The notes: generated by a model from the sequence alone, not told the origin. A stretch of DNA of 64,000 bases from Candidatus Oxydemutator sp. (GCA_965203445.1 OZ241883.1:1376001-1440000), one strand, 5' to 3'; shown: positions 1-64,000, counted from the stretch's first letter. Made by a program: numbers and translations.

Positions 1-2
1 AA

Positions 3-599
3 TACGTCGTCAAGATAGGCGGCAGCCTCTATGCCCGCCCGGAGCTTGGGCGCGTGCTGGCCCGCGTCGCCGATCTGATAAAGGCGCCGCACGGCGCGAT
101 CATCGTTCCCGGTGGCGGCCCGTTCGCGCACCAGGTGCGTCGCGCCCAGAAACGCTGGTTGTTCGCCGACCAGACCGCGCACCGCATGGCGTTGCTGGCG
201 ATGCGCCAATACGGTCACATGATCGCGACACTTGCGGGGCTGCCGGCGACGGAACGGACGCAGGATGCGGCGGCGCACGGCGGCACCGTGTGGTTGCCGT
301 CGGAGGATTGCCGGGCGTGGCTGCCCGAAGATCGCCCGCCCCCCGACTTCGATTGGCACCTGACCTCGGACTCCGTCGCCGCCTGCCTCGCCAGACGTAT
401 CGGCGCAAAGCAGCTGCTGTTGATAAAGGCGGTGTCGGCGGGTGGGGTAGGCGGGGTGGGTGAGATGGGCGATCTGGTGGACGAACGTTTTTGCGGGTTG
501 GTTACGGGAAGCGGAATGCAGGTGGGGTGCGTTTCGGCCAAGGAGTGGATCGCACTGGAACGCATTGATGATTTGGCGGGTTATCTGCTGTATGCATGA
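3..599 (+). CDS. Amino-acid-kinase (uridylate kinase-like) family protein, MfnE/Orf21-like, methanofuran/methylofuran pathway; 5' truncated by the window edge
   Basis: Frame 3 reads YVVKIGGSL from base 3, then IVPGGGPFA, AHRMALLAM and DWHLTSDSVA, motifs typical of the MfnE-like AAK subfamily. Other H4MPT/methylofuran genes lie at 23-26 kb. Confidence 0.75.
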   Translation, partial: YVVKIGGSLYARPELGRVLARVADLIKAPHGAIIVPGGGPFAHQVRRAQKRWLFADQTAHRMALLAMRQYGHMIATLAGLPATERTQDAAAHGGTVWLPSEDCRAWLPEDRPPPDFDWHLTSDSVAACLARRIGAKQLLLIKAVSAGGVGGVGEMGDLVDERFCGLVTGSGMQVGCVSAKEWIALERIDDLAGYLLYA

Positions 600-734
600 A
601 GACGTCGGACTTTGCTCGCCGCCGCTCCCGTTCCCTGCACCTTTCGTCCATCAGCCAATCCTACGCTTTCCATCCGCGTCGCAGGCTTTCCGGCGTTGCC
701 CCTGAAACTATCCGCAAAATGGCAATCCCCCCTC

Positions 735-849
735 TATTGTACAAGTCTGACGCCCCTTAATGGTAAAATCTGACGCCCTCTAACGTACAAACCTGACGTC
801 CCCTAATGGTAAAATCTGACGCCATCTAATGTACAAATCTGACGGTTTT
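735..849. repeat. Five tandem 23-bp repeats, consensus TAATGTACAAATCTGACGCCCYC, alternating A/B variants
   Basis: CTGACG core at 747, 770, 793, 816 and 839 (exact 23-bp period). Units alternate GTACAA and GGTAAA. Confidence 0.9.
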
Positions 850-867
850 CGTCTATACTGAAAACCC

Positions 868-2118
868 ATGGAAACCTGTCCACGCTGGCAGAAGCCCCTA
901 GTCCGGCAGGCCCTGCAATATGCCAGAGCGGTATCGTTGTTGGGCGCCCGCCAATGCGGCAAGACTACTTTGGCAAAGATGCTCGCTTCGAGACGGGCGG
1001 AGTTCCGTTCACTGGACGACAGCGAAACTCTGGAGGCGGCGCGCAATGATCCGAAGGAGTTTGTCCGGCACGACAAATCCACGCTGATCATTGATGAATT
1101 TCAGCGTGTCCCGGATTTGCTTCTGGCCGTCAAGCGGGCGGTGGACGAAGACAACCGCCCCGGCCAATTTCTGCTGACCGGTTCGTCAAACATTTTTGCG
1201 TCGCCCGTCGCAATGGACTCTCTGGCCGGGCGGATACGCAGGATACGACTGCGACCTTTGGCGCGGGGCGAAATCAAAAACGTGGCGCCCGGGTTTCTCG
1301 ACGCCGCGTTCAGCCGGTCTTTTGCGGCGGGGAAAATAGCGGCCGCCGAGGATCGCAACCAGCTGCTTGAACTTGCGTTCCGGGGCGGTTTTCCCGAGGC
1401 GGCGAGGCTGGATCATCGTCGCCGTCGGCAATGGCACGACGATTACCTCGAGTCATTGTTGCAACGCGACTTGAGGGATATATCCGGCATCAGGCGCCAC
1501 GGTGTTTTGCAAGCCCTCGTTGCCGCGACCGCGGCCTGGTCCGGAAAGTACATGAACCTCTCGGCGATTCGCTCCGGCCTGTCCATACATCGCGACACCC
1601 TGGAGAGTTGCCTGGAAGCCCTGAGGCTGCTTTATCTCGTCGAACTCTTGCCGCCCTGGACAAAGACCGACTACGCCCAGGTCGGGAAGCGGCGCAAAAT
1701 TTTCATGACGGATTCCGGGCTGATGGCGTCCGTTCTGGGATGGCGATTGGGCGACGCGCGGTTGGGTTCCGACCAGAGCGGCAAGATATTCGAGACCTTC
1801 GTATTCAACGAACTCGCCGCCCAGGCGGACGCCGAAGAGGACAGGCGCTACACGATTTTCCACTACCGCGACCAGAAGAAACGCGAGATTGATTTTTTGA
1901 TCGAGCGCGAGGACGGCGCGTTGCTCGGCATCGAGGTCAAGGCGAGTTCCACCGTCAAAGGAGAAGACTTCAAACACCTGCGGTGGTTTCAGAAAAATTT
2001 GGCCGGCGAGAATGGGTTTTCCGGAGTCGTCTTGTATACCGGAGACCAAGTGTTGTCGTTCGGATCGGGGACGTGGGCGGTGCCGATCGGAGCATTGTGG
2101 ACGCAGTGGCGCCGGTAA
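868..2118 (+). CDS. AAA+ ATPase with DUF4143 / C-terminal PD-(D/E)XK-like domain (AAA_14 family)
   Basis: Walker A GARQCGKT, Walker B IIDEFQ, LTGSS, SLAGR, GGFPE, C-terminal EIDFLIE...IEVK. Confidence 0.9.
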   Translation: METCPRWQKPLVRQALQYARAVSLLGARQCGKTTLAKMLASRRAEFRSLDDSETLEAARNDPKEFVRHDKSTLIIDEFQRVPDLLLAVKRAVDEDNRPGQFLLTGSSNIFASPVAMDSLAGRIRRIRLRPLARGEIKNVAPGFLDAAFSRSFAAGKIAAAEDRNQLLELAFRGGFPEAARLDHRRRRQWHDDYLESLLQRDLRDISGIRRHGVLQALVAATAAWSGKYMNLSAIRSGLSIHRDTLESCLEALRLLYLVELLPPWTKTDYAQVGKRRKIFMTDSGLMASVLGWRLGDARLGSDQSGKIFETFVFNELAAQADAEEDRRYTIFHYRDQKKREIDFLIEREDGALLGIEVKASSTVKGEDFKHLRWFQKNLAGENGFSGVVLYTGDQVLSFGSGTWAVPIGALWTQWRR

Positions 2119-2321
2119 TCGCAAACACCGATACTCGCAGCACCTGCTGGTGACCGAGACCGCGAAAGCGATTGGTGCCCAACGTCTTCTGACATCATAG
2201 TTTCCATTCGGCAATCGCTGGCGGTTCGCTTTTGCCAGGAACGGCGACCTTCCGCGTTCCGTATATAAGGGGTATGACCCGGCGAGCGTTCAGCCTTATC
2301 TTCTGAGATCCAACATGCAAA

Positions 2322-3227
2322 TCACTTGGCCGCTTTTGCCGCCTTACCACGAGACGCCCTTTTCTTTATTGGATCGGATTGTGGACGAAAAGTGACGCGC
2401 TTTCGCGATATGCCGTTTTTTACCAGTATCAGGAAATAGGAGTGCTGCTTTCGCGCGTGGTTCTGTTTGACTAATCTGCTCACCGCGGGGGCGTTGGCCC
2501 GGACGAGCACAAACAAATCTTTGCAATAAAAGCCGACGTCCATTGCATAATTGATAATGTCCACGTGAGTCAGGCGCTGCACGTTGGCGCAAACCTGGTC
2601 CTGGCATTTGACGATAAGCGTTCCTTTGTCGGTAAGGATGCGGTTTGCCTCGGAAATGGAGTCGAAATACATCGCGAGAACGGCGTCGTGCCAGCGTGGC
2701 CCCGTTCCCTGCTCTTCGTTGCCGTTTGCGTAGTAATTTCGGAAGCTCACGTGTGTTCCGTTCCCCGCCTTTTCCCCTCGTCCGGCGTTCCGATAAAACC
2801 CTTCCATATAAGGCGGATCGAGCACAACGGCGTCGAAGGAAGCGTCGGCATAAGGGAGCCGGCGACAGTCCGTTCCCGTCGCAATGTCCGAAGGGGTCAG
2901 GTCGTATGCACCCTTCGGGACTTTCCTCCAGAACACGCCTTTTCCGTATGTCACATCGGCGATCTTCGAACCTTCCGGGACGTGCAATCGGAGTATGCTC
3001 GGGAATATATCGGCGTTGCTTCCGACGCAGACGGACGTGACCAGATTGGACGTCGTCTCACCCTGCGGCGGTTTGCGCGTGATGGGTTTCCCCGGCCGGC
3101 GGCGTCGGTCGAGGCAATCGGTGATTCCCAGCCGTAACTGAGGGTTATTGCTTGGGGCGTTTTCCATTGTTTGGCCGGAAGCGGATGCGGCTAAGATATT
3201 GTCCAGAATGTTTCTGGCCCTATACAT
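2322..3227 (-). CDS. Orphan amino-DNA (N6A/N4C) methyltransferase
   Basis: SAM-binding motif DVTYGKGVFW and catalytic LDPPY. The true start may be downstream of the ORF start. Confidence 0.75.
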   Translation of the reverse strand: MYRARNILDNILAASASGQTMENAPSNNPQLRLGITDCLDRRRRPGKPITRKPPQGETTSNLVTSVCVGSNADIFPSILRLHVPEGSKIADVTYGKGVFWRKVPKGAYDLTPSDIATGTDCRRLPYADASFDAVVLDPPYMEGFYRNAGRGEKAGNGTHVSFRNYYANGNEEQGTGPRWHDAVLAMYFDSISEANRILTDKGTLIVKCQDQVCANVQRLTHVDIINYAMDVGFYCKDLFVLVRANAPAVSRLVKQNHARKQHSYFLILVKNGISRKRVTFRPQSDPIKKRASRGKAAKAAK

Positions 3228-3399
3228 ACCTTTCCGTATCGTTGGATGTGTGATTATGGCGTTGCGACCGCTAATCGAATAATAACGTCCAGTGGTTCAT
3301 CCGGTTACCGGCATGGTAATAAAATGGGAAGCCAGACGTAAGCTGCGTCCGTCGCCGACGGTTCCGCGGGCGGGCGGACAATCAACGGAAAACACAGTC

Positions 3400-5169
3400 A
3401 TGCGTTATAGCGACGAGGACATCATTCGCCGGCTGCGCCTGGGCGAGGACAGTGGTTGGGAGTTTCAGCAGGTCGAGTTCAGCGGCAGCTGCCCGAGCAA
3501 GCCGAGCAGGTCCCAATGGGCGGATGAAATTGCGGCGTTCGCCAATGCGAAAGGCGGCGTGCTGCTTTGCGGTGTTACCGACGATGGAGAAGTGCAGGGT
3601 ATGTCGCGTGAGCAGATTGTCGCATTGGACGCTTTCCTGGTCGAAGTGAGCACCGATTCCATCCACCCGCCTGTACGCATCAACACCGAACACAAGGAAT
3701 TGCCCGGCGGCAAACTTCTGTTGGTGGAAATCCCGGAAGGCGATGCGCGGCACGACAGCCCCGGCGGTAGCTACATCCGGACGGGGGCAACGAAGCGAAA
3801 GATGATCGGCGACGAGCGGATGCGCTTGACGCAACGCCGCGGCCAAGCGCGTTTCCGCCGGTTTGATGAGCAGGTCGTGCCGGACACCGGTTTTCACACA
3901 TTGGAGGAAGCGCTTTGGAGGCCCCTGCTGAGCGCTGAGGGAGCGGCCAACCCCGAACCGGCGCTGACAAAGCTGGCGTTGCTGGCGCCCGACGAAGCCG
4001 GCATCGTGCGCGCGACGGTTGCCGGAGTGCTGTTGTGCACCCAGAATCCCGAACAATGGCTCCCCAATGCCGGTATCACGGCCACCCGTTATCGCGGAAA
4101 GGATCGCGCCTCCGGCCAGGTGGACGCGCAGGAAATCGTCGGCCCGCTGAACCGGCAGATTGCGGACGCGGTCGCTTTCGCAATACGCAACATGCACGTT
4201 GCGGCGCGCAAAGAACCGGCCCGCGTGGACATGCCCCAATACAGCGACAAAGCCTTGTTCGAGGCTCTGGTCAACGCCGTGGCGCATCGTGATTACTCGA
4301 TACGCGGCAGCAGGATTCGCCTGTCCATGTTCGACGACCACCTGGAAATCCAGTCGCCCGGGTCGCTGCCGAACAACCTGACCGTGGACAGCATGGAGCA
4401 GCGGCAAGCCACCCGCAATGAAACGCTGACTTCGAGGTTCAGGCGAATGCCGGTGGGGGAGGTCCGGGGTTCGGAAGACCGGCGCTGGTTCATGGAACGT
4501 TGCGGAGACGGCGTTCCGATTATTCTGCGCGAGACCCGAAAACTTTGCGGAAAGCCGCCGCTATACGAGGTGATAGACGAATCGGAAGTGTGCCTGACTA
4601 TTCCCGCGGCGTCACAGGAGCAAAGCGCCGCCCGTGCCGTCGTCACCGTGCGGTGCGCCGGCGATCCGCTGGCCGGTGCCGACGTACTGGCCCTGTTCCC
4701 CAACAACACCTGGAAACGCGCGACGACCGACGAACACGGGGAGGCGGCCCTCGATCTGCATTCCACCCATCTGCCGATGACGGTGTTTGCCGCCGCCGCG
4801 GACCACACCGCCCATGCCCACTACGACTGGACACCCGCAGAGTGCGGGCTTGCTCTCGAATTGGACGCGCTGCCCGACGGCGGCGGCGTCATTTTCCCCG
4901 ACTCGACCGGCACAATTCCGGGAATCAACGGCCGCCTGAACCCGATCCGCGACCCCCACGACCGCACGTATCTGTATGCATCCAACGTCGCCATTGACAA
5001 GGGCCGCCCCCAACCCGTCCATTTCATCCCCGGTGAACCCCTGCGCCTGACCGACGCCGACGGAAACGAAACACAGGTGCGCATCGTCGCGATAGTCGGG
5101 AGGTCGGCGCTGGTGGAGTATCGGGCGTGTTCGGGCGGGGAGGGGGGGGGGGGGGGGGGGGGGGGGTAG
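3400..5169 (+). CDS. Schlafen/AlbA_2 DNA-binding domain + HATPase_c_4 (RecG C-terminal-like) protein with extra C-terminal domain
   Basis: GEDSGWEF, AAFANAKGGVLLCGVTDDG (AlbA_2), EALVNAVAHRDY, IQSPGSLP, ERCGDGV (HATPase_c_4). ATG at 3400. The ORF ends in a poly-G run. Confidence 0.85.
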   Translation: MRYSDEDIIRRLRLGEDSGWEFQQVEFSGSCPSKPSRSQWADEIAAFANAKGGVLLCGVTDDGEVQGMSREQIVALDAFLVEVSTDSIHPPVRINTEHKELPGGKLLLVEIPEGDARHDSPGGSYIRTGATKRKMIGDERMRLTQRRGQARFRRFDEQVVPDTGFHTLEEALWRPLLSAEGAANPEPALTKLALLAPDEAGIVRATVAGVLLCTQNPEQWLPNAGITATRYRGKDRASGQVDAQEIVGPLNRQIADAVAFAIRNMHVAARKEPARVDMPQYSDKALFEALVNAVAHRDYSIRGSRIRLSMFDDHLEIQSPGSLPNNLTVDSMEQRQATRNETLTSRFRRMPVGEVRGSEDRRWFMERCGDGVPIILRETRKLCGKPPLYEVIDESEVCLTIPAASQEQSAARAVVTVRCAGDPLAGADVLALFPNNTWKRATTDEHGEAALDLHSTHLPMTVFAAAADHTAHAHYDWTPAECGLALELDALPDGGGVIFPDSTGTIPGINGRLNPIRDPHDRTYLYASNVAIDKGRPQPVHFIPGEPLRLTDADGNETQVRIVAIVGRSALVEYRACSGGEGGGGGGGG

Positions 5170-5240
5170 GCGTATGGTTGGCCGATCCTCGGATTGAAAT
5201 CTACACGCCCCCCCCCCCCCCCCCCCCCCCCCCCCGGACA
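5128..5240. repeat. Poly-G (5142-5166) / poly-C (5208-5235) inverted pair forming a long potential hairpin
   Basis: 25 G and 28 C separated by 41 nt. The flanks TGTTCGGG and CCCGGACA also pair. Confidence 0.7.
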
Positions 5241-5266
5241 ACATTATTCGAAATTCCAAATAGGAA

Positions 5267-8200
5267 GTGCTCAACGTCTTTCGGCATCATAGATTGATTT
5301 GCCGCGCCGCGAATCCAGCACACGCCGTCGACCGCATCGGTGCTCAACGCCTTTCGGCATCATAGATTGATTTGCACCAAGTTACACGTGTTGATGTTAT
5401 TACAGGTGCCGTGCTCAACGCCTTTCGGCATCATAGATTGATTTGCTTCCGACACCGGTTCGTTTCCGGCGTGGAACGAGGCGTGCTCAACGCCTTTCGG
5501 CATCATAGATTGATTTGCCGTATTGCCTGTTCTTTTAATATATCTTCTCGAATGTGCTCAACGCCTTTCGGCATCATAGATTGATTTGCCACCGACGCCA
5601 CCGACGCCACCGGCGAACGCCGGGCGGTGCTCAACGCCTTTCGGCATCATAGATTGATTTGCACCGCCACCGGCGACGCCACCGCCGCAGGCGGTGCTCA
5701 ACGCCTTTCGGCATCATAGATTGATTTGCCTCAAAAAATGGCATCTGAGCACGCTTCTCGTGCATGTGCTCAACGCCTTTCGGCATCATAGATTGATTTG
5801 CATAGCAGTCACGGATTGATGTATGCGCCGAAGAAAGTGCTCAACGCCTTTCGGCATCATAGATTGATTTGCACTACCGGAAAAAGAAGAGGACAAAACA
5901 AATGTCCGTGCTCAACGCCTTTCGGCATCATAGATTGATTTGCCCGCCTGCTGTGCGGCGACGGCACCGAGGAGGAGTGGTGCTCAACGCCTTTCGGCAT
6001 CATAGATTGATTTGCCACCGTGGGCGCACCCTCGCCAGCCACCGTCAACGGTGCTCAACGCCTTTCGGCATCATAGATTGATTTGCGCAGGCGCAGCCGG
6101 CTGACGCGCAGATTCTCAAGAGTGCTCAACGCCTTTCGGCATCATAGATTGATTTGCTTGCCCGGCGACGACAGGGCGTTCGCCCAACAAAGCGTGCTCA
6201 ACGCCTTTCGGCATCATAGATTGATTTGCCGCATCGTCGCGCTGTTGATCCTGTCCTGTAATGGCGTGCTCAACGCCTTTCGGCATCATAGATTGATTTG
6301 CTGCAGCTCCCACGACTCCGCGAACAACGACGCGAGTGCTCAACGCCTTTCGGCATCATAGATTGATTTGCCGCATCGTCGCGCTGTTGATCCTGTCCTG
6401 TAATGGCGTGCTCAACGCCTTTCGGCATCATAGATTGATTTGCTGCAGCTCCCACGACTCCGCGAACAACGACGCGAGTGCTCAACGCCTTTCGGCATCA
6501 TAGATTGATTTGCCACCGGCACGTCCGCCGCGAGCACAGAATAATAAGGTGCTCAACGCCTTTCGGCATCATAGATTGATTTGCTACTCGGACGCTAAGG
6601 CGTCTAGAGACCGCTTCGGGTGCTCAACGCCTTTCGGCATCATAGATTGATTTGCATGCGCGTCGGACGGCCTTGCCGCGGCCGGATTCGAGTGCTCAAC
6701 GCCTTTCGGCATCATAGATTGATTTGCGCGCCGCGCGCACGTCCCTGTCGCGGGTGGCTGCGTGCTCAACGCCTTTCGGCATCATAGATTGATTTGCCGG
6801 CGCCGGCCGCTGGAAGGGCCGGGTCACCTTCTCGTGCTCAACGCCTTTCGGCATCATAGATTGATTTGCATGCCGGCGCCCGTGTTCAATTTCAATTTTG
6901 AGATGTGCTCAACGCCTTTCGGCATCATAGATTGATTTGCCAGCTCCACGTTCTCGATTACGGTCGCCGGGTGGCGTGCTCAACGCCTTTCGGCATCATA
7001 GATTGATTTGCACGCGGGTTACCTTAAAAAGCCCGTATCCCGGCGTGTGCTCAACGCCTTTCGGCATCATAGATTGATTTGCTAATAATCCCCGGCATAT
7101 AGGCCCGTGTACGTTTGTGCTCAACGCCTTTCGGCATCATAGATTGATTTGCAGGTAAAGTTCCGAAGCTGATGCCCTCAAAAGGTGGTGCTCAACGCCT
7201 TTCGGCATCATAGATTGATTTGCCTCGATGATGCGGGGGCGGTATTGTCCGTCCCCGTGTGTGCTCAACGCCTTTCGGCATCATAGATTGATTTGCGCGT
7301 TTGGCAGGCGGCCAAATTTTACGCGGCAGAAGTGCTCAACGCCTTTCGGCATCATAGATTGATTTGCCTACAGAACAATGGATAGCCTATACCGGGGATG
7401 TTGTGCTCAACGCCTTTCGGCATCATAGATTGATTTGCACGCTGGGGATTTTTTTGATTGCGCCTGGACGCAAGTGCTCAACGCCTTTCGGCATCATAGA
7501 TTGATTTGCGATGCAAATTTGCATTTGCAAATGGAATCCGTCGGGTGCTCAACGCCTTTCGGCATCATAGATTGATTTGCGCCTCATCGCCAGGCGGGGT
7601 AACGCCAAGCAAGTGTGCTCAACGCCTTTCGGCATCATAGATTGATTTGCTGCGTGAACGTATCACCGGCTATCACCGGCCAAAGTGCTCAACGCCTTTC
7701 GGCATCATAGATTGATTTGCCCGGAATAATGCGTCGTCGCGGTGAATTTGCCGTGCGGTGCTCAACGCCTTTCGGCATCATAGATTGATTTGCTGATTGT
7801 CCAGGTGCCACAAATCGGCGAGGACGAGGTGCTCAACGCCTTTCGGCATCATAGATTGATTTGCCCGAAAAACAGCGCTCCCAGAGTAGATAATACCACT
7901 GTGCTCAACGCCTTTCGGCATCATAGATTGATTTGCACCGGTGATGCGCCCGTGCCTGGCGACGGCCAGGCGTGCTCAACGCCTTTCGGCATCATAGATT
8001 GATTTGCATATTACTGATTTATAATCTAAATTTTACTACCCTAGTGCTCAACGCCTTTCGGCATCATAGATTGATTTGCAATGATTATGATGTGGAGGCC
8101 AGCGCGGATGCCGGTGCTCAACGCCTTTCGGCATCATAGATTGATTTGCGGTGCTCGCGGGCGCGGCGTCCGAGCCAGCGCGAGGTGCTCAACGCCTTTC

Positions 8201-11200
8201 GGCATCATAGATTGATTTGCGCGTCCCGGGCTTCTTTTTGGCCGTCGAACACCAGTGCTCAACGCCTTTCGGCATCATAGATTGATTTGCCAAGAGCCAG
8301 GCAGCCTCAACTTCCTCAAGACCAAGTGCTCAACGCCTTTCGGCATCATAGATTGATTTGCCAGCTTCGGCGCGGGCCTAACTTTAGAACGAGTAAGGTG
8401 CTCAACGCCTTTCGGCATCATAGATTGATTTGCACTTGGACGGTCTGGCACTCATGGAACAGAGCATAGGTGCTCAACGCCTTTCGGCATCATAGATTGA
8501 TTTGCTCCGCGAGGCGATGTCCGGCGCCGGGCGCGTTGTGTGGTGCTCAACGCCTTTCGGCATCATAGATTGATTTGCCTATTATTATCGAGCTTGGACG
8601 GATCACTTGGAAGTGCTCAACGCCTTTCGGCATCATAGATTGATTTGCTCTGGAAATGCTCGATTTTGAACAGGTCAAAAGCGGGTGCTCAACGCCTTTC
8701 GGCATCATAGATTGATTTGCCGACGCCTGCCCTGCCCGCCGATACCGGCGGGCGGTGCTCAACGCCTTTCGGCATCATAGATTGATTTGCGCTATGGAAA
8801 GAATATAAAAAAGTCCGTACATAATGTGTGCTCAACGCCTTTCGGCATCATAGATTGATTTGCAAGGAGAAGAGGAGGACTTCGGGGGGCGTTTCCGTGT
8901 GCTCAACGCCTTTCGGCATCATAGATTGATTTGCCTATGTGTGTTTGGCAGGGATGGTGATGCTTGAAAGGTGCTCAACGCCTTTCGGCATCATAGATTG
9001 ATTTGCAAAGACTATTCTTTTGTAAGGCTTTAATTAGCTGCGTGCTCAACGCCTTTCGGCATCATAGATTGATTTGCTGATCCGCAGCAGCGGCAGGATC
9101 ACCAGTGCCCAAGTGCTCAACGCCTTTCGGCATCATAGATTGATTTGCGTCCGCAGGGTTGTCCACGCCGGCGACATGCTCGAGTGCTCAACGCCTTTCG
9201 GCATCATAGATTGATTTGCGCGCCGGCGGTTTATTCCGCCGACACCTCTATTAGTGCTCAACGCCTTTCGGCATCATAGATTGATTTGCCGAAAGATAAC
9301 CGGCTTGGAAAAATGGTGGTCAGTGTGTGCTCAACGCCTTTCGGCATCATAGATTGATTTGCCCCAAGACAGCGCAATCATTCGAGTCGCCGGGAAGTGC
9401 TCAACGCCTTTCGGCATCATAGATTGATTTGCCGGTCAGGATATGGTTGTTCAAACTCCGGAGCGCGGTGCTCAACGCCTTTCGGCATCATAGATTGATT
9501 TGCATGGATAATTCTTTTGGTGATTTACGCTACGCGGTGTGCTCAACGCCTTTCGGCATCATAGATTGATTTGCTATCGAGAGTTCTTGACCCGTTATTT
9601 CAACGAGCGGTGCTCAACGCCTTTCGGCATCATAGATTGATTTGCATGGTCAAAAACTTTTCCCTGGTACACCCTGCCGCGTGCTCAACGCCTTTCGGCA
9701 TCATAGATTGATTTGCGCGTCCGTGCCGATGGCGTCCATGCCGACGGCGTCGTGCTCAACGCCTTTCGGCATCATAGATTGATTTGCTGCCAGAGTAGTT
9801 GCCAAGCGAGGGCTGATCAGTGCGTGCTCAACGCCTTTCGGCATCATAGATTGATTTGCTGACGGAAAGTGTCGCCAGCGATAAGAGGGAACAGTGCTCA
9901 ACGCCTTTCGGCATCATAGATTGATTTGCAAGACAAAACAAAATTTCAATAAGAATCAAAAACTTAGTGCTCAACGCCTTTCGGCATCATAGATTGATTT
10001 GCCGAGGACAGGAAGATCAACCATAAGCCCGACCGGGTGCTCAACGCCTTTCGGCATCATAGATTGATTTGCTTCATTTATTATTATCATTTATAAGTTT
10101 ATATTATTTGTGCTCAACGCCTTTCGGCATCATAGATTGATTTGCCGCCATTTGACAGGCCTGGTATAATGATAAAGATGGTGCTCAACGCCTTTCGGCA
10201 TCATAGATTGATTTGCATCTTCGTTTTGGGTTTGCCTGGCCCGTGATATTGTGTGCTCAACGCCTTTCGGCATCATAGATTGATTTGCCCTGTAACCGCC
10301 CACTTGCCACATACGCCAGTTCGTGTGCTCAACGCCTTTCGGCATCATAGATTGATTTGCAATACCGCGACCACGGCGCCGCCCTCGATCACGCAGTGCT
10401 CAACGCCTTTCGGCATCATAGATTGATTTGCCGGCGCCATGCCCGGCAGCGTCAGCTCGCCAGTGAGTGCTCAACGCCTTTCGGCATCATAGATTGATTT
10501 GCTTCAAGCACGACGTTCGAGGCGCGCGTCGGCAACGCGTGCTCAACGCCTTTCGGCATCATAGATTGATTTGCGAGGGCTGATCAGTGCCATTGACATC
10601 ATGGCCAGAGTGCTCAACGCCTTTCGGCATCATAGATTGATTTGCCTGACCAAAAGGAACAAGCCCAAGCGATCTAGTGCGTGCTCAACGCCTTTCGGCA
10701 TCATAGATTGATTTGCATGCCGGAACGTATCACCGGCAATCAGCGGGAAAAGTGCTCAACGCCTTTCGGCATCATAGATTGATTTGCCGCCGTCTTTGTC
10801 GGTTCGTTCGGAAAGGACACTGCGTGCTCAACGCCTTTCGGCATCATAGATTGATTTGCGAGCGCTTGTCGTCAAAATCGTCCTTCAACACGGGTGCTCA
10901 ACGCCTTTCGGCATCATAGATTGATTTGCGTCCAGATACACACCATATATCGAATCGTTGTCAATGTGCTCAACGCCTTTCGGCATCATAGATTGATTTG
11001 CCTCATGAACATCAAGAGGAATAAAGAACGAAGTAGTGCTCAACGCCTTTCGGCATCATAGATTGATTTGCTCTCGCCAAGACGCTCGAAAGGAAAGCCG
11101 GAAAGATGTGCTCAACGCCTTTCGGCATCATAGATTGATTTGCCCCATGCAGGCCCTGAACACCGCGCCCACATCGGCTATGTGCTCAACGCCTTTCGGC

Positions 11201-13567
11201 ATCATAGATTGATTTGCCAGCGCGCGGCGCCACGGCGCGACCCCGAGGTCGCGGTGCTCAACGCCTTTCGGCATCATAGATTGATTTGCGCTGGTAGCCA
11301 CTCCACCCGCTCCAGGAGCCGACAGAGTGCTCAACGCCTTTCGGCATCATAGATTGATTTGCGCTGTTGTGCGGGATCGCCGTGCCTATCCGGGCTTGTG
11401 CTCAACGCCTTTCGGCATCATAGATTGATTTGCGCCGGACGATGCAGGTAACCGGCGGTTATTACAGGTGCTCAACGCCTTTCGGCATCATAGATTGATT
11501 TGCTCGTTGTTGGCGTTGCGCGCGAGGTAACTTTCCAGTGCTCAACGCCTTTCGGCATCATAGATTGATTTGCGCGCTCTGGCAAAATCGGGGGTAATGG
11601 GAGTACCGCGTGCTCAACGCCTTTCGGCATCATAGATTGATTTGCTCGCGCCGTACGGCAGGGCGGCGCCGACCGGGCGGTGCTCAACGCCTTTCGGCAT
11701 CATAGATTGATTTGCTGACTTCGCGCGCGCGCGCGTGTATCCTGATGCAGTGCTCAACGCCTTTCGGCATCATAGATTGATTTGCAAGGAGGTGCAGTGA
11801 TGGCCCGGATGAATTATCGAGAGTGCTCAACGCCTTTCGGCATCATAGATTGATTTGCAATAATAGCCCTCATTTTTCGCACACCAACTGTCCGTGCTCA
11901 ACGCCTTTCGGCATCATAGATTGATTTGCTTGCCGGTGGCATTGGCAGCGGTTTTGGTAGCGCGTGCTCAACGCCTTTCGGCATCATAGATTGATTTGCA
12001 CGATTGCGCGAACCTTTACCTCTACCTCGTCTAGGGTGCTCAACGCCTTTCGGCATCATAGATTGATTTGCGTCCTCTTGGCGTTCTGGTGTGAGGAGCT
12101 TGGAAGGTGCTCAACGCCTTTCGGCATCATAGATTGATTTGCTCGCATCTCTGACATAAGCACAAAAGAGTGGCACAAGTGCTCAACGCCTTTCGGCATC
12201 ATAGATTGATTTGCCGCGTTACGCGGTTTTGATAAACGGGGTTATCACTATGTGCTCAACGCCTTTCGGCATCATAGATTGATTTGCGTAGGCAAATGTT
12301 TTTCATCAGTTATCAATATCATAGTGCTCAACGCCTTTCGGCATCATAGATTGATTTGCTGCGTGGCGCTATGGAGATGATTGCGCGCGGTGCTGTGCTC
12401 AACGCCTTTCGGCATCATAGATTGATTTGCCCCCGATACCCTGAACAGGCGCCATGGGCGCCCCATGTGCTCAACGCCTTTCGGCATCATAGATTGATTT
12501 GCCACCCCGCAGGTAATCACGGGCATAGTAGCGAATAGTGCTCAACGCCTTTCGGCATCATAGATTGATTTGCATGTTTCAACATGGGAGTAGTTTTGAA
12601 GATAGAAGTGCTCAACGCCTTTCGGCATCATAGATTGATTTGCAGGCAAAAAGTAAAACTTACCAGCGATCTCTGGTGGTGCTCAACGCCTTTCGGCATC
12701 ATAGATTGATTTGCGTACCGCCAGCCATGCTTCTCCGCGCTGCCGACATGTGCTCAACGCCTTTCGGCATCATAGATTGATTTGCACGGTAACCCTCGAA
12801 CACCTTAAGGCGCTCGACTAGTGCTCAACGCCTTTCGGCATCATAGATTGATTTGCACACGATGCGCGACCGTCTCAACAGAGAGCTGAGGTGCTCAACG
12901 CCTTTCGGCATCATAGATTGATTTGCACGATTGCGCGCACCCTTACCTTTACCTCGTCTAGGGTGCTCAACGCCTTTCGGCATCATAGATTGATTTGCCA
13001 CCTCGCGCTCCAGGCCGTCGATTCGGTCCGCGGTGTGCTCAACGCCTTTCGGCATCATAGATTGATTTGCTCGGTTTTGTGCTGTTCGAGGACATCACGC
13101 GAGAGTGCTCAACGCCTTTCGGCATCATAGATTGATTTGCTCGCGCAGCCGCGAGGCCGCCCAGATCGGCGAATTGTGCTCAACGCCTTTCGGCATCATA
13201 GATTGATTTGCCGAGATGGGCGCCGTCTCGGCCGCCCGCCAAGACACGTGCTCAACGCCTTTCGGCATCATAGATTGATTTGCCAGGGTTGATACGCTTG
13301 AAAATACGCTTTTCAAGTTGTGCTCAACGCCTTTCGGCATCATAGATTGATTTGCTTCGGCCCCGAGGGCTCGTTCATAAACCGCTGGTTGTGCTCAACG
13401 CCTTTCGGCATCATAGATTGATTTGCCTGCTGGACGTCGGATTCGACACCATAGGCGTCGAGTGCTCAACGCCTTTCGGCATCATAGATTGATTTGCAAT
13501 ACGCCGCGCGTTAATCATTGATAAAATCAATGTGCTCAACGCCTTTCGGCATCATAGATTGATTTGC
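5267..13567 (-). CRISPR. CRISPR array, ~117 repeats of 36 bp (transcribed sense GCAAATCAATCTATGATGCCGAAAGGCGTTGAGCAC), spacers ~31-38 bp
   Basis: Plus-strand repeat GTGCTCAACGCCTTTCGGCATCATAGATTGATTTGC recurs about every 71 bp (manual count ~117). The one variant repeat I noticed (C>T) is at 5267, the trailer end. The AT-rich leader and cas genes lie at the right end. The GCC-GAAA-GGC hairpin and TTGAGCAC handle are typical of Myxan/I-B repeats. Confidence 0.99.
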
Positions 13568-13817
13568 AGACCCTTTTTATCTGATTGAAACCAGTGGACT
13601 TTTTTTCATAGTTTTCAAGCTTCTGATTCATCATGGTAACACACTACCCTTTTCTTAAGAGTTCCGTAAAAGAAGTTTTTTGATTATCTGATAGCTATAG
13701 TAGTTCATGCATGTACATCCTTAACAAGAGAGCCAAAGTATTTTGAAAGTTTTATGTATTTTCTTTCCTGCGTAGAGAAGTAGCGACTCCAGCAAGTGAT
13801 CCATGACTCACACAATA
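13568..13817 (-). promoter_or_regulatory. CRISPR leader
   Basis: AT-rich non-coding segment between the cas2 stop and the first repeat. Confidence 0.8.
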
Positions 13818-14102
13818 TCATAGAATTTCAAAGCGCGGCGGTGCCTCGGTCCAGATTTCCTTGTTGCGTCTCTCGATCACCCGGCTTTGTGGCGCAAGCC
13901 GAATGATCAGCAGATCGTCTTCCTCAGCCAGTATTTTTTCCAACTCCCAACGAAGTGCTTCCATTTGAGTAGCAGTGAAATGGCAACGGAACAATGAGTA
14001 TTGAAGCCATTCGCCATTTCCACGCATGTGCTTGTATACCTGTCGCCAGCGGCGTTGATCGCGGATGTCGTAGCTGAACAGATACCAGTGTCTATCACTC
14101 AT
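13818..14102 (-). CDS. cas2: CRISPR-associated endoribonuclease Cas2
   Basis: WYLFSYDIRD...R, GEWLQYSLF, DDLLII. 94 aa from the ATG at 14102, directly after cas1. Confidence 0.95.
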   Translation of the reverse strand: MSDRHWYLFSYDIRDQRRWRQVYKHMRGNGEWLQYSLFRCHFTATQMEALRWELEKILAEEDDLLIIRLAPQSRVIERRNKEIWTEAPPRFEIL

Positions 14103-14104
14103 AG

Positions 14105-15739
14105 TTATCGAATCCGCAACTTCGCAAAGTTTCCACCTTGCTCGCTCCATTCCTTCTCGAGAAGTCGCGCCTCCAGTTCAATCGTGCGAGCATAACTCAG
14201 TGAATAGTTCAACACGGGATGCTTCCATGTTTCCTGCTTACGGCTTTCGTACAGTTCAATCGCCTGCCGCCGCCCCTCATCAGAAAGCCAAACCTGCTGC
14301 TTGGTAACGTTGAAGTGCCGTTGCCTCCATTGGCGGCGGTTGATGGATGCGACCAAAGCCATGTCCCAAAGCAACACTCGGAATATTTCCATTAAATCCA
14401 GCGCCAGAGGATGTGCCGCGCTACGTGGCGTGTGAAAGAATCCGAGAGTGGAGTCTAACCCGACTACGATAATGGCAGCCATGACGTCCCGATACAACAA
14501 CGCATAACCGAAAGATAGCGCTGCATTGAAAGCGTCTTGCGGAGGACGGCGCGTTCTGCCTGGAAACGACATCAGATCGTCATCGTCGGTTTGCAGCAGG
14601 CAAGCCAGCGCCTCGAAGTACGATCGCGCTGCTACGCCTTCACATCCCCGCAGCATGTCCACTTCCTCACATTGCCCCACTGCACGAATCTGGCTGCGCA
14701 GCATGTTCATTTGAATCTTGATGTCGTCTTTTTTGTTTTTGACACGCGCACTGCGAGCAAGAAAGCGCAGCTGGTTCTCAATTTTGGCCAGTGCCGTTCG
14801 CCGAGATAATTGAATCCGCAACGACCGATCCGTCAGAGCACGGTATTGGCGCAAACGGCGTTGCACTCCCGGTGGCGAATTGATGCCACCTACGTAGCGG
14901 CCGCCGCCACTGAGCCAATGCACCGCCACGTTTTCAGCGACCGCAAAGTGAATAGCCTGGGCGCTGATCTGGGTGTTGCCGTGCAGGATAATAGCGCCCA
15001 CGTCCTTGCCCGGAAACTTGATCGCTTCCCCTTCCACCGGTTTGACTACGAATTGCAGGCCACTACGGACAACCCGGCTGCCGACTTCCGTGATATGCAG
15101 GGTACGCCGTTCCTCGTGTTTGGGGAATAGTCGCTTGGGCTTTTTCGCAGCGTCTGCGTCCGCCTCCTGCTGAAAACGTTCTTCTTCCGGCAAACATACC
15201 GGTGCCAGAGAGCACTTGGCGCACAGGTTTTCATTGGTTGTGATGGGTGGCCGCTCAATTTTCCCAGATAACTCGCGGGCGCGACTGATAGTTCGACGCA
15301 ACTTTTCTCGGGCTTCATCATCTATCGTTACGCGAATCGTTTTGTTGTTAGCGTGGTAACGGATGCGTCCTTCGGTAACCGGTTTGTCAAAATGTTCGGA
15401 AAGCAAGACCGCATAAGCGATGACTTGTAGTTTGTCGGTGTCCCAGGCATCGTCGCCTTTGGAGCGTCCACGCTTATGCTCTACGGCAATCAACTTGCCG
15501 TCCCGATAGCGCGCAAAATCCACCTTGCCGCGAATTCCCCATTCATTGCTTTTCAACTCGATGCTTTGCCATTCGCGGTTTTTGTCTATTTCAACTTCGT
15601 GCAGCGTGCGACCGGCATAGACGCGCTTGTCTGCAATACGGATTTCTTCTACTTCTTCTAAATAAAACAGGCGCTCGCAGTACTCGAGCGCATGGAGTGC
15701 CATGACGCGCGTCAGTGTAGTATTGGAATCCAGAGGCAT
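14105..15739 (-). CDS. cas1: Cas4-Cas1 fusion (Myxan type)
   Basis: N-terminal Cas4 (YCERLFY, GKVD, EHKRG, CAKCSLAPVCLP) and C-terminal Cas1 (LRGCEG, NAALSFGY, GFFH, LDLMEIFR). Confidence 0.95.
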   Translation of the reverse strand: MPLDSNTTLTRVMALHALEYCERLFYLEEVEEIRIADKRVYAGRTLHEVEIDKNREWQSIELKSNEWGIRGKVDFARYRDGKLIAVEHKRGRSKGDDAWDTDKLQVIAYAVLLSEHFDKPVTEGRIRYHANNKTIRVTIDDEAREKLRRTISRARELSGKIERPPITTNENLCAKCSLAPVCLPEEERFQQEADADAAKKPKRLFPKHEERRTLHITEVGSRVVRSGLQFVVKPVEGEAIKFPGKDVGAIILHGNTQISAQAIHFAVAENVAVHWLSGGGRYVGGINSPPGVQRRLRQYRALTDRSLRIQLSRRTALAKIENQLRFLARSARVKNKKDDIKIQMNMLRSQIRAVGQCEEVDMLRGCEGVAARSYFEALACLLQTDDDDLMSFPGRTRRPPQDAFNAALSFGYALLYRDVMAAIIVVGLDSTLGFFHTPRSAAHPLALDLMEIFRVLLWDMALVASINRRQWRQRHFNVTKQQVWLSDEGRRQAIELYESRKQETWKHPVLNYSLSYARTIELEARLLEKEWSEQGGNFAKLRIR

Positions 15740-15755
15740 CTATGAACACGTTAAC

Positions 15756-16487
15756 CTATGCCATATTATTTGGGGTGATACAAATCCAATACTTTTCTTC
15801 TTGCGGTCTTTGGGGTAGCGGCATGGGGTCAGAAAGTGAAAAGGTTTCAATGCGGGATTTGTTCTCCTCTGAATAGTCCACCCAAACGGGCATAGTTAAA
15901 AAACCACCATCGTCTTTTTGTAAAAACCGCCCTTCGTCATGAGGTGTTTTTTCTCGAATTTCGTTGACAAGATGCGAAGACTCGCCGAGGGATAGACCGC
16001 CATAGCGTACAATGCTGCCTCGCGTACCTGGATCCAAGGCGTTGCGGATATTTTGCACTATGCGATCTGCGTTCTCTCCCACTTGTTCATCTTTTTCATC
16101 TGCATCACGTACCCATACCCAAAATTTCAACCATAAGACTAGTTCTTGGTAGTCGGGACGGCGCCCGAGGTAGTCTCGTTGCTCCCATTGCTTATGTTCT
16201 TCAGTGTTGCTTCGGTCTGGTTCTTTTGGGGATTGCGGAACGCGCCGAAATTTGCGAAATATTTTTGTGCGTCCTATCGCGCCGTTGTCATAGGAACTTT
16301 CCGCGATAGCTATAGAAAGTTGTACGTCCTTGAACTTCTCTTTCTCGTCTCTCTCCGTTCCGATGAGTGAAAGCAGCATTCCAAAAACAGTAGATGGCGG
16401 TGGTGCAGGAAAGCTCTCCTGATATTCTCGTGCCCAACGCGGACGAAATCCTGCCATCGGCACATCTACATACAGTGAAAGTATCAT
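15756..16487 (-). CDS. cas5: Cas5 (DevS/Cmx5-type)
   Basis: VPMAGFR...PPPSTVFGMLLSLIG, RPDYQEL, GGLSLGESSHLVN. Confidence 0.92.
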   Translation of the reverse strand: MILSLYVDVPMAGFRPRWAREYQESFPAPPPSTVFGMLLSLIGTERDEKEKFKDVQLSIAIAESSYDNGAIGRTKIFRKFRRVPQSPKEPDRSNTEEHKQWEQRDYLGRRPDYQELVLWLKFWVWVRDADEKDEQVGENADRIVQNIRNALDPGTRGSIVRYGGLSLGESSHLVNEIREKTPHDEGRFLQKDDGGFLTMPVWVDYSEENKSRIETFSLSDPMPLPQRPQEEKYWICITPNNMA

Positions 16488-16507
16488 TTGACGTTATTCT
16501 TGGGTAT

Positions 16508-17434
16508 TTAGGCAGACAATTTTTCGCCTGCCTTTTTCACTGCCATCTTCACACCGCTTGTGACAGTCGCCCCTTTTTCCTCTAACTCATCAAAGCCAGC
16601 CACAGAGATGTTCGCTGTAATAATCAATTCTCGCGCTGGAATATCTGAATCATTATCACCAGACATTTCCACAAGTCGAGGAATGCTAACGTCGCCACGA
16701 TCTTCGTCTTGCTCAAAACAGTACAGAAATCGTGGTGCGGGGTCGCTGGTAATGCGCAGCACTACTGCCGCTGCTGAGTAGTCGGCAAAATAACGTGCAT
16801 GTGCCCCGCCTACTCTTCGCAGGGATACAAGTCCATTCAATGTCTTACACACTCTTTCAACTATCTCTTCTGGTTGGTGCCTGCTTTCACCGTTATTGCC
16901 TTCGCGTCCAATAGCGTCGGGAGTTAGGGCGAAACCGAATTGATAGCGTGTGTGATGCACCTCAACGGCATGAGGGTGGGGCGATGCACTTTTTTTAAGT
17001 TTGCCTTCTTTTTCATAGTCTGAACTTACGTTTGTGCCAGGAGAGGCAAAATTGTTCATCGTTTCACCGCGCCACGGAGTAACAGAAATTGCTCGGGTGA
17101 CTTCCAGGGGCGCGCGTCGTGCACGTGTGGGGTTGTCCGCCCGCATAAAGCCGAGCAAATCGTCATCAAGACGAGCTTGCCACTTACCTTCGGCAAACTC
17201 TGTGTCACTATATTTTGATTTACTGTGATCTGGCATCGTACGGTTCAGGGTTTCGCCGGCAAACTGCCAACCCTCACGTAAGGCATAACGTATTGCTTCT
17301 GCCGATACAGTAGTCCACTGGTCGCCGTTACGAAATACTTTTTGCAAGTTTGAGGTAACGCCCTCCCCTTCGCCACGATTGTTGGAAAAAGTGCCCTCCT
17401 GCGTGAGCACCATACCGAAAATGTGTGTCGCCAT
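16508..17434 (-). CDS. cas7: Cas7 (DevR/Cst2-type)
   Basis: NNRGEGEG..LQKV, TTVSAEAIRYALR, DDDLLGFM, EVHHTRYQFGF, VGG.HAR. Confidence 0.92.
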   Translation of the reverse strand: MATHIFGMVLTQEGTFSNNRGEGEGVTSNLQKVFRNGDQWTTVSAEAIRYALREGWQFAGETLNRTMPDHSKSKYSDTEFAEGKWQARLDDDLLGFMRADNPTRARRAPLEVTRAISVTPWRGETMNNFASPGTNVSSDYEKEGKLKKSASPHPHAVEVHHTRYQFGFALTPDAIGREGNNGESRHQPEEIVERVCKTLNGLVSLRRVGGAHARYFADYSAAAVVLRITSDPAPRFLYCFEQDEDRGDVSIPRLVEMSGDNDSDIPARELIITANISVAGFDELEEKGATVTSGVKMAVKKAGEKLSA

Positions 17435-17905
17435 TTATATTGCCTCCTTGGTTTTGTTTTTGTTGGCAAGCCGGCCATCGGTAAAAGTGATAAGCGCGAG
17501 TAATGCCAAGTCACGTGCTTTTGCATAGTCATGCCTGTCGTTTAGCATCCCCCACATCATGGTGGATAACTCGTTGCCGCTACCGTCTTCTTGCCAGAAT
17601 AGCAATCCGCCTGCATGTTCTTCGCCACCATCTGTTTTCAACTTCCTGTGACGCGAGTTTGCTTCGGCTAGTAGGCCAACGATTGTCGCACGGCAGAGTG
17701 GCTGCGTTTTTGCGCTATTCAGTTTGCGGCGAACTTCATCCACTTTGTCATCCCACCTTTCGCGCAGCGATCGTCCGCCCCCTCTCTTAGCGGCAAACTC
17801 CTCTTCATTAAGCATCCGCCGAAACGCGCGGTGGAATACACCCTGAACTAGTTTATGGTCTTCTGTTTCGCCCCAAATACCACTGTCCTTTTTTGTTAGT
17901 TTCAT
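17435..17905 (-). CDS. cas11: Cas11 small subunit, translated from an internal start within cas8 (predicted)
   Basis: In-frame ATG at 17905 preceded by GAGAGGAG-AGAACTT (SD-like). Gives a 156-aa C-terminal product. Hidden Cas11 translation is established for types I-B, I-C and I-D. Confidence 0.7.
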   Translation of the reverse strand: MKLTKKDSGIWGETEDHKLVQGVFHRAFRRMLNEEEFAAKRGGGRSLRERWDDKVDEVRRKLNSAKTQPLCRATIVGLLAEANSRHRKLKTDGGEEHAGGLLFWQEDGSGNELSTMMWGMLNDRHDYAKARDLALLALITFTDGRLANKNKTKEAI

Positions 17906-19213
17906 AAGTTCTCTCCTCTCATATTTGATGAGTTTATCAAACCAGAAATGTTCTGGAGACATATCGCGTGGTGTCTTTTCACGGATTTCGTCTCCATGCC
18001 AAAATGGTATGTACGCCAATTCGCGGTACCAGTTATACCCTTTCAGCAAATTGGCTGCTATACGCTCACGACAACTTGGCAAACTTATAAATGATGGTTT
18101 TCCATTTTGTTGTACTCGCACGGTTTTAGTTGCTGGGAAAATACGGTTAAAACAGCGGTATTTGTTGACTGCTTCATATGCAGCGGCTGGCGAGAACCGT
18201 AAGTGGCTTTTGCGCACATTCTGGCTTGAGTAATGGGACACTTGTCCCATTACTATCGCTAATACTTCAGTGCTGTCAGTTTTCGCTAATTTTACACCTG
18301 TCAAGTATCGTAATGTGGCGTCTTCTAAACCAGCCACTTCGCTTTGAAATGGCCAATTTGCTGAGGTTACGGAATGCCGTAATACGCTTTTGTGGAATGT
18401 TGATAACGACCGGACCTGCGGAACGATGAACGCCCAGTTGGATTTCATCTTATCTTTTACTTTGGTGTTAGGTAATTTTATGAAGTGGCATGCCAATGGT
18501 GCAAATGCGAGCAAAAAACAAATACTAGCAAATCCTTTCCATTGCTGTTCTTTTTTCCCGAAGCGGGGTGCGGAACCAGGGTAAATCCATGAAGCAAGCT
18601 CATCAACTGTATGGGATGAGGTAAATTCATTATTTTGCAATATCTTTTTCCCACAATTTTTCCAATATGCTAACTCGGCACCGCAGTTGATAGAAGCATA
18701 CCGAAGAGAAAACGGTCTATCTTCGTCATAGTATTCTGTTTTTACTTCTGGCTTTTTTGCCTTGATATTCGTTCCTTTTGGCTTAGTAATGCTTTTACCA
18801 TGCTGTAAGAAAGTACTAAGCAACCCATTATGCGTCGGCAGGCGCAAGTAGTAGTTATCGAAGTGTGTCTGTTTGCGGTGTACCGCAGGCAGGAACAAAA
18901 CCCCGTCATGTACCTGCCACGCCCAACGTATTATTCTGTCAAAGGAATCAGCAGTTTTATCTGTATCATGCCAGTCTAATTTCACTGCAATATCACCTTT
19001 TGGAAAATCCCAATGCACATTCTCTTTCAGTTCTTTTGCTTGCCTCTTAGCCGGCGATTCTAGAAGGGCAGAATCCCAGATATCCGCTGCCGTAAGGGAC
19101 ATGTATAAGCCAGCCAATCCGGCCCGTTCATATTCTCCCATACCGGGATCATTCAGTGCCCATGTATAAGACGTGAGTGCTGGTGTTTTCTTAGTCATGA
19201 TTTCTGTTTCCAC
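17435..19213 (-). CDS. cas8: Cas8 large subunit (Cmx8/Cas8a1-like, type I-B Myxan)
   Basis: DPGMGEYERAGLAGLYMSL, HNGLLSTFLQH, WIYPG, C-terminal ARDLALLAL. Lies between cas3 and cas7. Confidence 0.85.
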   Translation of the reverse strand: METEIMTKKTPALTSYTWALNDPGMGEYERAGLAGLYMSLTAADIWDSALLESPAKRQAKELKENVHWDFPKGDIAVKLDWHDTDKTADSFDRIIRWAWQVHDGVLFLPAVHRKQTHFDNYYLRLPTHNGLLSTFLQHGKSITKPKGTNIKAKKPEVKTEYYDEDRPFSLRYASINCGAELAYWKNCGKKILQNNEFTSSHTVDELASWIYPGSAPRFGKKEQQWKGFASICFLLAFAPLACHFIKLPNTKVKDKMKSNWAFIVPQVRSLSTFHKSVLRHSVTSANWPFQSEVAGLEDATLRYLTGVKLAKTDSTEVLAIVMGQVSHYSSQNVRKSHLRFSPAAAYEAVNKYRCFNRIFPATKTVRVQQNGKPSFISLPSCRERIAANLLKGYNWYRELAYIPFWHGDEIREKTPRDMSPEHFWFDKLIKYERRELMKLTKKDSGIWGETEDHKLVQGVFHRAFRRMLNEEEFAAKRGGGRSLRERWDDKVDEVRRKLNSAKTQPLCRATIVGLLAEANSRHRKLKTDGGEEHAGGLLFWQEDGSGNELSTMMWGMLNDRHDYAKARDLALLALITFTDGRLANKNKTKEAI

Positions 19214-21522
19214 TCAGCGCCTTTGATTTTGTCGTAGCCAAGATATTCTTCTGCAATCAAAGGGAATCCTCCCATTATACCGACTATCGCATCATGGGGT
19301 ATTCCATTCATTGGGCCATTCATTGGGATAGTCCATTCCATCACTTCCCGTGTAGTGGGGTATTTTGAATTGCACTGCTCGCGGATGCTTGCTTCATCCT
19401 CTTTCCTGATCACTGTGATACTGTTTGCTCCTTCACGCAAAGTTGCCTGGCCGGACTCCCAGGCGTCATCGAGCCAAGCCGAATGTAGCTTAAAGTTATC
19501 ATCATCAGGCAAATTATTGAGACGATCATGCAAGTCAGCCTGCGAAAAATTACTGCGCTCAAGCTTTTCAACAATTTTATCAGCAGTGTTCAGATCAGAG
19601 CGAAGATATGGACGGCGGTCATGCCCGTCGAAAGGATATATCAAGCAGAGTCCTCCCTTGCTCTCCTCACCGCGGCGATTTAGACGCCCTAAGCGCTGAA
19701 TCAACGAAGGGAAAGGCGCACATGCTGAAACTAACAATCCCGCGCTGATATCCAGAGACATTTCACATACCTGAGTGGTTATTGCCAAGCAGGGCTTTTT
19801 TTGATTAAACACGTTAAGCAGGTTTTTCTGTATATCCACTCTATCTTTATAACGATAACGACTATGGAAAAGTATTGGTTTTACTGGAAGGTCATGCTCC
19901 ATCGCTTGTTTGTGTACTTCTCTTGCATCCCTGATTGTGTTACATACCCATAGAACCTTTTTGTTCTTTTCCAAGGCGTCAGAGACATCATCCCAACAGG
20001 CAGTCTCATCTTTCCGCTGTTTTATACGATAGCGTTTTTTCTTTTCTTCGGTTTCGTTTCCTTTCAGGAAAGTGGGTGCTCCTCCCCATTTTTCTAACGC
20101 CTTTCTGCGACTTGGAGACAGCGACGCCGTCATCAACAAGACGGGTATTCCAGGAAATGAATCCAGAAAGCGTAATAGTGCGCCAAACAGTTTGGCATCG
20201 TAGCTATGTATTTCATCGAACACGATTGCGCTCTTCAAAATTGCTGGAAAACTGAAAAGCCCTACTCGTTGGTTCTGTATCAACCCGAGCACCGTGTCCA
20301 CGGTGCAGGCGATAACTTGCTGGCCCCACGCTCGTAGAGATAGCACGCCTAAAACGCCATTGGCCTCTTCATTCGGGATTCCCTCGCCGTTGATGTTCAT
20401 GCGAGCAATGTCCACGTCCGCACGGGAGTGAACCAGCGTACGTTCAAGTTCACTTTGTGCGAGCAGATAGTCCTCAAATCCTGCTGATGCCGTTCCAGTA
20501 GTCGGATAACAAAAGATCAATTTACGTCCTTCATGCTGCTTTGCCCACTCATAGGCAGCAATAGTTTTGCCGCCTCCACATGCGGCTTCCAGCACGGTTC
20601 TATCTGCCGTAGAAGTTCCAGCCTGTTTTTGAAACCCGTATAGCTTATTGCTGCTGTCTATTCTGCTATCTATGACCTCGTCCAGATTGGCAGCCGAGAA
20701 ATCTTTGCCAAGTGATTTTTCAATCGCCTTGTGCACTGCAAACTCTTTTTCTCCATTGTCACTCCACAGAGCAGACCCGGCAACGTCAGCGGCTATCACC
20801 AAGCCTTTGGCGTAAGCTGTCAAGAGACGCTCCTCCGGGAGCAAGCCTTCGGATATTTCTTCTGATTCCCAAATGTAATTTTCCACTAAATCAGCGTGCG
20901 AATCCTCGCTGAAATCAGTTTTTATAGAGAAGTCAGGAATGGACGGTTCTCGTTGTACTGTGATGTTGAGGTCATCTGATATTACATTCACTAATTCGGT
21001 AATTATTGGCTGTACGCGGTCACCACCATGGAACTCGATTTTTTCTGGTGGGATACCGGCAATTTGTATCATGCTGCTCATTTCATGGTCAGCGCAGTGG
21101 TGCAGTTTCAGGTGGTGTCCACCCACTATCCAGGAAAGCATCCAGACGAGGCGCGTAGCATTTTCACAATCCTTGAAAACGTCTTGCTCAAGCCATTTTG
21201 AAAAATCGCGACACTCTTTCGTATAACCAGCCACGATTAACGCGCTAAGAATCTCATGGCGAATTGGCTGGTTGATATTTCGTCCAACAGTGCCTTGTAG
21301 TTTTCCTAAAAAGATATTGTTTGCCTTACCAAGATCGTGCAGAACAGCACCTATCAGCGTCAATTCTCGCAACCTTTGGCGGTTTATTTTCTCAGGCAAA
21401 AACTGCTGGATTGATGAAAATACCGACCTTGAGGCAGTGCCAACCGCTCTGGTGTGATCGAGTAAAGAAACTGCCGGGCAATCATGCCGCGCCGACTTGG
21501 CAAGTAATGTTGTCTTGCTCAC
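19195..21522 (-). CDS. cas3: Cas3 HD nuclease-helicase
   Basis: HD domain (LLDH, LHDLGK, RHE, GHH, AAD), Walker A ACGGGKT, DEIH, QRLGRLNR. The GTG start overlaps the cas6 stop (GTGA). Confidence 0.95.
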   Translation of the reverse strand: MSKTTLLAKSARHDCPAVSLLDHTRAVGTASRSVFSSIQQFLPEKINRQRLRELTLIGAVLHDLGKANNIFLGKLQGTVGRNINQPIRHEILSALIVAGYTKECRDFSKWLEQDVFKDCENATRLVWMLSWIVGGHHLKLHHCADHEMSSMIQIAGIPPEKIEFHGGDRVQPIITELVNVISDDLNITVQREPSIPDFSIKTDFSEDSHADLVENYIWESEEISEGLLPEERLLTAYAKGLVIAADVAGSALWSDNGEKEFAVHKAIEKSLGKDFSAANLDEVIDSRIDSSNKLYGFQKQAGTSTADRTVLEAACGGGKTIAAYEWAKQHEGRKLIFCYPTTGTASAGFEDYLLAQSELERTLVHSRADVDIARMNINGEGIPNEEANGVLGVLSLRAWGQQVIACTVDTVLGLIQNQRVGLFSFPAILKSAIVFDEIHSYDAKLFGALLRFLDSFPGIPVLLMTASLSPSRRKALEKWGGAPTFLKGNETEEKKKRYRIKQRKDETACWDDVSDALEKNKKVLWVCNTIRDAREVHKQAMEHDLPVKPILFHSRYRYKDRVDIQKNLLNVFNQKKPCLAITTQVCEMSLDISAGLLVSACAPFPSLIQRLGRLNRRGEESKGGLCLIYPFDGHDRRPYLRSDLNTADKIVEKLERSNFSQADLHDRLNNLPDDDNFKLHSAWLDDAWESGQATLREGANSITVIRKEDEASIREQCNSKYPTTREVMEWTIPMNGPMNGIPHDAIVGIMGGFPLIAEEYLGYDKIKGAEWKQKS

Positions 21523-22166
21523 TTCCTTCTTTCCTCCGTTGGCAAAAACACCCCGCATCCCACCCGTCGCCGTCCGCCAATTCCCTTTTCTTGTAAGCGA
21601 ATGGATTCTTCTGCCGTCAGTTCCGTTACCAGCATGGAATAGCCGACGATGGTTTTGCTGCCGACGCGAAATACGCGGCGGCCATGGTTGCGGTCTGCAT
21701 TGCCTGCATTCTGCCTGGAAGGGATCCGTAGTGGCTTGCCATGGATCTCCAGCGCTTCCAGCTGGCGCTGTATTTCCGCGTCAAAACGCTCAACGTCTTC
21801 GCCATTCCTGGTAGTAACAATGCGGGCATACAGTGTAGCCGCCGGTATCAGCGCGACACTTCGGCTGACTCCAACTCTCACGGGGCAACCATCCAGTTCG
21901 ATTCTCTTGCCCGCCAGTTTCAAGGCCTTCGGCAGAAGTTCCGCCGGCATCCGCATCCCCAAGCGTGCGTTATCTGACAGCAGCAGTTTTCCATGGCCAT
22001 CATGGGCACCGCGTATCAGATGAAGCCCGACGTCGAGGTTGCCGTGTAACCATTGATCACTCGGCGATTCCAGTATCCGCGAAGCTGCACTGAAAAGCGC
22101 ATAGCCATGGTCCAGCGGGACTTGCTTCCCTGTTACCGTAAAAAATATATCAACTATTCTTTTCAT
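21519..22166 (-). CDS. cas6: Cas6 (Cmx6-type)
   Basis: VPLDHGYALFSA, C-terminal G-loop LQEKGIGGRRRVGCGVF. Confidence 0.93.
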   Translation of the reverse strand: MKRIVDIFFTVTGKQVPLDHGYALFSAASRILESPSDQWLHGNLDVGLHLIRGAHDGHGKLLLSDNARLGMRMPAELLPKALKLAGKRIELDGCPVRVGVSRSVALIPAATLYARIVTTRNGEDVERFDAEIQRQLEALEIHGKPLRIPSRQNAGNADRNHGRRVFRVGSKTIVGYSMLVTELTAEESIRLQEKGIGGRRRVGCGVFLPTEERRK

Positions 22167-22327
22167 GGTAGAACTTACCTTACAATGATTATTGTATCAG
22201 ACAGCGCTCTCAGCTTCTTGTATGAGGCCACCACATTCTGGACAAATGAGGGAGTTGTTTTCAGGTGGCTTGGCGCGGGGTGATATTCTCCCCGTCCAGG
22301 ATTTTTCTGGCTTTATACAGTGATTTT

Positions 22328-23104
22328 ATGAAACAAAAGTTGATGCGGTCTCGTTATGGGGCGTTGTGGAGCCGGGACGAGTTGATTCTGGCTTTTGAGC
22401 TTTACTGTCGGATACCATTTCGGCGGACAAATAATCGTGATCCGCAAATTAAGGAGTTGGCCGGGATTTTAGGTCGTACTCCCAGCTCCGTTGCGAGAAA
22501 ATTGGGGAATTTCGGTTCCCTGGATCCGAGATTGCAGAAGGCAGGTATAAAAGGGTTGACCAACGTCAGCAGGATGGATCGAGAGATATGGGAGGCGTTT
22601 CATGCCGACTGGAACGCCCTGGTATGGGAAGCCAATCTGCTGAAAGAAAAATACAGCAGTGCAGTTACGGATAAAGGATTTGTCCCAGTGCCTTCTGGGC
22701 CTTCGGAAAAACTGAGGCTGACCAGGCAAAGGGTGCACCAGACTTTTTTCCGTGAAACGGTTTTGAGTAATTATCAGGCGACCTGCTGTGTTTCGGGTCT
22801 TTCGATCCCAGAATGTTTGAACGCCATTCATATTGTTCCGTGGAGCGAAAGTGAGGAATTTCGGGCCGATCCGACGAATGGATTGTGTCTTAGTGCGACT
22901 TTCCATTGTCTGTTTGATGCAGGGCTTATGGCCATTGCTGAAGATTTGACCGTTCTCTTTGCGCCTCGCGTAATGCAGCGCGATGATTTTGCTACTAAGA
23001 GGTTGTTGAAGTATTACAGTGGGCGGCCGATGAAAAGACCGCTCCGTTTTCTCCCGAACAGCAGGCGGCTTGCATGGCACAGAGAAAATACATTCCACTC
23101 TTAG
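22328..23104 (+). CDS. HNH endonuclease (putative restriction-type)
   Basis: N-terminal WSRDELILAFELYCRIPF domain, then FFRETVLSNY..CCVSGL, HIVPW, NGLCL, FDAG. Confidence 0.85.
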   Translation: MKQKLMRSRYGALWSRDELILAFELYCRIPFRRTNNRDPQIKELAGILGRTPSSVARKLGNFGSLDPRLQKAGIKGLTNVSRMDREIWEAFHADWNALVWEANLLKEKYSSAVTDKGFVPVPSGPSEKLRLTRQRVHQTFFRETVLSNYQATCCVSGLSIPECLNAIHIVPWSESEEFRADPTNGLCLSATFHCLFDAGLMAIAEDLTVLFAPRVMQRDDFATKRLLKYYSGRPMKRPLRFLPNSRRLAWHRENTFHS

Positions 23105-23129
23105 AGTAGTCCAGGGCAGTCTTTTCCCA

Positions 23130-23834
23130 TCAGATCGCCGTCCGAAGTGGAGCATTGCCCGTATTGACTATTTCTACTATCTTTCCGATAGCCTCTCCCG
23201 ACAATTTTCCGTCCCTTTTGTCCCCCTCGCATAGTGCTGTTCGGAAGCCCAGGTAGTCCGGCCCGATCTTTTGCAGGGGTTCGATGTCGTCCATCCCCAG
23301 CGATCCTGCGATTCCGCACAGCAGGCCGCAGTTCCGTGCCGCCTGCACGAATCTGTCCAACTTTTCATCGGTTGCGCATTTTCTGACCGAGCCGTTTCCT
23401 TTGTCCGCCGTGTCCACCATTGCGCCGGCGAAGCCTGCTTCCTTCAGCAGCGAACAAGGGCCCTCGAAGTCGGCGATTCGATCCGCGAACAAGACTCCCA
23501 CCAGCCGAATCTCTCCCGCCGCGTGCTTCAGCACTGGCAGACACTTTTCCAGATAGTGCGGCCCGAACAGTCCGACTTTTACGTAATCCACGCCGAGGGC
23601 CGCGACCTCGCGTGCTCGTTCCACCATCATCTCGCCTTGCGCCGGCAGATCGCCGGTCGTCGCGCTCGTTGTGCGGCGGCCGTTCGCCACCTTGACAATC
23701 GCGCGGATCACGTCGGTATCCAACGCGCCCAAGGCGCCCGTCGCCGGTTCTTTCATGTCGAGGACGTCTATCGGCGCGCGCAGGGCGATCTTGGCTTCTT
23801 CTACGCTGCGCACGCTGGCGAGCAGTCTGGTCAT
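23130..23834 (-). CDS. (5-formylfuran-3-yl)methyl phosphate synthase, MfnB/DUF556 family
   Basis: LLASVRSVEEA, DMKEP..GALGA, SATTGD, GVDYVKVGL, MVDTADK, GIAGSL, PDYLGFRTALC. Confidence 0.85.
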   Translation of the reverse strand: MTRLLASVRSVEEAKIALRAPIDVLDMKEPATGALGALDTDVIRAIVKVANGRRTTSATTGDLPAQGEMMVERAREVAALGVDYVKVGLFGPHYLEKCLPVLKHAAGEIRLVGVLFADRIADFEGPCSLLKEAGFAGAMVDTADKGNGSVRKCATDEKLDRFVQAARNCGLLCGIAGSLGMDDIEPLQKIGPDYLGFRTALCEGDKRDGKLSGEAIGKIVEIVNTGNAPLRTAI

Positions 23835-24499
23835 TCGCGCGGTCTCGTTCCCGTCGCGGGCGTCGGCCTTGGCCTTGCCGTCGTCGCTCGCGCCGCCGTG
23901 CCGACATCCGTGCCAGTGCTCGCGCCACCGCCCGCGCCACCCCTCCGCGCGCGATATTTCCGCACCTTGTCCATCAGCCAGCCCCACGCCTCCCGCTCGC
24001 GTTCGCCGGCGGTTTTCTCGATTGCGATTTTCAGGTATTCGATTTCGCGCTCCACTTTGTCCGGCGGCAGCCGGTCGAGGCGGCTGACTAATATCGAGAG
24101 TTCGATCACCGCGGCCTGGGCGCGGTTGAAGCCGGCGAACGGGGCGTGGTTGGCCTCGTGCGCGACGGTGCAGACGAAGCGCGGGCGCACGTCGTCCTCG
24201 ATGATTTCGGCGACCTCGACCTCGGCGTGGCTGAGTGCGTCGGCAAGTCTTTGCAGCGGCAGGCGTTCGGCGTCGCACAGCGGCCAGTCGCGCCGCCCGC
24301 ACAGGCTGCCGGCGAACACGCGCACGTCGTCGGTGTGGTTGATTACGGCGCAGCGTTCGCGTCGCAGGTTGGCGAGCGTCGTCGAGGGTGCGAACGGCGC
24401 CAGCACGCGCGCGTCGCCGTCGGCCCAGACGCCCATCGGCGCCAAGTGTGTCGTGCCGTCGTCGTTGCGGGTGGCGACGATGGATTCGTGGATCAGCAT
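23831..24499 (-). CDS. DUF447 family protein (H4MPT-linked C1 cluster, Orf19-like)
   Basis: IHESIVAT, HLAPMG, PFAPSTTLANL, FNRAQAAVIELSILVSRL, KTAGE. Confidence 0.85.
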   Translation of the reverse strand: MLIHESIVATRNDDGTTHLAPMGVWADGDARVLAPFAPSTTLANLRRERCAVINHTDDVRVFAGSLCGRRDWPLCDAERLPLQRLADALSHAEVEVAEIIEDDVRPRFVCTVAHEANHAPFAGFNRAQAAVIELSILVSRLDRLPPDKVEREIEYLKIAIEKTAGEREREAWGWLMDKVRKYRARRGGAGGGASTGTDVGTAARATTARPRPTPATGTRPRE

Positions 24500-26055
24500 G
24501 GTTTTGTATTTTGTCCCGGCGCCCTGTCTTCGGCGTGCTCGTCTTTGGCGCCTCCGTCTTCGGCACCCTTGTCTTCGGCGCCCCTCTCTTCGGCGCGCCC
24601 GATGCCCTCGCGTCGCGCCCGGCTCCGGCGCCTGCGGCGCTCGCGCTTTGCCTTCAGCGTCACGCCTTCCTCTTTGAACTTCGTCAGGTCTTCGCGCGCC
24701 TTTTCGACGGCGCAGCCCCAGTCGAGTTCCTCGTCCTGGTTGTAGCGTTTGCCGAGTTGGTGCGCGATTTGCGCGCGCGCCAGTTCGACGCCGAGATAAA
24801 AGGCGTGCCCGCCGTCGTCCTCGACCGCGAGCGCGGTATAGAAGTCGAAGGGGTCGGTCGCGGTGCGGTACAGGTCCCGATTATAGACGTGCACGCCTTG
24901 TTCGTTGACCTGAATGCGAAAGCCGGGGTCTTTGACGCCTGCTGCGAACGCGCGGATCTCGGCGTCGTCGTACGGGAACGGCTTGCGCTCGTGCAGCATC
25001 ATCAGGCGCTCGCCGAAGCCGGTCGGCGTCGTGTTTTCCTCGCGCGCGGCGAACATCACGCGCCGCGCCGCGTCCAGCTCGCGGATCGCGTGGCGGCAGT
25101 GTTCGCTGACCTCGGTCGTCAGCACGCAGCCGATGCGCAACTCCGACGCGATCCCGGCCAGCAGCGCGTTGACGCCAGCGCTGTCGGCGTGCGTCAGTTC
25201 GCTCAGGTTGCCCACGCCCATCATCATCTCGGCCTCGGGATAGTCGGCGCGCACGCGGTGGTAGCGCACCAGCGAGTCGGCGAAGCCGCAGTGCACCGGG
25301 TCGAGTATCGGGTCGGCGACAAAGCGCCTGCCTTTCGCTTGCAGCGCGTCCATGCATTCGTACAGCGTCTCGAGTTGTTGCGGCGAGTCGGGTATCACTA
25401 TCGGCGTCGCGTCGGTCTCGTCGGCCACCCACAGCGTTTGCCGCGTCAGGCTCAGCAGATAGTCGGCGCCGGCGCGCGCGGCTGCCAGCAGTTGTTCGCC
25501 GTCGAGCGTGTCTATGCTCACCTGGAAACCTTCCTGCTTCAGCAGCGCGATTGCGTCCGCCAGGTGCGGGAACGGCGTCTCCGGCAAAAATCCCAGGTCG
25601 ACGACGTCGGCGCCGTCGGCGCGCTGGCGGCGCGCGATCTCTACGATCTGCTCGGGCGCCAAGTTCGGCGCGTCCACGATCTCGCCGAAGATGCGCACGT
25701 CGTAGCGGTCGAGCGTTCGTTTCCTGGCGCCCTTGCCGAAGAACGCCGGCAGGTCCTTCAACTCCTCCGGCCCGCGCTCGAACGGCACGCCGAAGCGCGC
25801 CGTCAGCCTGTCGAGGTCGCCGCGAAAGCGGCCCGGCAGCACGACGCGGTCGGCGCCGAAGGTGTCGAAGGTGTCGCCAAGGCGGCGCTCGATCAGCTCG
25901 GTGGTCATCAGCGCGGCGACGCTTAAGCCCAACTCGTGTACAGTGTAGGTACATCCGTCGGGCCGTATCTCGTCGAGCACCTTGAGCAGGCTCAGGCGGG
26001 CGAGCTTGCCGGTCAGAAACAGCAGGTGTTCGGGTTTTTCGGACGGGTCGGGCAT
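24493..26055 (-). CDS. Dihydropteroate synthase-like protein (Orf20-like, H4MPT biosynthesis)
   Basis: LFLTGKLA, RGPEELKDLP, GADVVDLG, DPILDP, GNLSELTHADS, HAFYLGVELARA. ATG at 26055. Confidence 0.85.
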   Translation of the reverse strand: MPDPSEKPEHLLFLTGKLARLSLLKVLDEIRPDGCTYTVHELGLSVAALMTTELIERRLGDTFDTFGADRVVLPGRFRGDLDRLTARFGVPFERGPEELKDLPAFFGKGARKRTLDRYDVRIFGEIVDAPNLAPEQIVEIARRQRADGADVVDLGFLPETPFPHLADAIALLKQEGFQVSIDTLDGEQLLAAARAGADYLLSLTRQTLWVADETDATPIVIPDSPQQLETLYECMDALQAKGRRFVADPILDPVHCGFADSLVRYHRVRADYPEAEMMMGVGNLSELTHADSAGVNALLAGIASELRIGCVLTTEVSEHCRHAIRELDAARRVMFAAREENTTPTGFGERLMMLHERKPFPYDDAEIRAFAAGVKDPGFRIQVNEQGVHVYNRDLYRTATDPFDFYTALAVEDDGGHAFYLGVELARAQIAHQLGKRYNQDEELDWGCAVEKAREDLTKFKEEGVTLKAKRERRRRRSRARREGIGRAEERGAEDKGAEDGGAKDEHAEDRAPGQNTKPC

Positions 26056-26107
26056 GGAAAGAAACCGGCGGGCGCCTGGCGCGGTTCTCATTATAAGTTA
26101 TAAGGTG

Positions 26108-26656
26108 ATGCGCGATTATTCGTTGTGGTTGCTGCCGCCGCCGCGCGAGAGTGCGGCGTGGCGCGCGTTGATCCGGCGCCTCGCCGCGGCTTTCGACGCG
26201 CCCGTATTCGAGCCGCACGTGACGCTGCTGGGGGGTATCGCCGCACCGCCGTCGCAGGCCCTTGCCGCCGCGCGCGAATGGGCGCAGTCCTCGCCGCCGC
26301 TTATAGCGCGTCCGCGCGCGATTGCCTGCCTTGACGAGTATTACCGCTGCGTGTTCGTCGAGTTGGAGAAAACGCCGGAGTTGCTCGCGGCGCGCCGGCG
26401 CGCGGAAAGAATTTTCAAGCGCGCCGGCGGTGCCTACCTGCCGCACCTAAGCCTGCTCTACGGGCGTTACGACGCCGCCGCAAAACGGCGCGCCGTCGCC
26501 ACCGTCGGCGCGCCCTCCCGCGCGCCTTTCCGGCTGCCGTGCGCGGCGTTGGTCGAGATGGGCGCGGGTGGTGCGCCGGCGGACTGGCGGGTCGCGGAAG
26601 TTTTCCCTCTGGCGCCGCCCGCGGGAGACGCGCGCGAAGGGCATGGGGCTGTATAG
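26108..26656 (+). CDS. 2H phosphoesterase (cyclic phosphodiesterase-like)
   Basis: YSLWLLP and two HxT/S motifs (FEPHVTL, PHLSLLYG). Confidence 0.85.
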   Translation: MRDYSLWLLPPPRESAAWRALIRRLAAAFDAPVFEPHVTLLGGIAAPPSQALAAAREWAQSSPPLIARPRAIACLDEYYRCVFVELEKTPELLAARRRAERIFKRAGGAYLPHLSLLYGRYDAAAKRRAVATVGAPSRAPFRLPCAALVEMGAGGAPADWRVAEVFPLAPPAGDAREGHGAV

Positions 26657-26686
26657 GGGCTTTACAATAGCGCTACAATACCCGCG

Positions 26687-27817
26687 ATGGACGGCCAGAG
26701 CGACAATGTCCGACGACGCCTCGACGATCTCCGCCGCGGCCTGGACGCGAGCGCCCGCACCCAGGTCGGCTATCCGTGCAACCAGGCGTTCGATTATTCC
26801 GAGCTGCTGCCGTTTCTCCGGCGTTCGATGAACAACGTCGGCGATCCGTTCCACGACAGCAACTACTGGAGCAACACGCACGAGTTCGAGCGCGAGGTGG
26901 TCGCCACGTTCGCGCGGCTGACGGGGTTTTCGCCACAACACTGCTGGGGCTACGTCACCCACGGCGGCACCGAGGGCAACATGTACGGCCTCTACCTCGC
27001 GCGCGAACTGTATCCGAACGGCCTCTTTTATTTTTCCGAGGACACGCACTACAGTGTGCTCAAGACGATGCACGTGCTGCACGCGCGCAACATCATGATC
27101 AAGAGCCGCGGCGACGGCGAGATGGACTACGACGACCTGCGCGAGACGCTGCGCATTCACCGCGACGTGCCGGCGATTGTGCTCGCCAATATCGGCACGA
27201 CGATGAAGGGCGCGGTGGACGATCTGCACGTCATCCGCGGCATCTTCGATGATCTTGCGATCCGCGACTATTACGTCCACGCCGACGCCGCGCTTTCGGG
27301 CATGATCCTGCCGTTCGTCGAGGAGCCGCAGCCGTACCGCTTCGAGGACGGCTACCACAGCATCGCCGTCAGCGGCCACAAGCTGATCGGCGCGCCGCTG
27401 CCGTGCGGCATCGTGCTCGCGCGGCGCGATTACGTCGCGCGCGTATCGCGCGCCGTCGAATACGTCGGCGTGCTCGATACGACGCTGGCCGGCTCGCGCA
27501 ACGCCTTTACGCCCCTGCTGTTATGGTACGCGTTCCAGCGCGTCGGCCTGGACGGTTTCCGGCAGATAGTCGCGGCCATGCTCGAAGTCGCGGAATACGC
27601 GGTGGCGCGTTTCAACCGCGAGGGCATTGCGGCGTGGCGCCACAAGAATTCGGTGACCGTGGTTTTTCCGAGACCGCCCGCAAGCGTCACGCGCAAATGG
27701 CAGATCGCGCTCTACAAGGACATTGCGCACGTCATCACGATGCCGCACGTAACGCGCGAGACGGTGGACGCGCTGGTCGCCGACTGCGCGCGTGCGCGGG
27801 TCGACGAGGCGGCTTGA
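26687..27817 (+). CDS. PLP-dependent group II decarboxylase, histidine decarboxylase-like
   Basis: GYPCN, NNVGDPF, WGYVTHGGTEGN, HYS, HADAALSG, SGHK (PLP lysine), GSRN. Confidence 0.88.
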   Translation: MDGQSDNVRRRLDDLRRGLDASARTQVGYPCNQAFDYSELLPFLRRSMNNVGDPFHDSNYWSNTHEFEREVVATFARLTGFSPQHCWGYVTHGGTEGNMYGLYLARELYPNGLFYFSEDTHYSVLKTMHVLHARNIMIKSRGDGEMDYDDLRETLRIHRDVPAIVLANIGTTMKGAVDDLHVIRGIFDDLAIRDYYVHADAALSGMILPFVEEPQPYRFEDGYHSIAVSGHKLIGAPLPCGIVLARRDYVARVSRAVEYVGVLDTTLAGSRNAFTPLLLWYAFQRVGLDGFRQIVAAMLEVAEYAVARFNREGIAAWRHKNSVTVVFPRPPASVTRKWQIALYKDIAHVITMPHVTRETVDALVADCARARVDEAA

Positions 27818-27851
27818 CGACGGCTTGGCGGGAACGGATCGGGAAGCGCTT

Positions 27852-28244
27852 ATGAAACGCATTGTCATCGTGGCCGGAGACGAAGTCGGCGTCATCGCCG
27901 ACCTCAGCCGCCTGCTGGCCGACAACGGCATCAACATAGAGACCTTGGACGCCGACAGCCACGGCGACCACGGCATGATCGTTTTGACCACCGACCAGTC
28001 GGACGAGGCGCTGCACGTGCTGAGGCAGGCGTCGTACAAGGCGGTCGCCGACGACGCGCTGATTTTGAGACTGCGCGACGAACCGGGCGCGCTGGCCAAG
28101 GTCTCGGAACGTTTGAAGCGCGCCAACGTCAACATCCGCAGCGTCCATATTCTCAATCGCCGCAACAATTACTCGACGGTCGCGATGGCCGTGGACGAAC
28201 GCGACAAGGCCCTCGAGTTGCTCGCCGGCGAAATCATCACCTGA
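27852..28244 (+). CDS. ACT domain-containing protein (tandem ACT)
   Basis: DEVGVIADLSRLLADNGINI and DEPGALAKVSERLKRANVNI. Confidence 0.85.
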   Translation: MKRIVIVAGDEVGVIADLSRLLADNGINIETLDADSHGDHGMIVLTTDQSDEALHVLRQASYKAVADDALILRLRDEPGALAKVSERLKRANVNIRSVHILNRRNNYSTVAMAVDERDKALELLAGEIIT

Positions 28245-28291
28245 TGAAACCCGCTCCCTCTGGAAGAGGATGGCCACAGGCCCATAATGTA

Positions 28292-28314
28292 ACCCTCTCC
28301 CCCTAGGAGAGGGT
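28292..28314. repeat. REP-like palindrome ACCCTCTCC-N5-GGAGAGGGT
   Basis: Perfect 9-bp inverted arms. A related copy is at 34475-34495. Confidence 0.6.
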
Positions 28315-28326
28315 GGAGCAAGAACT

Positions 28327-28335
28327 TGGTATAAT
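28327..28335 (+). promoter_or_regulatory. Putative extended -10 promoter of prfB (TGGTATAAT)
   Basis: Consensus TGnTATAAT 18 nt upstream of the ATG. Confidence 0.5.
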
Positions 28336-28353
28336 TTTCTTATTTTTTCGGTC

Positions 28354-29449
<1,096 letters not shown>

Positions 29450-29452
29450 GCG

Positions 29453-30961
<1,509 letters not shown>

Positions 30962-30965
30962 CGCG

Positions 30966-32264
30966 ATGGAAGTGTTGGCAATACTCCTGTTGCTTGCGCT
31001 GGCCGGCGGCGGGGTCTTCTTTGCGCGGCGGCTTGCCGGCGAGAAATCGCGCGCCGACGGCGCCGTCGCCACGGTCGCGCAACGCGATTCGCGCATCGCC
31101 GGCCTGGAGGAGAAGTTGCGCGCGGCCGAGGAAACCGAACGCGGACGGATTGCGAAGATCGCCCGTCTCGAGGCCGAACTCGAAAGCCGCACCGCCCATC
31201 TGGGCGAACGCCTCCGCGAACAGGGCCAATTCGAGGAGCGCATGAAGGACGCGGTCAAGCAGCTGACGCAGGAGGCGTTGCAGCACCAGGGGGATCGCTT
31301 CAAGCAGACCAACCGCGAGCAGATGGGCCACCTGATCGAGCCGCTCAAGAAAGACATCCGCGATTTCAAGGACTCGTTCGAGACGCTGAAGACCGAGACC
31401 GCCAAGGAACGCCAGAACCTGCTCACCCAGTTCAACCAGCTGAACCAGGCGGCGCTCGAAATCTCACGCGACGCGAGCGACCTGACGCGCGCGCTGAAGG
31501 GCGAGAAGCAGAAGCAGGGCGCGTGGGGCGAGAGCGTGCTTGAGACCATCCTGGAGGGCTCGGGCCTGCGGGAGGGACACGAGTATCAGCGCCAGCGATC
31601 GTTCACCGGCGACGACGGCGCCCGCCTGCGCCCCGACGTGGTCATCAACATGCCGTCGTCGGACGAGCGCGTCATCATAGACTCGAAGGTGTCGCTGGTG
31701 GCCTTTATCGAGTACGTCAACGCCGACGATGAGGAAGTCCGCGAGCAGGCGTTGCAGCGGCACGTGCAGGCCGTGCGCCGCCACGTCGCGAGCCTCGGCG
31801 AAAAGGGCTACGCCGACGCGGTCCGCTCCGATCTCGATTTTGTCATCATGTTCATGCCCATCGAGGCGGCGTTTGCGGCCGTGGTCGAAAAGGACCTGGA
31901 AATCACCGAATACGCGATCAAGCGCCGCGTCATCGTGGCGACGCCGACGACGCTGCTGCTGGCGTTGCGCACCATCGCCAACCTGTGGCGCGTCGAGAGG
32001 CGCAACGCCAACGCCGACGAGATCGCGCGGCGCGGCGGCGAACTCTACGACAAAGTCGCGCGGTTTCTCGAGTCCTTCGGCAAGGTCGGCGAGCGCATCG
32101 GCGCCGCGCGCGACGCATACGAGCAGGCCGAGAAGCGCCTGAAAAGCGGTCGCGGCAACCTCGTCCGCCAGACCGAAATGCTGCGTGATCTCGGCGCCAG
32201 CCCGGGAAAATGTATTCCCGAAGGTTGGCAGGAAGAAGATTTAGAAAAAAAGAGTCTCGAGTGA
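30966..32264 (+). CDS. rmuC: DNA recombination protein RmuC
   Basis: N-terminal TM, coiled coil, QGAWGE, RPDV, IDSKVSL, DFVIMFMP.E, TPTTL. Confidence 0.92.
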   Translation: MEVLAILLLLALAGGGVFFARRLAGEKSRADGAVATVAQRDSRIAGLEEKLRAAEETERGRIAKIARLEAELESRTAHLGERLREQGQFEERMKDAVKQLTQEALQHQGDRFKQTNREQMGHLIEPLKKDIRDFKDSFETLKTETAKERQNLLTQFNQLNQAALEISRDASDLTRALKGEKQKQGAWGESVLETILEGSGLREGHEYQRQRSFTGDDGARLRPDVVINMPSSDERVIIDSKVSLVAFIEYVNADDEEVREQALQRHVQAVRRHVASLGEKGYADAVRSDLDFVIMFMPIEAAFAAVVEKDLEITEYAIKRRVIVATPTTLLLALRTIANLWRVERRNANADEIARRGGELYDKVARFLESFGKVGERIGAARDAYEQAEKRLKSGRGNLVRQTEMLRDLGASPGKCIPEGWQEEDLEKKSLE

Positions 32265-33061
32265 TGGATGAAAATCTTGTTAACAAAATGAAGATCACGT
32301 TCAGGGGAAAGTTGCTACGTGTGTGGTGGTGGTTGCGTAAGAATCGCTATCGGTTCGGGTTTTTGTTTCGGAATGATTTGCACAAGCTGGCTGTGATCAA
32401 TGGAACTGATAAGTTGTCGCTGGGCTATATCGATCATTACGCGTTGCACCTATCAAAATTCAAAAGGAAAAGATTCAATCTGCTGGAAATCGGCGTTGGA
32501 GGTTACAAGGGTTCGTTGGCGGGTGGTGAGTCTCTGAGAATGTGGAAAACGTATTTCCCGCGCGCCAACGTATTTGGAATAGATATTTATGACAAGTCTC
32601 GTCTCGAGGAGACGCGCATCAAAACTTTTCAGGGGCACCAGGCGGAGGAAAATTTTTTGGAGCGGGTGGTTGCTGAGACAGGGGGTATAGACGTCGTCAT
32701 AGATGACGGCAGCCACGTCAGCGAGGATGTCATCCGGTCGTTTTGTTTTTTGTTTCCGAAGTTGAGCGACGGGGGCATATACGTTGTCGAGGATCTGCAA
32801 ACGTCGTACTATCCTGACTATCCTGATCCTGGTGTTGACCTGAACGCCCGAAACGACGTGAAGACGTCTATGGGTTTTTTCAAGAGCCTGTTAGATGGCT
32901 TCTACTATAAGGATTTTAAAGCCGTGCCGTCCGGCTACGAACCCAGTTACTTTGACAAGAAAATCGTGGCCATGCACTTCTATCATAATCTGCTATTTAT
33001 CTATAAGGGCGACAACGACCGAACCGTGTGGCATCTTTCCGGCGATGAACCCCCTGGGTGA
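32264..33061 (+). CDS. Class I SAM-dependent methyltransferase (MycE/TylE-like sugar O-methyltransferase family)
   Basis: GTDK, LLEIGVGGY, GGESLRMW, IDDGSH, YVVEDLQTSY. Lower GC than the flanks. Confidence 0.8.
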   Translation: MDENLVNKMKITFRGKLLRVWWWLRKNRYRFGFLFRNDLHKLAVINGTDKLSLGYIDHYALHLSKFKRKRFNLLEIGVGGYKGSLAGGESLRMWKTYFPRANVFGIDIYDKSRLEETRIKTFQGHQAEENFLERVVAETGGIDVVIDDGSHVSEDVIRSFCFLFPKLSDGGIYVVEDLQTSYYPDYPDPGVDLNARNDVKTSMGFFKSLLDGFYYKDFKAVPSGYEPSYFDKKIVAMHFYHNLLFIYKGDNDRTVWHLSGDEPPG

Positions 33062-33080
33062 GTCCCTGGGAAAGATCCCG

Positions 33081-33767
33081 TCAACGGACGGGCGCCTGAT
33101 TCGGTGCGTGCGGTTTGGAATCGAGCCACGCGATCAGTTCGGTGACGTCGTCCAACACGGCTTCGGCGCCCCATTGCAAGACGTCTTCATGCTCCGGGCG
33201 GTAGCCATAGGAGACCGCCAGCATCGGCATGTTCGCGTTGCGTGCAGCCTCGACGTCGCGCCGGCTGTCGCCGACGTACACGCAATCGCGCGCACTGATG
33301 CCGAGTTGCCGGGCGGCGTGCAGCAACGGTTCCGGCGACGGTTTCTTGCGCGCGGTCGTATCGCCGTACACGAGGCAGTCGGCGTCGTCGAAGATCCCCA
33401 GGTGTCGAAGCAGCGGCTCGGCGAGGTGGCCGCTCTTGTTCGTCACGATTCCCCAGCGTGTGCCTTTTTGTCGCAGCGCCCACAGCGTTTGGCGCGCGCC
33501 CGGAAACAGGCGCGTTCGCTCGTGCAGGTGGTCCTTGTAGATTGCAAGAAAGCGTTTGATCAAGCGTTCGCTCTCGGTATCGCTTACGTCTTCGCCGAAG
33601 CCCGCGCCGACCATGCCGCGCGCGCCGAAGGAGGCGTGTCGACGCAGTTGTGCGAACGGCTTTTCGGGGCGATGTTCGGCTTTGAGGAGTTGGTTCAGCG
33701 CCGCGGCCAGATCGGGCGCGGTGTCGGCCAACGTGCCGTCGAGGTCGAACAGGACCGCGCGCGTCAC
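33081..33767 (-). CDS. gph: HAD phosphatase, phosphoglycolate phosphatase family
   Basis: LFDLDGTL, TNK, KP.P, GDSRRD. GTG start overlaps the ubiG stop. Confidence 0.85.
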   Translation of the reverse strand: MTRAVLFDLDGTLADTAPDLAAALNQLLKAEHRPEKPFAQLRRHASFGARGMVGAGFGEDVSDTESERLIKRFLAIYKDHLHERTRLFPGARQTLWALRQKGTRWGIVTNKSGHLAEPLLRHLGIFDDADCLVYGDTTARKKPSPEPLLHAARQLGISARDCVYVGDSRRDVEAARNANMPMLAVSYGYRPEHEDVLQWGAEAVLDDVTELIAWLDSKPHAPNQAPVR

Positions 33768-34471
33768 TGCTGTTTGCGGCAGTGCGCCAGGTAGTTGACA
33801 TCGACGTCGCAGGTAAGCGACGCGCGGCGCGCCAGCGGGTTGTAGCGCATACCGCGCAGGTCTTTGACCGCCAGGCCGCCGCCGCGCGCGAACGCCGCAA
33901 GTTCCGAGGGGCGCACCAGTTTGCGGTATTCGTGCGTTCCTCTGGGCAGCAGGCCGAGCGCGTATTCGGCGCCGACGATTGCCAGCAGCCACGATTTCGG
34001 ATTGCGGTTGATGGTCGAAAAGAACACGTCGCCGCCGGGTTTTGCGAGGCGCGCGCAGGCGCGTACCAGCGACGCCGGGTCGGGCACGTGTTCGAGCAGC
34101 TCCATGCAGGTGACGACGTCGTATCGTTCGGGTTGCTCGTCCGCCAGCCGTTCGGCGGCGGTGCGGCGATAGGCGACGTCAAGCCCCGATTCGCGCAGGT
34201 GCAGTTGCGCGACCTTGATCGCGGCTTGGCCGAGGTCTATGCCGGTCACGCGCGCGCCGCGTCGCGCCATCGCCTCGCTCAGCAGCCCGCCGCCGCAGCC
34301 GACGTCGACAACCTCCTTGGCGCGCAGCCGCGCGCGCGCGTCGACGTAGTCGAGACGCAGCGGGTTGACGTCGTGCAGCGTCTTGTATTCGCCGCCGGCG
34401 TCCCACCAGCGCGCCGCGTTGGCCTCGAACTTGTCGAGTTCCATCGGATCAACGTTCGCGTTCATTTTCAT
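33764..34471 (-). CDS. ubiG: Ubiquinone biosynthesis O-methyltransferase
   Basis: NVDPMELDKF, WWD, LHDVNPLR, DVGCGGGLLSE, CMELLEHVPDP, STINR. Confidence 0.96.
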   Translation of the reverse strand: MKMNANVDPMELDKFEANAARWWDAGGEYKTLHDVNPLRLDYVDARARLRAKEVVDVGCGGGLLSEAMARRGARVTGIDLGQAAIKVAQLHLRESGLDVAYRRTAAERLADEQPERYDVVTCMELLEHVPDPASLVRACARLAKPGGDVFFSTINRNPKSWLLAIVGAEYALGLLPRGTHEYRKLVRPSELAAFARGGGLAVKDLRGMRYNPLARRASLTCDVDVNYLAHCRKQQ

Positions 34472-35850
34472 TCCACCCTCTCCCTGGGAGAGGGTTCAGT
34501 CTCTTCCTTACGGTGATTCGCCGCCAACCGCGCCGCAATTTTGCGCCGCCATTTCTCGGTTTCGGAGCACAGCGCTTGTTCGTCTATTGTAGTCAAAACC
34601 CGCTCGCGCAACACCCGCTGCCCGCCGATCCAGACGTCGCTGACTTCGCCGCGTCCGGCGGAGTACACCAGGTGGCCGATGACGTCGTGCAACGGGATCG
34701 CCTCGATGGTGGTGCATTCGACGGCGGTGAGATCGGCGGCCTTGCCTTTTTCTATCGAACCGGCGATTTTGCCTATGCCGAGCGCTTCGGCGCCGTTGAT
34801 CGTCGCCATGTCGAGCGCGCCGGCGGCGTCGAACGGGCGCGCGTCGTCCTGCGCCGCGCCGCTGACGGCGGCCAGCAGCGCGGCGCTTCTCATCTCGCCG
34901 AGCACGTCGAGATCGTCGTTGCTGGCCGAACCGTCGGTGCCGAGCGCGACGTTGACGCCGTGCGCCAGCAGCGAACGCACCGGGCAGATCCCCGACGCCA
35001 GCTTCATGTTCGATTCCGGGCAGTGCACGACGTGCGCGTTGCGCCGCGCGAGCAGTTCGATTTCCTCTTCGGTCAGCTGCGTCATGTGCACCGCGCGCAA
35101 CGCCGGTGTGATAAGCCCCAGCCGCTCGAGGCGTGCAATCGGGCGCGCGCCGTGTTTCTCGACGCCGTCGCGCACCTCGTCGGCGGTCTCGTGCAGGTGG
35201 ACGTGCACCGGCAGGTTGAGTTCGTCGCTGTAGGTGCGGATGCGCGTGAAGGTCTCGTCCGATACCGTGTACGGCGCGTGCGGCGCGAACATCAGGTGGA
35301 CGCGCCCGTCGTTTTTGTACTGGTCGTGGATTTCCAGCCCCTTGCGGATGTATTCGCCGGCGTCGGCGGCATAGGCGGTCTCGAACTCGAGCACGACCAG
35401 GCCGCAGCAGATGCGGACGCGCGCGCGGCAGGCGACGTCTATCGCGTCTTTTGGAAAGTAGTACATGTCGCTGAAACACGTGATGCCGCCGCGTATCATC
35501 TCGGCGATGGCAAGCTCCGCGCCGTCGCGCACGAATTGCGGCGTCAGCAGATCGCGTTCCAAAGGAAAGATACACTCGTGCAGCCAGCGCTGCATCGGCA
35601 GGCCGCCGCCGATGCCCTTGAGCAGGCTCATCGGCGTGTGGGTGTGGGCGTTGATCAGGCCCGGCAGCAGGATATGGGAGTCAAGGTGTATGCGCTCCTC
35701 GGCGTCGAACTTGTCGAGCGCCTCGTGCGTCGGCAGCACCGAGACGACGTGTCCCTTGTCCACCGCCACCGCGTGATCGTCCAGCACCGCGCCGCGCGGC
35801 CTGACCGGCACCACGTGGCGCGCGCTGATCAGGGTTTCGATTGCGCGCAT
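34468..35850 (-). CDS. mtaD: TRZ/ATZ family amidohydrolase (5'-methylthioadenosine/SAH deaminase-like)
   Basis: PGLINAHTH, HAPYT, HLHET, HCPESNMKLASG, GTDG. Conserved position next to ubiG. Confidence 0.85.
   Translation of the reverse strand: MRAIETLISARHVVPVRPRGAVLDDHAVAVDKGHVVSVLPTHEALDKFDAEERIHLDSHILLPGLINAHTHTPMSLLKGIGGGLPMQRWLHECIFPLERDLLTPQFVRDGAELAIAEMIRGGITCFSDMYYFPKDAIDVACRARVRICCGLVVLEFETAYAADAGEYIRKGLEIHDQYKNDGRVHLMFAPHAPYTVSDETFTRIRTYSDELNLPVHVHLHETADEVRDGVEKHGARPIARLERLGLITPALRAVHMTQLTEEEIELLARRNAHVVHCPESNMKLASGICPVRSLLAHGVNVALGTDGSASNDDLDVLGEMRSAALLAAVSGAAQDDARPFDAAGALDMATINGAEALGIGKIAGSIEKGKAADLTAVECTTIEAIPLHDVIGHLVYSAGRGEVSDVWIGGQRVLRERVLTTIDEQALCSETEKWRRKIAARLAANHRKEETEPSPRERVE
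34475..34495. repeat. REP-like palindrome ACCCTCTCCC-T-GGGAGAGGGT in the 3' end of mtaD
   Basis: 10-bp inverted arms, same family as 28292-28314. Confidence 0.6.
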
Positions 35851-36002
35851 CGCGGCACCGTGCTTGAAACTTCGGAGGGAAGCATGGAAGAATTATACTT
35901 GGGCCTCGGGTCGGATTTCGACGGCGGATAGATCGAAGTCTTGATCCGGCGTCAAAAAGGGCGCGCCGGGAAACGGCGCACTTCGACGGACTCTTGCGTT
36001 AA

Positions 36003-36771
36003 TATGAGAAAGTGTCTGATTGTACTGTGTCTGCTGGCGACATCGGGGTCGCTTGCGACTGAGACACGCTCGTCCGACCCGCCGGCTTTCCGGGTCGTCG
36101 GCACCTTTCCTCATCGTCTCCACGCCTTCACACAGGGTCTTATCGTGCGCGGCGATGCATTGATCGAAAGCACCGGGCGCTACCGCCGCTCGTCGGTCGC
36201 AATTCTCGGCCTTGAGCAAGGCGAGGTGCGGCGCGAGCGGGCGCTGTCCGGCGATCTGTTCGGCGAAGGGCTGGCGTTGTTCGGCGGGCGCCTGTATCAG
36301 TTGACGTGGCGCGCCGGGCGGGTGTTGCTCTACGACGCCGACACGCTCGAACCCGCCGGCGCGATGTCCTACAGGGGCGAGGGCTGGGGGCTTACGCACG
36401 ACGGCAGTCACCTGATCATGAGCGACGGATCGGCGGTCTTGAGTTTTCGTGCGCCCGATGATTTCCGCGTCGTGCGTCGCGTGACCGTGACCGAGAACGG
36501 GCGCCCGCTCAAACGCCTGAACGAACTCGAGTGGGTCGAGGGCGACATCTACGCCAACGTCTATCTACAGGATCGGATCGTCGCAATCAATCCGCAAGAC
36601 GGCGTCGTGCGCGCCGCGCTCGATTTGTCCTCCCTCGCGCAGAAAGTCCGCGCCGAGGTGGACGCAGGCGTCCTCAACGGCATCGCCTGGGACGCCGCCA
36701 CGCGCCGCCTGTTCGTAACCGGCAAGAATTGGCCGGCGGTGTATCAGATCGAATGGCGCGTGGCGCGTTGA
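36003..36771 (+). CDS. Glutaminyl-peptide cyclotransferase (secreted)
   Basis: Signal peptide, AFTQGL, ESTG, FGEG, QLTW, EGWGLT, LNELE, VLNGIAW, TGKNWP. Confidence 0.92.
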
Positions 36772-36914
36772 GCTGCACGCGCACGGCTGCCGTTCGTCGG
36801 TTTCTTGATGAATATCGGCTTGTAGTAGGCTACAATCAACAAAGATCGTCGCTTGACCGTGTTTCGTGTTCGGTGAACCGCGACGGTTCCAATTCGCTAT
36901 TGGAGGAATAATCG

Positions 36915-38303
36915 TTGCCTTCCAGAAAGAAGCGTATCTTCGTTCCTCGCAAGACCCCGAGGTTGTTTGTCTCGGCGCGCTCCAGGACCCCCAAGACTTT
37001 CGGATTGGGCAGAAAATACCCGTTTCGCTACGAAGCGAAAATACACGCCGATGTTCCGCACGTGGTGAAGTTTTCGGGTGGGCGCTCGAGCGGCATGCTG
37101 CTGTTCGTTTTGCTTGAGTCCGGCTTGTTGCGGCGCGAGCGCGGTGACGTTGTGGTTTTTAACAACACTTCCGCAGAGCATCCGGAGACTTATCAATTTG
37201 CGGCTTTGTGCAAAAGTATCGTGGAGGAGCATTACGGAATCCCTTTCTTCTGGCTGGAGTTTCAGACCTATGAGGATGCGCGCAACGGGGAGTGGACGCG
37301 CCTGCCATCCTATCGCTTGGTGCAACCGAAGCCATGCTCCAAAAGGGTTCCGGATGGCTACTTCGGGAAAGGCGAGACCTTCGAGGAGATGCTTTCCTGG
37401 GCCGGGTTTGTCCCGAACCAGTTTCAGAGGACCTGCACCAAAAACCTCAAGTTGCGGGTGACGAGATTATTTCTTCGAGACTGGTTCGCCTGCAAAGATG
37501 GGATTGAACGCTTGGGCCATCACGGAGAGGAAAGCCGCCTGGATGATGAAACCATGTACGCGCGACACCGCAAGCACAACGGCGGTGTCCCGCGCAAAAT
37601 CCTTCTTGAGAAAAAGGCCTATCTACGCTCACGTCCCACCTATAGAGCCGAACAGCGTTTCGCAGATTTTTCGGCGGCGTTTGAACCTGTCCGGAGCCAA
37701 TATCTTCGAGAGAGAAGCTACGGCAACGGCGCGGTTTTCGGCGATGACGGCGTTGAATATGCCGCCTTTGTCGGACTTCGTCATGATGAGATGCACAGGG
37801 TCGCAAAAGTCCGCGCGCGCAACGCCAGGGGGGCCGAGTCCGACGGGTATGAGGGCGAACACGTTTATATGCCCTTGTCGGACATGGTGGTTACCAAAAA
37901 GAACGTTTCAGAGTTTTGGAATTGTCAGGATTGGAATCTTGGCCTGCCCGACGACGCCAATCTCTCGAACTGCGTCTATTGTTTTCTCAAGGGGGTGCGC
38001 GGTCTCCAGAACGTGCACGGCACAATGAACGGCAATGGATCGAACGGATCGAGCGTGAACGGCAACAAGTATAGAGGCACCCCGTGCGATATTGGGTGGT
38101 GGCGACGCATAGAAGAAACGTACGGTCGTGATCTGAAAGCAGAGGAACGCCCGATGAAAGAAGGCCGGGTCAAGGGCGATTTCATAGGCTTCTTCGGCGC
38201 CTCAAGCGGCTTTTCATACAAGCTTCTGGCGCAGAACGGCCACAAGCCCCAGAACCTGTCAGAGTTTTCCGATAGCGTCCTGCCGTGCGATTGCACGGAT
38301 TGA
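36915..38303 (+). CDS. PAPS-reductase-like / PP-loop (adenine nucleotide alpha hydrolase) protein with Cys motifs
   Basis: KFSGGRSS PP-loop, FNNTSAEHPETY, RTCT..LK, GLRHDE, SNCVYCFLK, C-terminal PCDCTD. GGAGG SD before the TTG start. Confidence 0.8.
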   Translation: MPSRKKRIFVPRKTPRLFVSARSRTPKTFGLGRKYPFRYEAKIHADVPHVVKFSGGRSSGMLLFVLLESGLLRRERGDVVVFNNTSAEHPETYQFAALCKSIVEEHYGIPFFWLEFQTYEDARNGEWTRLPSYRLVQPKPCSKRVPDGYFGKGETFEEMLSWAGFVPNQFQRTCTKNLKLRVTRLFLRDWFACKDGIERLGHHGEESRLDDETMYARHRKHNGGVPRKILLEKKAYLRSRPTYRAEQRFADFSAAFEPVRSQYLRERSYGNGAVFGDDGVEYAAFVGLRHDEMHRVAKVRARNARGAESDGYEGEHVYMPLSDMVVTKKNVSEFWNCQDWNLGLPDDANLSNCVYCFLKGVRGLQNVHGTMNGNGSNGSSVNGNKYRGTPCDIGWWRRIEETYGRDLKAEERPMKEGRVKGDFIGFFGASSGFSYKLLAQNGHKPQNLSEFSDSVLPCDCTD

Positions 38304-38323
38304 ATAACTGACGGGTTGGAATT

Positions 38324-40078
38324 ATGCTGGATGAAGAGACTGAAGCTGTACAGATAAGGCAGAGAAGCCTCAAAGATTGGTTGATTGACGTACGCCGGGG
38401 TGTAGTTCGGCTGCCTCGCTTCCAAAGAGATGAGACATGGGGTCATACTCTTGTCGGCGATTTTATCGAAGCGGTACTACTAAAGCGTCCTCTCGGTTTT
38501 TTCCTCGTGTTGGCTGTGAATCCTGATAAGCAGCCGTTCGAGACGCGCCCAATCGCTGGAGCCGTCAATAACGGCGAGGATTGCCGGGAGCATTTGCTTG
38601 ACGGTCAACAACGCCTCATGGCGCTTTGGAGGTCTTTCAACGGCACTTATAAGGGTTATGTGTTCTATGCAAAATGGAATGAGGAGGGAGGCCTCTATAA
38701 TTTTGAACAAGTGGTTAGTGTTGCGAAGGGCAAGACTAATCTACAATGGATAGGAAAGCCCGAATCCGAGTTCATAAAGCATTGTATTCCGATTTCCTAT
38801 CTGGGGCCGGAGCAAATTGAACGAGCGCACGACTGGGTTCGTAAAGCGACCACAGATGAGGAGTCTAAGCGTTGCCTAACCAACCTTATTGGCAAAATAC
38901 ATTCGACGATTTTATCAACGCAGTTGCCATATCTCTGTATACCTCAGGAAACTGATCCTGATGATGCGATTGATATTTTTATCAAAGCAAATACTTCATC
39001 GGTGCGGCTTAATCCATTTGATATTGCAGTTGCCCAGTTCGAGGCTGCAACACCAGCCAAACGGCGGCATTCATCCCAGTCGTTACGGGATTTAGTAGAT
39101 ATGGCTAAAAACCGTATCCCTGAGGTGGCTAACCTTGAGGGTGAAGATAATCTTGGTGATTTGGCACTTAAGATAGCTTGTGTTAAGCAGAAAATGAAGC
39201 CGACATATGGAAATTACCGAAAGGTCATACCGGCTTTGGAACATAATTGGAACTCTATCCTCCGAGGCATGAAATGGACTGCACAAGCCCTCGGAGAAGA
39301 ACATATCTGGGATGCGCGCATCTTGCCGAGTACTGTTCCTCTTCGCGTATTGTCGGCACTGTCCCCATTTATTCCTAAAGAGGGAGATAAGCGTGGCAAG
39401 GCAAGACGGCTGGTGCGAAGTTATCTATGGAGATCTTTTGTGACTGACTGGTATGCCAAACAAGCGAATGACCGATTGTTGAGTGACTTCAGAGCGCTGA
39501 AAGAGGCTCTTGAGAATGAAACTTTCACTGTTCTTCCTGATCCGTCAGGACGTCCGGATACCGTATTCGATAGGCCACTTCCCGATGAGGAAGCGCTTTT
39601 TATGGAAGGTTGGCCGAAAAGGAAAGGGATTCTGAAACGGGCTATTCTGGCAGTATCGGTCATAGGGGGCGCTAGAGATATGGAAACCGATGGAAAAATT
39701 TCTGCTGACAATATCCAAAGCCGTCAGTATCATCACATTTTCCCCGACAGATTGCTGAAGGATCATGCAAAAGATGAAGAACCAAATTTGGCCCTGAATT
39801 GTATGTTGCTGGAGGCTTCAACAAATATCAGCTGGAGAGACGAGTGGCCCGGGGACTATCTCATGCAGCGCGTCGAGCAGTCTGGCCTCAAGGGATCGAA
39901 GGCTGAGAAGGCCATTAAGAGCAGGCTCGAATCTCATCACATTCCGAGTGACGTCATTATGAAAGCGAAGAAAAGCGCCAAAGCAGATTTGGCAAAGACT
40001 TATCAATCCTTTCTGCAAAAACGTGCAGAAATGGTCATGGCTGCCTTCCGAGGACTTTGTGCAGGGGAGGATCTGTAG
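38324..40078 (+). CDS. DUF262 (GmrS/ParB-like) + C-terminal HNH-like domain protein, GmrSD-like
   Basis: LPRFQR..W, LLDGQQRL, IFIKANT, C-terminal YHHIFP...N......N. Confidence 0.85.
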   Translation: MLDEETEAVQIRQRSLKDWLIDVRRGVVRLPRFQRDETWGHTLVGDFIEAVLLKRPLGFFLVLAVNPDKQPFETRPIAGAVNNGEDCREHLLDGQQRLMALWRSFNGTYKGYVFYAKWNEEGGLYNFEQVVSVAKGKTNLQWIGKPESEFIKHCIPISYLGPEQIERAHDWVRKATTDEESKRCLTNLIGKIHSTILSTQLPYLCIPQETDPDDAIDIFIKANTSSVRLNPFDIAVAQFEAATPAKRRHSSQSLRDLVDMAKNRIPEVANLEGEDNLGDLALKIACVKQKMKPTYGNYRKVIPALEHNWNSILRGMKWTAQALGEEHIWDARILPSTVPLRVLSALSPFIPKEGDKRGKARRLVRSYLWRSFVTDWYAKQANDRLLSDFRALKEALENETFTVLPDPSGRPDTVFDRPLPDEEALFMEGWPKRKGILKRAILAVSVIGGARDMETDGKISADNIQSRQYHHIFPDRLLKDHAKDEEPNLALNCMLLEASTNISWRDEWPGDYLMQRVEQSGLKGSKAEKAIKSRLESHHIPSDVIMKAKKSAKADLAKTYQSFLQKRAEMVMAAFRGLCAGEDL

Positions 40079-40083
40079 TCACA

Positions 40084-42039
40084 ATGAGGAAAATGCCTGC
40101 TTTGCAATTCGGCCCCGGCGATCCGGCGGGTTTTACTTCTACCGGGCTTACGGGTTTTCAGGATTTGCGGCCGGAGGCCGTGGTGCGGGAATTGGTGCAA
40201 AACGCCACGGACGCCGCGGTCGAGGCTGGAGAGAAATCGGCTCGGGTCCGCTTCCGGCTGCATCCTCTGAAAACGGATGAAATTCCGGGAATCAAAGAAT
40301 ACCGGGCAGCCTTTGAACAGGCGGTTGAAAGTCAAAAAAAGTTGCGTGGTAAAGGAGGAGACCTGCCGTCTCAGGCTAAGGCGGTCGTGCGGGCCATCCA
40401 AACATGTCTCGACAAAGAAGAATGTGATGTTCTGTCAGTGTCCGACAATGGCATAGGACTCGACGGGCGGCGTATGGTGGCTCTTCTTGGTGACGGCATG
40501 AGCGTCAAGGCCAACGAGGCCCAAGCCACCGGTGCCTTCGGGAATGGCCACGTCGTGGCGATTCCGGCTTCCGATCTTCGCTATATCCTCTATGGAGGAG
40601 TGGTCGAGGGCGGCCGTAAAATAGGCAGTGGTCATGCCATTCTGGCTTCTCACCAGGGTGACGATGACGGGCGGCGGCTGAGCAAAGACGGTTATTTCGT
40701 GAAGGAATTGAGGGATGATTTATACGATCCGTACGTTTTCGCCGTGAATAATGAAATTCCCTCGCTGATAAATACCGAGCTGGAACGGATACATGAGGAA
40801 TGGTTGCACGGGAGCGTGATCGTTATTCCCGCGTTCAATCATTTCAGAGAAGATAGCGGATCATTCTGGGAACTGGTATCGAGCGCCGCGGCGACGAACT
40901 TTTTTGTCGCGATTGCACAGCAACGCCTCGCGGTTTCTTATGAGGAAGACGGTCTGTCTGAGGCCAAGGTATTAGACCATAATTCGCTGGCTGCCGTTCT
41001 CGAAACGCACAAGGAGAAAAAGAGAGGAAATTCCTTTTTGTCCGGAAGTCGCGCTTATGAAGCTTTTCAAACGCTGAAAAAGGGCCGCCGGATAGAATTG
41101 GAGACCCAGGCAGGCCTTGTCACATTGCTGCTGAGATGTTCTGCCGACGACGGCACTCGTGCCGATTTGTGTCGCAACGGCATGTGGATTACCAACGAGT
41201 TGCCAGTTTTCCGCAATCAATTCTCCGGTTGTCAGGCGTTCCACTGCCTGGTACTGCTCGACGCCGGCTGTGACTTGCACGACCTCGTGCGGGATGCGGA
41301 AGGCCCTCTGCACAATTCTTTGCCGCTGAAATATCTCGAACCTGCCGAAAGAAGAAAGAAGCTACGAAGGGTGTTCACTGAAATCAGAGAGCGCTTGAAA
41401 AAAGAAGTTCCCCGTATCGAAGCAGAACAGTTTCGACCCGACGACATATTTGTCGTGGGTACTCATGGTGTAGAGCAGGGAGGGATGAGACCTGCATATA
41501 CAGGAACCGCGACGCCTGTACGGAGTCCTCGCCCCAGCCAACACGGCACTGGTGACAATCCCAGGATAAGAGTTGGGGAAGGGAGGAGAATAACGCCCGA
41601 CGATACTGTGAGAAAGCGTCGGGGCGCGGGAAAGCCGCTGGCGTTTGAAGCATTGCCGGTTCCGACGGGGCCTCGTTCGTGCAGAGTGGAGATTATTCCG
41701 TCGGAGGATTGCGCCAATAGCGAGTTCAGAATCGCATTGGACGAAAATCTGGATGTTACCTGTGATGGTGCTGGTCGTGAGTCCTATATGGTGCTGTCAG
41801 ATGCGAAACTCGGCGGCGTGAGCGCCCCGGAAGAGCAGTTGATGTACGACGATGATCACAGGGTTCTCGGCTTGAAACTCGGCAATCTCACGGCCGGGCA
41901 GCGTTACGTCGTCGAGGCGGACTATGCAATTCCCGCCGACGTTTCGGTGCCGGACGATCAGCCCGTCGTCCTTCAGATCGAAGTGTTGCGTCACAGGCGT
42001 GTGGCGGGCGACGCCGGGCCGCAGGAGCCAGGCCAATGA
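40084..42039 (+). CDS. GHKL/HATPase-domain protein of unknown function
   Basis: RELVQNATDA (N box), SDNGIGL (G1 box), GAFGNG (G2 box), long uncharacterised C-terminus. Confidence 0.75.
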   Translation: MRKMPALQFGPGDPAGFTSTGLTGFQDLRPEAVVRELVQNATDAAVEAGEKSARVRFRLHPLKTDEIPGIKEYRAAFEQAVESQKKLRGKGGDLPSQAKAVVRAIQTCLDKEECDVLSVSDNGIGLDGRRMVALLGDGMSVKANEAQATGAFGNGHVVAIPASDLRYILYGGVVEGGRKIGSGHAILASHQGDDDGRRLSKDGYFVKELRDDLYDPYVFAVNNEIPSLINTELERIHEEWLHGSVIVIPAFNHFREDSGSFWELVSSAAATNFFVAIAQQRLAVSYEEDGLSEAKVLDHNSLAAVLETHKEKKRGNSFLSGSRAYEAFQTLKKGRRIELETQAGLVTLLLRCSADDGTRADLCRNGMWITNELPVFRNQFSGCQAFHCLVLLDAGCDLHDLVRDAEGPLHNSLPLKYLEPAERRKKLRRVFTEIRERLKKEVPRIEAEQFRPDDIFVVGTHGVEQGGMRPAYTGTATPVRSPRPSQHGTGDNPRIRVGEGRRITPDDTVRKRRGAGKPLAFEALPVPTGPRSCRVEIIPSEDCANSEFRIALDENLDVTCDGAGRESYMVLSDAKLGGVSAPEEQLMYDDDHRVLGLKLGNLTAGQRYVVEADYAIPADVSVPDDQPVVLQIEVLRHRRVAGDAGPQEPGQ

Positions 42040-42878
42040 GCGGCAGCGATCTGGTGCGGATATTTCCCTATCCGGTGCTTCAGGAGGGCAACCTGTCGTT
42101 TCCGCAAGGGAAATACTCGCCGAAGGTCGAGATGAGTGCCGACGGATGTTCGGCGACGGTGTGGCACGTGCTCAACGGTGCTCCTCTCATCACCCGACTC
42201 ATCGAGGAGAAGCGCGCCGCCTGTGCCTGTTCGGTATCCATACCGATTACCAGTTACCGGCGTGTGCACCGGTCGGAAGACACCGAGCAGCGGATCGAGT
42301 GGAACAAGGACATTGTCGGGGAACCAGCGATTTTGCATCCTGTGGTCGTGTGTCTTGAGCGATTGCAATGCGATTTGTCTTCTGACGACGGCGTTGGCGA
42401 AGCATGGTTCGGGCGCAACGTCATTTTTGAAGCAGGGGCAAAAATTGCCTTGGGATCGTTCTTCCGAACGTCTTCATCGCTTCAGAGTCTCCTGTCCGTT
42501 ATTCGGGATCCCGAGCTTAAGTCGGGGCGACTATTCGTGGAGCTTGGTTCCGAAGATGGGTTTTATTTCACCGTGCACGTCGCCGCCGACCTTCATGATT
42601 TTCTCCAGCGTTGGGGTGGTGAAGAGCGTCGTCTGCACCGAAACAGCATTTTTACCCACGTCGTGAGCCGTTGTCTTGAGTTGTTGGCAAAGGAATACGG
42701 GAAAGAGGAAGGTGATGGAGAGGAAGGATGGCGTTGCCACAAAAATCTGGTGGCTTTGGCCTCGGATCTGGAAAATCGCGGATTGCCAATTTGGGATGAC
42801 GACAGTTTCGTCCCTGAAAAAGTCGCAACCGCCCTTCAGCCCCACGTCGTCCCCAAAGTAGAGGGTGATCCCGCGTGA
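42036..42878 (+). CDS. Hypothetical protein (N-terminal FPYPVL motif), operon member
   Basis: 280-aa ORF with ATGA overlap upstream and GTGA overlap downstream. Confidence 0.75.
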   Translation: MSGSDLVRIFPYPVLQEGNLSFPQGKYSPKVEMSADGCSATVWHVLNGAPLITRLIEEKRAACACSVSIPITSYRRVHRSEDTEQRIEWNKDIVGEPAILHPVVVCLERLQCDLSSDDGVGEAWFGRNVIFEAGAKIALGSFFRTSSSLQSLLSVIRDPELKSGRLFVELGSEDGFYFTVHVAADLHDFLQRWGGEERRLHRNSIFTHVVSRCLELLAKEYGKEEGDGEEGWRCHKNLVALASDLENRGLPIWDDDSFVPEKVATALQPHVVPKVEGDPA

Positions 42879-43750
42879 ATCCTCACCAATTTGATGACGG
42901 CACTTATACTTCCTTTCGGAGGTCATTGCTTGCAGAGAAGGGTTCCAGGTTCCAACGTGATTTTTTGCGAGCGGCCCGTCAAAGTGCCGCCTTTCTCGCG
43001 TTCGTGCAAGACAAGGTCGCCAGGGTAAAAGGTGACGATTTTCCGATTTACGGAAACTCACTGACCGAGCATGAATACAAGGAACCGCCACCCGACACCG
43101 AGCACGCCCTGTATTCGACCTGGAGGGGAATAACGCCGGCGGTCGCATGTCGCACTACGTTCTGGGCCGAAGTCACCTTCCGTCATATCGAAGGCAAGCG
43201 CATAGAGGCAAGTTATCTGGCCGCGAACGGGGGTGCACAGGCCGGCGGACTCGAACGGATCGAGCGGGTTCTTGAACCTGCTCGCTCGGAGGCATCTGAC
43301 AAGGCCGTTGATGCTTGTGTGCGCACAATTCTCCGGCGGATGAGCGGGTTGCGCGAAGCGCGAGGCAACCGAAGTCCTTACGTGGATTGCCCGTTCGGCC
43401 GCGCCTGGTGGCGTGAACGTGCCGTCGCGGAAATTTGTTCGAATGCTGGTGTTTCCCGGGAGGACGTTCTCGGGATACTCAGGCTGAGCCAGGGGTATTG
43501 GGAAGAAATCGTTTCCCAGATTGTTTCCAGAAACTCGGTCGTGGGCGACGGGAAAGTCCGCGACGCCTTGGTGGTATGTCTCATCGCCCAAAAAGATTCG
43601 AGACCTGATAGCCCGATTTTCCAAGGCAAGGAATTGCGCAAGTTGATAAAGCTTCTCGGGATCAGGAGCGCGTGGCAGGAGCTTAGTGTTTTGGAGTTGG
43701 ATGACTTGATCACGCTCATAGGCAAAGAAATGAAGGCGGTGACAACCTGA
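42875..43750 (+). CDS. Hypothetical protein, possibly DUF6339-like
   Basis: 291-aa ORF coupled to the previous gene. FW...H and FGRAWW motifs recall DUF6339 (from memory, unverified). Confidence 0.7.
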   Translation: MNPHQFDDGTYTSFRRSLLAEKGSRFQRDFLRAARQSAAFLAFVQDKVARVKGDDFPIYGNSLTEHEYKEPPPDTEHALYSTWRGITPAVACRTTFWAEVTFRHIEGKRIEASYLAANGGAQAGGLERIERVLEPARSEASDKAVDACVRTILRRMSGLREARGNRSPYVDCPFGRAWWRERAVAEICSNAGVSREDVLGILRLSQGYWEEIVSQIVSRNSVVGDGKVRDALVVCLIAQKDSRPDSPIFQGKELRKLIKLLGIRSAWQELSVLELDDLITLIGKEMKAVTT

Positions 43751-44108
43751 CCGCATGGAGTCTGTTATTGACCGCGCTCGGGCTTCGGTTAATAATATGT
43801 GAGGAATTTTTTCGGAAAGCGCGAGGAGGCAATTTTATGCGACATAACGAGGCTTTCTTTTTCGGCGCCGACCATGCCGGCCCTTGATTACGAGTTCGAC
43901 GTGGACGAATGGGGGTTGCACCTGGGCTACAGCCTTTCGTTCGGATTTGGCGCGTTCTGATATTTTCGCCCGCCCCTGACCCGGCTTTGCGTCTGGCTTC
44001 GGGTTCGGCCTTGGCCGCCGCCACCCGCTTTTTGCCGTTCCTCGTTTCCGGGTTTCTCTCAAGTGGGGATTTGCGTGGCGAATGGCGCGCGGTTCACGGA
44101 GGCTCGTC

Positions 44109-45596
44109 ATGAAAAAGCCGGCCGTTACACCCGTGTTCGTCGGTTCCAGCCTGCTGATTTTCTTTATTCTGCTTTGTTCCCTGTTCGCCCGGGACTCCTT
44201 TTCCCGGTTTCTTTCCTGGGCGCGGGATACTTTTGTTCTGAATGTATCCTGGTTCTACGTCCTGGTCATTTTTCTGCTGTTTCTCGTCTGCCTGTATCTG
44301 ATATTCGGCCGCTATGCAAAAGTTCGTCTGGGCCGGGATCAAAACGCAAGGCCTCGCTACAGCCTCGCCACCTGGCTGTCCATGCTTTTCAGCGCGGGTA
44401 TGGGAACCGGCCTGTTGTTTTCGGGAGTGTACGAACCGCTCCACCATTACTTCTATCCCCCGGTCGGGGAGGGCGCGACGCCACAGGCCCTGGAATTGTC
44501 CTTCCGGCTCACCTTTTTGCACTGGGGCTTTTCCGGTTGGGCGGTCTATACCTTTGTGGGCTTGGCCATGGCCTATCTCTGTTTTCACAAAGGGCGGGCC
44601 TTTCGCTTTTCCTCGATGCTGCCCGCGACCTTCAGCCGGCGGGCCGGCGGAAAGGCCGGCGACCTGATAGACGTTCTGGCAATCGTGGCCATCCTGTTCG
44701 GCGTCGCGACCTCTTTGGGGCGGGGGGCCTTGCAGATCAACGGCGGGTTGCACGAACTGTTCGGGCTGCCGGTGTCCGCGCCGATGCAGGGGCTTGTGAT
44801 TGCGGTGATAACCGGCCTGGCCACGGCTTCCGTGCTGTCCGGTCTGGATCGGGGGATACGTCGTCTGAGCGAGCTGAACGTCGTGTTGTGCCTGTTTCTG
44901 ATCGGCTTCGTCCTGTTCCTGGGGCCGACGAGTTTCCTTCTCAATTCCCTCATCGAGCATACCGGCGCTTATTTTCAAAACCTGATAGCAAGCATGACTT
45001 GGTTGGAAACGCTGGGAGATTCGCAGTGGCGTTCCGGCTGGACGATACTCTATTGGGCGTGGTGGATCGCGTGGGCGCCCTTCGTCGGCAGTTTTATCGC
45101 ACGCATTTCCGAGGGGCGCACCATCCGGGAGTTCGTCGCCGGCGCTTTGTTCGTCCCGGTGTTGCTCACCTTTCTGTGGTTCGCGGTTTTCGGCGGCACC
45201 GCGATTCACCACCACGTGCAGGAAGCTATGGACCTTCGGCCATTTTTGAAGACCGAGTACGCGCTCGTCGTGTTCAAGTTTTTCGAGTATTTCCCGTTCG
45301 CGCAGGCGGTCTCCCTCGTCACCGTGGCGGCGATAGTCATATTTTTTGTGACCTCGTCGGATTCCGCCTCCTACGTAGTCGATCAAATCGCCCGAGGCCG
45401 CGCACGCCCCAGCCCCGGCCAAAAAATCTACTGGGCGGTTCTGGAAGGCGCCGTCGCCGCGCTGCTGCTTTTCACCGGCGGCGTGAAGTCTCTGGAGTTG
45501 TTCGTCATCGTCGTAACTTTCCCGCTGAGCCTGATTCTGCTGTTCGTGTGCTATCACTTCTTCCAAAGCATCAGAACCTCCGAAAAGCCCGCATAG
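44109..45596 (+). CDS. BCCT family (betaine/choline/carnitine) transporter
   Basis: WLSMLFSAGMGTGL, HWG, WTILYWAWWIAWAPFVG.FIARIS.GRTIREF, TSSDS. Confidence 0.95.
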   Translation: MKKPAVTPVFVGSSLLIFFILLCSLFARDSFSRFLSWARDTFVLNVSWFYVLVIFLLFLVCLYLIFGRYAKVRLGRDQNARPRYSLATWLSMLFSAGMGTGLLFSGVYEPLHHYFYPPVGEGATPQALELSFRLTFLHWGFSGWAVYTFVGLAMAYLCFHKGRAFRFSSMLPATFSRRAGGKAGDLIDVLAIVAILFGVATSLGRGALQINGGLHELFGLPVSAPMQGLVIAVITGLATASVLSGLDRGIRRLSELNVVLCLFLIGFVLFLGPTSFLLNSLIEHTGAYFQNLIASMTWLETLGDSQWRSGWTILYWAWWIAWAPFVGSFIARISEGRTIREFVAGALFVPVLLTFLWFAVFGGTAIHHHVQEAMDLRPFLKTEYALVVFKFFEYFPFAQAVSLVTVAAIVIFFVTSSDSASYVVDQIARGRARPSPGQKIYWAVLEGAVAALLLFTGGVKSLELFVIVVTFPLSLILLFVCYHFFQSIRTSEKPA

Positions 45597-45755
45597 GGTA
45601 ATGAGGCGAACCCGGTGGACTGCGGAAAAGGGCGGGTATCGGTGTCGGAGGAGTTTTGCGGCCACGGAAAATCAGCCGCAAGTCGGTGATAAAATGAAAA
45701 TTGCGCCTGGAGTTGGAACGATCCCACAACACGCATTATCACTGGGTTTTAACGA

Positions 45756-46718
45756 ATGAAAAATTGCCCGCTGGAACGGCTGGACGGGAATTCCGACGCC
45801 CGCAGGCGGCTGCTTCCTTTCTGTCGCCTCAAAAGAGGAGATGTGTGGGAAGACCCTGTTCGAGGGCATCGTGTCGGCTGTCTCGACGCCACCTCTGAAG
45901 CGGACATCAGTTTGCTTATGGCAGGGGAGAAGGCGACTCTCTCGATCCAGGATCCCCCGTATAACCTGGCGGCGTTCGAGAAGCGTTCCGTTCAAGAGTT
46001 TGTCGGCTGGTGCAGACGGTGGATGGGCGTTACCGAGCGGATTCTTTGCGATAATTCCGCGCTGTACGTCTGGCTGGGCGCCGACCAGGAAAACGCTTTT
46101 CAACCGTTGCCCGACTTCATGATCATGATGCGCGATTTTCCATCCCTGAAGAGCCGGTCTTTTATCACGATGCGCAATCAGAGAGGATACGGCACACAAC
46201 ACAACTGGATGTCGGTAAGGCAGGAGTGTCTCTATTATGTAAAAGGAAAGCCGGCATTTTACGTGCAATACACCGATATTCCCAAAATCCTGCGCGGCTA
46301 CTACAAGGAAGTAAATGGAAGGAAGACGGAAAACCTCGAACGAAGCAAGTCCGAGAATATCCGGCCGGGTAACGTCTGGGTGGATATTCAGCAGATTTTC
46401 TATCGCATGCGGGAGAACGTGAACGGGTGCTACGCCCAAAAGCCCCTGAAATGCATAGAAAGGCTGATCCTGGCCAGTTCTCACGAGGGCGAACTCGTCA
46501 CAGACTTCTTCGGCCACTCGGGAACCACCCTGGTCGCGGCTGCCAAACACAAACGCAGGTGTTTCATATGCGACGTCGATCCCGTCTATGCCGAGATCAT
46601 GATTCGCAGGATCGAAAGATATTATGAGATCGGCAAAGAAGGATGGCAGAACGGCAATCCTTTCGAGAGGGAACTAATGGGAAATCTCGAACCGGAGCAG
46701 GCGGCCTTGAGAGTTTGA
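45756..46718 (+). CDS. Site-specific DNA methyltransferase, beta class (N4C/N6A)
   Basis: DPPYN precedes QKP and DFFGHSGTT (motif IV before motif I). Confidence 0.9.
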   Translation: MKNCPLERLDGNSDARRRLLPFCRLKRGDVWEDPVRGHRVGCLDATSEADISLLMAGEKATLSIQDPPYNLAAFEKRSVQEFVGWCRRWMGVTERILCDNSALYVWLGADQENAFQPLPDFMIMMRDFPSLKSRSFITMRNQRGYGTQHNWMSVRQECLYYVKGKPAFYVQYTDIPKILRGYYKEVNGRKTENLERSKSENIRPGNVWVDIQQIFYRMRENVNGCYAQKPLKCIERLILASSHEGELVTDFFGHSGTTLVAAAKHKRRCFICDVDPVYAEIMIRRIERYYEIGKEGWQNGNPFERELMGNLEPEQAALRV

Positions 46719-46721
46719 GCC

Positions 46722-47639
46722 ATGGGTAGAAGCGTTCCGCATCCATTTCCATATCAGGGTAGCAAGCGTGGTATTGCCAGGCATATTCTGCGCTGTTTTC
46801 CGAACGATGTTTGCCGTCTTATCGAGCCTTTTTGCGGGGCTGGCGCGGTTTCTATTGCTGCCGCCGCGCACGGATTGGCCGAGAGGTTCATACTGAATGA
46901 CCTGAACGCACCGCTGATGGGTCTTTGGCGGGAGATTCTGGAAAGGCCGGCGCGGTTGGCCGACGAATACGAGAATCTATGGAACGGGCAACTTCCCGAT
47001 AGCAAGGGGTATTTTTTCCGTGTCCGCGATGAGTTCAATGCCACTCATCTTCCGCATCATTTGCTTTATCTGCTTGCGCGTATTGTGAAAGGGTCGGTCC
47101 GATACAGTGCCGACGGATCGTTCAACCAGAGTGCCGACAACAGGCGATTGGGCATGCGCCCCGCCACCATGAGGAAAAATATTTTCAGCGTGTCCGGTCT
47201 GCTTGCCGGCAAGACCATCACCTTCGCCGCGGATTTTCGTGAAGTCGTAAAGAAAGCAGGAGGCAAAGATTTGATCTACATGGATCCTCCGTACCAGGGC
47301 ACGTCCTTCACGAGGGATCATCGCTACTGTAACGGACTGGCGTACGATGATTTTGTCGGCGCGCTGTCGGAAATGAACGAGAGGCGTCTTTCCTACATTG
47401 TCAGTTACGACGGCGCCACCGGAACAAAGATTCATGGAAAAACATTGCCGCGTTCCCTGTCGCTACGGCACCTTCGTATCCATGTGGGCAGATCGAGTCA
47501 GGCAACGTTGTCAGGAGGCCGTGCCGAGACAATCGAGTCGCTGTATTTGTCCCCGACCCTGACAAAGCGATTGGAGCGAGATACGCGCAGGATCGCAGCG
47601 ATGAGAGACGAGGAGCAACGGGCACTCGCTTTGGCATGA
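46722..47639 (+). CDS. Dam-like (alpha class) DNA adenine methyltransferase
   Basis: PYQGSKR, EPFCGAGAV, LND, YMDPPY, SYD. Confidence 0.9.
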   Translation: MGRSVPHPFPYQGSKRGIARHILRCFPNDVCRLIEPFCGAGAVSIAAAAHGLAERFILNDLNAPLMGLWREILERPARLADEYENLWNGQLPDSKGYFFRVRDEFNATHLPHHLLYLLARIVKGSVRYSADGSFNQSADNRRLGMRPATMRKNIFSVSGLLAGKTITFAADFREVVKKAGGKDLIYMDPPYQGTSFTRDHRYCNGLAYDDFVGALSEMNERRLSYIVSYDGATGTKIHGKTLPRSLSLRHLRIHVGRSSQATLSGGRAETIESLYLSPTLTKRLERDTRRIAAMRDEEQRALALA

Positions 47640-47824
47640 GCAAGCGGCCATACCCTCGCAAATATAAAGAGGTTCAGGCGCGCCGCTGATGGATTTGGGG
47701 GCTGTTTTCGCCCTCTTTCATGCTACAATAAATCATTCTCCGGCGACGCTGCGCGAGGGTCTGCTTCGCGGGATATTTCCGCGGTGCTCCCGCTTCAATT
47801 TGTTTGTTTTCTTAAGCCCCTTTC

Positions 47825-50419
47825 ATGACTGATTTCGCAAAGGAAGTCCTGGCGGTCAATCTCGAGGACGAGATGCGCAAGTCCTATCTGGACTACGCGA
47901 TGAGCGTCATCATAGGCCGCGCCCTGCCGGACGTCCGCGACGGCCTCAAGCCGGTGCATCGGCGCGTGCTCTACGCGATGCGCGAACTCGGCAACGACTG
48001 GAACAAGCCGTACAAGAAGTCGGCGCGCATCGTCGGCGACGTCATCGGCAAATACCACCCGCACGGCGACGTCGCGGTCTATGACACCATCGTGCGCATG
48101 GCGCAGCCGTTCTCGCTGCGCTACATGTTGGTGGACGGGCAGGGCAACTTCGGTTCGGTGGACGGCGACGCGCCGGCGGCGATGCGCTACACCGAGGTGC
48201 GCATGTCGAAGATCGCGCACGAACTGCTCGCCGATCTCGACAAGGAGACGGTGGATTTTGTCCCCAACTACGACAATTCCGAGCACGAGCCGTCGGTGCT
48301 GCCGACGCGCGTGCCGAACCTGTTGGTCAACGGTTCCTCCGGAATCGCGGTCGGCATGGCGACGAACGTCCCGCCGCACAACCTGGGCGAGGTAGTGGAC
48401 GCGGCGCTCGCGCTGGCCGACGATCCGGAGATCTCGATTGGCGGTCTGATCGAGCATTTGCCGGGGCCGGATTTTCCGACCGCCGGCATCATCATGGGGC
48501 GGCGCGGCATCCGCGACGCGTACCACACCGGGCGCGGGCGCGTCGTCGTGCGCGCGCGCTGCCACGTGGATCGCGACGACAAGGCCGACCGCGAGACGAT
48601 AGTCGCAACCGAACTGCCGTACATGGTCAACAAGGCGCGCCTGCTCGAAAAGATCGCCGGACTGGTCAAGGAAAAGCGCGTCGCCGGCATCGCCGCGCTG
48701 CGCGACGAATCGGACAAGGACGGTATGCGCGTCGTCATCGAACTCAAGCGCGGCGAACCCGGCGACGTCGTGCTGAACAATCTTTACAAACACACGGCGA
48801 TGCAGTCCTCGTTCGGCGTCAACGTGGTCGCGCTCGACGACGGCCAGCCGAAGCTGCTGAACCTGAAACAGGTGCTCGAGGCCTTCCTGCGCCACCGTCG
48901 CGACGTCGTCACGCGGCGCACGGTGTTCGAGCTGCGCAAGGCGCGCGAGAAGGCGCACTTGCTCGAGGGGCAGGCGGTCGCGCTCGCCAACATAGACGAG
49001 GTCATCGCGCTGATCAAGGCGTCGAAAACCCCGGCCGTGGCCAAAGCGGCGTTGGTGGAGCGCGTCTGGAAACCGGGTGTCGTCACCGCGATGCTCGAGC
49101 GCGCCGACGCCGGTGCGTCGCGCCCGGAAAATCTCGCCGCCGAGTTCGGTCTCGCCGATGCCGGCTACCGTCTGTCGGCGACGCAGGCGCAGGCGATCCT
49201 CGATCTGCGGCTGCACCGCCTGACCGCGCTCGAGCAGGACAAAATCGTCTCTGATTACGAGGCGCTGCTGAAGCGCATCTTCGAGCTGATAGAGATCCTG
49301 TCGGAACCCGACCGCCTGATGGAGGTCATCCGCGAGGAGTTGGCCGAGATCCGCGACGCCTACGGCGACGGGCGCCGCACCGAGATCTCCGACGAGGCGA
49401 CCGAGATGAGCGACGAGGACTTCATCAACGAGGAGGAGGTCGTCATCACGATTTCCCACGCCGGCTACGCCAAGTCGCAGAGCATGGACGAATACCGTCT
49501 GCAACGCCGCGGCGGCAAGGGCAAGGCCGCGACCGCGGTGCGCGAAGAGGACTTCATAGACAACCTGTTCATCGCCAACACCCACGACACGCTGCTGTGC
49601 TTCTCAAGCGCCGGCAAAATATACTGGCTCAAGGTCTATCGCCTGCCGCGCGCCGGGCGCGCCGCGCGCGGGCGCCCGCTCGTCAACCTGTTTCCGCTCG
49701 AGGAAGGGGAGCGCATCACCACGGTGCTGCCGGTGCGCGAGTATTCCGAGGACCTGCACGTGTTGATGGCGACCAGTTCCGGCGTCGTCAAGCGCACCCC
49801 GCTGGCCGGTTTTTCGAGGCCGCGCAGCATCGGCATCCGCGCGATCACGCTGCGCCCCGGCGACCAGATGATCGGCGCGTGCATCACCGACGGCGGGCAC
49901 GACGTCATGCTGTTCAGCGACACCGGGCGTTCGGTGCGCTTCGCCGAGTCCGAGTTGCGCTCGCTCGGCAGGAGCGCGCAGGGCGTGCGCGGCATCCGTC
50001 TGCGCGAGGGCGCCAAGGCCATCTCGCTGATCTGCCTGCCGCCGGCGAGCGAGGAGTCGTGCATATTGGTCGCGACCGAGAACGGCTACGGCAAACGCAC
50101 CCGCGCGCGCGAATTCCCGCGCAGAAAGCGCGGCGGCTACGGCGTTATCGCAATCCGCACCGATGAGCGCAACGGCAAAATCGTCGGCGCGACGATAGTC
50201 GGCGAGGAAGACGAGGTCATGTTGATCACCGACGGCGGCACCCTGGTGCGCACCGAGGCCGGGCAGATTTCCATCGTCGGGCGCAATACCATGGGAGTGC
50301 GCCTGATTCGTCTCGACAAAGCCGAACGCCTGTCCGAAGTGGTGCGCGTGGAGACGGCGACCGACGACTCCGCCGACGGCGACGGTACCGTCACCGCTGA
50401 CGCCGCCGCCACCGACTGA
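47825..50419 (+). CDS. gyrA: DNA gyrase subunit A
   Basis: [22 protein letters not shown], GyrA box QRRGGKG. Confidence 0.98.
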
Positions 50420-50443
50420 AAAGGGGTTGCTTGCGCCCGTGCG

Positions 50444-51520
50444 GTGACGTCCACGGTATATAACTACGCGCCGGGGCCGGCGATATTGCCGGCGCCGGTG
50501 TTGGAGCAGGTGCGCGCCGAGCTGGCCGAGGAGCGTCCGGTATCGGTGCTCGAGATGGGGCACCGCACCGCCTGGTTCGACGATATTGCGGCGCGTTCGC
50601 AGGCCAATCTGCGCGCGTTGCTCGAGGTTCCGGACGATTACGCGGTGTTGTTTCTGCCGGGTGGCGCGCGCGCGCAATACGCCGCGCTGGCGCTCAATCT
50701 CGGCGCCGCCTCCGCCGATTATTTCGACACCGGCTATTGGTCGCAATGCGCGATGGCCGAGGCCGGCCGCTATACCCGCGTCCACGTCCCGGCCGCGGTC
50801 GCGCCGAACGAAGACGGGCTGCTGTCGCTGCCGCCGCCCGCGCGCTGGCGCAATACGCCCGCGCCCGCCTACCGCCATTACGTCGCAAACGAAACGCTGA
50901 CCGGCTTCGAGTTTTTCGCCGACCGCGAAATTGACGACGGCAGCCTGGTCGCCGACGCGACGTCGAACTTCCTGAGCACCCCGCTGAACGTCGCGCGCCA
51001 CCGCCTGATTTACGCCGGCGCCCAGAAGAACGCCGGCATCGCCGGCGTCGCCGTCGTCATCGTCGCGCGCGACGTGTTCGGCGGCGCGCGCGACGATACG
51101 CCGTCTTTGTATAATTACGAGTTGCAGGACAAGATGGATTCCCGCTTCAACACGCCCCCGGTTTTCGCGTGGTACGTGTGCGATCTGGTGCTCGAGTGGA
51201 CGCGGCGCGAGGGCGGCGTCGCCGAGATGTACCGCCGCAGCGTGCAGCGTTCGTCGCTGCTCTACGAATGCATGGATCAATCGGCGATCTACGAAGCCCC
51301 GGTGGCGCCGCAATATCGTTCGCGCACCAACGTCTTTTTCCGCATCCGCCCGCGCGAGCTGGAGGCGCGTTTTGTGCGCGCGGCCGAGGCCCAGGGTCTT
51401 CTGGGTCTGCGCGGGCACCGCGCCACCGGCGGCATCCGCGCGAGCCTGTACAATGGCATGCCGGTGCAAGGCGCGGCCGTGCTGGCCGATTTCATGCGCG
51501 ACTTCGAGAAACAAGCCTGA
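50444..51520 (+). CDS. serC: Phosphoserine aminotransferase
   Basis: NYAPGPA, EMGHR, NET, GAQKN, NTPP, GHR..GGIRASLYN. Confidence 0.95.
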   Translation: MTSTVYNYAPGPAILPAPVLEQVRAELAEERPVSVLEMGHRTAWFDDIAARSQANLRALLEVPDDYAVLFLPGGARAQYAALALNLGAASADYFDTGYWSQCAMAEAGRYTRVHVPAAVAPNEDGLLSLPPPARWRNTPAPAYRHYVANETLTGFEFFADREIDDGSLVADATSNFLSTPLNVARHRLIYAGAQKNAGIAGVAVVIVARDVFGGARDDTPSLYNYELQDKMDSRFNTPPVFAWYVCDLVLEWTRREGGVAEMYRRSVQRSSLLYECMDQSAIYEAPVAPQYRSRTNVFFRIRPRELEARFVRAAEAQGLLGLRGHRATGGIRASLYNGMPVQGAAVLADFMRDFEKQA

Positions 51521-51536
51521 CGCGGGGACGCGAACG

Positions 51537-52655
51537 TTGTCTGACAAAGAACTGGACAAAGAACTGGGCGAGATACGCGCGCAAATAGACGAGATTGACG
51601 CGCGCTTGCTGCAATTGCTCAACGAGCGCGCCGCGCACGCGATGCGCATCGGGGAACGCAAGCGCGCGCTCGGCCCGAACGACTCGATCTACCGCCCGGC
51701 GCGCGAGGCCGGCCATTTGCGCGACCTCATCGCCGCCAACCGTGGGCCGCTCAAGGACGCGGACGTGGCCGCGCTGTTCCGCGAGATTTTGTCGGCATGC
51801 CGCGCGCTCGAACGCGAGATCGTGGTCGCCTTCCTCGGGCCGCACGGCACGTTCACGCAAGAGGCCGTGTTCAAGCATTTCGGGCGCTCGGTCGTGGCGC
51901 GCGATTTTTCGACCATCGCCGGGGTGTTTCGCGCGGTCGAGGCGGGCGAACCCGCCTACGGCGTCGTGCCGGTCGAGAATTCGAGCGAAGGCGCGGTCTC
52001 GCACACGCTCGACTGCTTCATGGATTCGACGCTGCGCATCGTCGGCGAGATCGAGCTGCCGATCCGCCAGTGTCTGCTGGCGGGCGGCGACTCAAGCGAC
52101 TCAGGCGACCCTGGCGACCTGCGGCGCGTGCGCGTGGTGTACTCGCATTTGCAGTCGTTGGCCCAGTGCCGCCGCTGGCTCGAGGAGAACCTGGCGCATT
52201 GCCGCCAGGTCGGCGTCAACAGCAACGCCGAGGCGGCCCAAAGGGCGCGCGACGATGCGAACGCCGCCGCCATCGCTGGCGCCGGCGCCGGCGCCGAATA
52301 CGGGCTTGCGGTGCTGGCCGAGGGCATCGAGGATTGCGTCGCCAACGCGACGCGCTTTCTGGTGATAGGCGACCACGCGGCCCCGCCCAGCGGCGACGAC
52401 AAGACCAGCGTGCTGGTGTCGGCCAAGAACCATCCGGGTTCGCTGGCCGCGCTGTTGCAGATATTGGCGCGTCGCGACGTCAGCCTGACGCGCATCGAAT
52501 CGCGCCCGGTGCGCATCGTCAACTGGGAATACGTTTTCTTCCTCGACGTGGAGGGGCACTGCGAGGACGACGTGCTGCGCGCCGCGCTGTCCGAACTGGA
52601 AGCGAGCGCCGGTCTTTACAAGCTGCTCGGTTCCTACCCCTGCGCGTCGGCGTAG
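51537..52655 (+). CDS. pheA: Chorismate mutase / prephenate dehydratase
   Basis: IRAQIDEID, FLGPHGTF, PVENSSEG, NATRF, TRIESRP. TTG start at 51537. Confidence 0.95.
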   Translation: MSDKELDKELGEIRAQIDEIDARLLQLLNERAAHAMRIGERKRALGPNDSIYRPAREAGHLRDLIAANRGPLKDADVAALFREILSACRALEREIVVAFLGPHGTFTQEAVFKHFGRSVVARDFSTIAGVFRAVEAGEPAYGVVPVENSSEGAVSHTLDCFMDSTLRIVGEIELPIRQCLLAGGDSSDSGDPGDLRRVRVVYSHLQSLAQCRRWLEENLAHCRQVGVNSNAEAAQRARDDANAAAIAGAGAGAEYGLAVLAEGIEDCVANATRFLVIGDHAAPPSGDDKTSVLVSAKNHPGSLAALLQILARRDVSLTRIESRPVRIVNWEYVFFLDVEGHCEDDVLRAALSELEASAGLYKLLGSYPCASA

Positions 52656-53134
52656 CTTCTGCGCCGCAGGTGGCGCAGCACCGCGAACACCCACGGCCAC
52701 GCCAACATGCTGCTCACCACCGGCAGCATGCCGTGCCAGTCTATCCACAATGAATCGCGCGGCATGCCGATCCATATCGAGATCACGGTGTGCAGCAACA
52801 CCAACAGCGCGACGAAGAAGACCTGCTGGTACGCCGGATAGAGGCGCAGCCTTTGGTGGAAATGCGTGGTCAGGTAGGCGATCAGCGTGTACAGCAGCGC
52901 GTGCTGGCCGAGCAGCGAACCTTTCAGCAGATCGGCGAGGATACCGACGCTCCACGCGAATTTGATATTGAGTTTTTCCGGCGCCGCCAGGCACCAGTAG
53001 ATGACCACCAGCAGTATCCATTCGGGCCACAACGGACGCGCCCACTGCGGCATCGGCAGAGTGCTCATGACCATCGCCACGAGCACCGTCGCGGCGGCCA
53101 CCCAGTAACTGACGTCGTTTGCGCGTTGCGCCAT
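52634..53134 (-). CDS. mreD: Rod shape-determining protein MreD
   Basis: Hydrophobic, P.W..LV.IYW, DLLKGSLLGQHAL. Downstream of mreC. Confidence 0.93.
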   Translation of the reverse strand: MAQRANDVSYWVAAATVLVAMVMSTLPMPQWARPLWPEWILLVVIYWCLAAPEKLNIKFAWSVGILADLLKGSLLGQHALLYTLIAYLTTHFHQRLRLYPAYQQVFFVALLVLLHTVISIWIGMPRDSLWIDWHGMLPVVSSMLAWPWVFAVLRHLRRRSYADAQG

Positions 53135-53138
53135 CGCT

Positions 53139-54023
53139 TTACTCCGACTCCTCCCGTTCCTCGGGCCACACCAGCAGCAGCTCGCGGCTGTGGATCAGGT
53201 CGGCGAGCGGCTTGGCCTGGATCACCGCAAAATTGTCGCCGGCTTCGCTGGTGACGTTCAGCACCTGGCCGACCGGGTAGTCCCCGGGATAGCGTCCGTC
53301 CAGCCCCGAGGTGTAGATGACGTCGCCCTCGCGGATGTCCGCCGTCGTCGGCACGTATTCCAGCTTCAATTGCCTCGGGTTGCCGGTGCCGGATACGAGC
53401 ATACGCAGCTGCGAGCGGCCTATCTGCCCCAGCAGCGCGTGTCCCGGATTCGAGATGAGCGTGACGTCGGCGGTCAGCGGTGTCACCGACGACACCTGCC
53501 CGATGACGCCCTTGACGTCGAGCACCGGCTGTCCCGGATAGACGTTGTGGTTGCTGCCCTTGTTGATGACGATTTGCTGCTCGAACGGGGCGAGGTTGAC
53601 GCCGACCAGCTTGGCGACGGTGATCTTGCGGTTGTCGGTCTCGGCCGGTGATTGCAGCAGCCGGCGCAGGTGGCGGTTCTCGTTCTCGTACACCGCCAGT
53701 TTTTGCAGTTCGGAGTTGAGCAGCAGGTTGTTGTAGCGCAGTCGCTCGATCTCGTGCAGCAGTTCCGAGCGCCCGCTGATGTAGTCGCGCGCCAGGTCGG
53801 CCGCCTTCGGCGGCAGATTGGCGACGGAGTGCACCAGGTAGCTGAAGAGGTCGAGGTGGCGCAGGGTGGCCTTGATGTCGAGGACGTTGTAGGGGCTGAG
53901 CGAGGCTTCGCGCCCGGCGTCGTCGCGCGCGTAGCGATGATCGTAGATCATCAGGGCGACGGCGATCGCCGCAAACAGGATGAACCTGGGCAGCAGGCTG
54001 TATCGGCTGAAAAGTTTTTTGAT
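53139..54023 (-). CDS. mreC: Rod shape-determining protein MreC (probable ATC start)
   Basis: ENRHLRRLL, INKG, GVIGQV, TSGLDGRYP. The N-terminus (M)KKLFSR and the TM helix lie upstream of the first ATG. Confidence 0.9.
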   Translation of the reverse strand: MKKLFSRYSLLPRFILFAAIAVALMIYDHRYARDDAGREASLSPYNVLDIKATLRHLDLFSYLVHSVANLPPKAADLARDYISGRSELLHEIERLRYNNLLLNSELQKLAVYENENRHLRRLLQSPAETDNRKITVAKLVGVNLAPFEQQIVINKGSNHNVYPGQPVLDVKGVIGQVSSVTPLTADVTLISNPGHALLGQIGRSQLRMLVSGTGNPRQLKLEYVPTTADIREGDVIYTSGLDGRYPGDYPVGQVLNVTSEAGDNFAVIQAKPLADLIHSRELLLVWPEEREESE

Positions 54024-54059
54024 GGCGTCCTCCGTGCCGGCGGCGTCGCTTCCCGCCGC

Positions 54060-55136
<1,077 letters not shown>

Positions 55137-55140
55137 CTAT

Positions 55141-56433
55141 GGGAATTATATACTTTAATCCGTGAGGATTAGAGTATCCATTTGACGTTTCACAGGCCAA
55201 GTAACCTTGCAACCTCCACGTCCGGCAGCCCTATTCCCGAAGGCCAATATGTTCAACGCGGCATTGACATCCGCATTATCCCGATGACCGCAAGCACTAC
55301 ATAGAAACGCCGCCTGCGTCTTTCTGTTCTCTTTATCCACGTTCCCACACTCGTTACAAGTCTGGCTCGTATATGCGGGATTGAGGTAATTCGTATTCGT
55401 CTTGTAATCCAGGCACTGGTGAAACTTGCCCCAACAAGACGCCAGAATTGCGCGGTTCAATTCAGCCTTGGCGCGGACGTTCGTTCCGGGATTGTCCTTC
55501 GTTCCCTTGGCGCTTCTGGTCAGGCCCCGGTTGTTCAACTTCTCCAGGTGAACCCGCGAATACCTGTTCGCTATATCCCTGCTTACATGATGGCACCAGT
55601 TGTGCCTTACATGATGTATCCTGCCACTCGTTACGGCATGCAACTGCTTCGCGCGCAAGTAACGGTTGGACGGCCTTGTTCCATGCTTTCTACTGCCGCA
55701 CCTGCGCCGCGCCATCATCCTCTGATAACGGCGCTTGCGCGCCTCTAATCGTTCTCTATCCGGCAACCGATATACAGAGCCATCCGAGCAGGTTACCTGA
55801 CCGACGTTGCGATCTATGCCGACCTCCCCTTCAGGTTTCACTGCTTCGGCCTGTTCCACTTCATACACGATATACGCATACCACTTGCCGCATTCCCGCT
55901 TGACCGTGCCGGACTTGGGCACACCGTCCGCATACGGGTTGTGGCCAAGCAGCAGCACCTCGCCTATCTTGGCGATATAGAGATAACGTCCCTTCAAACG
56001 GAACGCTCCGGCACATAACGGGAAACTATCGGGATGGACATACCTGGCATGGAAACGCGGCAGGCCGCCTTCCTTCTTATAGAATTGCTTGTATGCGGTC
56101 TCTATCGGCTTCAACGCCTGACGCACTATCGGCATCGAATACTCCTGCAACCAGGGCGCATAATGCCTGCGTAGTACGGTGAACAACTTACCCATCGAAT
56201 AAAACCTGTAATCTACAATTCCCAATGCAAGATTTTCCTTCCCATAGTAGATATATTCGTCCCGCAACTTGCCCACAAAATGGTTCCACACGTAACGGCA
56301 CGCACCGGCGGTTCCCGCCAACTTGCGCGCCTTGGCACGAGTGCTGGCATGTAGCCTGTATCGGATTGTTCGATGGACTTTCATTTGTCAAGTTGTCTAT
56401 ATAATCTCCCTACGGATTTAAAGTATAATTCCC
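55141..56433 (-). mobile_element. Non-autonomous tnpB-carrying element bounded by imperfect terminal inverted repeats (GGGAATTATA...) and a probable target-site duplication
   Basis: Left end GGGAATTATATACTTTAATCCGTGAGGATTA versus right end reverse complement GGGAATTATACTTTAAATCCGTAGGGAGATTA. Flanks CATACTAT and TATACTAC. Lower GC than the host. Sits between divergent mreB and gatC. Confidence 0.75.
55155..56384 (-). CDS. tnpB: TnpB RNA-guided endonuclease
   Basis: N-terminal YRL..GACRYVWN, RuvC-I GIDRN, RuvC-II HLEKL, Zn finger CNECG/CSACG, RuvC-III NADVNAALNI. Confidence 0.95.
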   Translation of the reverse strand: MKVHRTIRYRLHASTRAKARKLAGTAGACRYVWNHFVGKLRDEYIYYGKENLALGIVDYRFYSMGKLFTVLRRHYAPWLQEYSMPIVRQALKPIETAYKQFYKKEGGLPRFHARYVHPDSFPLCAGAFRLKGRYLYIAKIGEVLLLGHNPYADGVPKSGTVKRECGKWYAYIVYEVEQAEAVKPEGEVGIDRNVGQVTCSDGSVYRLPDRERLEARKRRYQRMMARRRCGSRKHGTRPSNRYLRAKQLHAVTSGRIHHVRHNWCHHVSRDIANRYSRVHLEKLNNRGLTRSAKGTKDNPGTNVRAKAELNRAILASCWGKFHQCLDYKTNTNYLNPAYTSQTCNECGNVDKENRKTQAAFLCSACGHRDNADVNAALNILAFGNRAAGRGGCKVTWPVKRQMDTLILTD

Positions 56434-56479
56434 TATACTACCAACGAACGGCGGCACGTGCAAGTGATCGCCGTGATTA

Positions 56480-56773
56480 TTGTCGACGCCGATGAAAACG
56501 GAAGAGGTCATGAAACTCGCGCGGCTTGCGCGGCTGCGAGTGGGCGCGGAGGAAGTCGAGGGCCTGGGTCGTGATTTGTCGGCCATCCTGTCTTTCGCCG
56601 AGCGTCTCGAAGCCGCCGACCTCGAGGGCGTGGAACCGCTGGCGCATCCGCTCGATATGGTGCAGCGTCTGCGCCCGGACGAGGTCGGCGAAGGCGATGC
56701 GCGCGACGCATTGCAGACCGTCGCGCCGCAGACGCGCGACGGCTTCTACGTCGTCCCCAAAGTGATCGAATGA
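56480..56773 (+). CDS. gatC: Asp-tRNA(Asn)/Glu-tRNA(Gln) amidotransferase subunit C
   Basis: LARLARL, EPLAHP, LRPD, VPKVIE. Confidence 0.95.
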
Positions 56774-56795
56774 CGCCGGCGGACGGCGCCGCGCC

Positions 56796-58250
56796 GTGCT
56801 GAACCAACCGTTGAGCGCGCTTGCGCGCGGCCTGCGCGAGCGCCGATTTTCGAGCGTCGAGCTGACGCAGTTTTTTCTCGAGCGCATACGCGCCCGCGCC
56901 CCGGAACTCAACGCGTTCATCACCGTCACCGAGGAGCGGGCGCTTGCAAGTGCGCGCGCCGCCGACCGCAGGCTGGCTGCTGGCGACGCGCATCCGCTGA
57001 CCGGTATTCCCTACGCCCACAAGGACGTGTTTTGCACCGAGGGCGTGCTTACGACCTGCGCCTCGAAGATGCTGCACAATTTCGTATCGCCGTACGACGC
57101 CGCCGTCAGCACGATGCTGAAGGACGCCGGCATGGTGATGCTCGGCAAGACCAACATGGACGAGTTTGCGATGGGCTCCTCGAACGAGACCAGTTTCTAC
57201 GGTGCGGTGCGCAACCCGTGGGACCTCGAGCGCGTGCCCGGCGGCTCGTCCGGCGGTTCGGCGGCGGCGGTGGCGGCGCGCCTTGCGCCGTGCGCGACCG
57301 GCACCGACACCGGCGGCTCGATACGCCAGCCGGCGTCGCTGTGCGGCGTAACCGGCATCAAGCCCACCTACGGCCGGGTTTCGCGCTACGGCATGGTCGC
57401 GTTCGCCTCGAGCCTCGATCAGGCCGGGGTGTTCGGCGCCGGCGCCGACGACTGCGCGTTGATGCTGCAAGCCATCGCCGGCTTTGATCGGCGCGACTCG
57501 ACCAGCACCGAGCGTCCGGTTCCCGATTACGCGCGCGCCCTTGGCGACGGCGTCGCGGGGTTGCGCGTCGGTCTGCCGCGCGAGTATTTCGACGACGATC
57601 TCGACCCGCGCATCGGAGCGGTGATCGAGGACGCGGTCGGCGTGCTGCGCGGCCTCGGTTGCAAGGTTGTCGAAGTCTCGCTGCCGTCCACGCCGTTGGC
57701 GGTGCCGGCGTACTACATCCTGGCGCCGGCGGAATGTTCCTCCAATCTGGCGCGCTACGACGGCGTGCGCTACGGCCACCGCTGCGCCGCGCCGCAAAGT
57801 TGCGAGGACTTGTACACGCGCACGCGCGCCGAGGGTTTCGGCGCCGAGGTCAAACGGCGCGTTCTGATCGGCACCTACGTGTTGTCGTCGGGCTACTACG
57901 ACGCCTATTATCGGAAGGCGCAGAAGGCGCGCCGGCGCATCCGCGACGACTTCGCGCGCGCCTTTGCGCGCGCCGACGTGCTCGTCGGGCCGGCGTCGCC
58001 GACGACCGCGTTTCGCATGGGCGAGAAGCTCGACGATCCGGCGACGATGTATCTGTCCGACGTCTATACGCTGGCGGTCAACCTTGCGGGCCTGCCGGGA
58101 ATGGCCGTGCCGGCGGGTTTCGCCGGCGGTTTGCCGGTCGGTATGCAGATCATCGCGCCGCACTTTTGCGAGCGCGAACTGCTGCGCGTCGCGCACGCCT
58201 ACCAGCGCGAGACCGACTGGCACCGCCGCGTGCCTTCGGGGTTCGGATGA
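56796..58250 (+). CDS. gatA: Amidotransferase subunit A
   Basis: [40 protein letters not shown]. Confidence 0.97.
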
Positions 58251-59686
58251 TGGAGTGGCAACCGGTCATCGGCCTCGAGCTGCACGCGCGGCTTACGACC
58301 AGAAGCAAGATGTTCTCCGGCGCGTCGGCGCGCTACGGCGCCGCGCCCAACGCCCGCGCGTGCGCGGTGGACGTCGCGCTGCCCGGCGTGTTGCCGGTGC
58401 TGAACGAGGCGGTGCTGCGCCAAGCCGTCGCCTTCGGCCTCGCCGTCGACGCGCGTATCGCCGAGCGTTCGGTGTTCGCGCGCAAGAATTATTTTTATCC
58501 CGATCTGCCGAAGGGCTACCAGATCAGCCAGTATGAACTGCCGATAGTCGCCGACGGGCGGATCGAAATCCCGCTGCCGGGCGGCGGCGTCAAGACGGTG
58601 CGCATCGAGCGCGCCCACCTGGAGGAGGACGCCGGCAAGTCGGTGCACGAGGACCTGGGCGGCGTGACCGGGGTGGACTTGAACCGCGCCGGCACGGCCC
58701 TGCTCGAGATCGTCTCGCGCCCCGATATTGCGAGCGCGGCCGAGGCCGTCGCGTACATGAGACGCATCCACGCGCTGACCGTCTTTCTCGGAATCTGCGA
58801 CGGCAACATGCAGGAGGGATCGTTGCGCTGCGACGTCAACGTGTCGCTCAAGCGCGCCGACGCCGAGCAGCTTGGCGTGCGCACCGAGATCAAGAATCTC
58901 AATTCGTTTCGTTTCGTCGAACGCGCCATCGCGCATGAGATCGAGCGCCAGGCGGCGGTGCTCAACGGCGGCGGCGCGGTGCGACAGGAGACGCGCCTCT
59001 ACGATGCGGACAAGGACGAGACCCGCCCGATGCGCGGCAAGGAAGAGGCCGAGGATTACCGCTACTTTCCCGACCCCGATCTGCTGCCGGTGGTCGTCGG
59101 CGCGGCGCTGATCGAGGAGGTGCGCGCGTCGCTGCCGGAATTGCAGCCGCAGATGCGCGCGCGCTTCGTTGCCGACTACGGGCTGCCCGAACGCGCCGCC
59201 GAGCAACTGACCGCCTCCAGGGAGAGCGCCGTTTATTTCGAGGCGTGCGCGGCTGCGGGCAAGGTCGCGCCGAAGCTTGTCGCCAACTGGGTCACCGGCG
59301 CCCTCGCCGCGGGGCTGAACCGCGACGGCTTGCGGATAGAGGACAGCCCCGTCGCCCCCGAGCGCCTGGCCGGTCTGCTGAAGCACGTCGAAGACGGCGT
59401 GATCTCGGGCCACGCCGCGCGCGAGGTCTTCGACGAGATGTGGGGCGGCGCGGGCGAGGCCGGCGACATCATCGAGCGGCGCGGGCTTGCGCAAATCAGC
59501 GACGCCGACGCGCTTGCAAGCGTCATCGAGGCGGTGCTCTCCAGAAGCCGGAAGCAGATCGAGCAATACCGCGCCGGCAAGCAGAAGGTGTTCGGCTATT
59601 TTGTCGGCCAGGTGATGAAAGAGACCGGCGGCAAGGCAAACCCCGCCGAAGTCAACCGCCTGCTGAAAGAGAAGCTGGGAGAGTAG
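58247..59686 (+). CDS. gatB: Amidotransferase subunit B
   Basis: [42 protein letters not shown]. Confidence 0.97.
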
Positions 59687-59782
59687 CGCGGGATGGGGAT
59701 CGAGGAAACCCGATTCCGCCGGCGAATTATTGAACCTCTACAATCCGTCCCTCGAGAACGGACGGGGGGGCAGGCGGGCGCC

Positions 59783-60622
59783 TCAGAAAAACCAGACCCA
59801 CCGCAACGCGAGGCCGGTGTCCTCGCTCGACAACTCCTGCGGCACCAACACTCCGTTCAGGTCGAACGCGATCCAATCCTCGTCTTCGTAATCGTGGTAA
59901 TACACCTCGGCCTGAAGCGCCGTGTTAGCCGTAATTTTTTTCTCGAGGCCGGCGCCCGCCGTCCATGCTTTCATCCGTCGCCTGCGAACTTCCGTGCCGG
60001 TCAGCCGCGCGGTGCCCGCCGGGCAGGCGTTGTTGCCGTCCTCCAACGTCGGACATCCGTCGAACGAGACCGCCAGGCGCGTCCTGACGACGCGCGCACC
60101 GGCCAGGGCGTATACGCTCGATTCGCCGGCGAGCGCGCGCAGCCACTCGGGGCTGGCCCCCAATTTCAGCGTGACGCCGTAGCTTTCCTCTTTGCCGAAA
60201 GACCACGAGTCGGGCCAGCTCTCGCCCAGAAAGTTGCGCGTCGGCGTCATGCCGGCGCCCGCCAGCCGCCCGCGCGCGCTGCCGGAATGAAAGGCAAAGT
60301 CGAGTTCGCAGCCGAGATAGAGAGTTTCGCCCAAAGGAAAACGGTATCCGATCAGGGCGCCCCACGAATGGGTTGTTTCGTCCTCCGAACCCCGATCCGA
60401 GAACGTCATGCCGCGACGCGGCACCGCGACGCTCAGCGCGCTGTTGATCACGTCCTTGCTGAAAACCGGGTCTATCCGCTCAAGCCCCGCGGACACCCCG
60501 GCGTAGAAACCGCCGGGCGAGGCCGAGACGTTCGGCGCAACGACAAAAAGACCCGTCGCAAAGAAGACCGCGACAAAGAAGACCGCCCCACGGCTTTTCC
60601 GGCTTTTCCATCTTTCGACCAT
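59783..60622 (-). CDS. Outer-membrane beta-barrel (porin/OmpA-like) protein
   Basis: Signal peptide, GFYAG, GALIGYRF, WTAGAGLE, C-terminal aromatic strand ending in F. Confidence 0.75.
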   Translation of the reverse strand: MVERWKSRKSRGAVFFVAVFFATGLFVVAPNVSASPGGFYAGVSAGLERIDPVFSKDVINSALSVAVPRRGMTFSDRGSEDETTHSWGALIGYRFPLGETLYLGCELDFAFHSGSARGRLAGAGMTPTRNFLGESWPDSWSFGKEESYGVTLKLGASPEWLRALAGESSVYALAGARVVRTRLAVSFDGCPTLEDGNNACPAGTARLTGTEVRRRRMKAWTAGAGLEKKITANTALQAEVYYHDYEDEDWIAFDLNGVLVPQELSSEDTGLALRWVWFF

Positions 60623-60781
60623 GCCGCACATTATATAGGGTTTCTGCACCATTCCCTCAGGCCGGGAGCCTGGGCGTGGAGATTACAGATACAATAGCCT
60701 GGATGTTCCACGCGGGTGATTCCTTGCGCCTGAGGCAGTCAAGTCAGGGCGCTCAAATCCGCGTCGGGCGACACGCGAAGC

Positions 60782-63382
60782 ATGAAACTTTTCGAGAAAC
60801 TGCAAGCCGATGCGTTGCGTTGGCGCAAAGGCGGCTACGACGGCACGGATACCCCTCTCATCGGCGAGATACTGCGCTGGCAGTTCGAGGGCGGCCGCGA
60901 CGAGCGTGGCGACGGCGTTTTGCTGAAATACCTGCGGGAACCGCAATTCCAGGCATTGGAAGTGTACTGGTTTGTTCGCTTGGCGTTGGGAACCCCGCAC
61001 GTCATAGACCTGTACAAAAAGTACTACGGGCACGACGACGAAGAATTTCTTAACGCGCTGGGTGTTCCGAGGTCGCGGGAAGCTTTGGATTATGCGACGC
61101 CGGATGCGGTGATCGAGAAAATCAGGAACGATGACGATTTTGTCGCCAGAAGGAGAATTCAGGCATTGCACGAGGCGGTGGTGCTGGACTATCCGAGCTA
61201 CATACTGGCGCTGGCCATGGGCGCCGGCAAGACCGTGCTGATCGGCACGATCATCGCCACCGAGTTTGCGATGTCGCTGCGTTATCCCGACGGGAAGTTC
61301 ATGAAGAACGCCCTCGTGTTCGCTCCCGGCACGACCATCATAGAAAGCCTGCGCGAACTCAGCGGTATGCCATTCGAGAAGATTCTGCCGCCCGACATGC
61401 ACCGGGACTTCATGGCCAATCTGAAAATCGAATATCCGAACGCCAAGACGAAGGAGATACAGGCGCAGGAGGGCGGCGGTTACAACCTGATCGTCACCAA
61501 TACCGAGAAAATCAGCCTGCGCGCGAAGCGCCGGAGCAATCAAAGCGACCTCGATTTCGAGCATGCGGAATTGGAGGCGAACCGCCGGTTGCAGAAGATC
61601 GCCAGCCTGCCCGACCTCGGCATTTTTTCCGACGAGGCGCACCACACCTACGGCAACACCTTCGACAAACTCAAGCGCGTGCGCGAGACGATCAACTACA
61701 TTCATCGGCAGACGCCGATAGCGGCGGTCGTCAACACCACCGGCACGCCTTATTACCGGAAACAGGTTTTGAAGGAGGTCATCGTCTGGTACGGGCTTGG
61801 AGACGGCATCCGCGACGGCATCCTGAAGGATTTGAACGACGGGATCTACCAGTACGACATAAAGGAGCAATCCGAACAGGAGGTGTTCGGCAACATTATC
61901 CAGGTGTTCTTTCAGAAGTACGGCGACGTCACGATGCCCGACGGCGCCAAGGCGAAGATCGCCTTTTATTTCAAAACCCAGGAGCACCTGAACCGATCCC
62001 GCCCCCACATAGAGGCGGCGATGGTCGAGGCCGGTCAGAGCGGCGCACAGATTTTAGTCAACACGCAGCAGTCCGGCAAAGAGGAAGTGGACGACTTCAA
62101 GCGCCTGAACAACCCCGGCCACCAGAAGCGCGTGATATTGCTGATAGGCAAGGGCGTCGAGGGCTGGAATTGCCCCAGCCTGTTCGCCTGCGCCCTCATC
62201 AAGGAGCAGGCCGGCAACAACTACGTCCTGCAAGCCGCCACCCGCTGCCTGCGCCAGGTGCCCGGCAACCCCCATTCTGCAAAAGTGTTCCTGGACTACG
62301 GCAACGCGAAAATTTTGGACAAGGAACTGCAAAGCAACTTCGGCACCGACCTCGACCGCCTCAGCGCCAGCAGAAACAAAAAGAAAACCGTCACTCTGCG
62401 CGTCGTAAAGATGAAGCTGCCGAAACTGGAGATTACCCGCACCGTCGAACGCGCCGTCCACCACGGGCGGGCACATGTGGAGATCACGCTGAAGAAGCCG
62501 AGGTCGCAGAAGCCGCCTGCGATTCTGCGCGCCGTTTTGACGCCGGATTTCAGCGGCCCCGGGGAAATTCTGATTCCGACGGGCGAGATGAAGGAGTTGC
62601 CTTCCGGCGCGAAGAAGACCGACTGCCATACCGTCGCGCGCAAGATCGTCGCCCGATACCACGTGCCGTTCCTGCCGGTTTTGCGGGCACTGAAAGGTTT
62701 GTATCCCAGGGGGCAAGTGCCGAACGGCCATCTGTACGGATTGTTTCGGCAGGTGGAGAAGCAGCAGATGGATTATCGGACGGTCGAGGAACGGGTGACC
62801 GAGATGATGGCGCTGATCCGCATGCAGGATGAGGACGGAAAGGATGTTTTTGAAAAGGACGATGATGGCGTTTACGTCCATAGACTGCGGATGCTCGAAC
62901 AGACTTGCGAGCAGATGAAGAAGGACGGGTTGTTTGCCGAAAAAGACGAGTATGACGACAAACGCAATTTGAGTTTCCATTACACGCCCTATAACCTTGA
63001 CAGCATGTCGGAGCGTTTCTTTCTCCGCCGGATTTTGTCGTTCATCAGCGTTAAACCTGCCGACGTGGAGGCGTTCCTGTTCACGGGCGGCCTGACCGAT
63101 CCGAAGAAGACCGACTTTCACTTTGAATACCTGGGCGAGGACGGGCGCTACCACCGCTACTTTCCCGACTTTGTCATTGCAAAAAAGACCGGCGAGTTTT
63201 ATATTGTCGAGATCAAAGCCGAGCGTGAGCGCGGAGACAAAACGGTGGAGGCAAAGAAAAAAGCGGTGGAAAAGTTGCAGAAAATGCAACCCGAAAAGTT
63301 CAAATACAGCGTCGTCTATGCCGAAAACACCTCAATAAGCGTACAGGAAACCAAGCCAATTACGGATTGGATAGCTTCATAG
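60782..63382 (+). CDS. Type III restriction Res-like SF2 helicase with C-terminal PD-(D/E)XK nuclease
   Basis: LREPQ, LAMGAGKT, SDEAHH, EGWN, QAATRCLR, YFPDFVI...VEIK. Confidence 0.88.
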   Translation: MKLFEKLQADALRWRKGGYDGTDTPLIGEILRWQFEGGRDERGDGVLLKYLREPQFQALEVYWFVRLALGTPHVIDLYKKYYGHDDEEFLNALGVPRSREALDYATPDAVIEKIRNDDDFVARRRIQALHEAVVLDYPSYILALAMGAGKTVLIGTIIATEFAMSLRYPDGKFMKNALVFAPGTTIIESLRELSGMPFEKILPPDMHRDFMANLKIEYPNAKTKEIQAQEGGGYNLIVTNTEKISLRAKRRSNQSDLDFEHAELEANRRLQKIASLPDLGIFSDEAHHTYGNTFDKLKRVRETINYIHRQTPIAAVVNTTGTPYYRKQVLKEVIVWYGLGDGIRDGILKDLNDGIYQYDIKEQSEQEVFGNIIQVFFQKYGDVTMPDGAKAKIAFYFKTQEHLNRSRPHIEAAMVEAGQSGAQILVNTQQSGKEEVDDFKRLNNPGHQKRVILLIGKGVEGWNCPSLFACALIKEQAGNNYVLQAATRCLRQVPGNPHSAKVFLDYGNAKILDKELQSNFGTDLDRLSASRNKKKTVTLRVVKMKLPKLEITRTVERAVHHGRAHVEITLKKPRSQKPPAILRAVLTPDFSGPGEILIPTGEMKELPSGAKKTDCHTVARKIVARYHVPFLPVLRALKGLYPRGQVPNGHLYGLFRQVEKQQMDYRTVEERVTEMMALIRMQDEDGKDVFEKDDDGVYVHRLRMLEQTCEQMKKDGLFAEKDEYDDKRNLSFHYTPYNLDSMSERFFLRRILSFISVKPADVEAFLFTGGLTDPKKTDFHFEYLGEDGRYHRYFPDFVIAKKTGEFYIVEIKAERERGDKTVEAKKKAVEKLQKMQPEKFKYSVVYAENTSISVQETKPITDWIAS

Positions 63383-63390
63383 AAAGTAAT

Positions 63391-63888
63391 ATGCAAACGC
63401 AAACGAGAACACAAATGTCGACTCATGCCAGACATATCGCGGCAAAAGTCGCCGCGGATCTGAAGAGAGTCCAGCGTATCTACGGGGTCGGCAGACCCTC
63501 GGATGCAGAAATTGATGAATATCAGGAAGAGCTTACCTTGTTGCTGGATAAGGGTTATCTGGGCACGGTGACTTATGGTTTTCAACGGAATGGCAACTGG
63601 ATTGTCGCTTTGCAATATCGAGCGATGCAAAGAGGTCTATCCAATAATGATTCCTCTGGCGGTGCTGTATATCTCGGTGACGTGGGAGAGAATTTCTTTG
63701 GCTCTTTTCTGACGTGTTCCCCCCAATGGCATAACCTTGGCCGTGATGAACAAGACGCTTTTAGAGAGTTATTGTCATTCCAAAGGACGAATGGCAATGA
63801 ACTGGTTGTCGAAGGCCGGTGGGTTGAAGGCCGCAGCTACGCTTCCGGCCCTTTGGGAGTAAGTCGCTTCATGATAAAGAGGACGTGA
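63391..63888 (+). CDS. Bacterial HORMA domain protein (HORMA-1 / CBASS Cap7-like)
   Basis: THARHIAAKVAADLKR.QR.YG.PS...I..Y..E...LL..GYLGTVTYGFQR.GNW matches my recollection of the bacterial HORMA-1 family. Confidence 0.7.
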   Translation: MQTQTRTQMSTHARHIAAKVAADLKRVQRIYGVGRPSDAEIDEYQEELTLLLDKGYLGTVTYGFQRNGNWIVALQYRAMQRGLSNNDSSGGAVYLGDVGENFFGSFLTCSPQWHNLGRDEQDAFRELLSFQRTNGNELVVEGRWVEGRSYASGPLGVSRFMIKRT

Positions 63889-63934
63889 AGCGCAATCAAC
63901 GCTGGTCTGCATGATGACTACCCGGAGCAAGTGA

Positions 63935-64000
63935 ATGGTCGAACAAAACTACCGAAGCATTGCTGAGCAGGAAGCCATAATTAAGCGACTCGAAAGCAGG
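63935..64000 (+). CDS. Start of an unidentified CDS running off the window
   Basis: GGAG SD, ATG at 63935, frame open to the window end (MVEQNYRSIAEQEAIIKRLESR). Confidence 0.4.
   Translation, partial: MVEQNYRSIAEQEAIIKRLESR

What the first reader, a model, noticed from the sequence alone, without database searches (positions are those of the whole stretch)
36915..43750. Candidate undescribed five-gene DNA modification/restriction defence operon: PAPS-reductase-like + DUF262-HNH + GHKL ATPase + two unknowns
Seen: five co-oriented genes with gaps of 20 and 5 nt followed by ATGA and GTGA overlaps, lower GC than the core genes, inserted between mtaD and gyrA. Gene 1 is a PP-loop enzyme with CT, CxxC and terminal CxC cysteines, consistent with an Fe-S cluster. 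Gene 2 has DUF262 (DGQQR) plus an HNH-like end. Gene 3 has GHKL boxes. Known: phosphorothioation systems pair a PAPS-reductase-like enzyme (DndC, SspD) with a sensor nuclease (SspE is DUF262 plus HNH), and GHKL/MORC ATPases accompany several restriction systems. I do not recognise DndB/D/E, SspB/C, BREX PglZ/BrxC or a cysteine desulfurase here. Inference: a different sulfur- or adenylation-based DNA-marking system, with genes 3-5 as a clamp/recognition module and gene 2 as effector.
Basis: partly seen in the sequence, partly recalled or inferred. Interest (0 to 1): 0.85.

Follow-up and report, generated by a model that had tools for sequence, protein, structure and literature searches.

The report
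Sulfur-marking enzyme joined to GHKL defence trio
This gene cluster pairs a relative of the enzymes that put sulfur into the DNA backbone with three conserved partner proteins that elsewhere sit beside DNA cytosine methylases, so it is probably an untested restriction-modification-like immune system with a swapped-in DNA mark.

Summary
The five co-oriented genes are real and lie in a low-GC island. The conserved unit is four genes, not five.

- **Gene 1** is an SspD-like PP-loop enzyme (profile-profile 98.3%).
- **Genes 3-5** are a GHKL ATPase, a beta-sandwich protein and a divergent DUF6339 protein.
- These four travel together in 12 of 12 fully flanked metagenome loci and in 8 genomes of the same class. 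In 4 of those 8 they stand alone among housekeeping genes.
- **A DndA/SspA-type cysteine desulfurase** is often inserted in relatives. It is absent from this island, but the genome has class-V aminotransferase genes elsewhere.
- **Gene 2**, a GmrSD/BrxU-like DUF262 protein with an HNH-like motif, is a frequent accessory. Pbe-like genes, HNH_2 and DndB-like genes also occur.

Genes 3-5 are distant members of PADLOC's unvalidated candidate PDC-M33ABC. In 10 of 10 other loci that trio sits beside a C5 cytosine methylase instead of gene 1, much as BREX type 4 replaces a methylase by BrxP.

Best reading: gene 1 writes a sulfur mark, probably phosphorothioate, and the trio is its conserved reader, targeting or exclusion partner. 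No paper describing it was found. This scan noted the same kind of system earlier in another genome (e1-1213833).

The parts
36915..38303 (+). g1: SspD/DndC-like PP-loop (PAPS-reductase superfamily) enzyme, 462 aa. PP-loop SGG at 37074-37082. Conserved Cys at 37434-37436 (C174, R-T-C-T), 37971-37982 (C353-x-x-C356) and 38286-38294 (C458-D-C460).
   Evidence: Pfam PAPS_reduct is below its cut-off (17.8 against 22.5 bits). PADLOC SspD gives E 1.4e-7, a partial match. phrog_424, PAPS reductase, gives 9.1e-27. hhalign against 8 bona fide SspD gives 98.3%, E 1.8e-14. hhalign against 6 DndC gives 54.8%, E 1.2e-4. Invariant residues are listed. No PDB sequence relative was found.
38324..40078 (+). 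g2: GmrSD/BrxU-like protein, 584 aa. N-terminal DUF262 domain with DGQQR at 38600-38614. C-terminal His-Me/HNH-like motif: HH at 39731-39736, N492 at 39797-39799, N501 at 39824-39826. Accessory gene.
   Evidence: Pfam GmrSD_N gives 4.8e-19, above its cut-off. PADLOC HEC-05 gives 7e-14, and no SspE hit. The profile against the PDB hits 7p9k, a DUF262 protein, at 3.5e-16. Invariant motifs are listed. No Pfam model covers the C-terminal part even at E<=1.
40084..42039 (+). g3: GHKL (MORC/MutL-like) ATPase, 651 aa from ATG 40084. N box at 40189-40212, DNGxG at 40444-40458, Gly-rich box at 40531-40551. C-terminal half unassigned.
   Evidence: PADLOC PDC-M33A gives 7.1e-29. Pfam HATPase_c is below its cut-off. 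The PDB profile gives weak hits to MORC3/4, PMS2, TopoVI-B and MutL, best E 0.042. The nearest named Atlas clusters carry HATPase_c_3 on 48% and 32% of members. Invariant motifs are listed.
42036..42878 (+). g4: PDC-M33B-like protein, 280 aa. N-terminal beta-sandwich plus C-terminal helices. Overlaps g3 by ATGA.
   Evidence: PADLOC PDC-M33B gives 2e-8. The AF2 model has pLDDT 86.4 and pTM 0.58. Foldseek on the PDB gives no hit at E<=0.001. VIA-align gives only generic Ig/FN3-like matches, Z<=7.8. The Atlas returns only hypothetical clusters.
42875..43750 (+). g5: divergent DUF6339 (PDC-M33C-like) all-alpha protein, 291 aa. Overlaps g4 by GTGA. Conserved E65, E67, W97, R150, R154, R163 and W179.
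   Evidence: Pfam DUF6339 gives 0.031 for this copy. 10 of 18 family members hit it, best 1.1e-8. hhalign against one true DUF6339/PDC-M33C protein gives E 7.9e-4, probability 25%. The AF2 model has pLDDT 93.3. There is no PDB fold match: Foldseek best E 0.75, VIA best Z 6.7 on residues 204-291 only.

Best explanation
This is a restriction-modification-like system built from a swappable DNA-marking enzyme plus a constant three-protein GHKL module.

**Marking.** g1 is an SspD-like ATP pyrophosphatase with a probable Fe-S site. It takes persulfide sulfur from a cysteine desulfurase and writes a sulfur mark on the cell's own DNA. The most likely mark is a backbone phosphorothioate. In many relatives the desulfurase is encoded inside the cassette. 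Here it would be supplied in trans by a desulfurase encoded elsewhere in the genome.

**The trio.** g3 (GHKL ATPase), g4 and g5 (DUF6339-like) form the conserved partner. I take it to be an ATP-driven DNA clamp or scanner that is needed for targeted marking and/or for excluding unmarked incoming DNA. BREX is the comparison: there one machinery is recalled to serve both methylation and exclusion, and the methylase is replaced by the PAPS-reductase BrxP in type 4.

**g2.** This GmrSD/BrxU-like DUF262 protein with an HNH-like motif is an optional nuclease arm added to the core in this lineage.

**Shown:** the homologies, the conserved motifs and the gene linkage.

**Inferred:** the substrate (DNA), the chemistry (phosphorothioate), complex formation, and any anti-phage effect.
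For: 1. g1 is homologous to SspD over the PP-loop, the R-x-C-T motif, the VG(L/I)R-DE motif and the S-x-C-x-x-C-F motif. Both families end in a Cys pair.

2. In 13 of 13 loci with a ~1.2 kb gap after g1, a 380-392-aa ORF fills that gap. The representative scanned is Aminotran_5 at 3.1e-77, PADLOC SspA at 1.4e-143 and DndA at 3.4e-142.

3. Linkage in metagenome loci. Of 53 loci with a g1 match of >=300 aa, 12 have >=3.5 kb on both sides. Of those 12, 12 have g3 and g5 and 11 have g4. Of the other 41, 35 show g3. Gene order varies (g1 first or last), yet the set is kept.

4. A search with the GHKL model alone, blind to the modifier, hit 16 of 400 genomes of the class and 5 of 401 of the phylum sample, the window's genome included. 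That gave 19 loci outside the window.
   - 8 have g1 adjacent.
   - 10 have a C5 cytosine methylase within 4 genes and no g1.
   - 1 is cut by a contig end.
   So the trio was always found with a DNA-modifying enzyme.

5. The g1-type GHKLs fall on one side of one branch (SH-aLRT 99; 1 change against 9.1 expected in shuffles).

6. In 4 of 8 genome loci, no recognised defence gene or nuclease was found among the nearest ORFs scanned. L114, for example, reads pyrG-kdsA-[g1 g3 g4 g5]-eno. The four genes therefore form a self-contained unit.

7. Neighbours in other loci belong to phosphorothioate-associated families: PbeA 5.9e-146, PbeC 2.6e-42, and DndB PF14072 3e-26. HNH_2 nucleases also recur.

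8. g2-type proteins recur with g1.
   - They are present in 4 of 8 g1-type genome loci and 0 of 10 C5-methylase loci.
   - 18 identical longest-contig lengths are shared by the two top-120 homologue lists.

9. The own genome has four class-V aminotransferase genes outside the island, best E 6.5e-85.

10. Passages read in PMC12914056 bear on precedent.
   - BREX type 4 replaces the PglX methylase by BrxP.
   - BrxP and BrxC make phosphorothioate.
   - tdpC alone suffices for phosphorothioate synthesis.
Against: - No experiment of any kind supports this. Modification, Fe-S binding, complex formation and defence are all inferred.
- g1 fails the family thresholds of SspD (29.5 bits, partial; no hit at 1e-20), of DndC (no hit at 1e-30; hhalign only 54.8%) and of Pfam PAPS_reduct. 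It also carries two large insertions, so its chemistry could differ.
- No nuclease or other effector domain was recognised in g3, g4 or g5. How the trio could exclude DNA is therefore open.
- C5 methylases need no helper. That fits the trio as a reader or effector, but it says nothing direct about what the trio does for g1.
- Many g1 loci carry extra nuclease modules (DUF262, Pbe-like, HNH_2). These would be partly redundant if the trio already restricts.
- This island has no cysteine desulfurase gene.
- The metagenome loci were found through g1, and several are near-duplicates (L005/L006, L007/L018, L054/L055). Those counts are not independent.
- The tree is a quick search rooted at the midpoint, and 7 rows have long end branches: 6 of the 10 C5-methylase rows, plus L112.
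- The link from g5 to DUF6339 is weak for this copy (E 0.031).
Confidence: 0.55

Rival explanations
1. Modification-helper model. g3-g5 replace DndD/DndE or SspB/SspC as the ATPase, nicking and DNA-recognition helpers that g1 needs to make phosphorothioate. Restriction is done only by add-on modules: g2 here, and Pbe-like or HNH_2 genes elsewhere. Four-gene loci would then be modification-only.
For: - In dnd and ssp, and for BrxP with BrxC in BREX type 4, the PAPS-reductase-like enzyme needs an ATPase partner (passages of PMC12914056).
- Recognised nucleases are found only outside the trio.
- PMC10853773 states in its abstract (seen in the listing) that Dnd modification modules are commonly decoupled from DndFGH.
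Against: - The same trio sits beside autonomous C5 cytosine methylases in 10 of 10 loci that lack g1. A helper role makes little sense there.
- PADLOC lists the trio by itself as a defence candidate.
- tdpC alone suffices for phosphorothioate synthesis, which shows that a helper is not obligatory.
Confidence: 0.27
2. Composite island. g2 is an independent type IV (modification-dependent) GmrSD/BrxU-like restriction enzyme that merely lies next to the four-gene cassette, as defence genes often cluster. It has no functional coupling to g1 or g3-g5.
For: - The g2 family's closest solved relative is the DUF262 protein 7p9k, and not SspE. From recall, 7p9k is BrxU.
- PADLOC files g2 under the stand-alone candidate HEC-05.
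- g2 is missing from 4 of 8 g1-type genome loci and from 10 of 12 fully flanked metagenome loci.
- Its position relative to the cassette varies.
Against: - This g2 subfamily recurs with g1 in four different arrangements: between g1 and g3, after g5, after the desulfurase, and upstream on the other strand.
- It is present in 0 of 10 C5-methylase-type loci.
- 18 of the top 120 homologues of each protein share a contig length.
- In the window it sits inside the operon, with gaps of 20 nt and 5 nt.
Confidence: 0.25
3. Different chemistry or target. g1 does not make phosphorothioate. It might thiolate or otherwise adenylate-and-substitute a DNA base, or act on RNA or a protein. The system would still be a mark-and-read system, or a non-defence epigenetic or repair device.
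For: - g1 is below every family threshold and has two insertions of roughly 40 and 90 residues relative to SspD.
- The four-gene cassette often stands among housekeeping genes.
Against: - The exchange partner of g1 is a DNA cytosine methylase.
- Neighbours include PbeA/PbeC-like, DndB-like, DUF262 and HNH proteins, all DNA-directed.
- The motif set shared with SspD includes the cysteines.
- Occurrence is sporadic: 2 of 401 genomes of the phylum sample. The island is also low in GC. Both fit a mobile defence gene better than a housekeeping function.
Confidence: 0.15

Closest known systems
SspABCD-SspE phosphorothioation defence (abstract of PMC9646914; passages of PMC12914056)
   Same: - It has an SspD-like PP-loop enzyme with the same cysteine motifs.
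- Many relatives encode an SspA/DndA-type cysteine desulfurase in the cassette.
- A DUF262-plus-nuclease protein is encoded beside the modification genes.
   Different: - There is no SspB or SspC. A GHKL ATPase, a beta-sandwich protein and a DUF6339-like protein take the place of the P-loop ATPase and nickase.
- g1 is 462 aa with two insertions and fails the SspD model threshold.
- g2 does not match the SspE models and is nearer to BrxU/GmrSD.
PADLOC phage-defence candidate PDC-M33 (A GHKL, B, C DUF6339). Unvalidated as far as my searches show.
   Same: g3 and g4 hit PDC-M33A and B. The g5 family is a divergent DUF6339, which is PDC-M33C. Gene order and sizes are the same.
   Different: - In 10 of 10 loci examined, the bona fide or other non-g1 trios sit beside a C5 cytosine methylase (PF00145).
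- Here, and in the whole g1-type clade, that place is taken by the SspD-like enzyme, with or without a cysteine desulfurase.
- g5 hits no PADLOC model.
BREX type 1 versus type 4 (brxPCZL) (passages of PMC12914056)
   Same: The logic is the same: a conserved multi-protein machinery whose DNA methylase is replaced in one branch by a PAPS-reductase-family sulfur enzyme. No classical nuclease is recognised in the core.
   Different: No BrxC, PglZ or BrxL was found. The BrxP model hits g1 only weakly (E 0.009). The ATPase is GHKL, not P-loop.
DndABCDE with DndFGH or PbeABCD (PMC10853773, PMC6459918)
   Same: PbeA- and PbeC-like genes, a DndB-family gene and a DndA-like desulfurase occur next to the cassette in relatives.
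   Different: g1 aligns with DndC only over its N-terminal half (hhalign 54.8%). There is no DndD or DndE in the window. The Pbe-like genes are absent from this window.
TdpABC (known to me only from one passage of PMC12914056 and from recall)
   Same: It sets a precedent for a single PP-loop enzyme sufficing for phosphorothioate synthesis, with separate restriction proteins.
   Different: No Tdp sequence or model was available in the tools, so nothing could be compared.
Prokaryotic MORC/paraMORC GHKL ATPases in predicted restriction-modification operons (PMC2292703, passages)
   Same: A GHKL ATPase is linked to DNA (mostly cytosine) methylases in predicted R-M-like operons.
   Different: The terms PAPS, PP-loop and Dnd each occur 0 times in that paper. 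Whether its paraMORC families include this GHKL was not tested.

Membership tests
SspD (PADLOC PDLC02782) | Whole-protein match to the family model | tested here: not met
   E 1.4e-7, 29.5 bits, with no stretch passing on its own, covering residues 155-193 only. The own genome gives no match at E<=1e-20, while 11 of 201 genomes do.
SspD (PADLOC PDLC02782) | Homology of the catalytic core: PP-loop SGG, R-x-C-T, CxxC and a C-terminal Cys pair | tested here: met
   hhalign of the 40-sequence g1 profile against 8 true SspD gives 98.3%, E 1.8e-14, over 170 columns. Invariant residues are listed.
SspABCD system | SspB and SspC encoded with SspD | tested here: not met
   The PADLOC scan of the eight island proteins gives no SspB or SspC hit at E<=0.01.
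SspE | Match of g2 to SspE models or to a solved SspE | tested here: not met
   There is no SspE model among the PADLOC hits of g2. The PDB profile search finds only 7p9k at E 3.5e-16; the other three rows have E>=0.014 and are unrelated proteins. Whether the PDB copy holds an SspE chain was not checked.
DndC (TIGR03183) | Match above the curated cut-off | tested here: not met
   The own genome has no match at E<=1e-30. hhalign against 6 true DndC gives 54.8%, E 1.2e-4, over the N-terminal half only.
BREX type 4 (brxPCZL) | BrxP together with BrxC, PglZ and BrxL | tested here: not met
   BrxP hits g1 at E 0.009 only. No BrxC, PglZ or BrxL hit appears in the island.
TdpABC | Homology of g1 to TdpC, and presence of TdpA/B | not testable with these tools
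   No Tdp model or sequence is in the libraries used. The PDB profile search of g1 found nothing relevant.
PADLOC candidate PDC-M33 | PDC-M33A (GHKL) and PDC-M33B | tested here: met
   g3 hits M33A at 7.1e-29 and g4 hits M33B at 2e-8. A true locus, L086, scores 2.2e-91 and 2.1e-38.
PADLOC candidate PDC-M33 | PDC-M33C (DUF6339) | tested here: inconclusive
   g5 hits no PADLOC model. Pfam DUF6339 gives 0.031 for the window copy. 10 of 18 family members hit it, best 1.1e-8. hhalign gives E 7.9e-4, probability 25%.
PADLOC candidate PDC-M33 | Adjacent C5 cytosine methylase. This is my own observation in 10 of 10 non-g1 loci, and not a stated PADLOC rule. | tested here: not met
   There is no PF00145 in the island. 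The two methylases at 45756-47639 are N6_N4 and D12 class.
GmrSD / BrxU family (g2) | N-terminal DUF262 (GmrSD_N) domain with DGQQR | tested here: met
   Pfam gives 69.7 bits against a cut-off of 33.2. DGQQR is invariant. The PDB profile hits 7p9k at 3.5e-16.
GmrSD / BrxU family (g2) | C-terminal DUF1524 / His-Me finger nuclease domain | tested here: inconclusive
   No Pfam model matches the C-terminal part at E<=1. H470, N492, C493 and N501 are invariant and H471 nearly so. This stretch aligns with the matching part of 7p9k, but at 0.7 bits only.
GHKL ATPases (g3) | Bergerat-fold motifs (N box, DxGxG, Gly-rich lid) | tested here: met
   The motifs are invariant in 23 sequences. Pfam HATPase_c itself is below its cut-off (17.2 against 26.4). 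PDB profile hits to MORC, PMS2, TopoVI-B and MutL are weak, with E>=0.042.

The most novel reading that the evidence does not exclude
A fifth kind of DNA phosphorothioation (or other sulfur-marking) immune system, in which a GHKL/MORC-like ATPase trio without a recognisable nuclease acts as the self/non-self machine. The 'self' mark of that trio was switched once in evolution from C5-cytosine methylation to backbone sulfur. It would be a second, independent case of the BREX type 1 to type 4 swap. It would also be a prokaryotic MORC-like module that reads a DNA mark.
Probability: 0.4. Interest if true: 0.85.

Novelty: new variant of a known kind. Interest (0 to 1): 0.75.

Why it matters
Four phosphorothioate systems were counted as established in January 2026: dnd, ssp, tdp and BREX type 4 (PMC12914056, passage). 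That paper's neighbourhood screen required a P-loop NTPase next to the DndC/SspD homologue, so a GHKL-coupled family would not have been picked up.

The g1 family is large. It gave 1360 hits at E<=0.001 in the protein collection, and the few that carry a source name are all called hypothetical.

If g1 really marks DNA with sulfur, three things follow:
- It adds a new, compact four-gene route to backbone modification.
- It gives a testable function to the PADLOC candidate PDC-M33 and to DUF6339.
- It offers a clean natural experiment on how one effector module reads two chemically different 'self' marks.

It also bears on how MORC-type GHKL ATPases sense epigenetic marks.

Tried and rejected
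- **Complex prediction.** Complex prediction for g4 with g5 (A2+A3) never ran. Binding within the trio is therefore untested.
- **Expression.** No RNA holder was listed for the operon.
- **Viral contigs.** Scanning with the GHKL alignment found none.
- **PDB sequence searches.** They gave nothing useful for g1 (the one hit, a 14-3-3 chain, matches its His-tag). g4 matched designed proteins only. g5 gave nothing useful. The single g2 sequence gave nothing.
- **Fold searches.** g5 and g4 gave no convincing relative. Only whole models were searched, not single domains.
- **Unmodelled proteins.** The two structure jobs went to g4 and g5, so g1 and g3 have no model.
- **Atlas.** g4 returned only unnamed clusters.
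- **Synteny.** A search for an empty site failed because the relatives are too distant.
- **Island ends.** No flanking repeats were found, and the consensus scan found no promoter-like site upstream of g1.
- **Literature searches with no hit.**
  - 'PDC-M33'
  - phosphorothioat + GHKL + cysteine desulfurase
  - 'PAPS reductase' + GHKL
  - MORC + restriction-modification + PAPS reductase
  - DUF6339
- **Supplements.** Supplementary tables of PMC12914056 (the lists of DndC/SspD neighbourhoods) and of PMC10853773 were not seen. They could contain this family.
- **Rejected readings.**
  - It is not a canonical Ssp, Dnd or BREX type 4 locus, because the partner genes are absent.
  - It is not a chance juxtaposition of g1 with g3-g5, because the linkage holds across gene orders and genomes.

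Full report
**What is in the window**

Five + strand ORFs run from 36915 to 43750:

| Gene | Coordinates | Length |
|---|---|---|
| g1 | 36915-38303 | 462 aa |
| g2 | 38324-40078 | 584 aa |
| g3 | 40084-42039 | 651 aa from the ATG; the longest ORF starts at TTG 40057 |
| g4 | 42036-42878 | 280 aa |
| g5 | 42875-43750 | 291 aa |

Homologues of g3 align from its first residues when it is started at 40084. A GGAGG precedes the TTG start of g1 by 8 nt.

GC falls to 0.47-0.58 between about 36.5 and 47.8 kb, against 0.65-0.67 outside. The island is therefore longer than the finding. It also holds a BCCT transporter (44082-45596), an N6_N4-class DNA methylase (45756-46718) and a D12/Dam-class DNA methylase (46722-47639).

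To the left lie a glutamine cyclotransferase gene and then an amidohydrolase. To the right lies gyrA. I found no flanking repeats, and none of the eight island proteins scanned matched an integrase family. The relatives I searched were too distant to show an empty site.

**The proteins one by one**

*g1.*
- It lies below the Pfam PAPS_reduct cut-off.
- It gives a partial PADLOC SspD hit (1.4e-7) and a weak BrxP hit.
- It matches phrog_424, PAPS reductase, at 9.1e-27.
- Its family is large and tightly conserved: 1360 hits at E<=0.001, the best 120 at 54-91% identity. The few that carry a source name are called hypothetical.
- In 40 sequences the PP-loop S54-G-G56 and six cysteines (C99, C174, C353, C356, C458, C460) never vary.
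- A profile-profile comparison with eight bona fide SspD proteins taken from genomes gives 98.3%, E 1.8e-14. It aligns the PP-loop, the R-x-C-T motif, the VG(L/I)R-DE motif and the S-x-C-x-x-C-F motif.
- Both families end with a cysteine pair.
- Against six DndC proteins the comparison is much weaker and covers the N-terminal half only: 54.8%, E 1.2e-4.
- g1 is therefore an SspD-like member of the PAPS-reductase superfamily with two large insertions. It is not a member of the SspD or DndC families by their own models.

*g2.*
- It has a GmrSD_N/DUF262 domain above the Pfam cut-off.
- DGQQR is invariant, and so are H470, N492, C493 and N501 (H471 nearly so) in the C-terminal part.
- Its profile finds the solved DUF262 protein 7p9k at 3.5e-16. 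From recall, 7p9k is BrxU. PADLOC files g2 under HEC-05, not SspE.
- No Pfam model covers the C-terminal part. The HNH-like end therefore rests on the conserved motif alone.

*g3.*
- It keeps the GHKL boxes in all 23 aligned sequences.
- It hits PADLOC PDC-M33A at 7.1e-29.
- It shows only weak profile matches to MORC3/4, PMS2, TopoVI-B and MutL.

*g4.*
- It hits PDC-M33B at 2e-8.
- Its model (pLDDT 86.4) is a beta-sandwich followed by helices. Only generic Ig/FN3-like matches were found.

*g5.*
- Its model is confident (pLDDT 93.3) and all-alpha, with no convincing solved relative.
- Ten of 18 family members match Pfam DUF6339 (best 1.1e-8; the window copy 0.031).
- DUF6339 is PADLOC's PDC-M33C.

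**Linkage**

*Metagenome loci.* A scan with the g1 alignment gave 65 loci. With the genome loci then in hand, 53 loci have a g1 match of at least 300 residues.
- Twelve of them have at least 3.5 kb on both sides. All 12 carry g3 and g5, and 11 carry g4. The twelfth, L029, has decayed g3 and g4.
- Of the remaining 41, 35 show g3.
- Two gene orders occur: g1 first, or g3-g4-g5-g1.
- Several loci are near-copies of each other, and all were found through g1. These numbers therefore overstate independence.

*Cysteine desulfurase.*
- In 13 of 13 loci with a ~1.2 kb gap after g1, that gap holds a 380-392-aa ORF.
- The representative I scanned is a class-V aminotransferase (3.1e-77) and matches PADLOC SspA (1.4e-143) and DndA (3.4e-142).
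- The window lacks this gene, but the genome has four class-V aminotransferase genes elsewhere.

*Other recurrent neighbours.* The counts below come.
- A PbeA-like helicase gene (5.9e-146), in 6 of the 28 loci clustered.
- A PbeC-like ABC ATPase gene (2.6e-42), in 4 of the 28.
- A ~700-aa HTH protein, in 5 of the 28.
- A DndB-family gene in L010 (3e-26).
- HNH_2 endonucleases in L008, L010, L109 and L117.

**The decisive comparison**

I searched genomes with the GHKL model alone, which is blind to the modifier. It hit 5 of 401 genomes of the phylum sample and 16 of 400 of the class sample, the window's genome included. I fetched the surroundings of 19 loci outside the window. I labelled their ORFs with HMMs built from my alignments plus blastp and Pfam.
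- Eight loci have g1 next to the trio.
- Ten have a C5 cytosine DNA methylase (PF00145) within four genes and no g1.
- One (L112) ends at a contig edge.
- No locus with visible flanks lacked a DNA-modifying enzyme.

In a quick maximum-likelihood tree of 42 GHKL proteins, the g1-type sequences form one side of a branch with SH-aLRT 99. The methylase-type ones fall in three deep lineages. Four caveats apply:
- The search was short.
- The root is at the midpoint.
- Seven rows have long end branches: six of the ten methylase-type rows, plus L112.
- L112 is labelled g1-type although its g1 is not visible.

In four of the eight g1-type genome loci, no recognised defence gene or nuclease was found among the nearest ORFs scanned; several of those ORFs had no Pfam match. 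In L114 the cassette sits between pyrG-kdsA and eno. Four genes therefore make a self-contained unit.

The g2-type protein is present in 4 of these 8 loci, in four different positions, and in 0 of the 10 methylase-type loci. The top-120 homologue lists of g1 and g2 share 18 identical longest-contig lengths. That is a proxy for lying on the same contigs.

**Reading**

The partner that is exchanged for g1 is a DNA methylase. The sulfur donor enzyme is often built into the cassette. The neighbours are DNA-directed and include phosphorothioate-associated families. I therefore take g1 to mark the cell's own DNA with sulfur, most likely as phosphorothioate.

C5 methylases work without helpers, and the four genes can stand alone. 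I therefore think the trio is more than a helper. It is the conserved reader, targeting and exclusion machine of the system, and g2 is an added nuclease arm.

BREX is the closest analogue. Passages of PMC12914056 say three relevant things:
- BREX type 4 replaces the PglX methylase by the PAPS-reductase protein BrxP.
- BrxP and BrxC make phosphorothioate.
- tdpC alone suffices for phosphorothioate synthesis in the Tdp system.

I give this reading about 0.55. The pure-helper model (0.27) cannot be excluded, because no effector domain was recognised in the trio. None of this has been tested at the bench.

**Known or new**

PMC12914056 counts four established phosphorothioate systems. Its neighbourhood screen required a P-loop NTPase next to the DndC/SspD homologue.

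PMC10853773, a reappraisal of the Dnd machinery, does not contain the words GHKL, HATPase or MORC. PMC2292703 describes MORC/paraMORC GHKL ATPases linked to cytosine methylases in predicted restriction-modification operons. It contains no mention of PAPS, PP-loop or Dnd.

Five word searches found no paper on this combination. Supplementary tables were not seen.

PADLOC already lists the trio as candidate PDC-M33. My results agree with it on the sulfur reading. They add the four-gene core, the PDC-M33/DUF6339 identity of genes 3-5, and the methylase-for-sulfur-enzyme exchange.

**Verdict**

- The system is a new variant of a known kind, namely modification-based defence.
- Interest is 0.75.

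Noticed in passing
window 45756-47639: Two adjacent DNA methylase genes, 3 nt apart, lie at the right end of the low-GC island. One is N6_N4 class (PF01555, 1.7e-27). The other is D12/Dam class (PF02086, 1.1e-33; PADLOC MTase_II 9.5e-85). No restriction enzyme was recognised beside them. They are orphan methylases or part of a separate R-M system.
   Followed up: partly
window 44082-45596: A BCCT betaine/choline-type transporter gene (PF02028, 1e-165) sits between the defence cassette and the methylases. Its GC is about 0.59-0.60, higher than its neighbours in the island.
   Followed up: no
window 32000-33060: A second low-GC dip (0.51) lies upstream of the finding. It covers an ORF at 32210-33061 that has only a weak Methyltransf_24 hit.
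   Followed up: no
window about 50456-51460: A class-V aminotransferase gene (PF00266, 2.1e-28) lies just after gyrA. It is probably serC rather than a cysteine desulfurase; that is a guess from gene order and was not checked.
   Followed up: no
L004 (G063:C11:231837-236054): A second copy of a g1-like gene (tblastn best segment 38% identity) in a genome that also has a full cassette. g3-g5 are not visible within the 1.5 kb flanks. It lies next to a topoisomerase gene.
   Followed up: partly
L109 and L118 (G780); L112 and L117 (G457): One genome carries both a g1-type and a C5-methylase-type trio locus. Another carries two g1-type loci, one of them cut by a contig end.
   Followed up: no
L029:8305-9986: A decayed cassette. 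g3 is reduced to 110 aa and g4 to 152 aa, while g5 and g1 are full length.
   Followed up: no
L008, L011, L013, L016, L018, L046: A Pbe-like block recurs downstream of the cassette, though not every locus shows all three genes. It comprises a ~700-aa protein with sigma-70 region 4 and RNAP-alpha-CTD-like HTH hits and no PADLOC match, then a PbeA-like helicase, then a PbeC-like ABC ATPase.
   Followed up: partly
L010:859-9736 and 16464-17726: Next to one cassette lie a ZorD/DpdE-like SNF2 helicase (3.1e-114), three large proteins with no family hit (877, 748 and 268 aa), and a DndB-family gene on the opposite strand.
   Followed up: no
L086:5088-6293: A 401-aa gene with no Pfam or PADLOC hit follows DUF6339 in the best PDC-M33 locus. 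It might be a further component of the methylase-type system.
   Followed up: no
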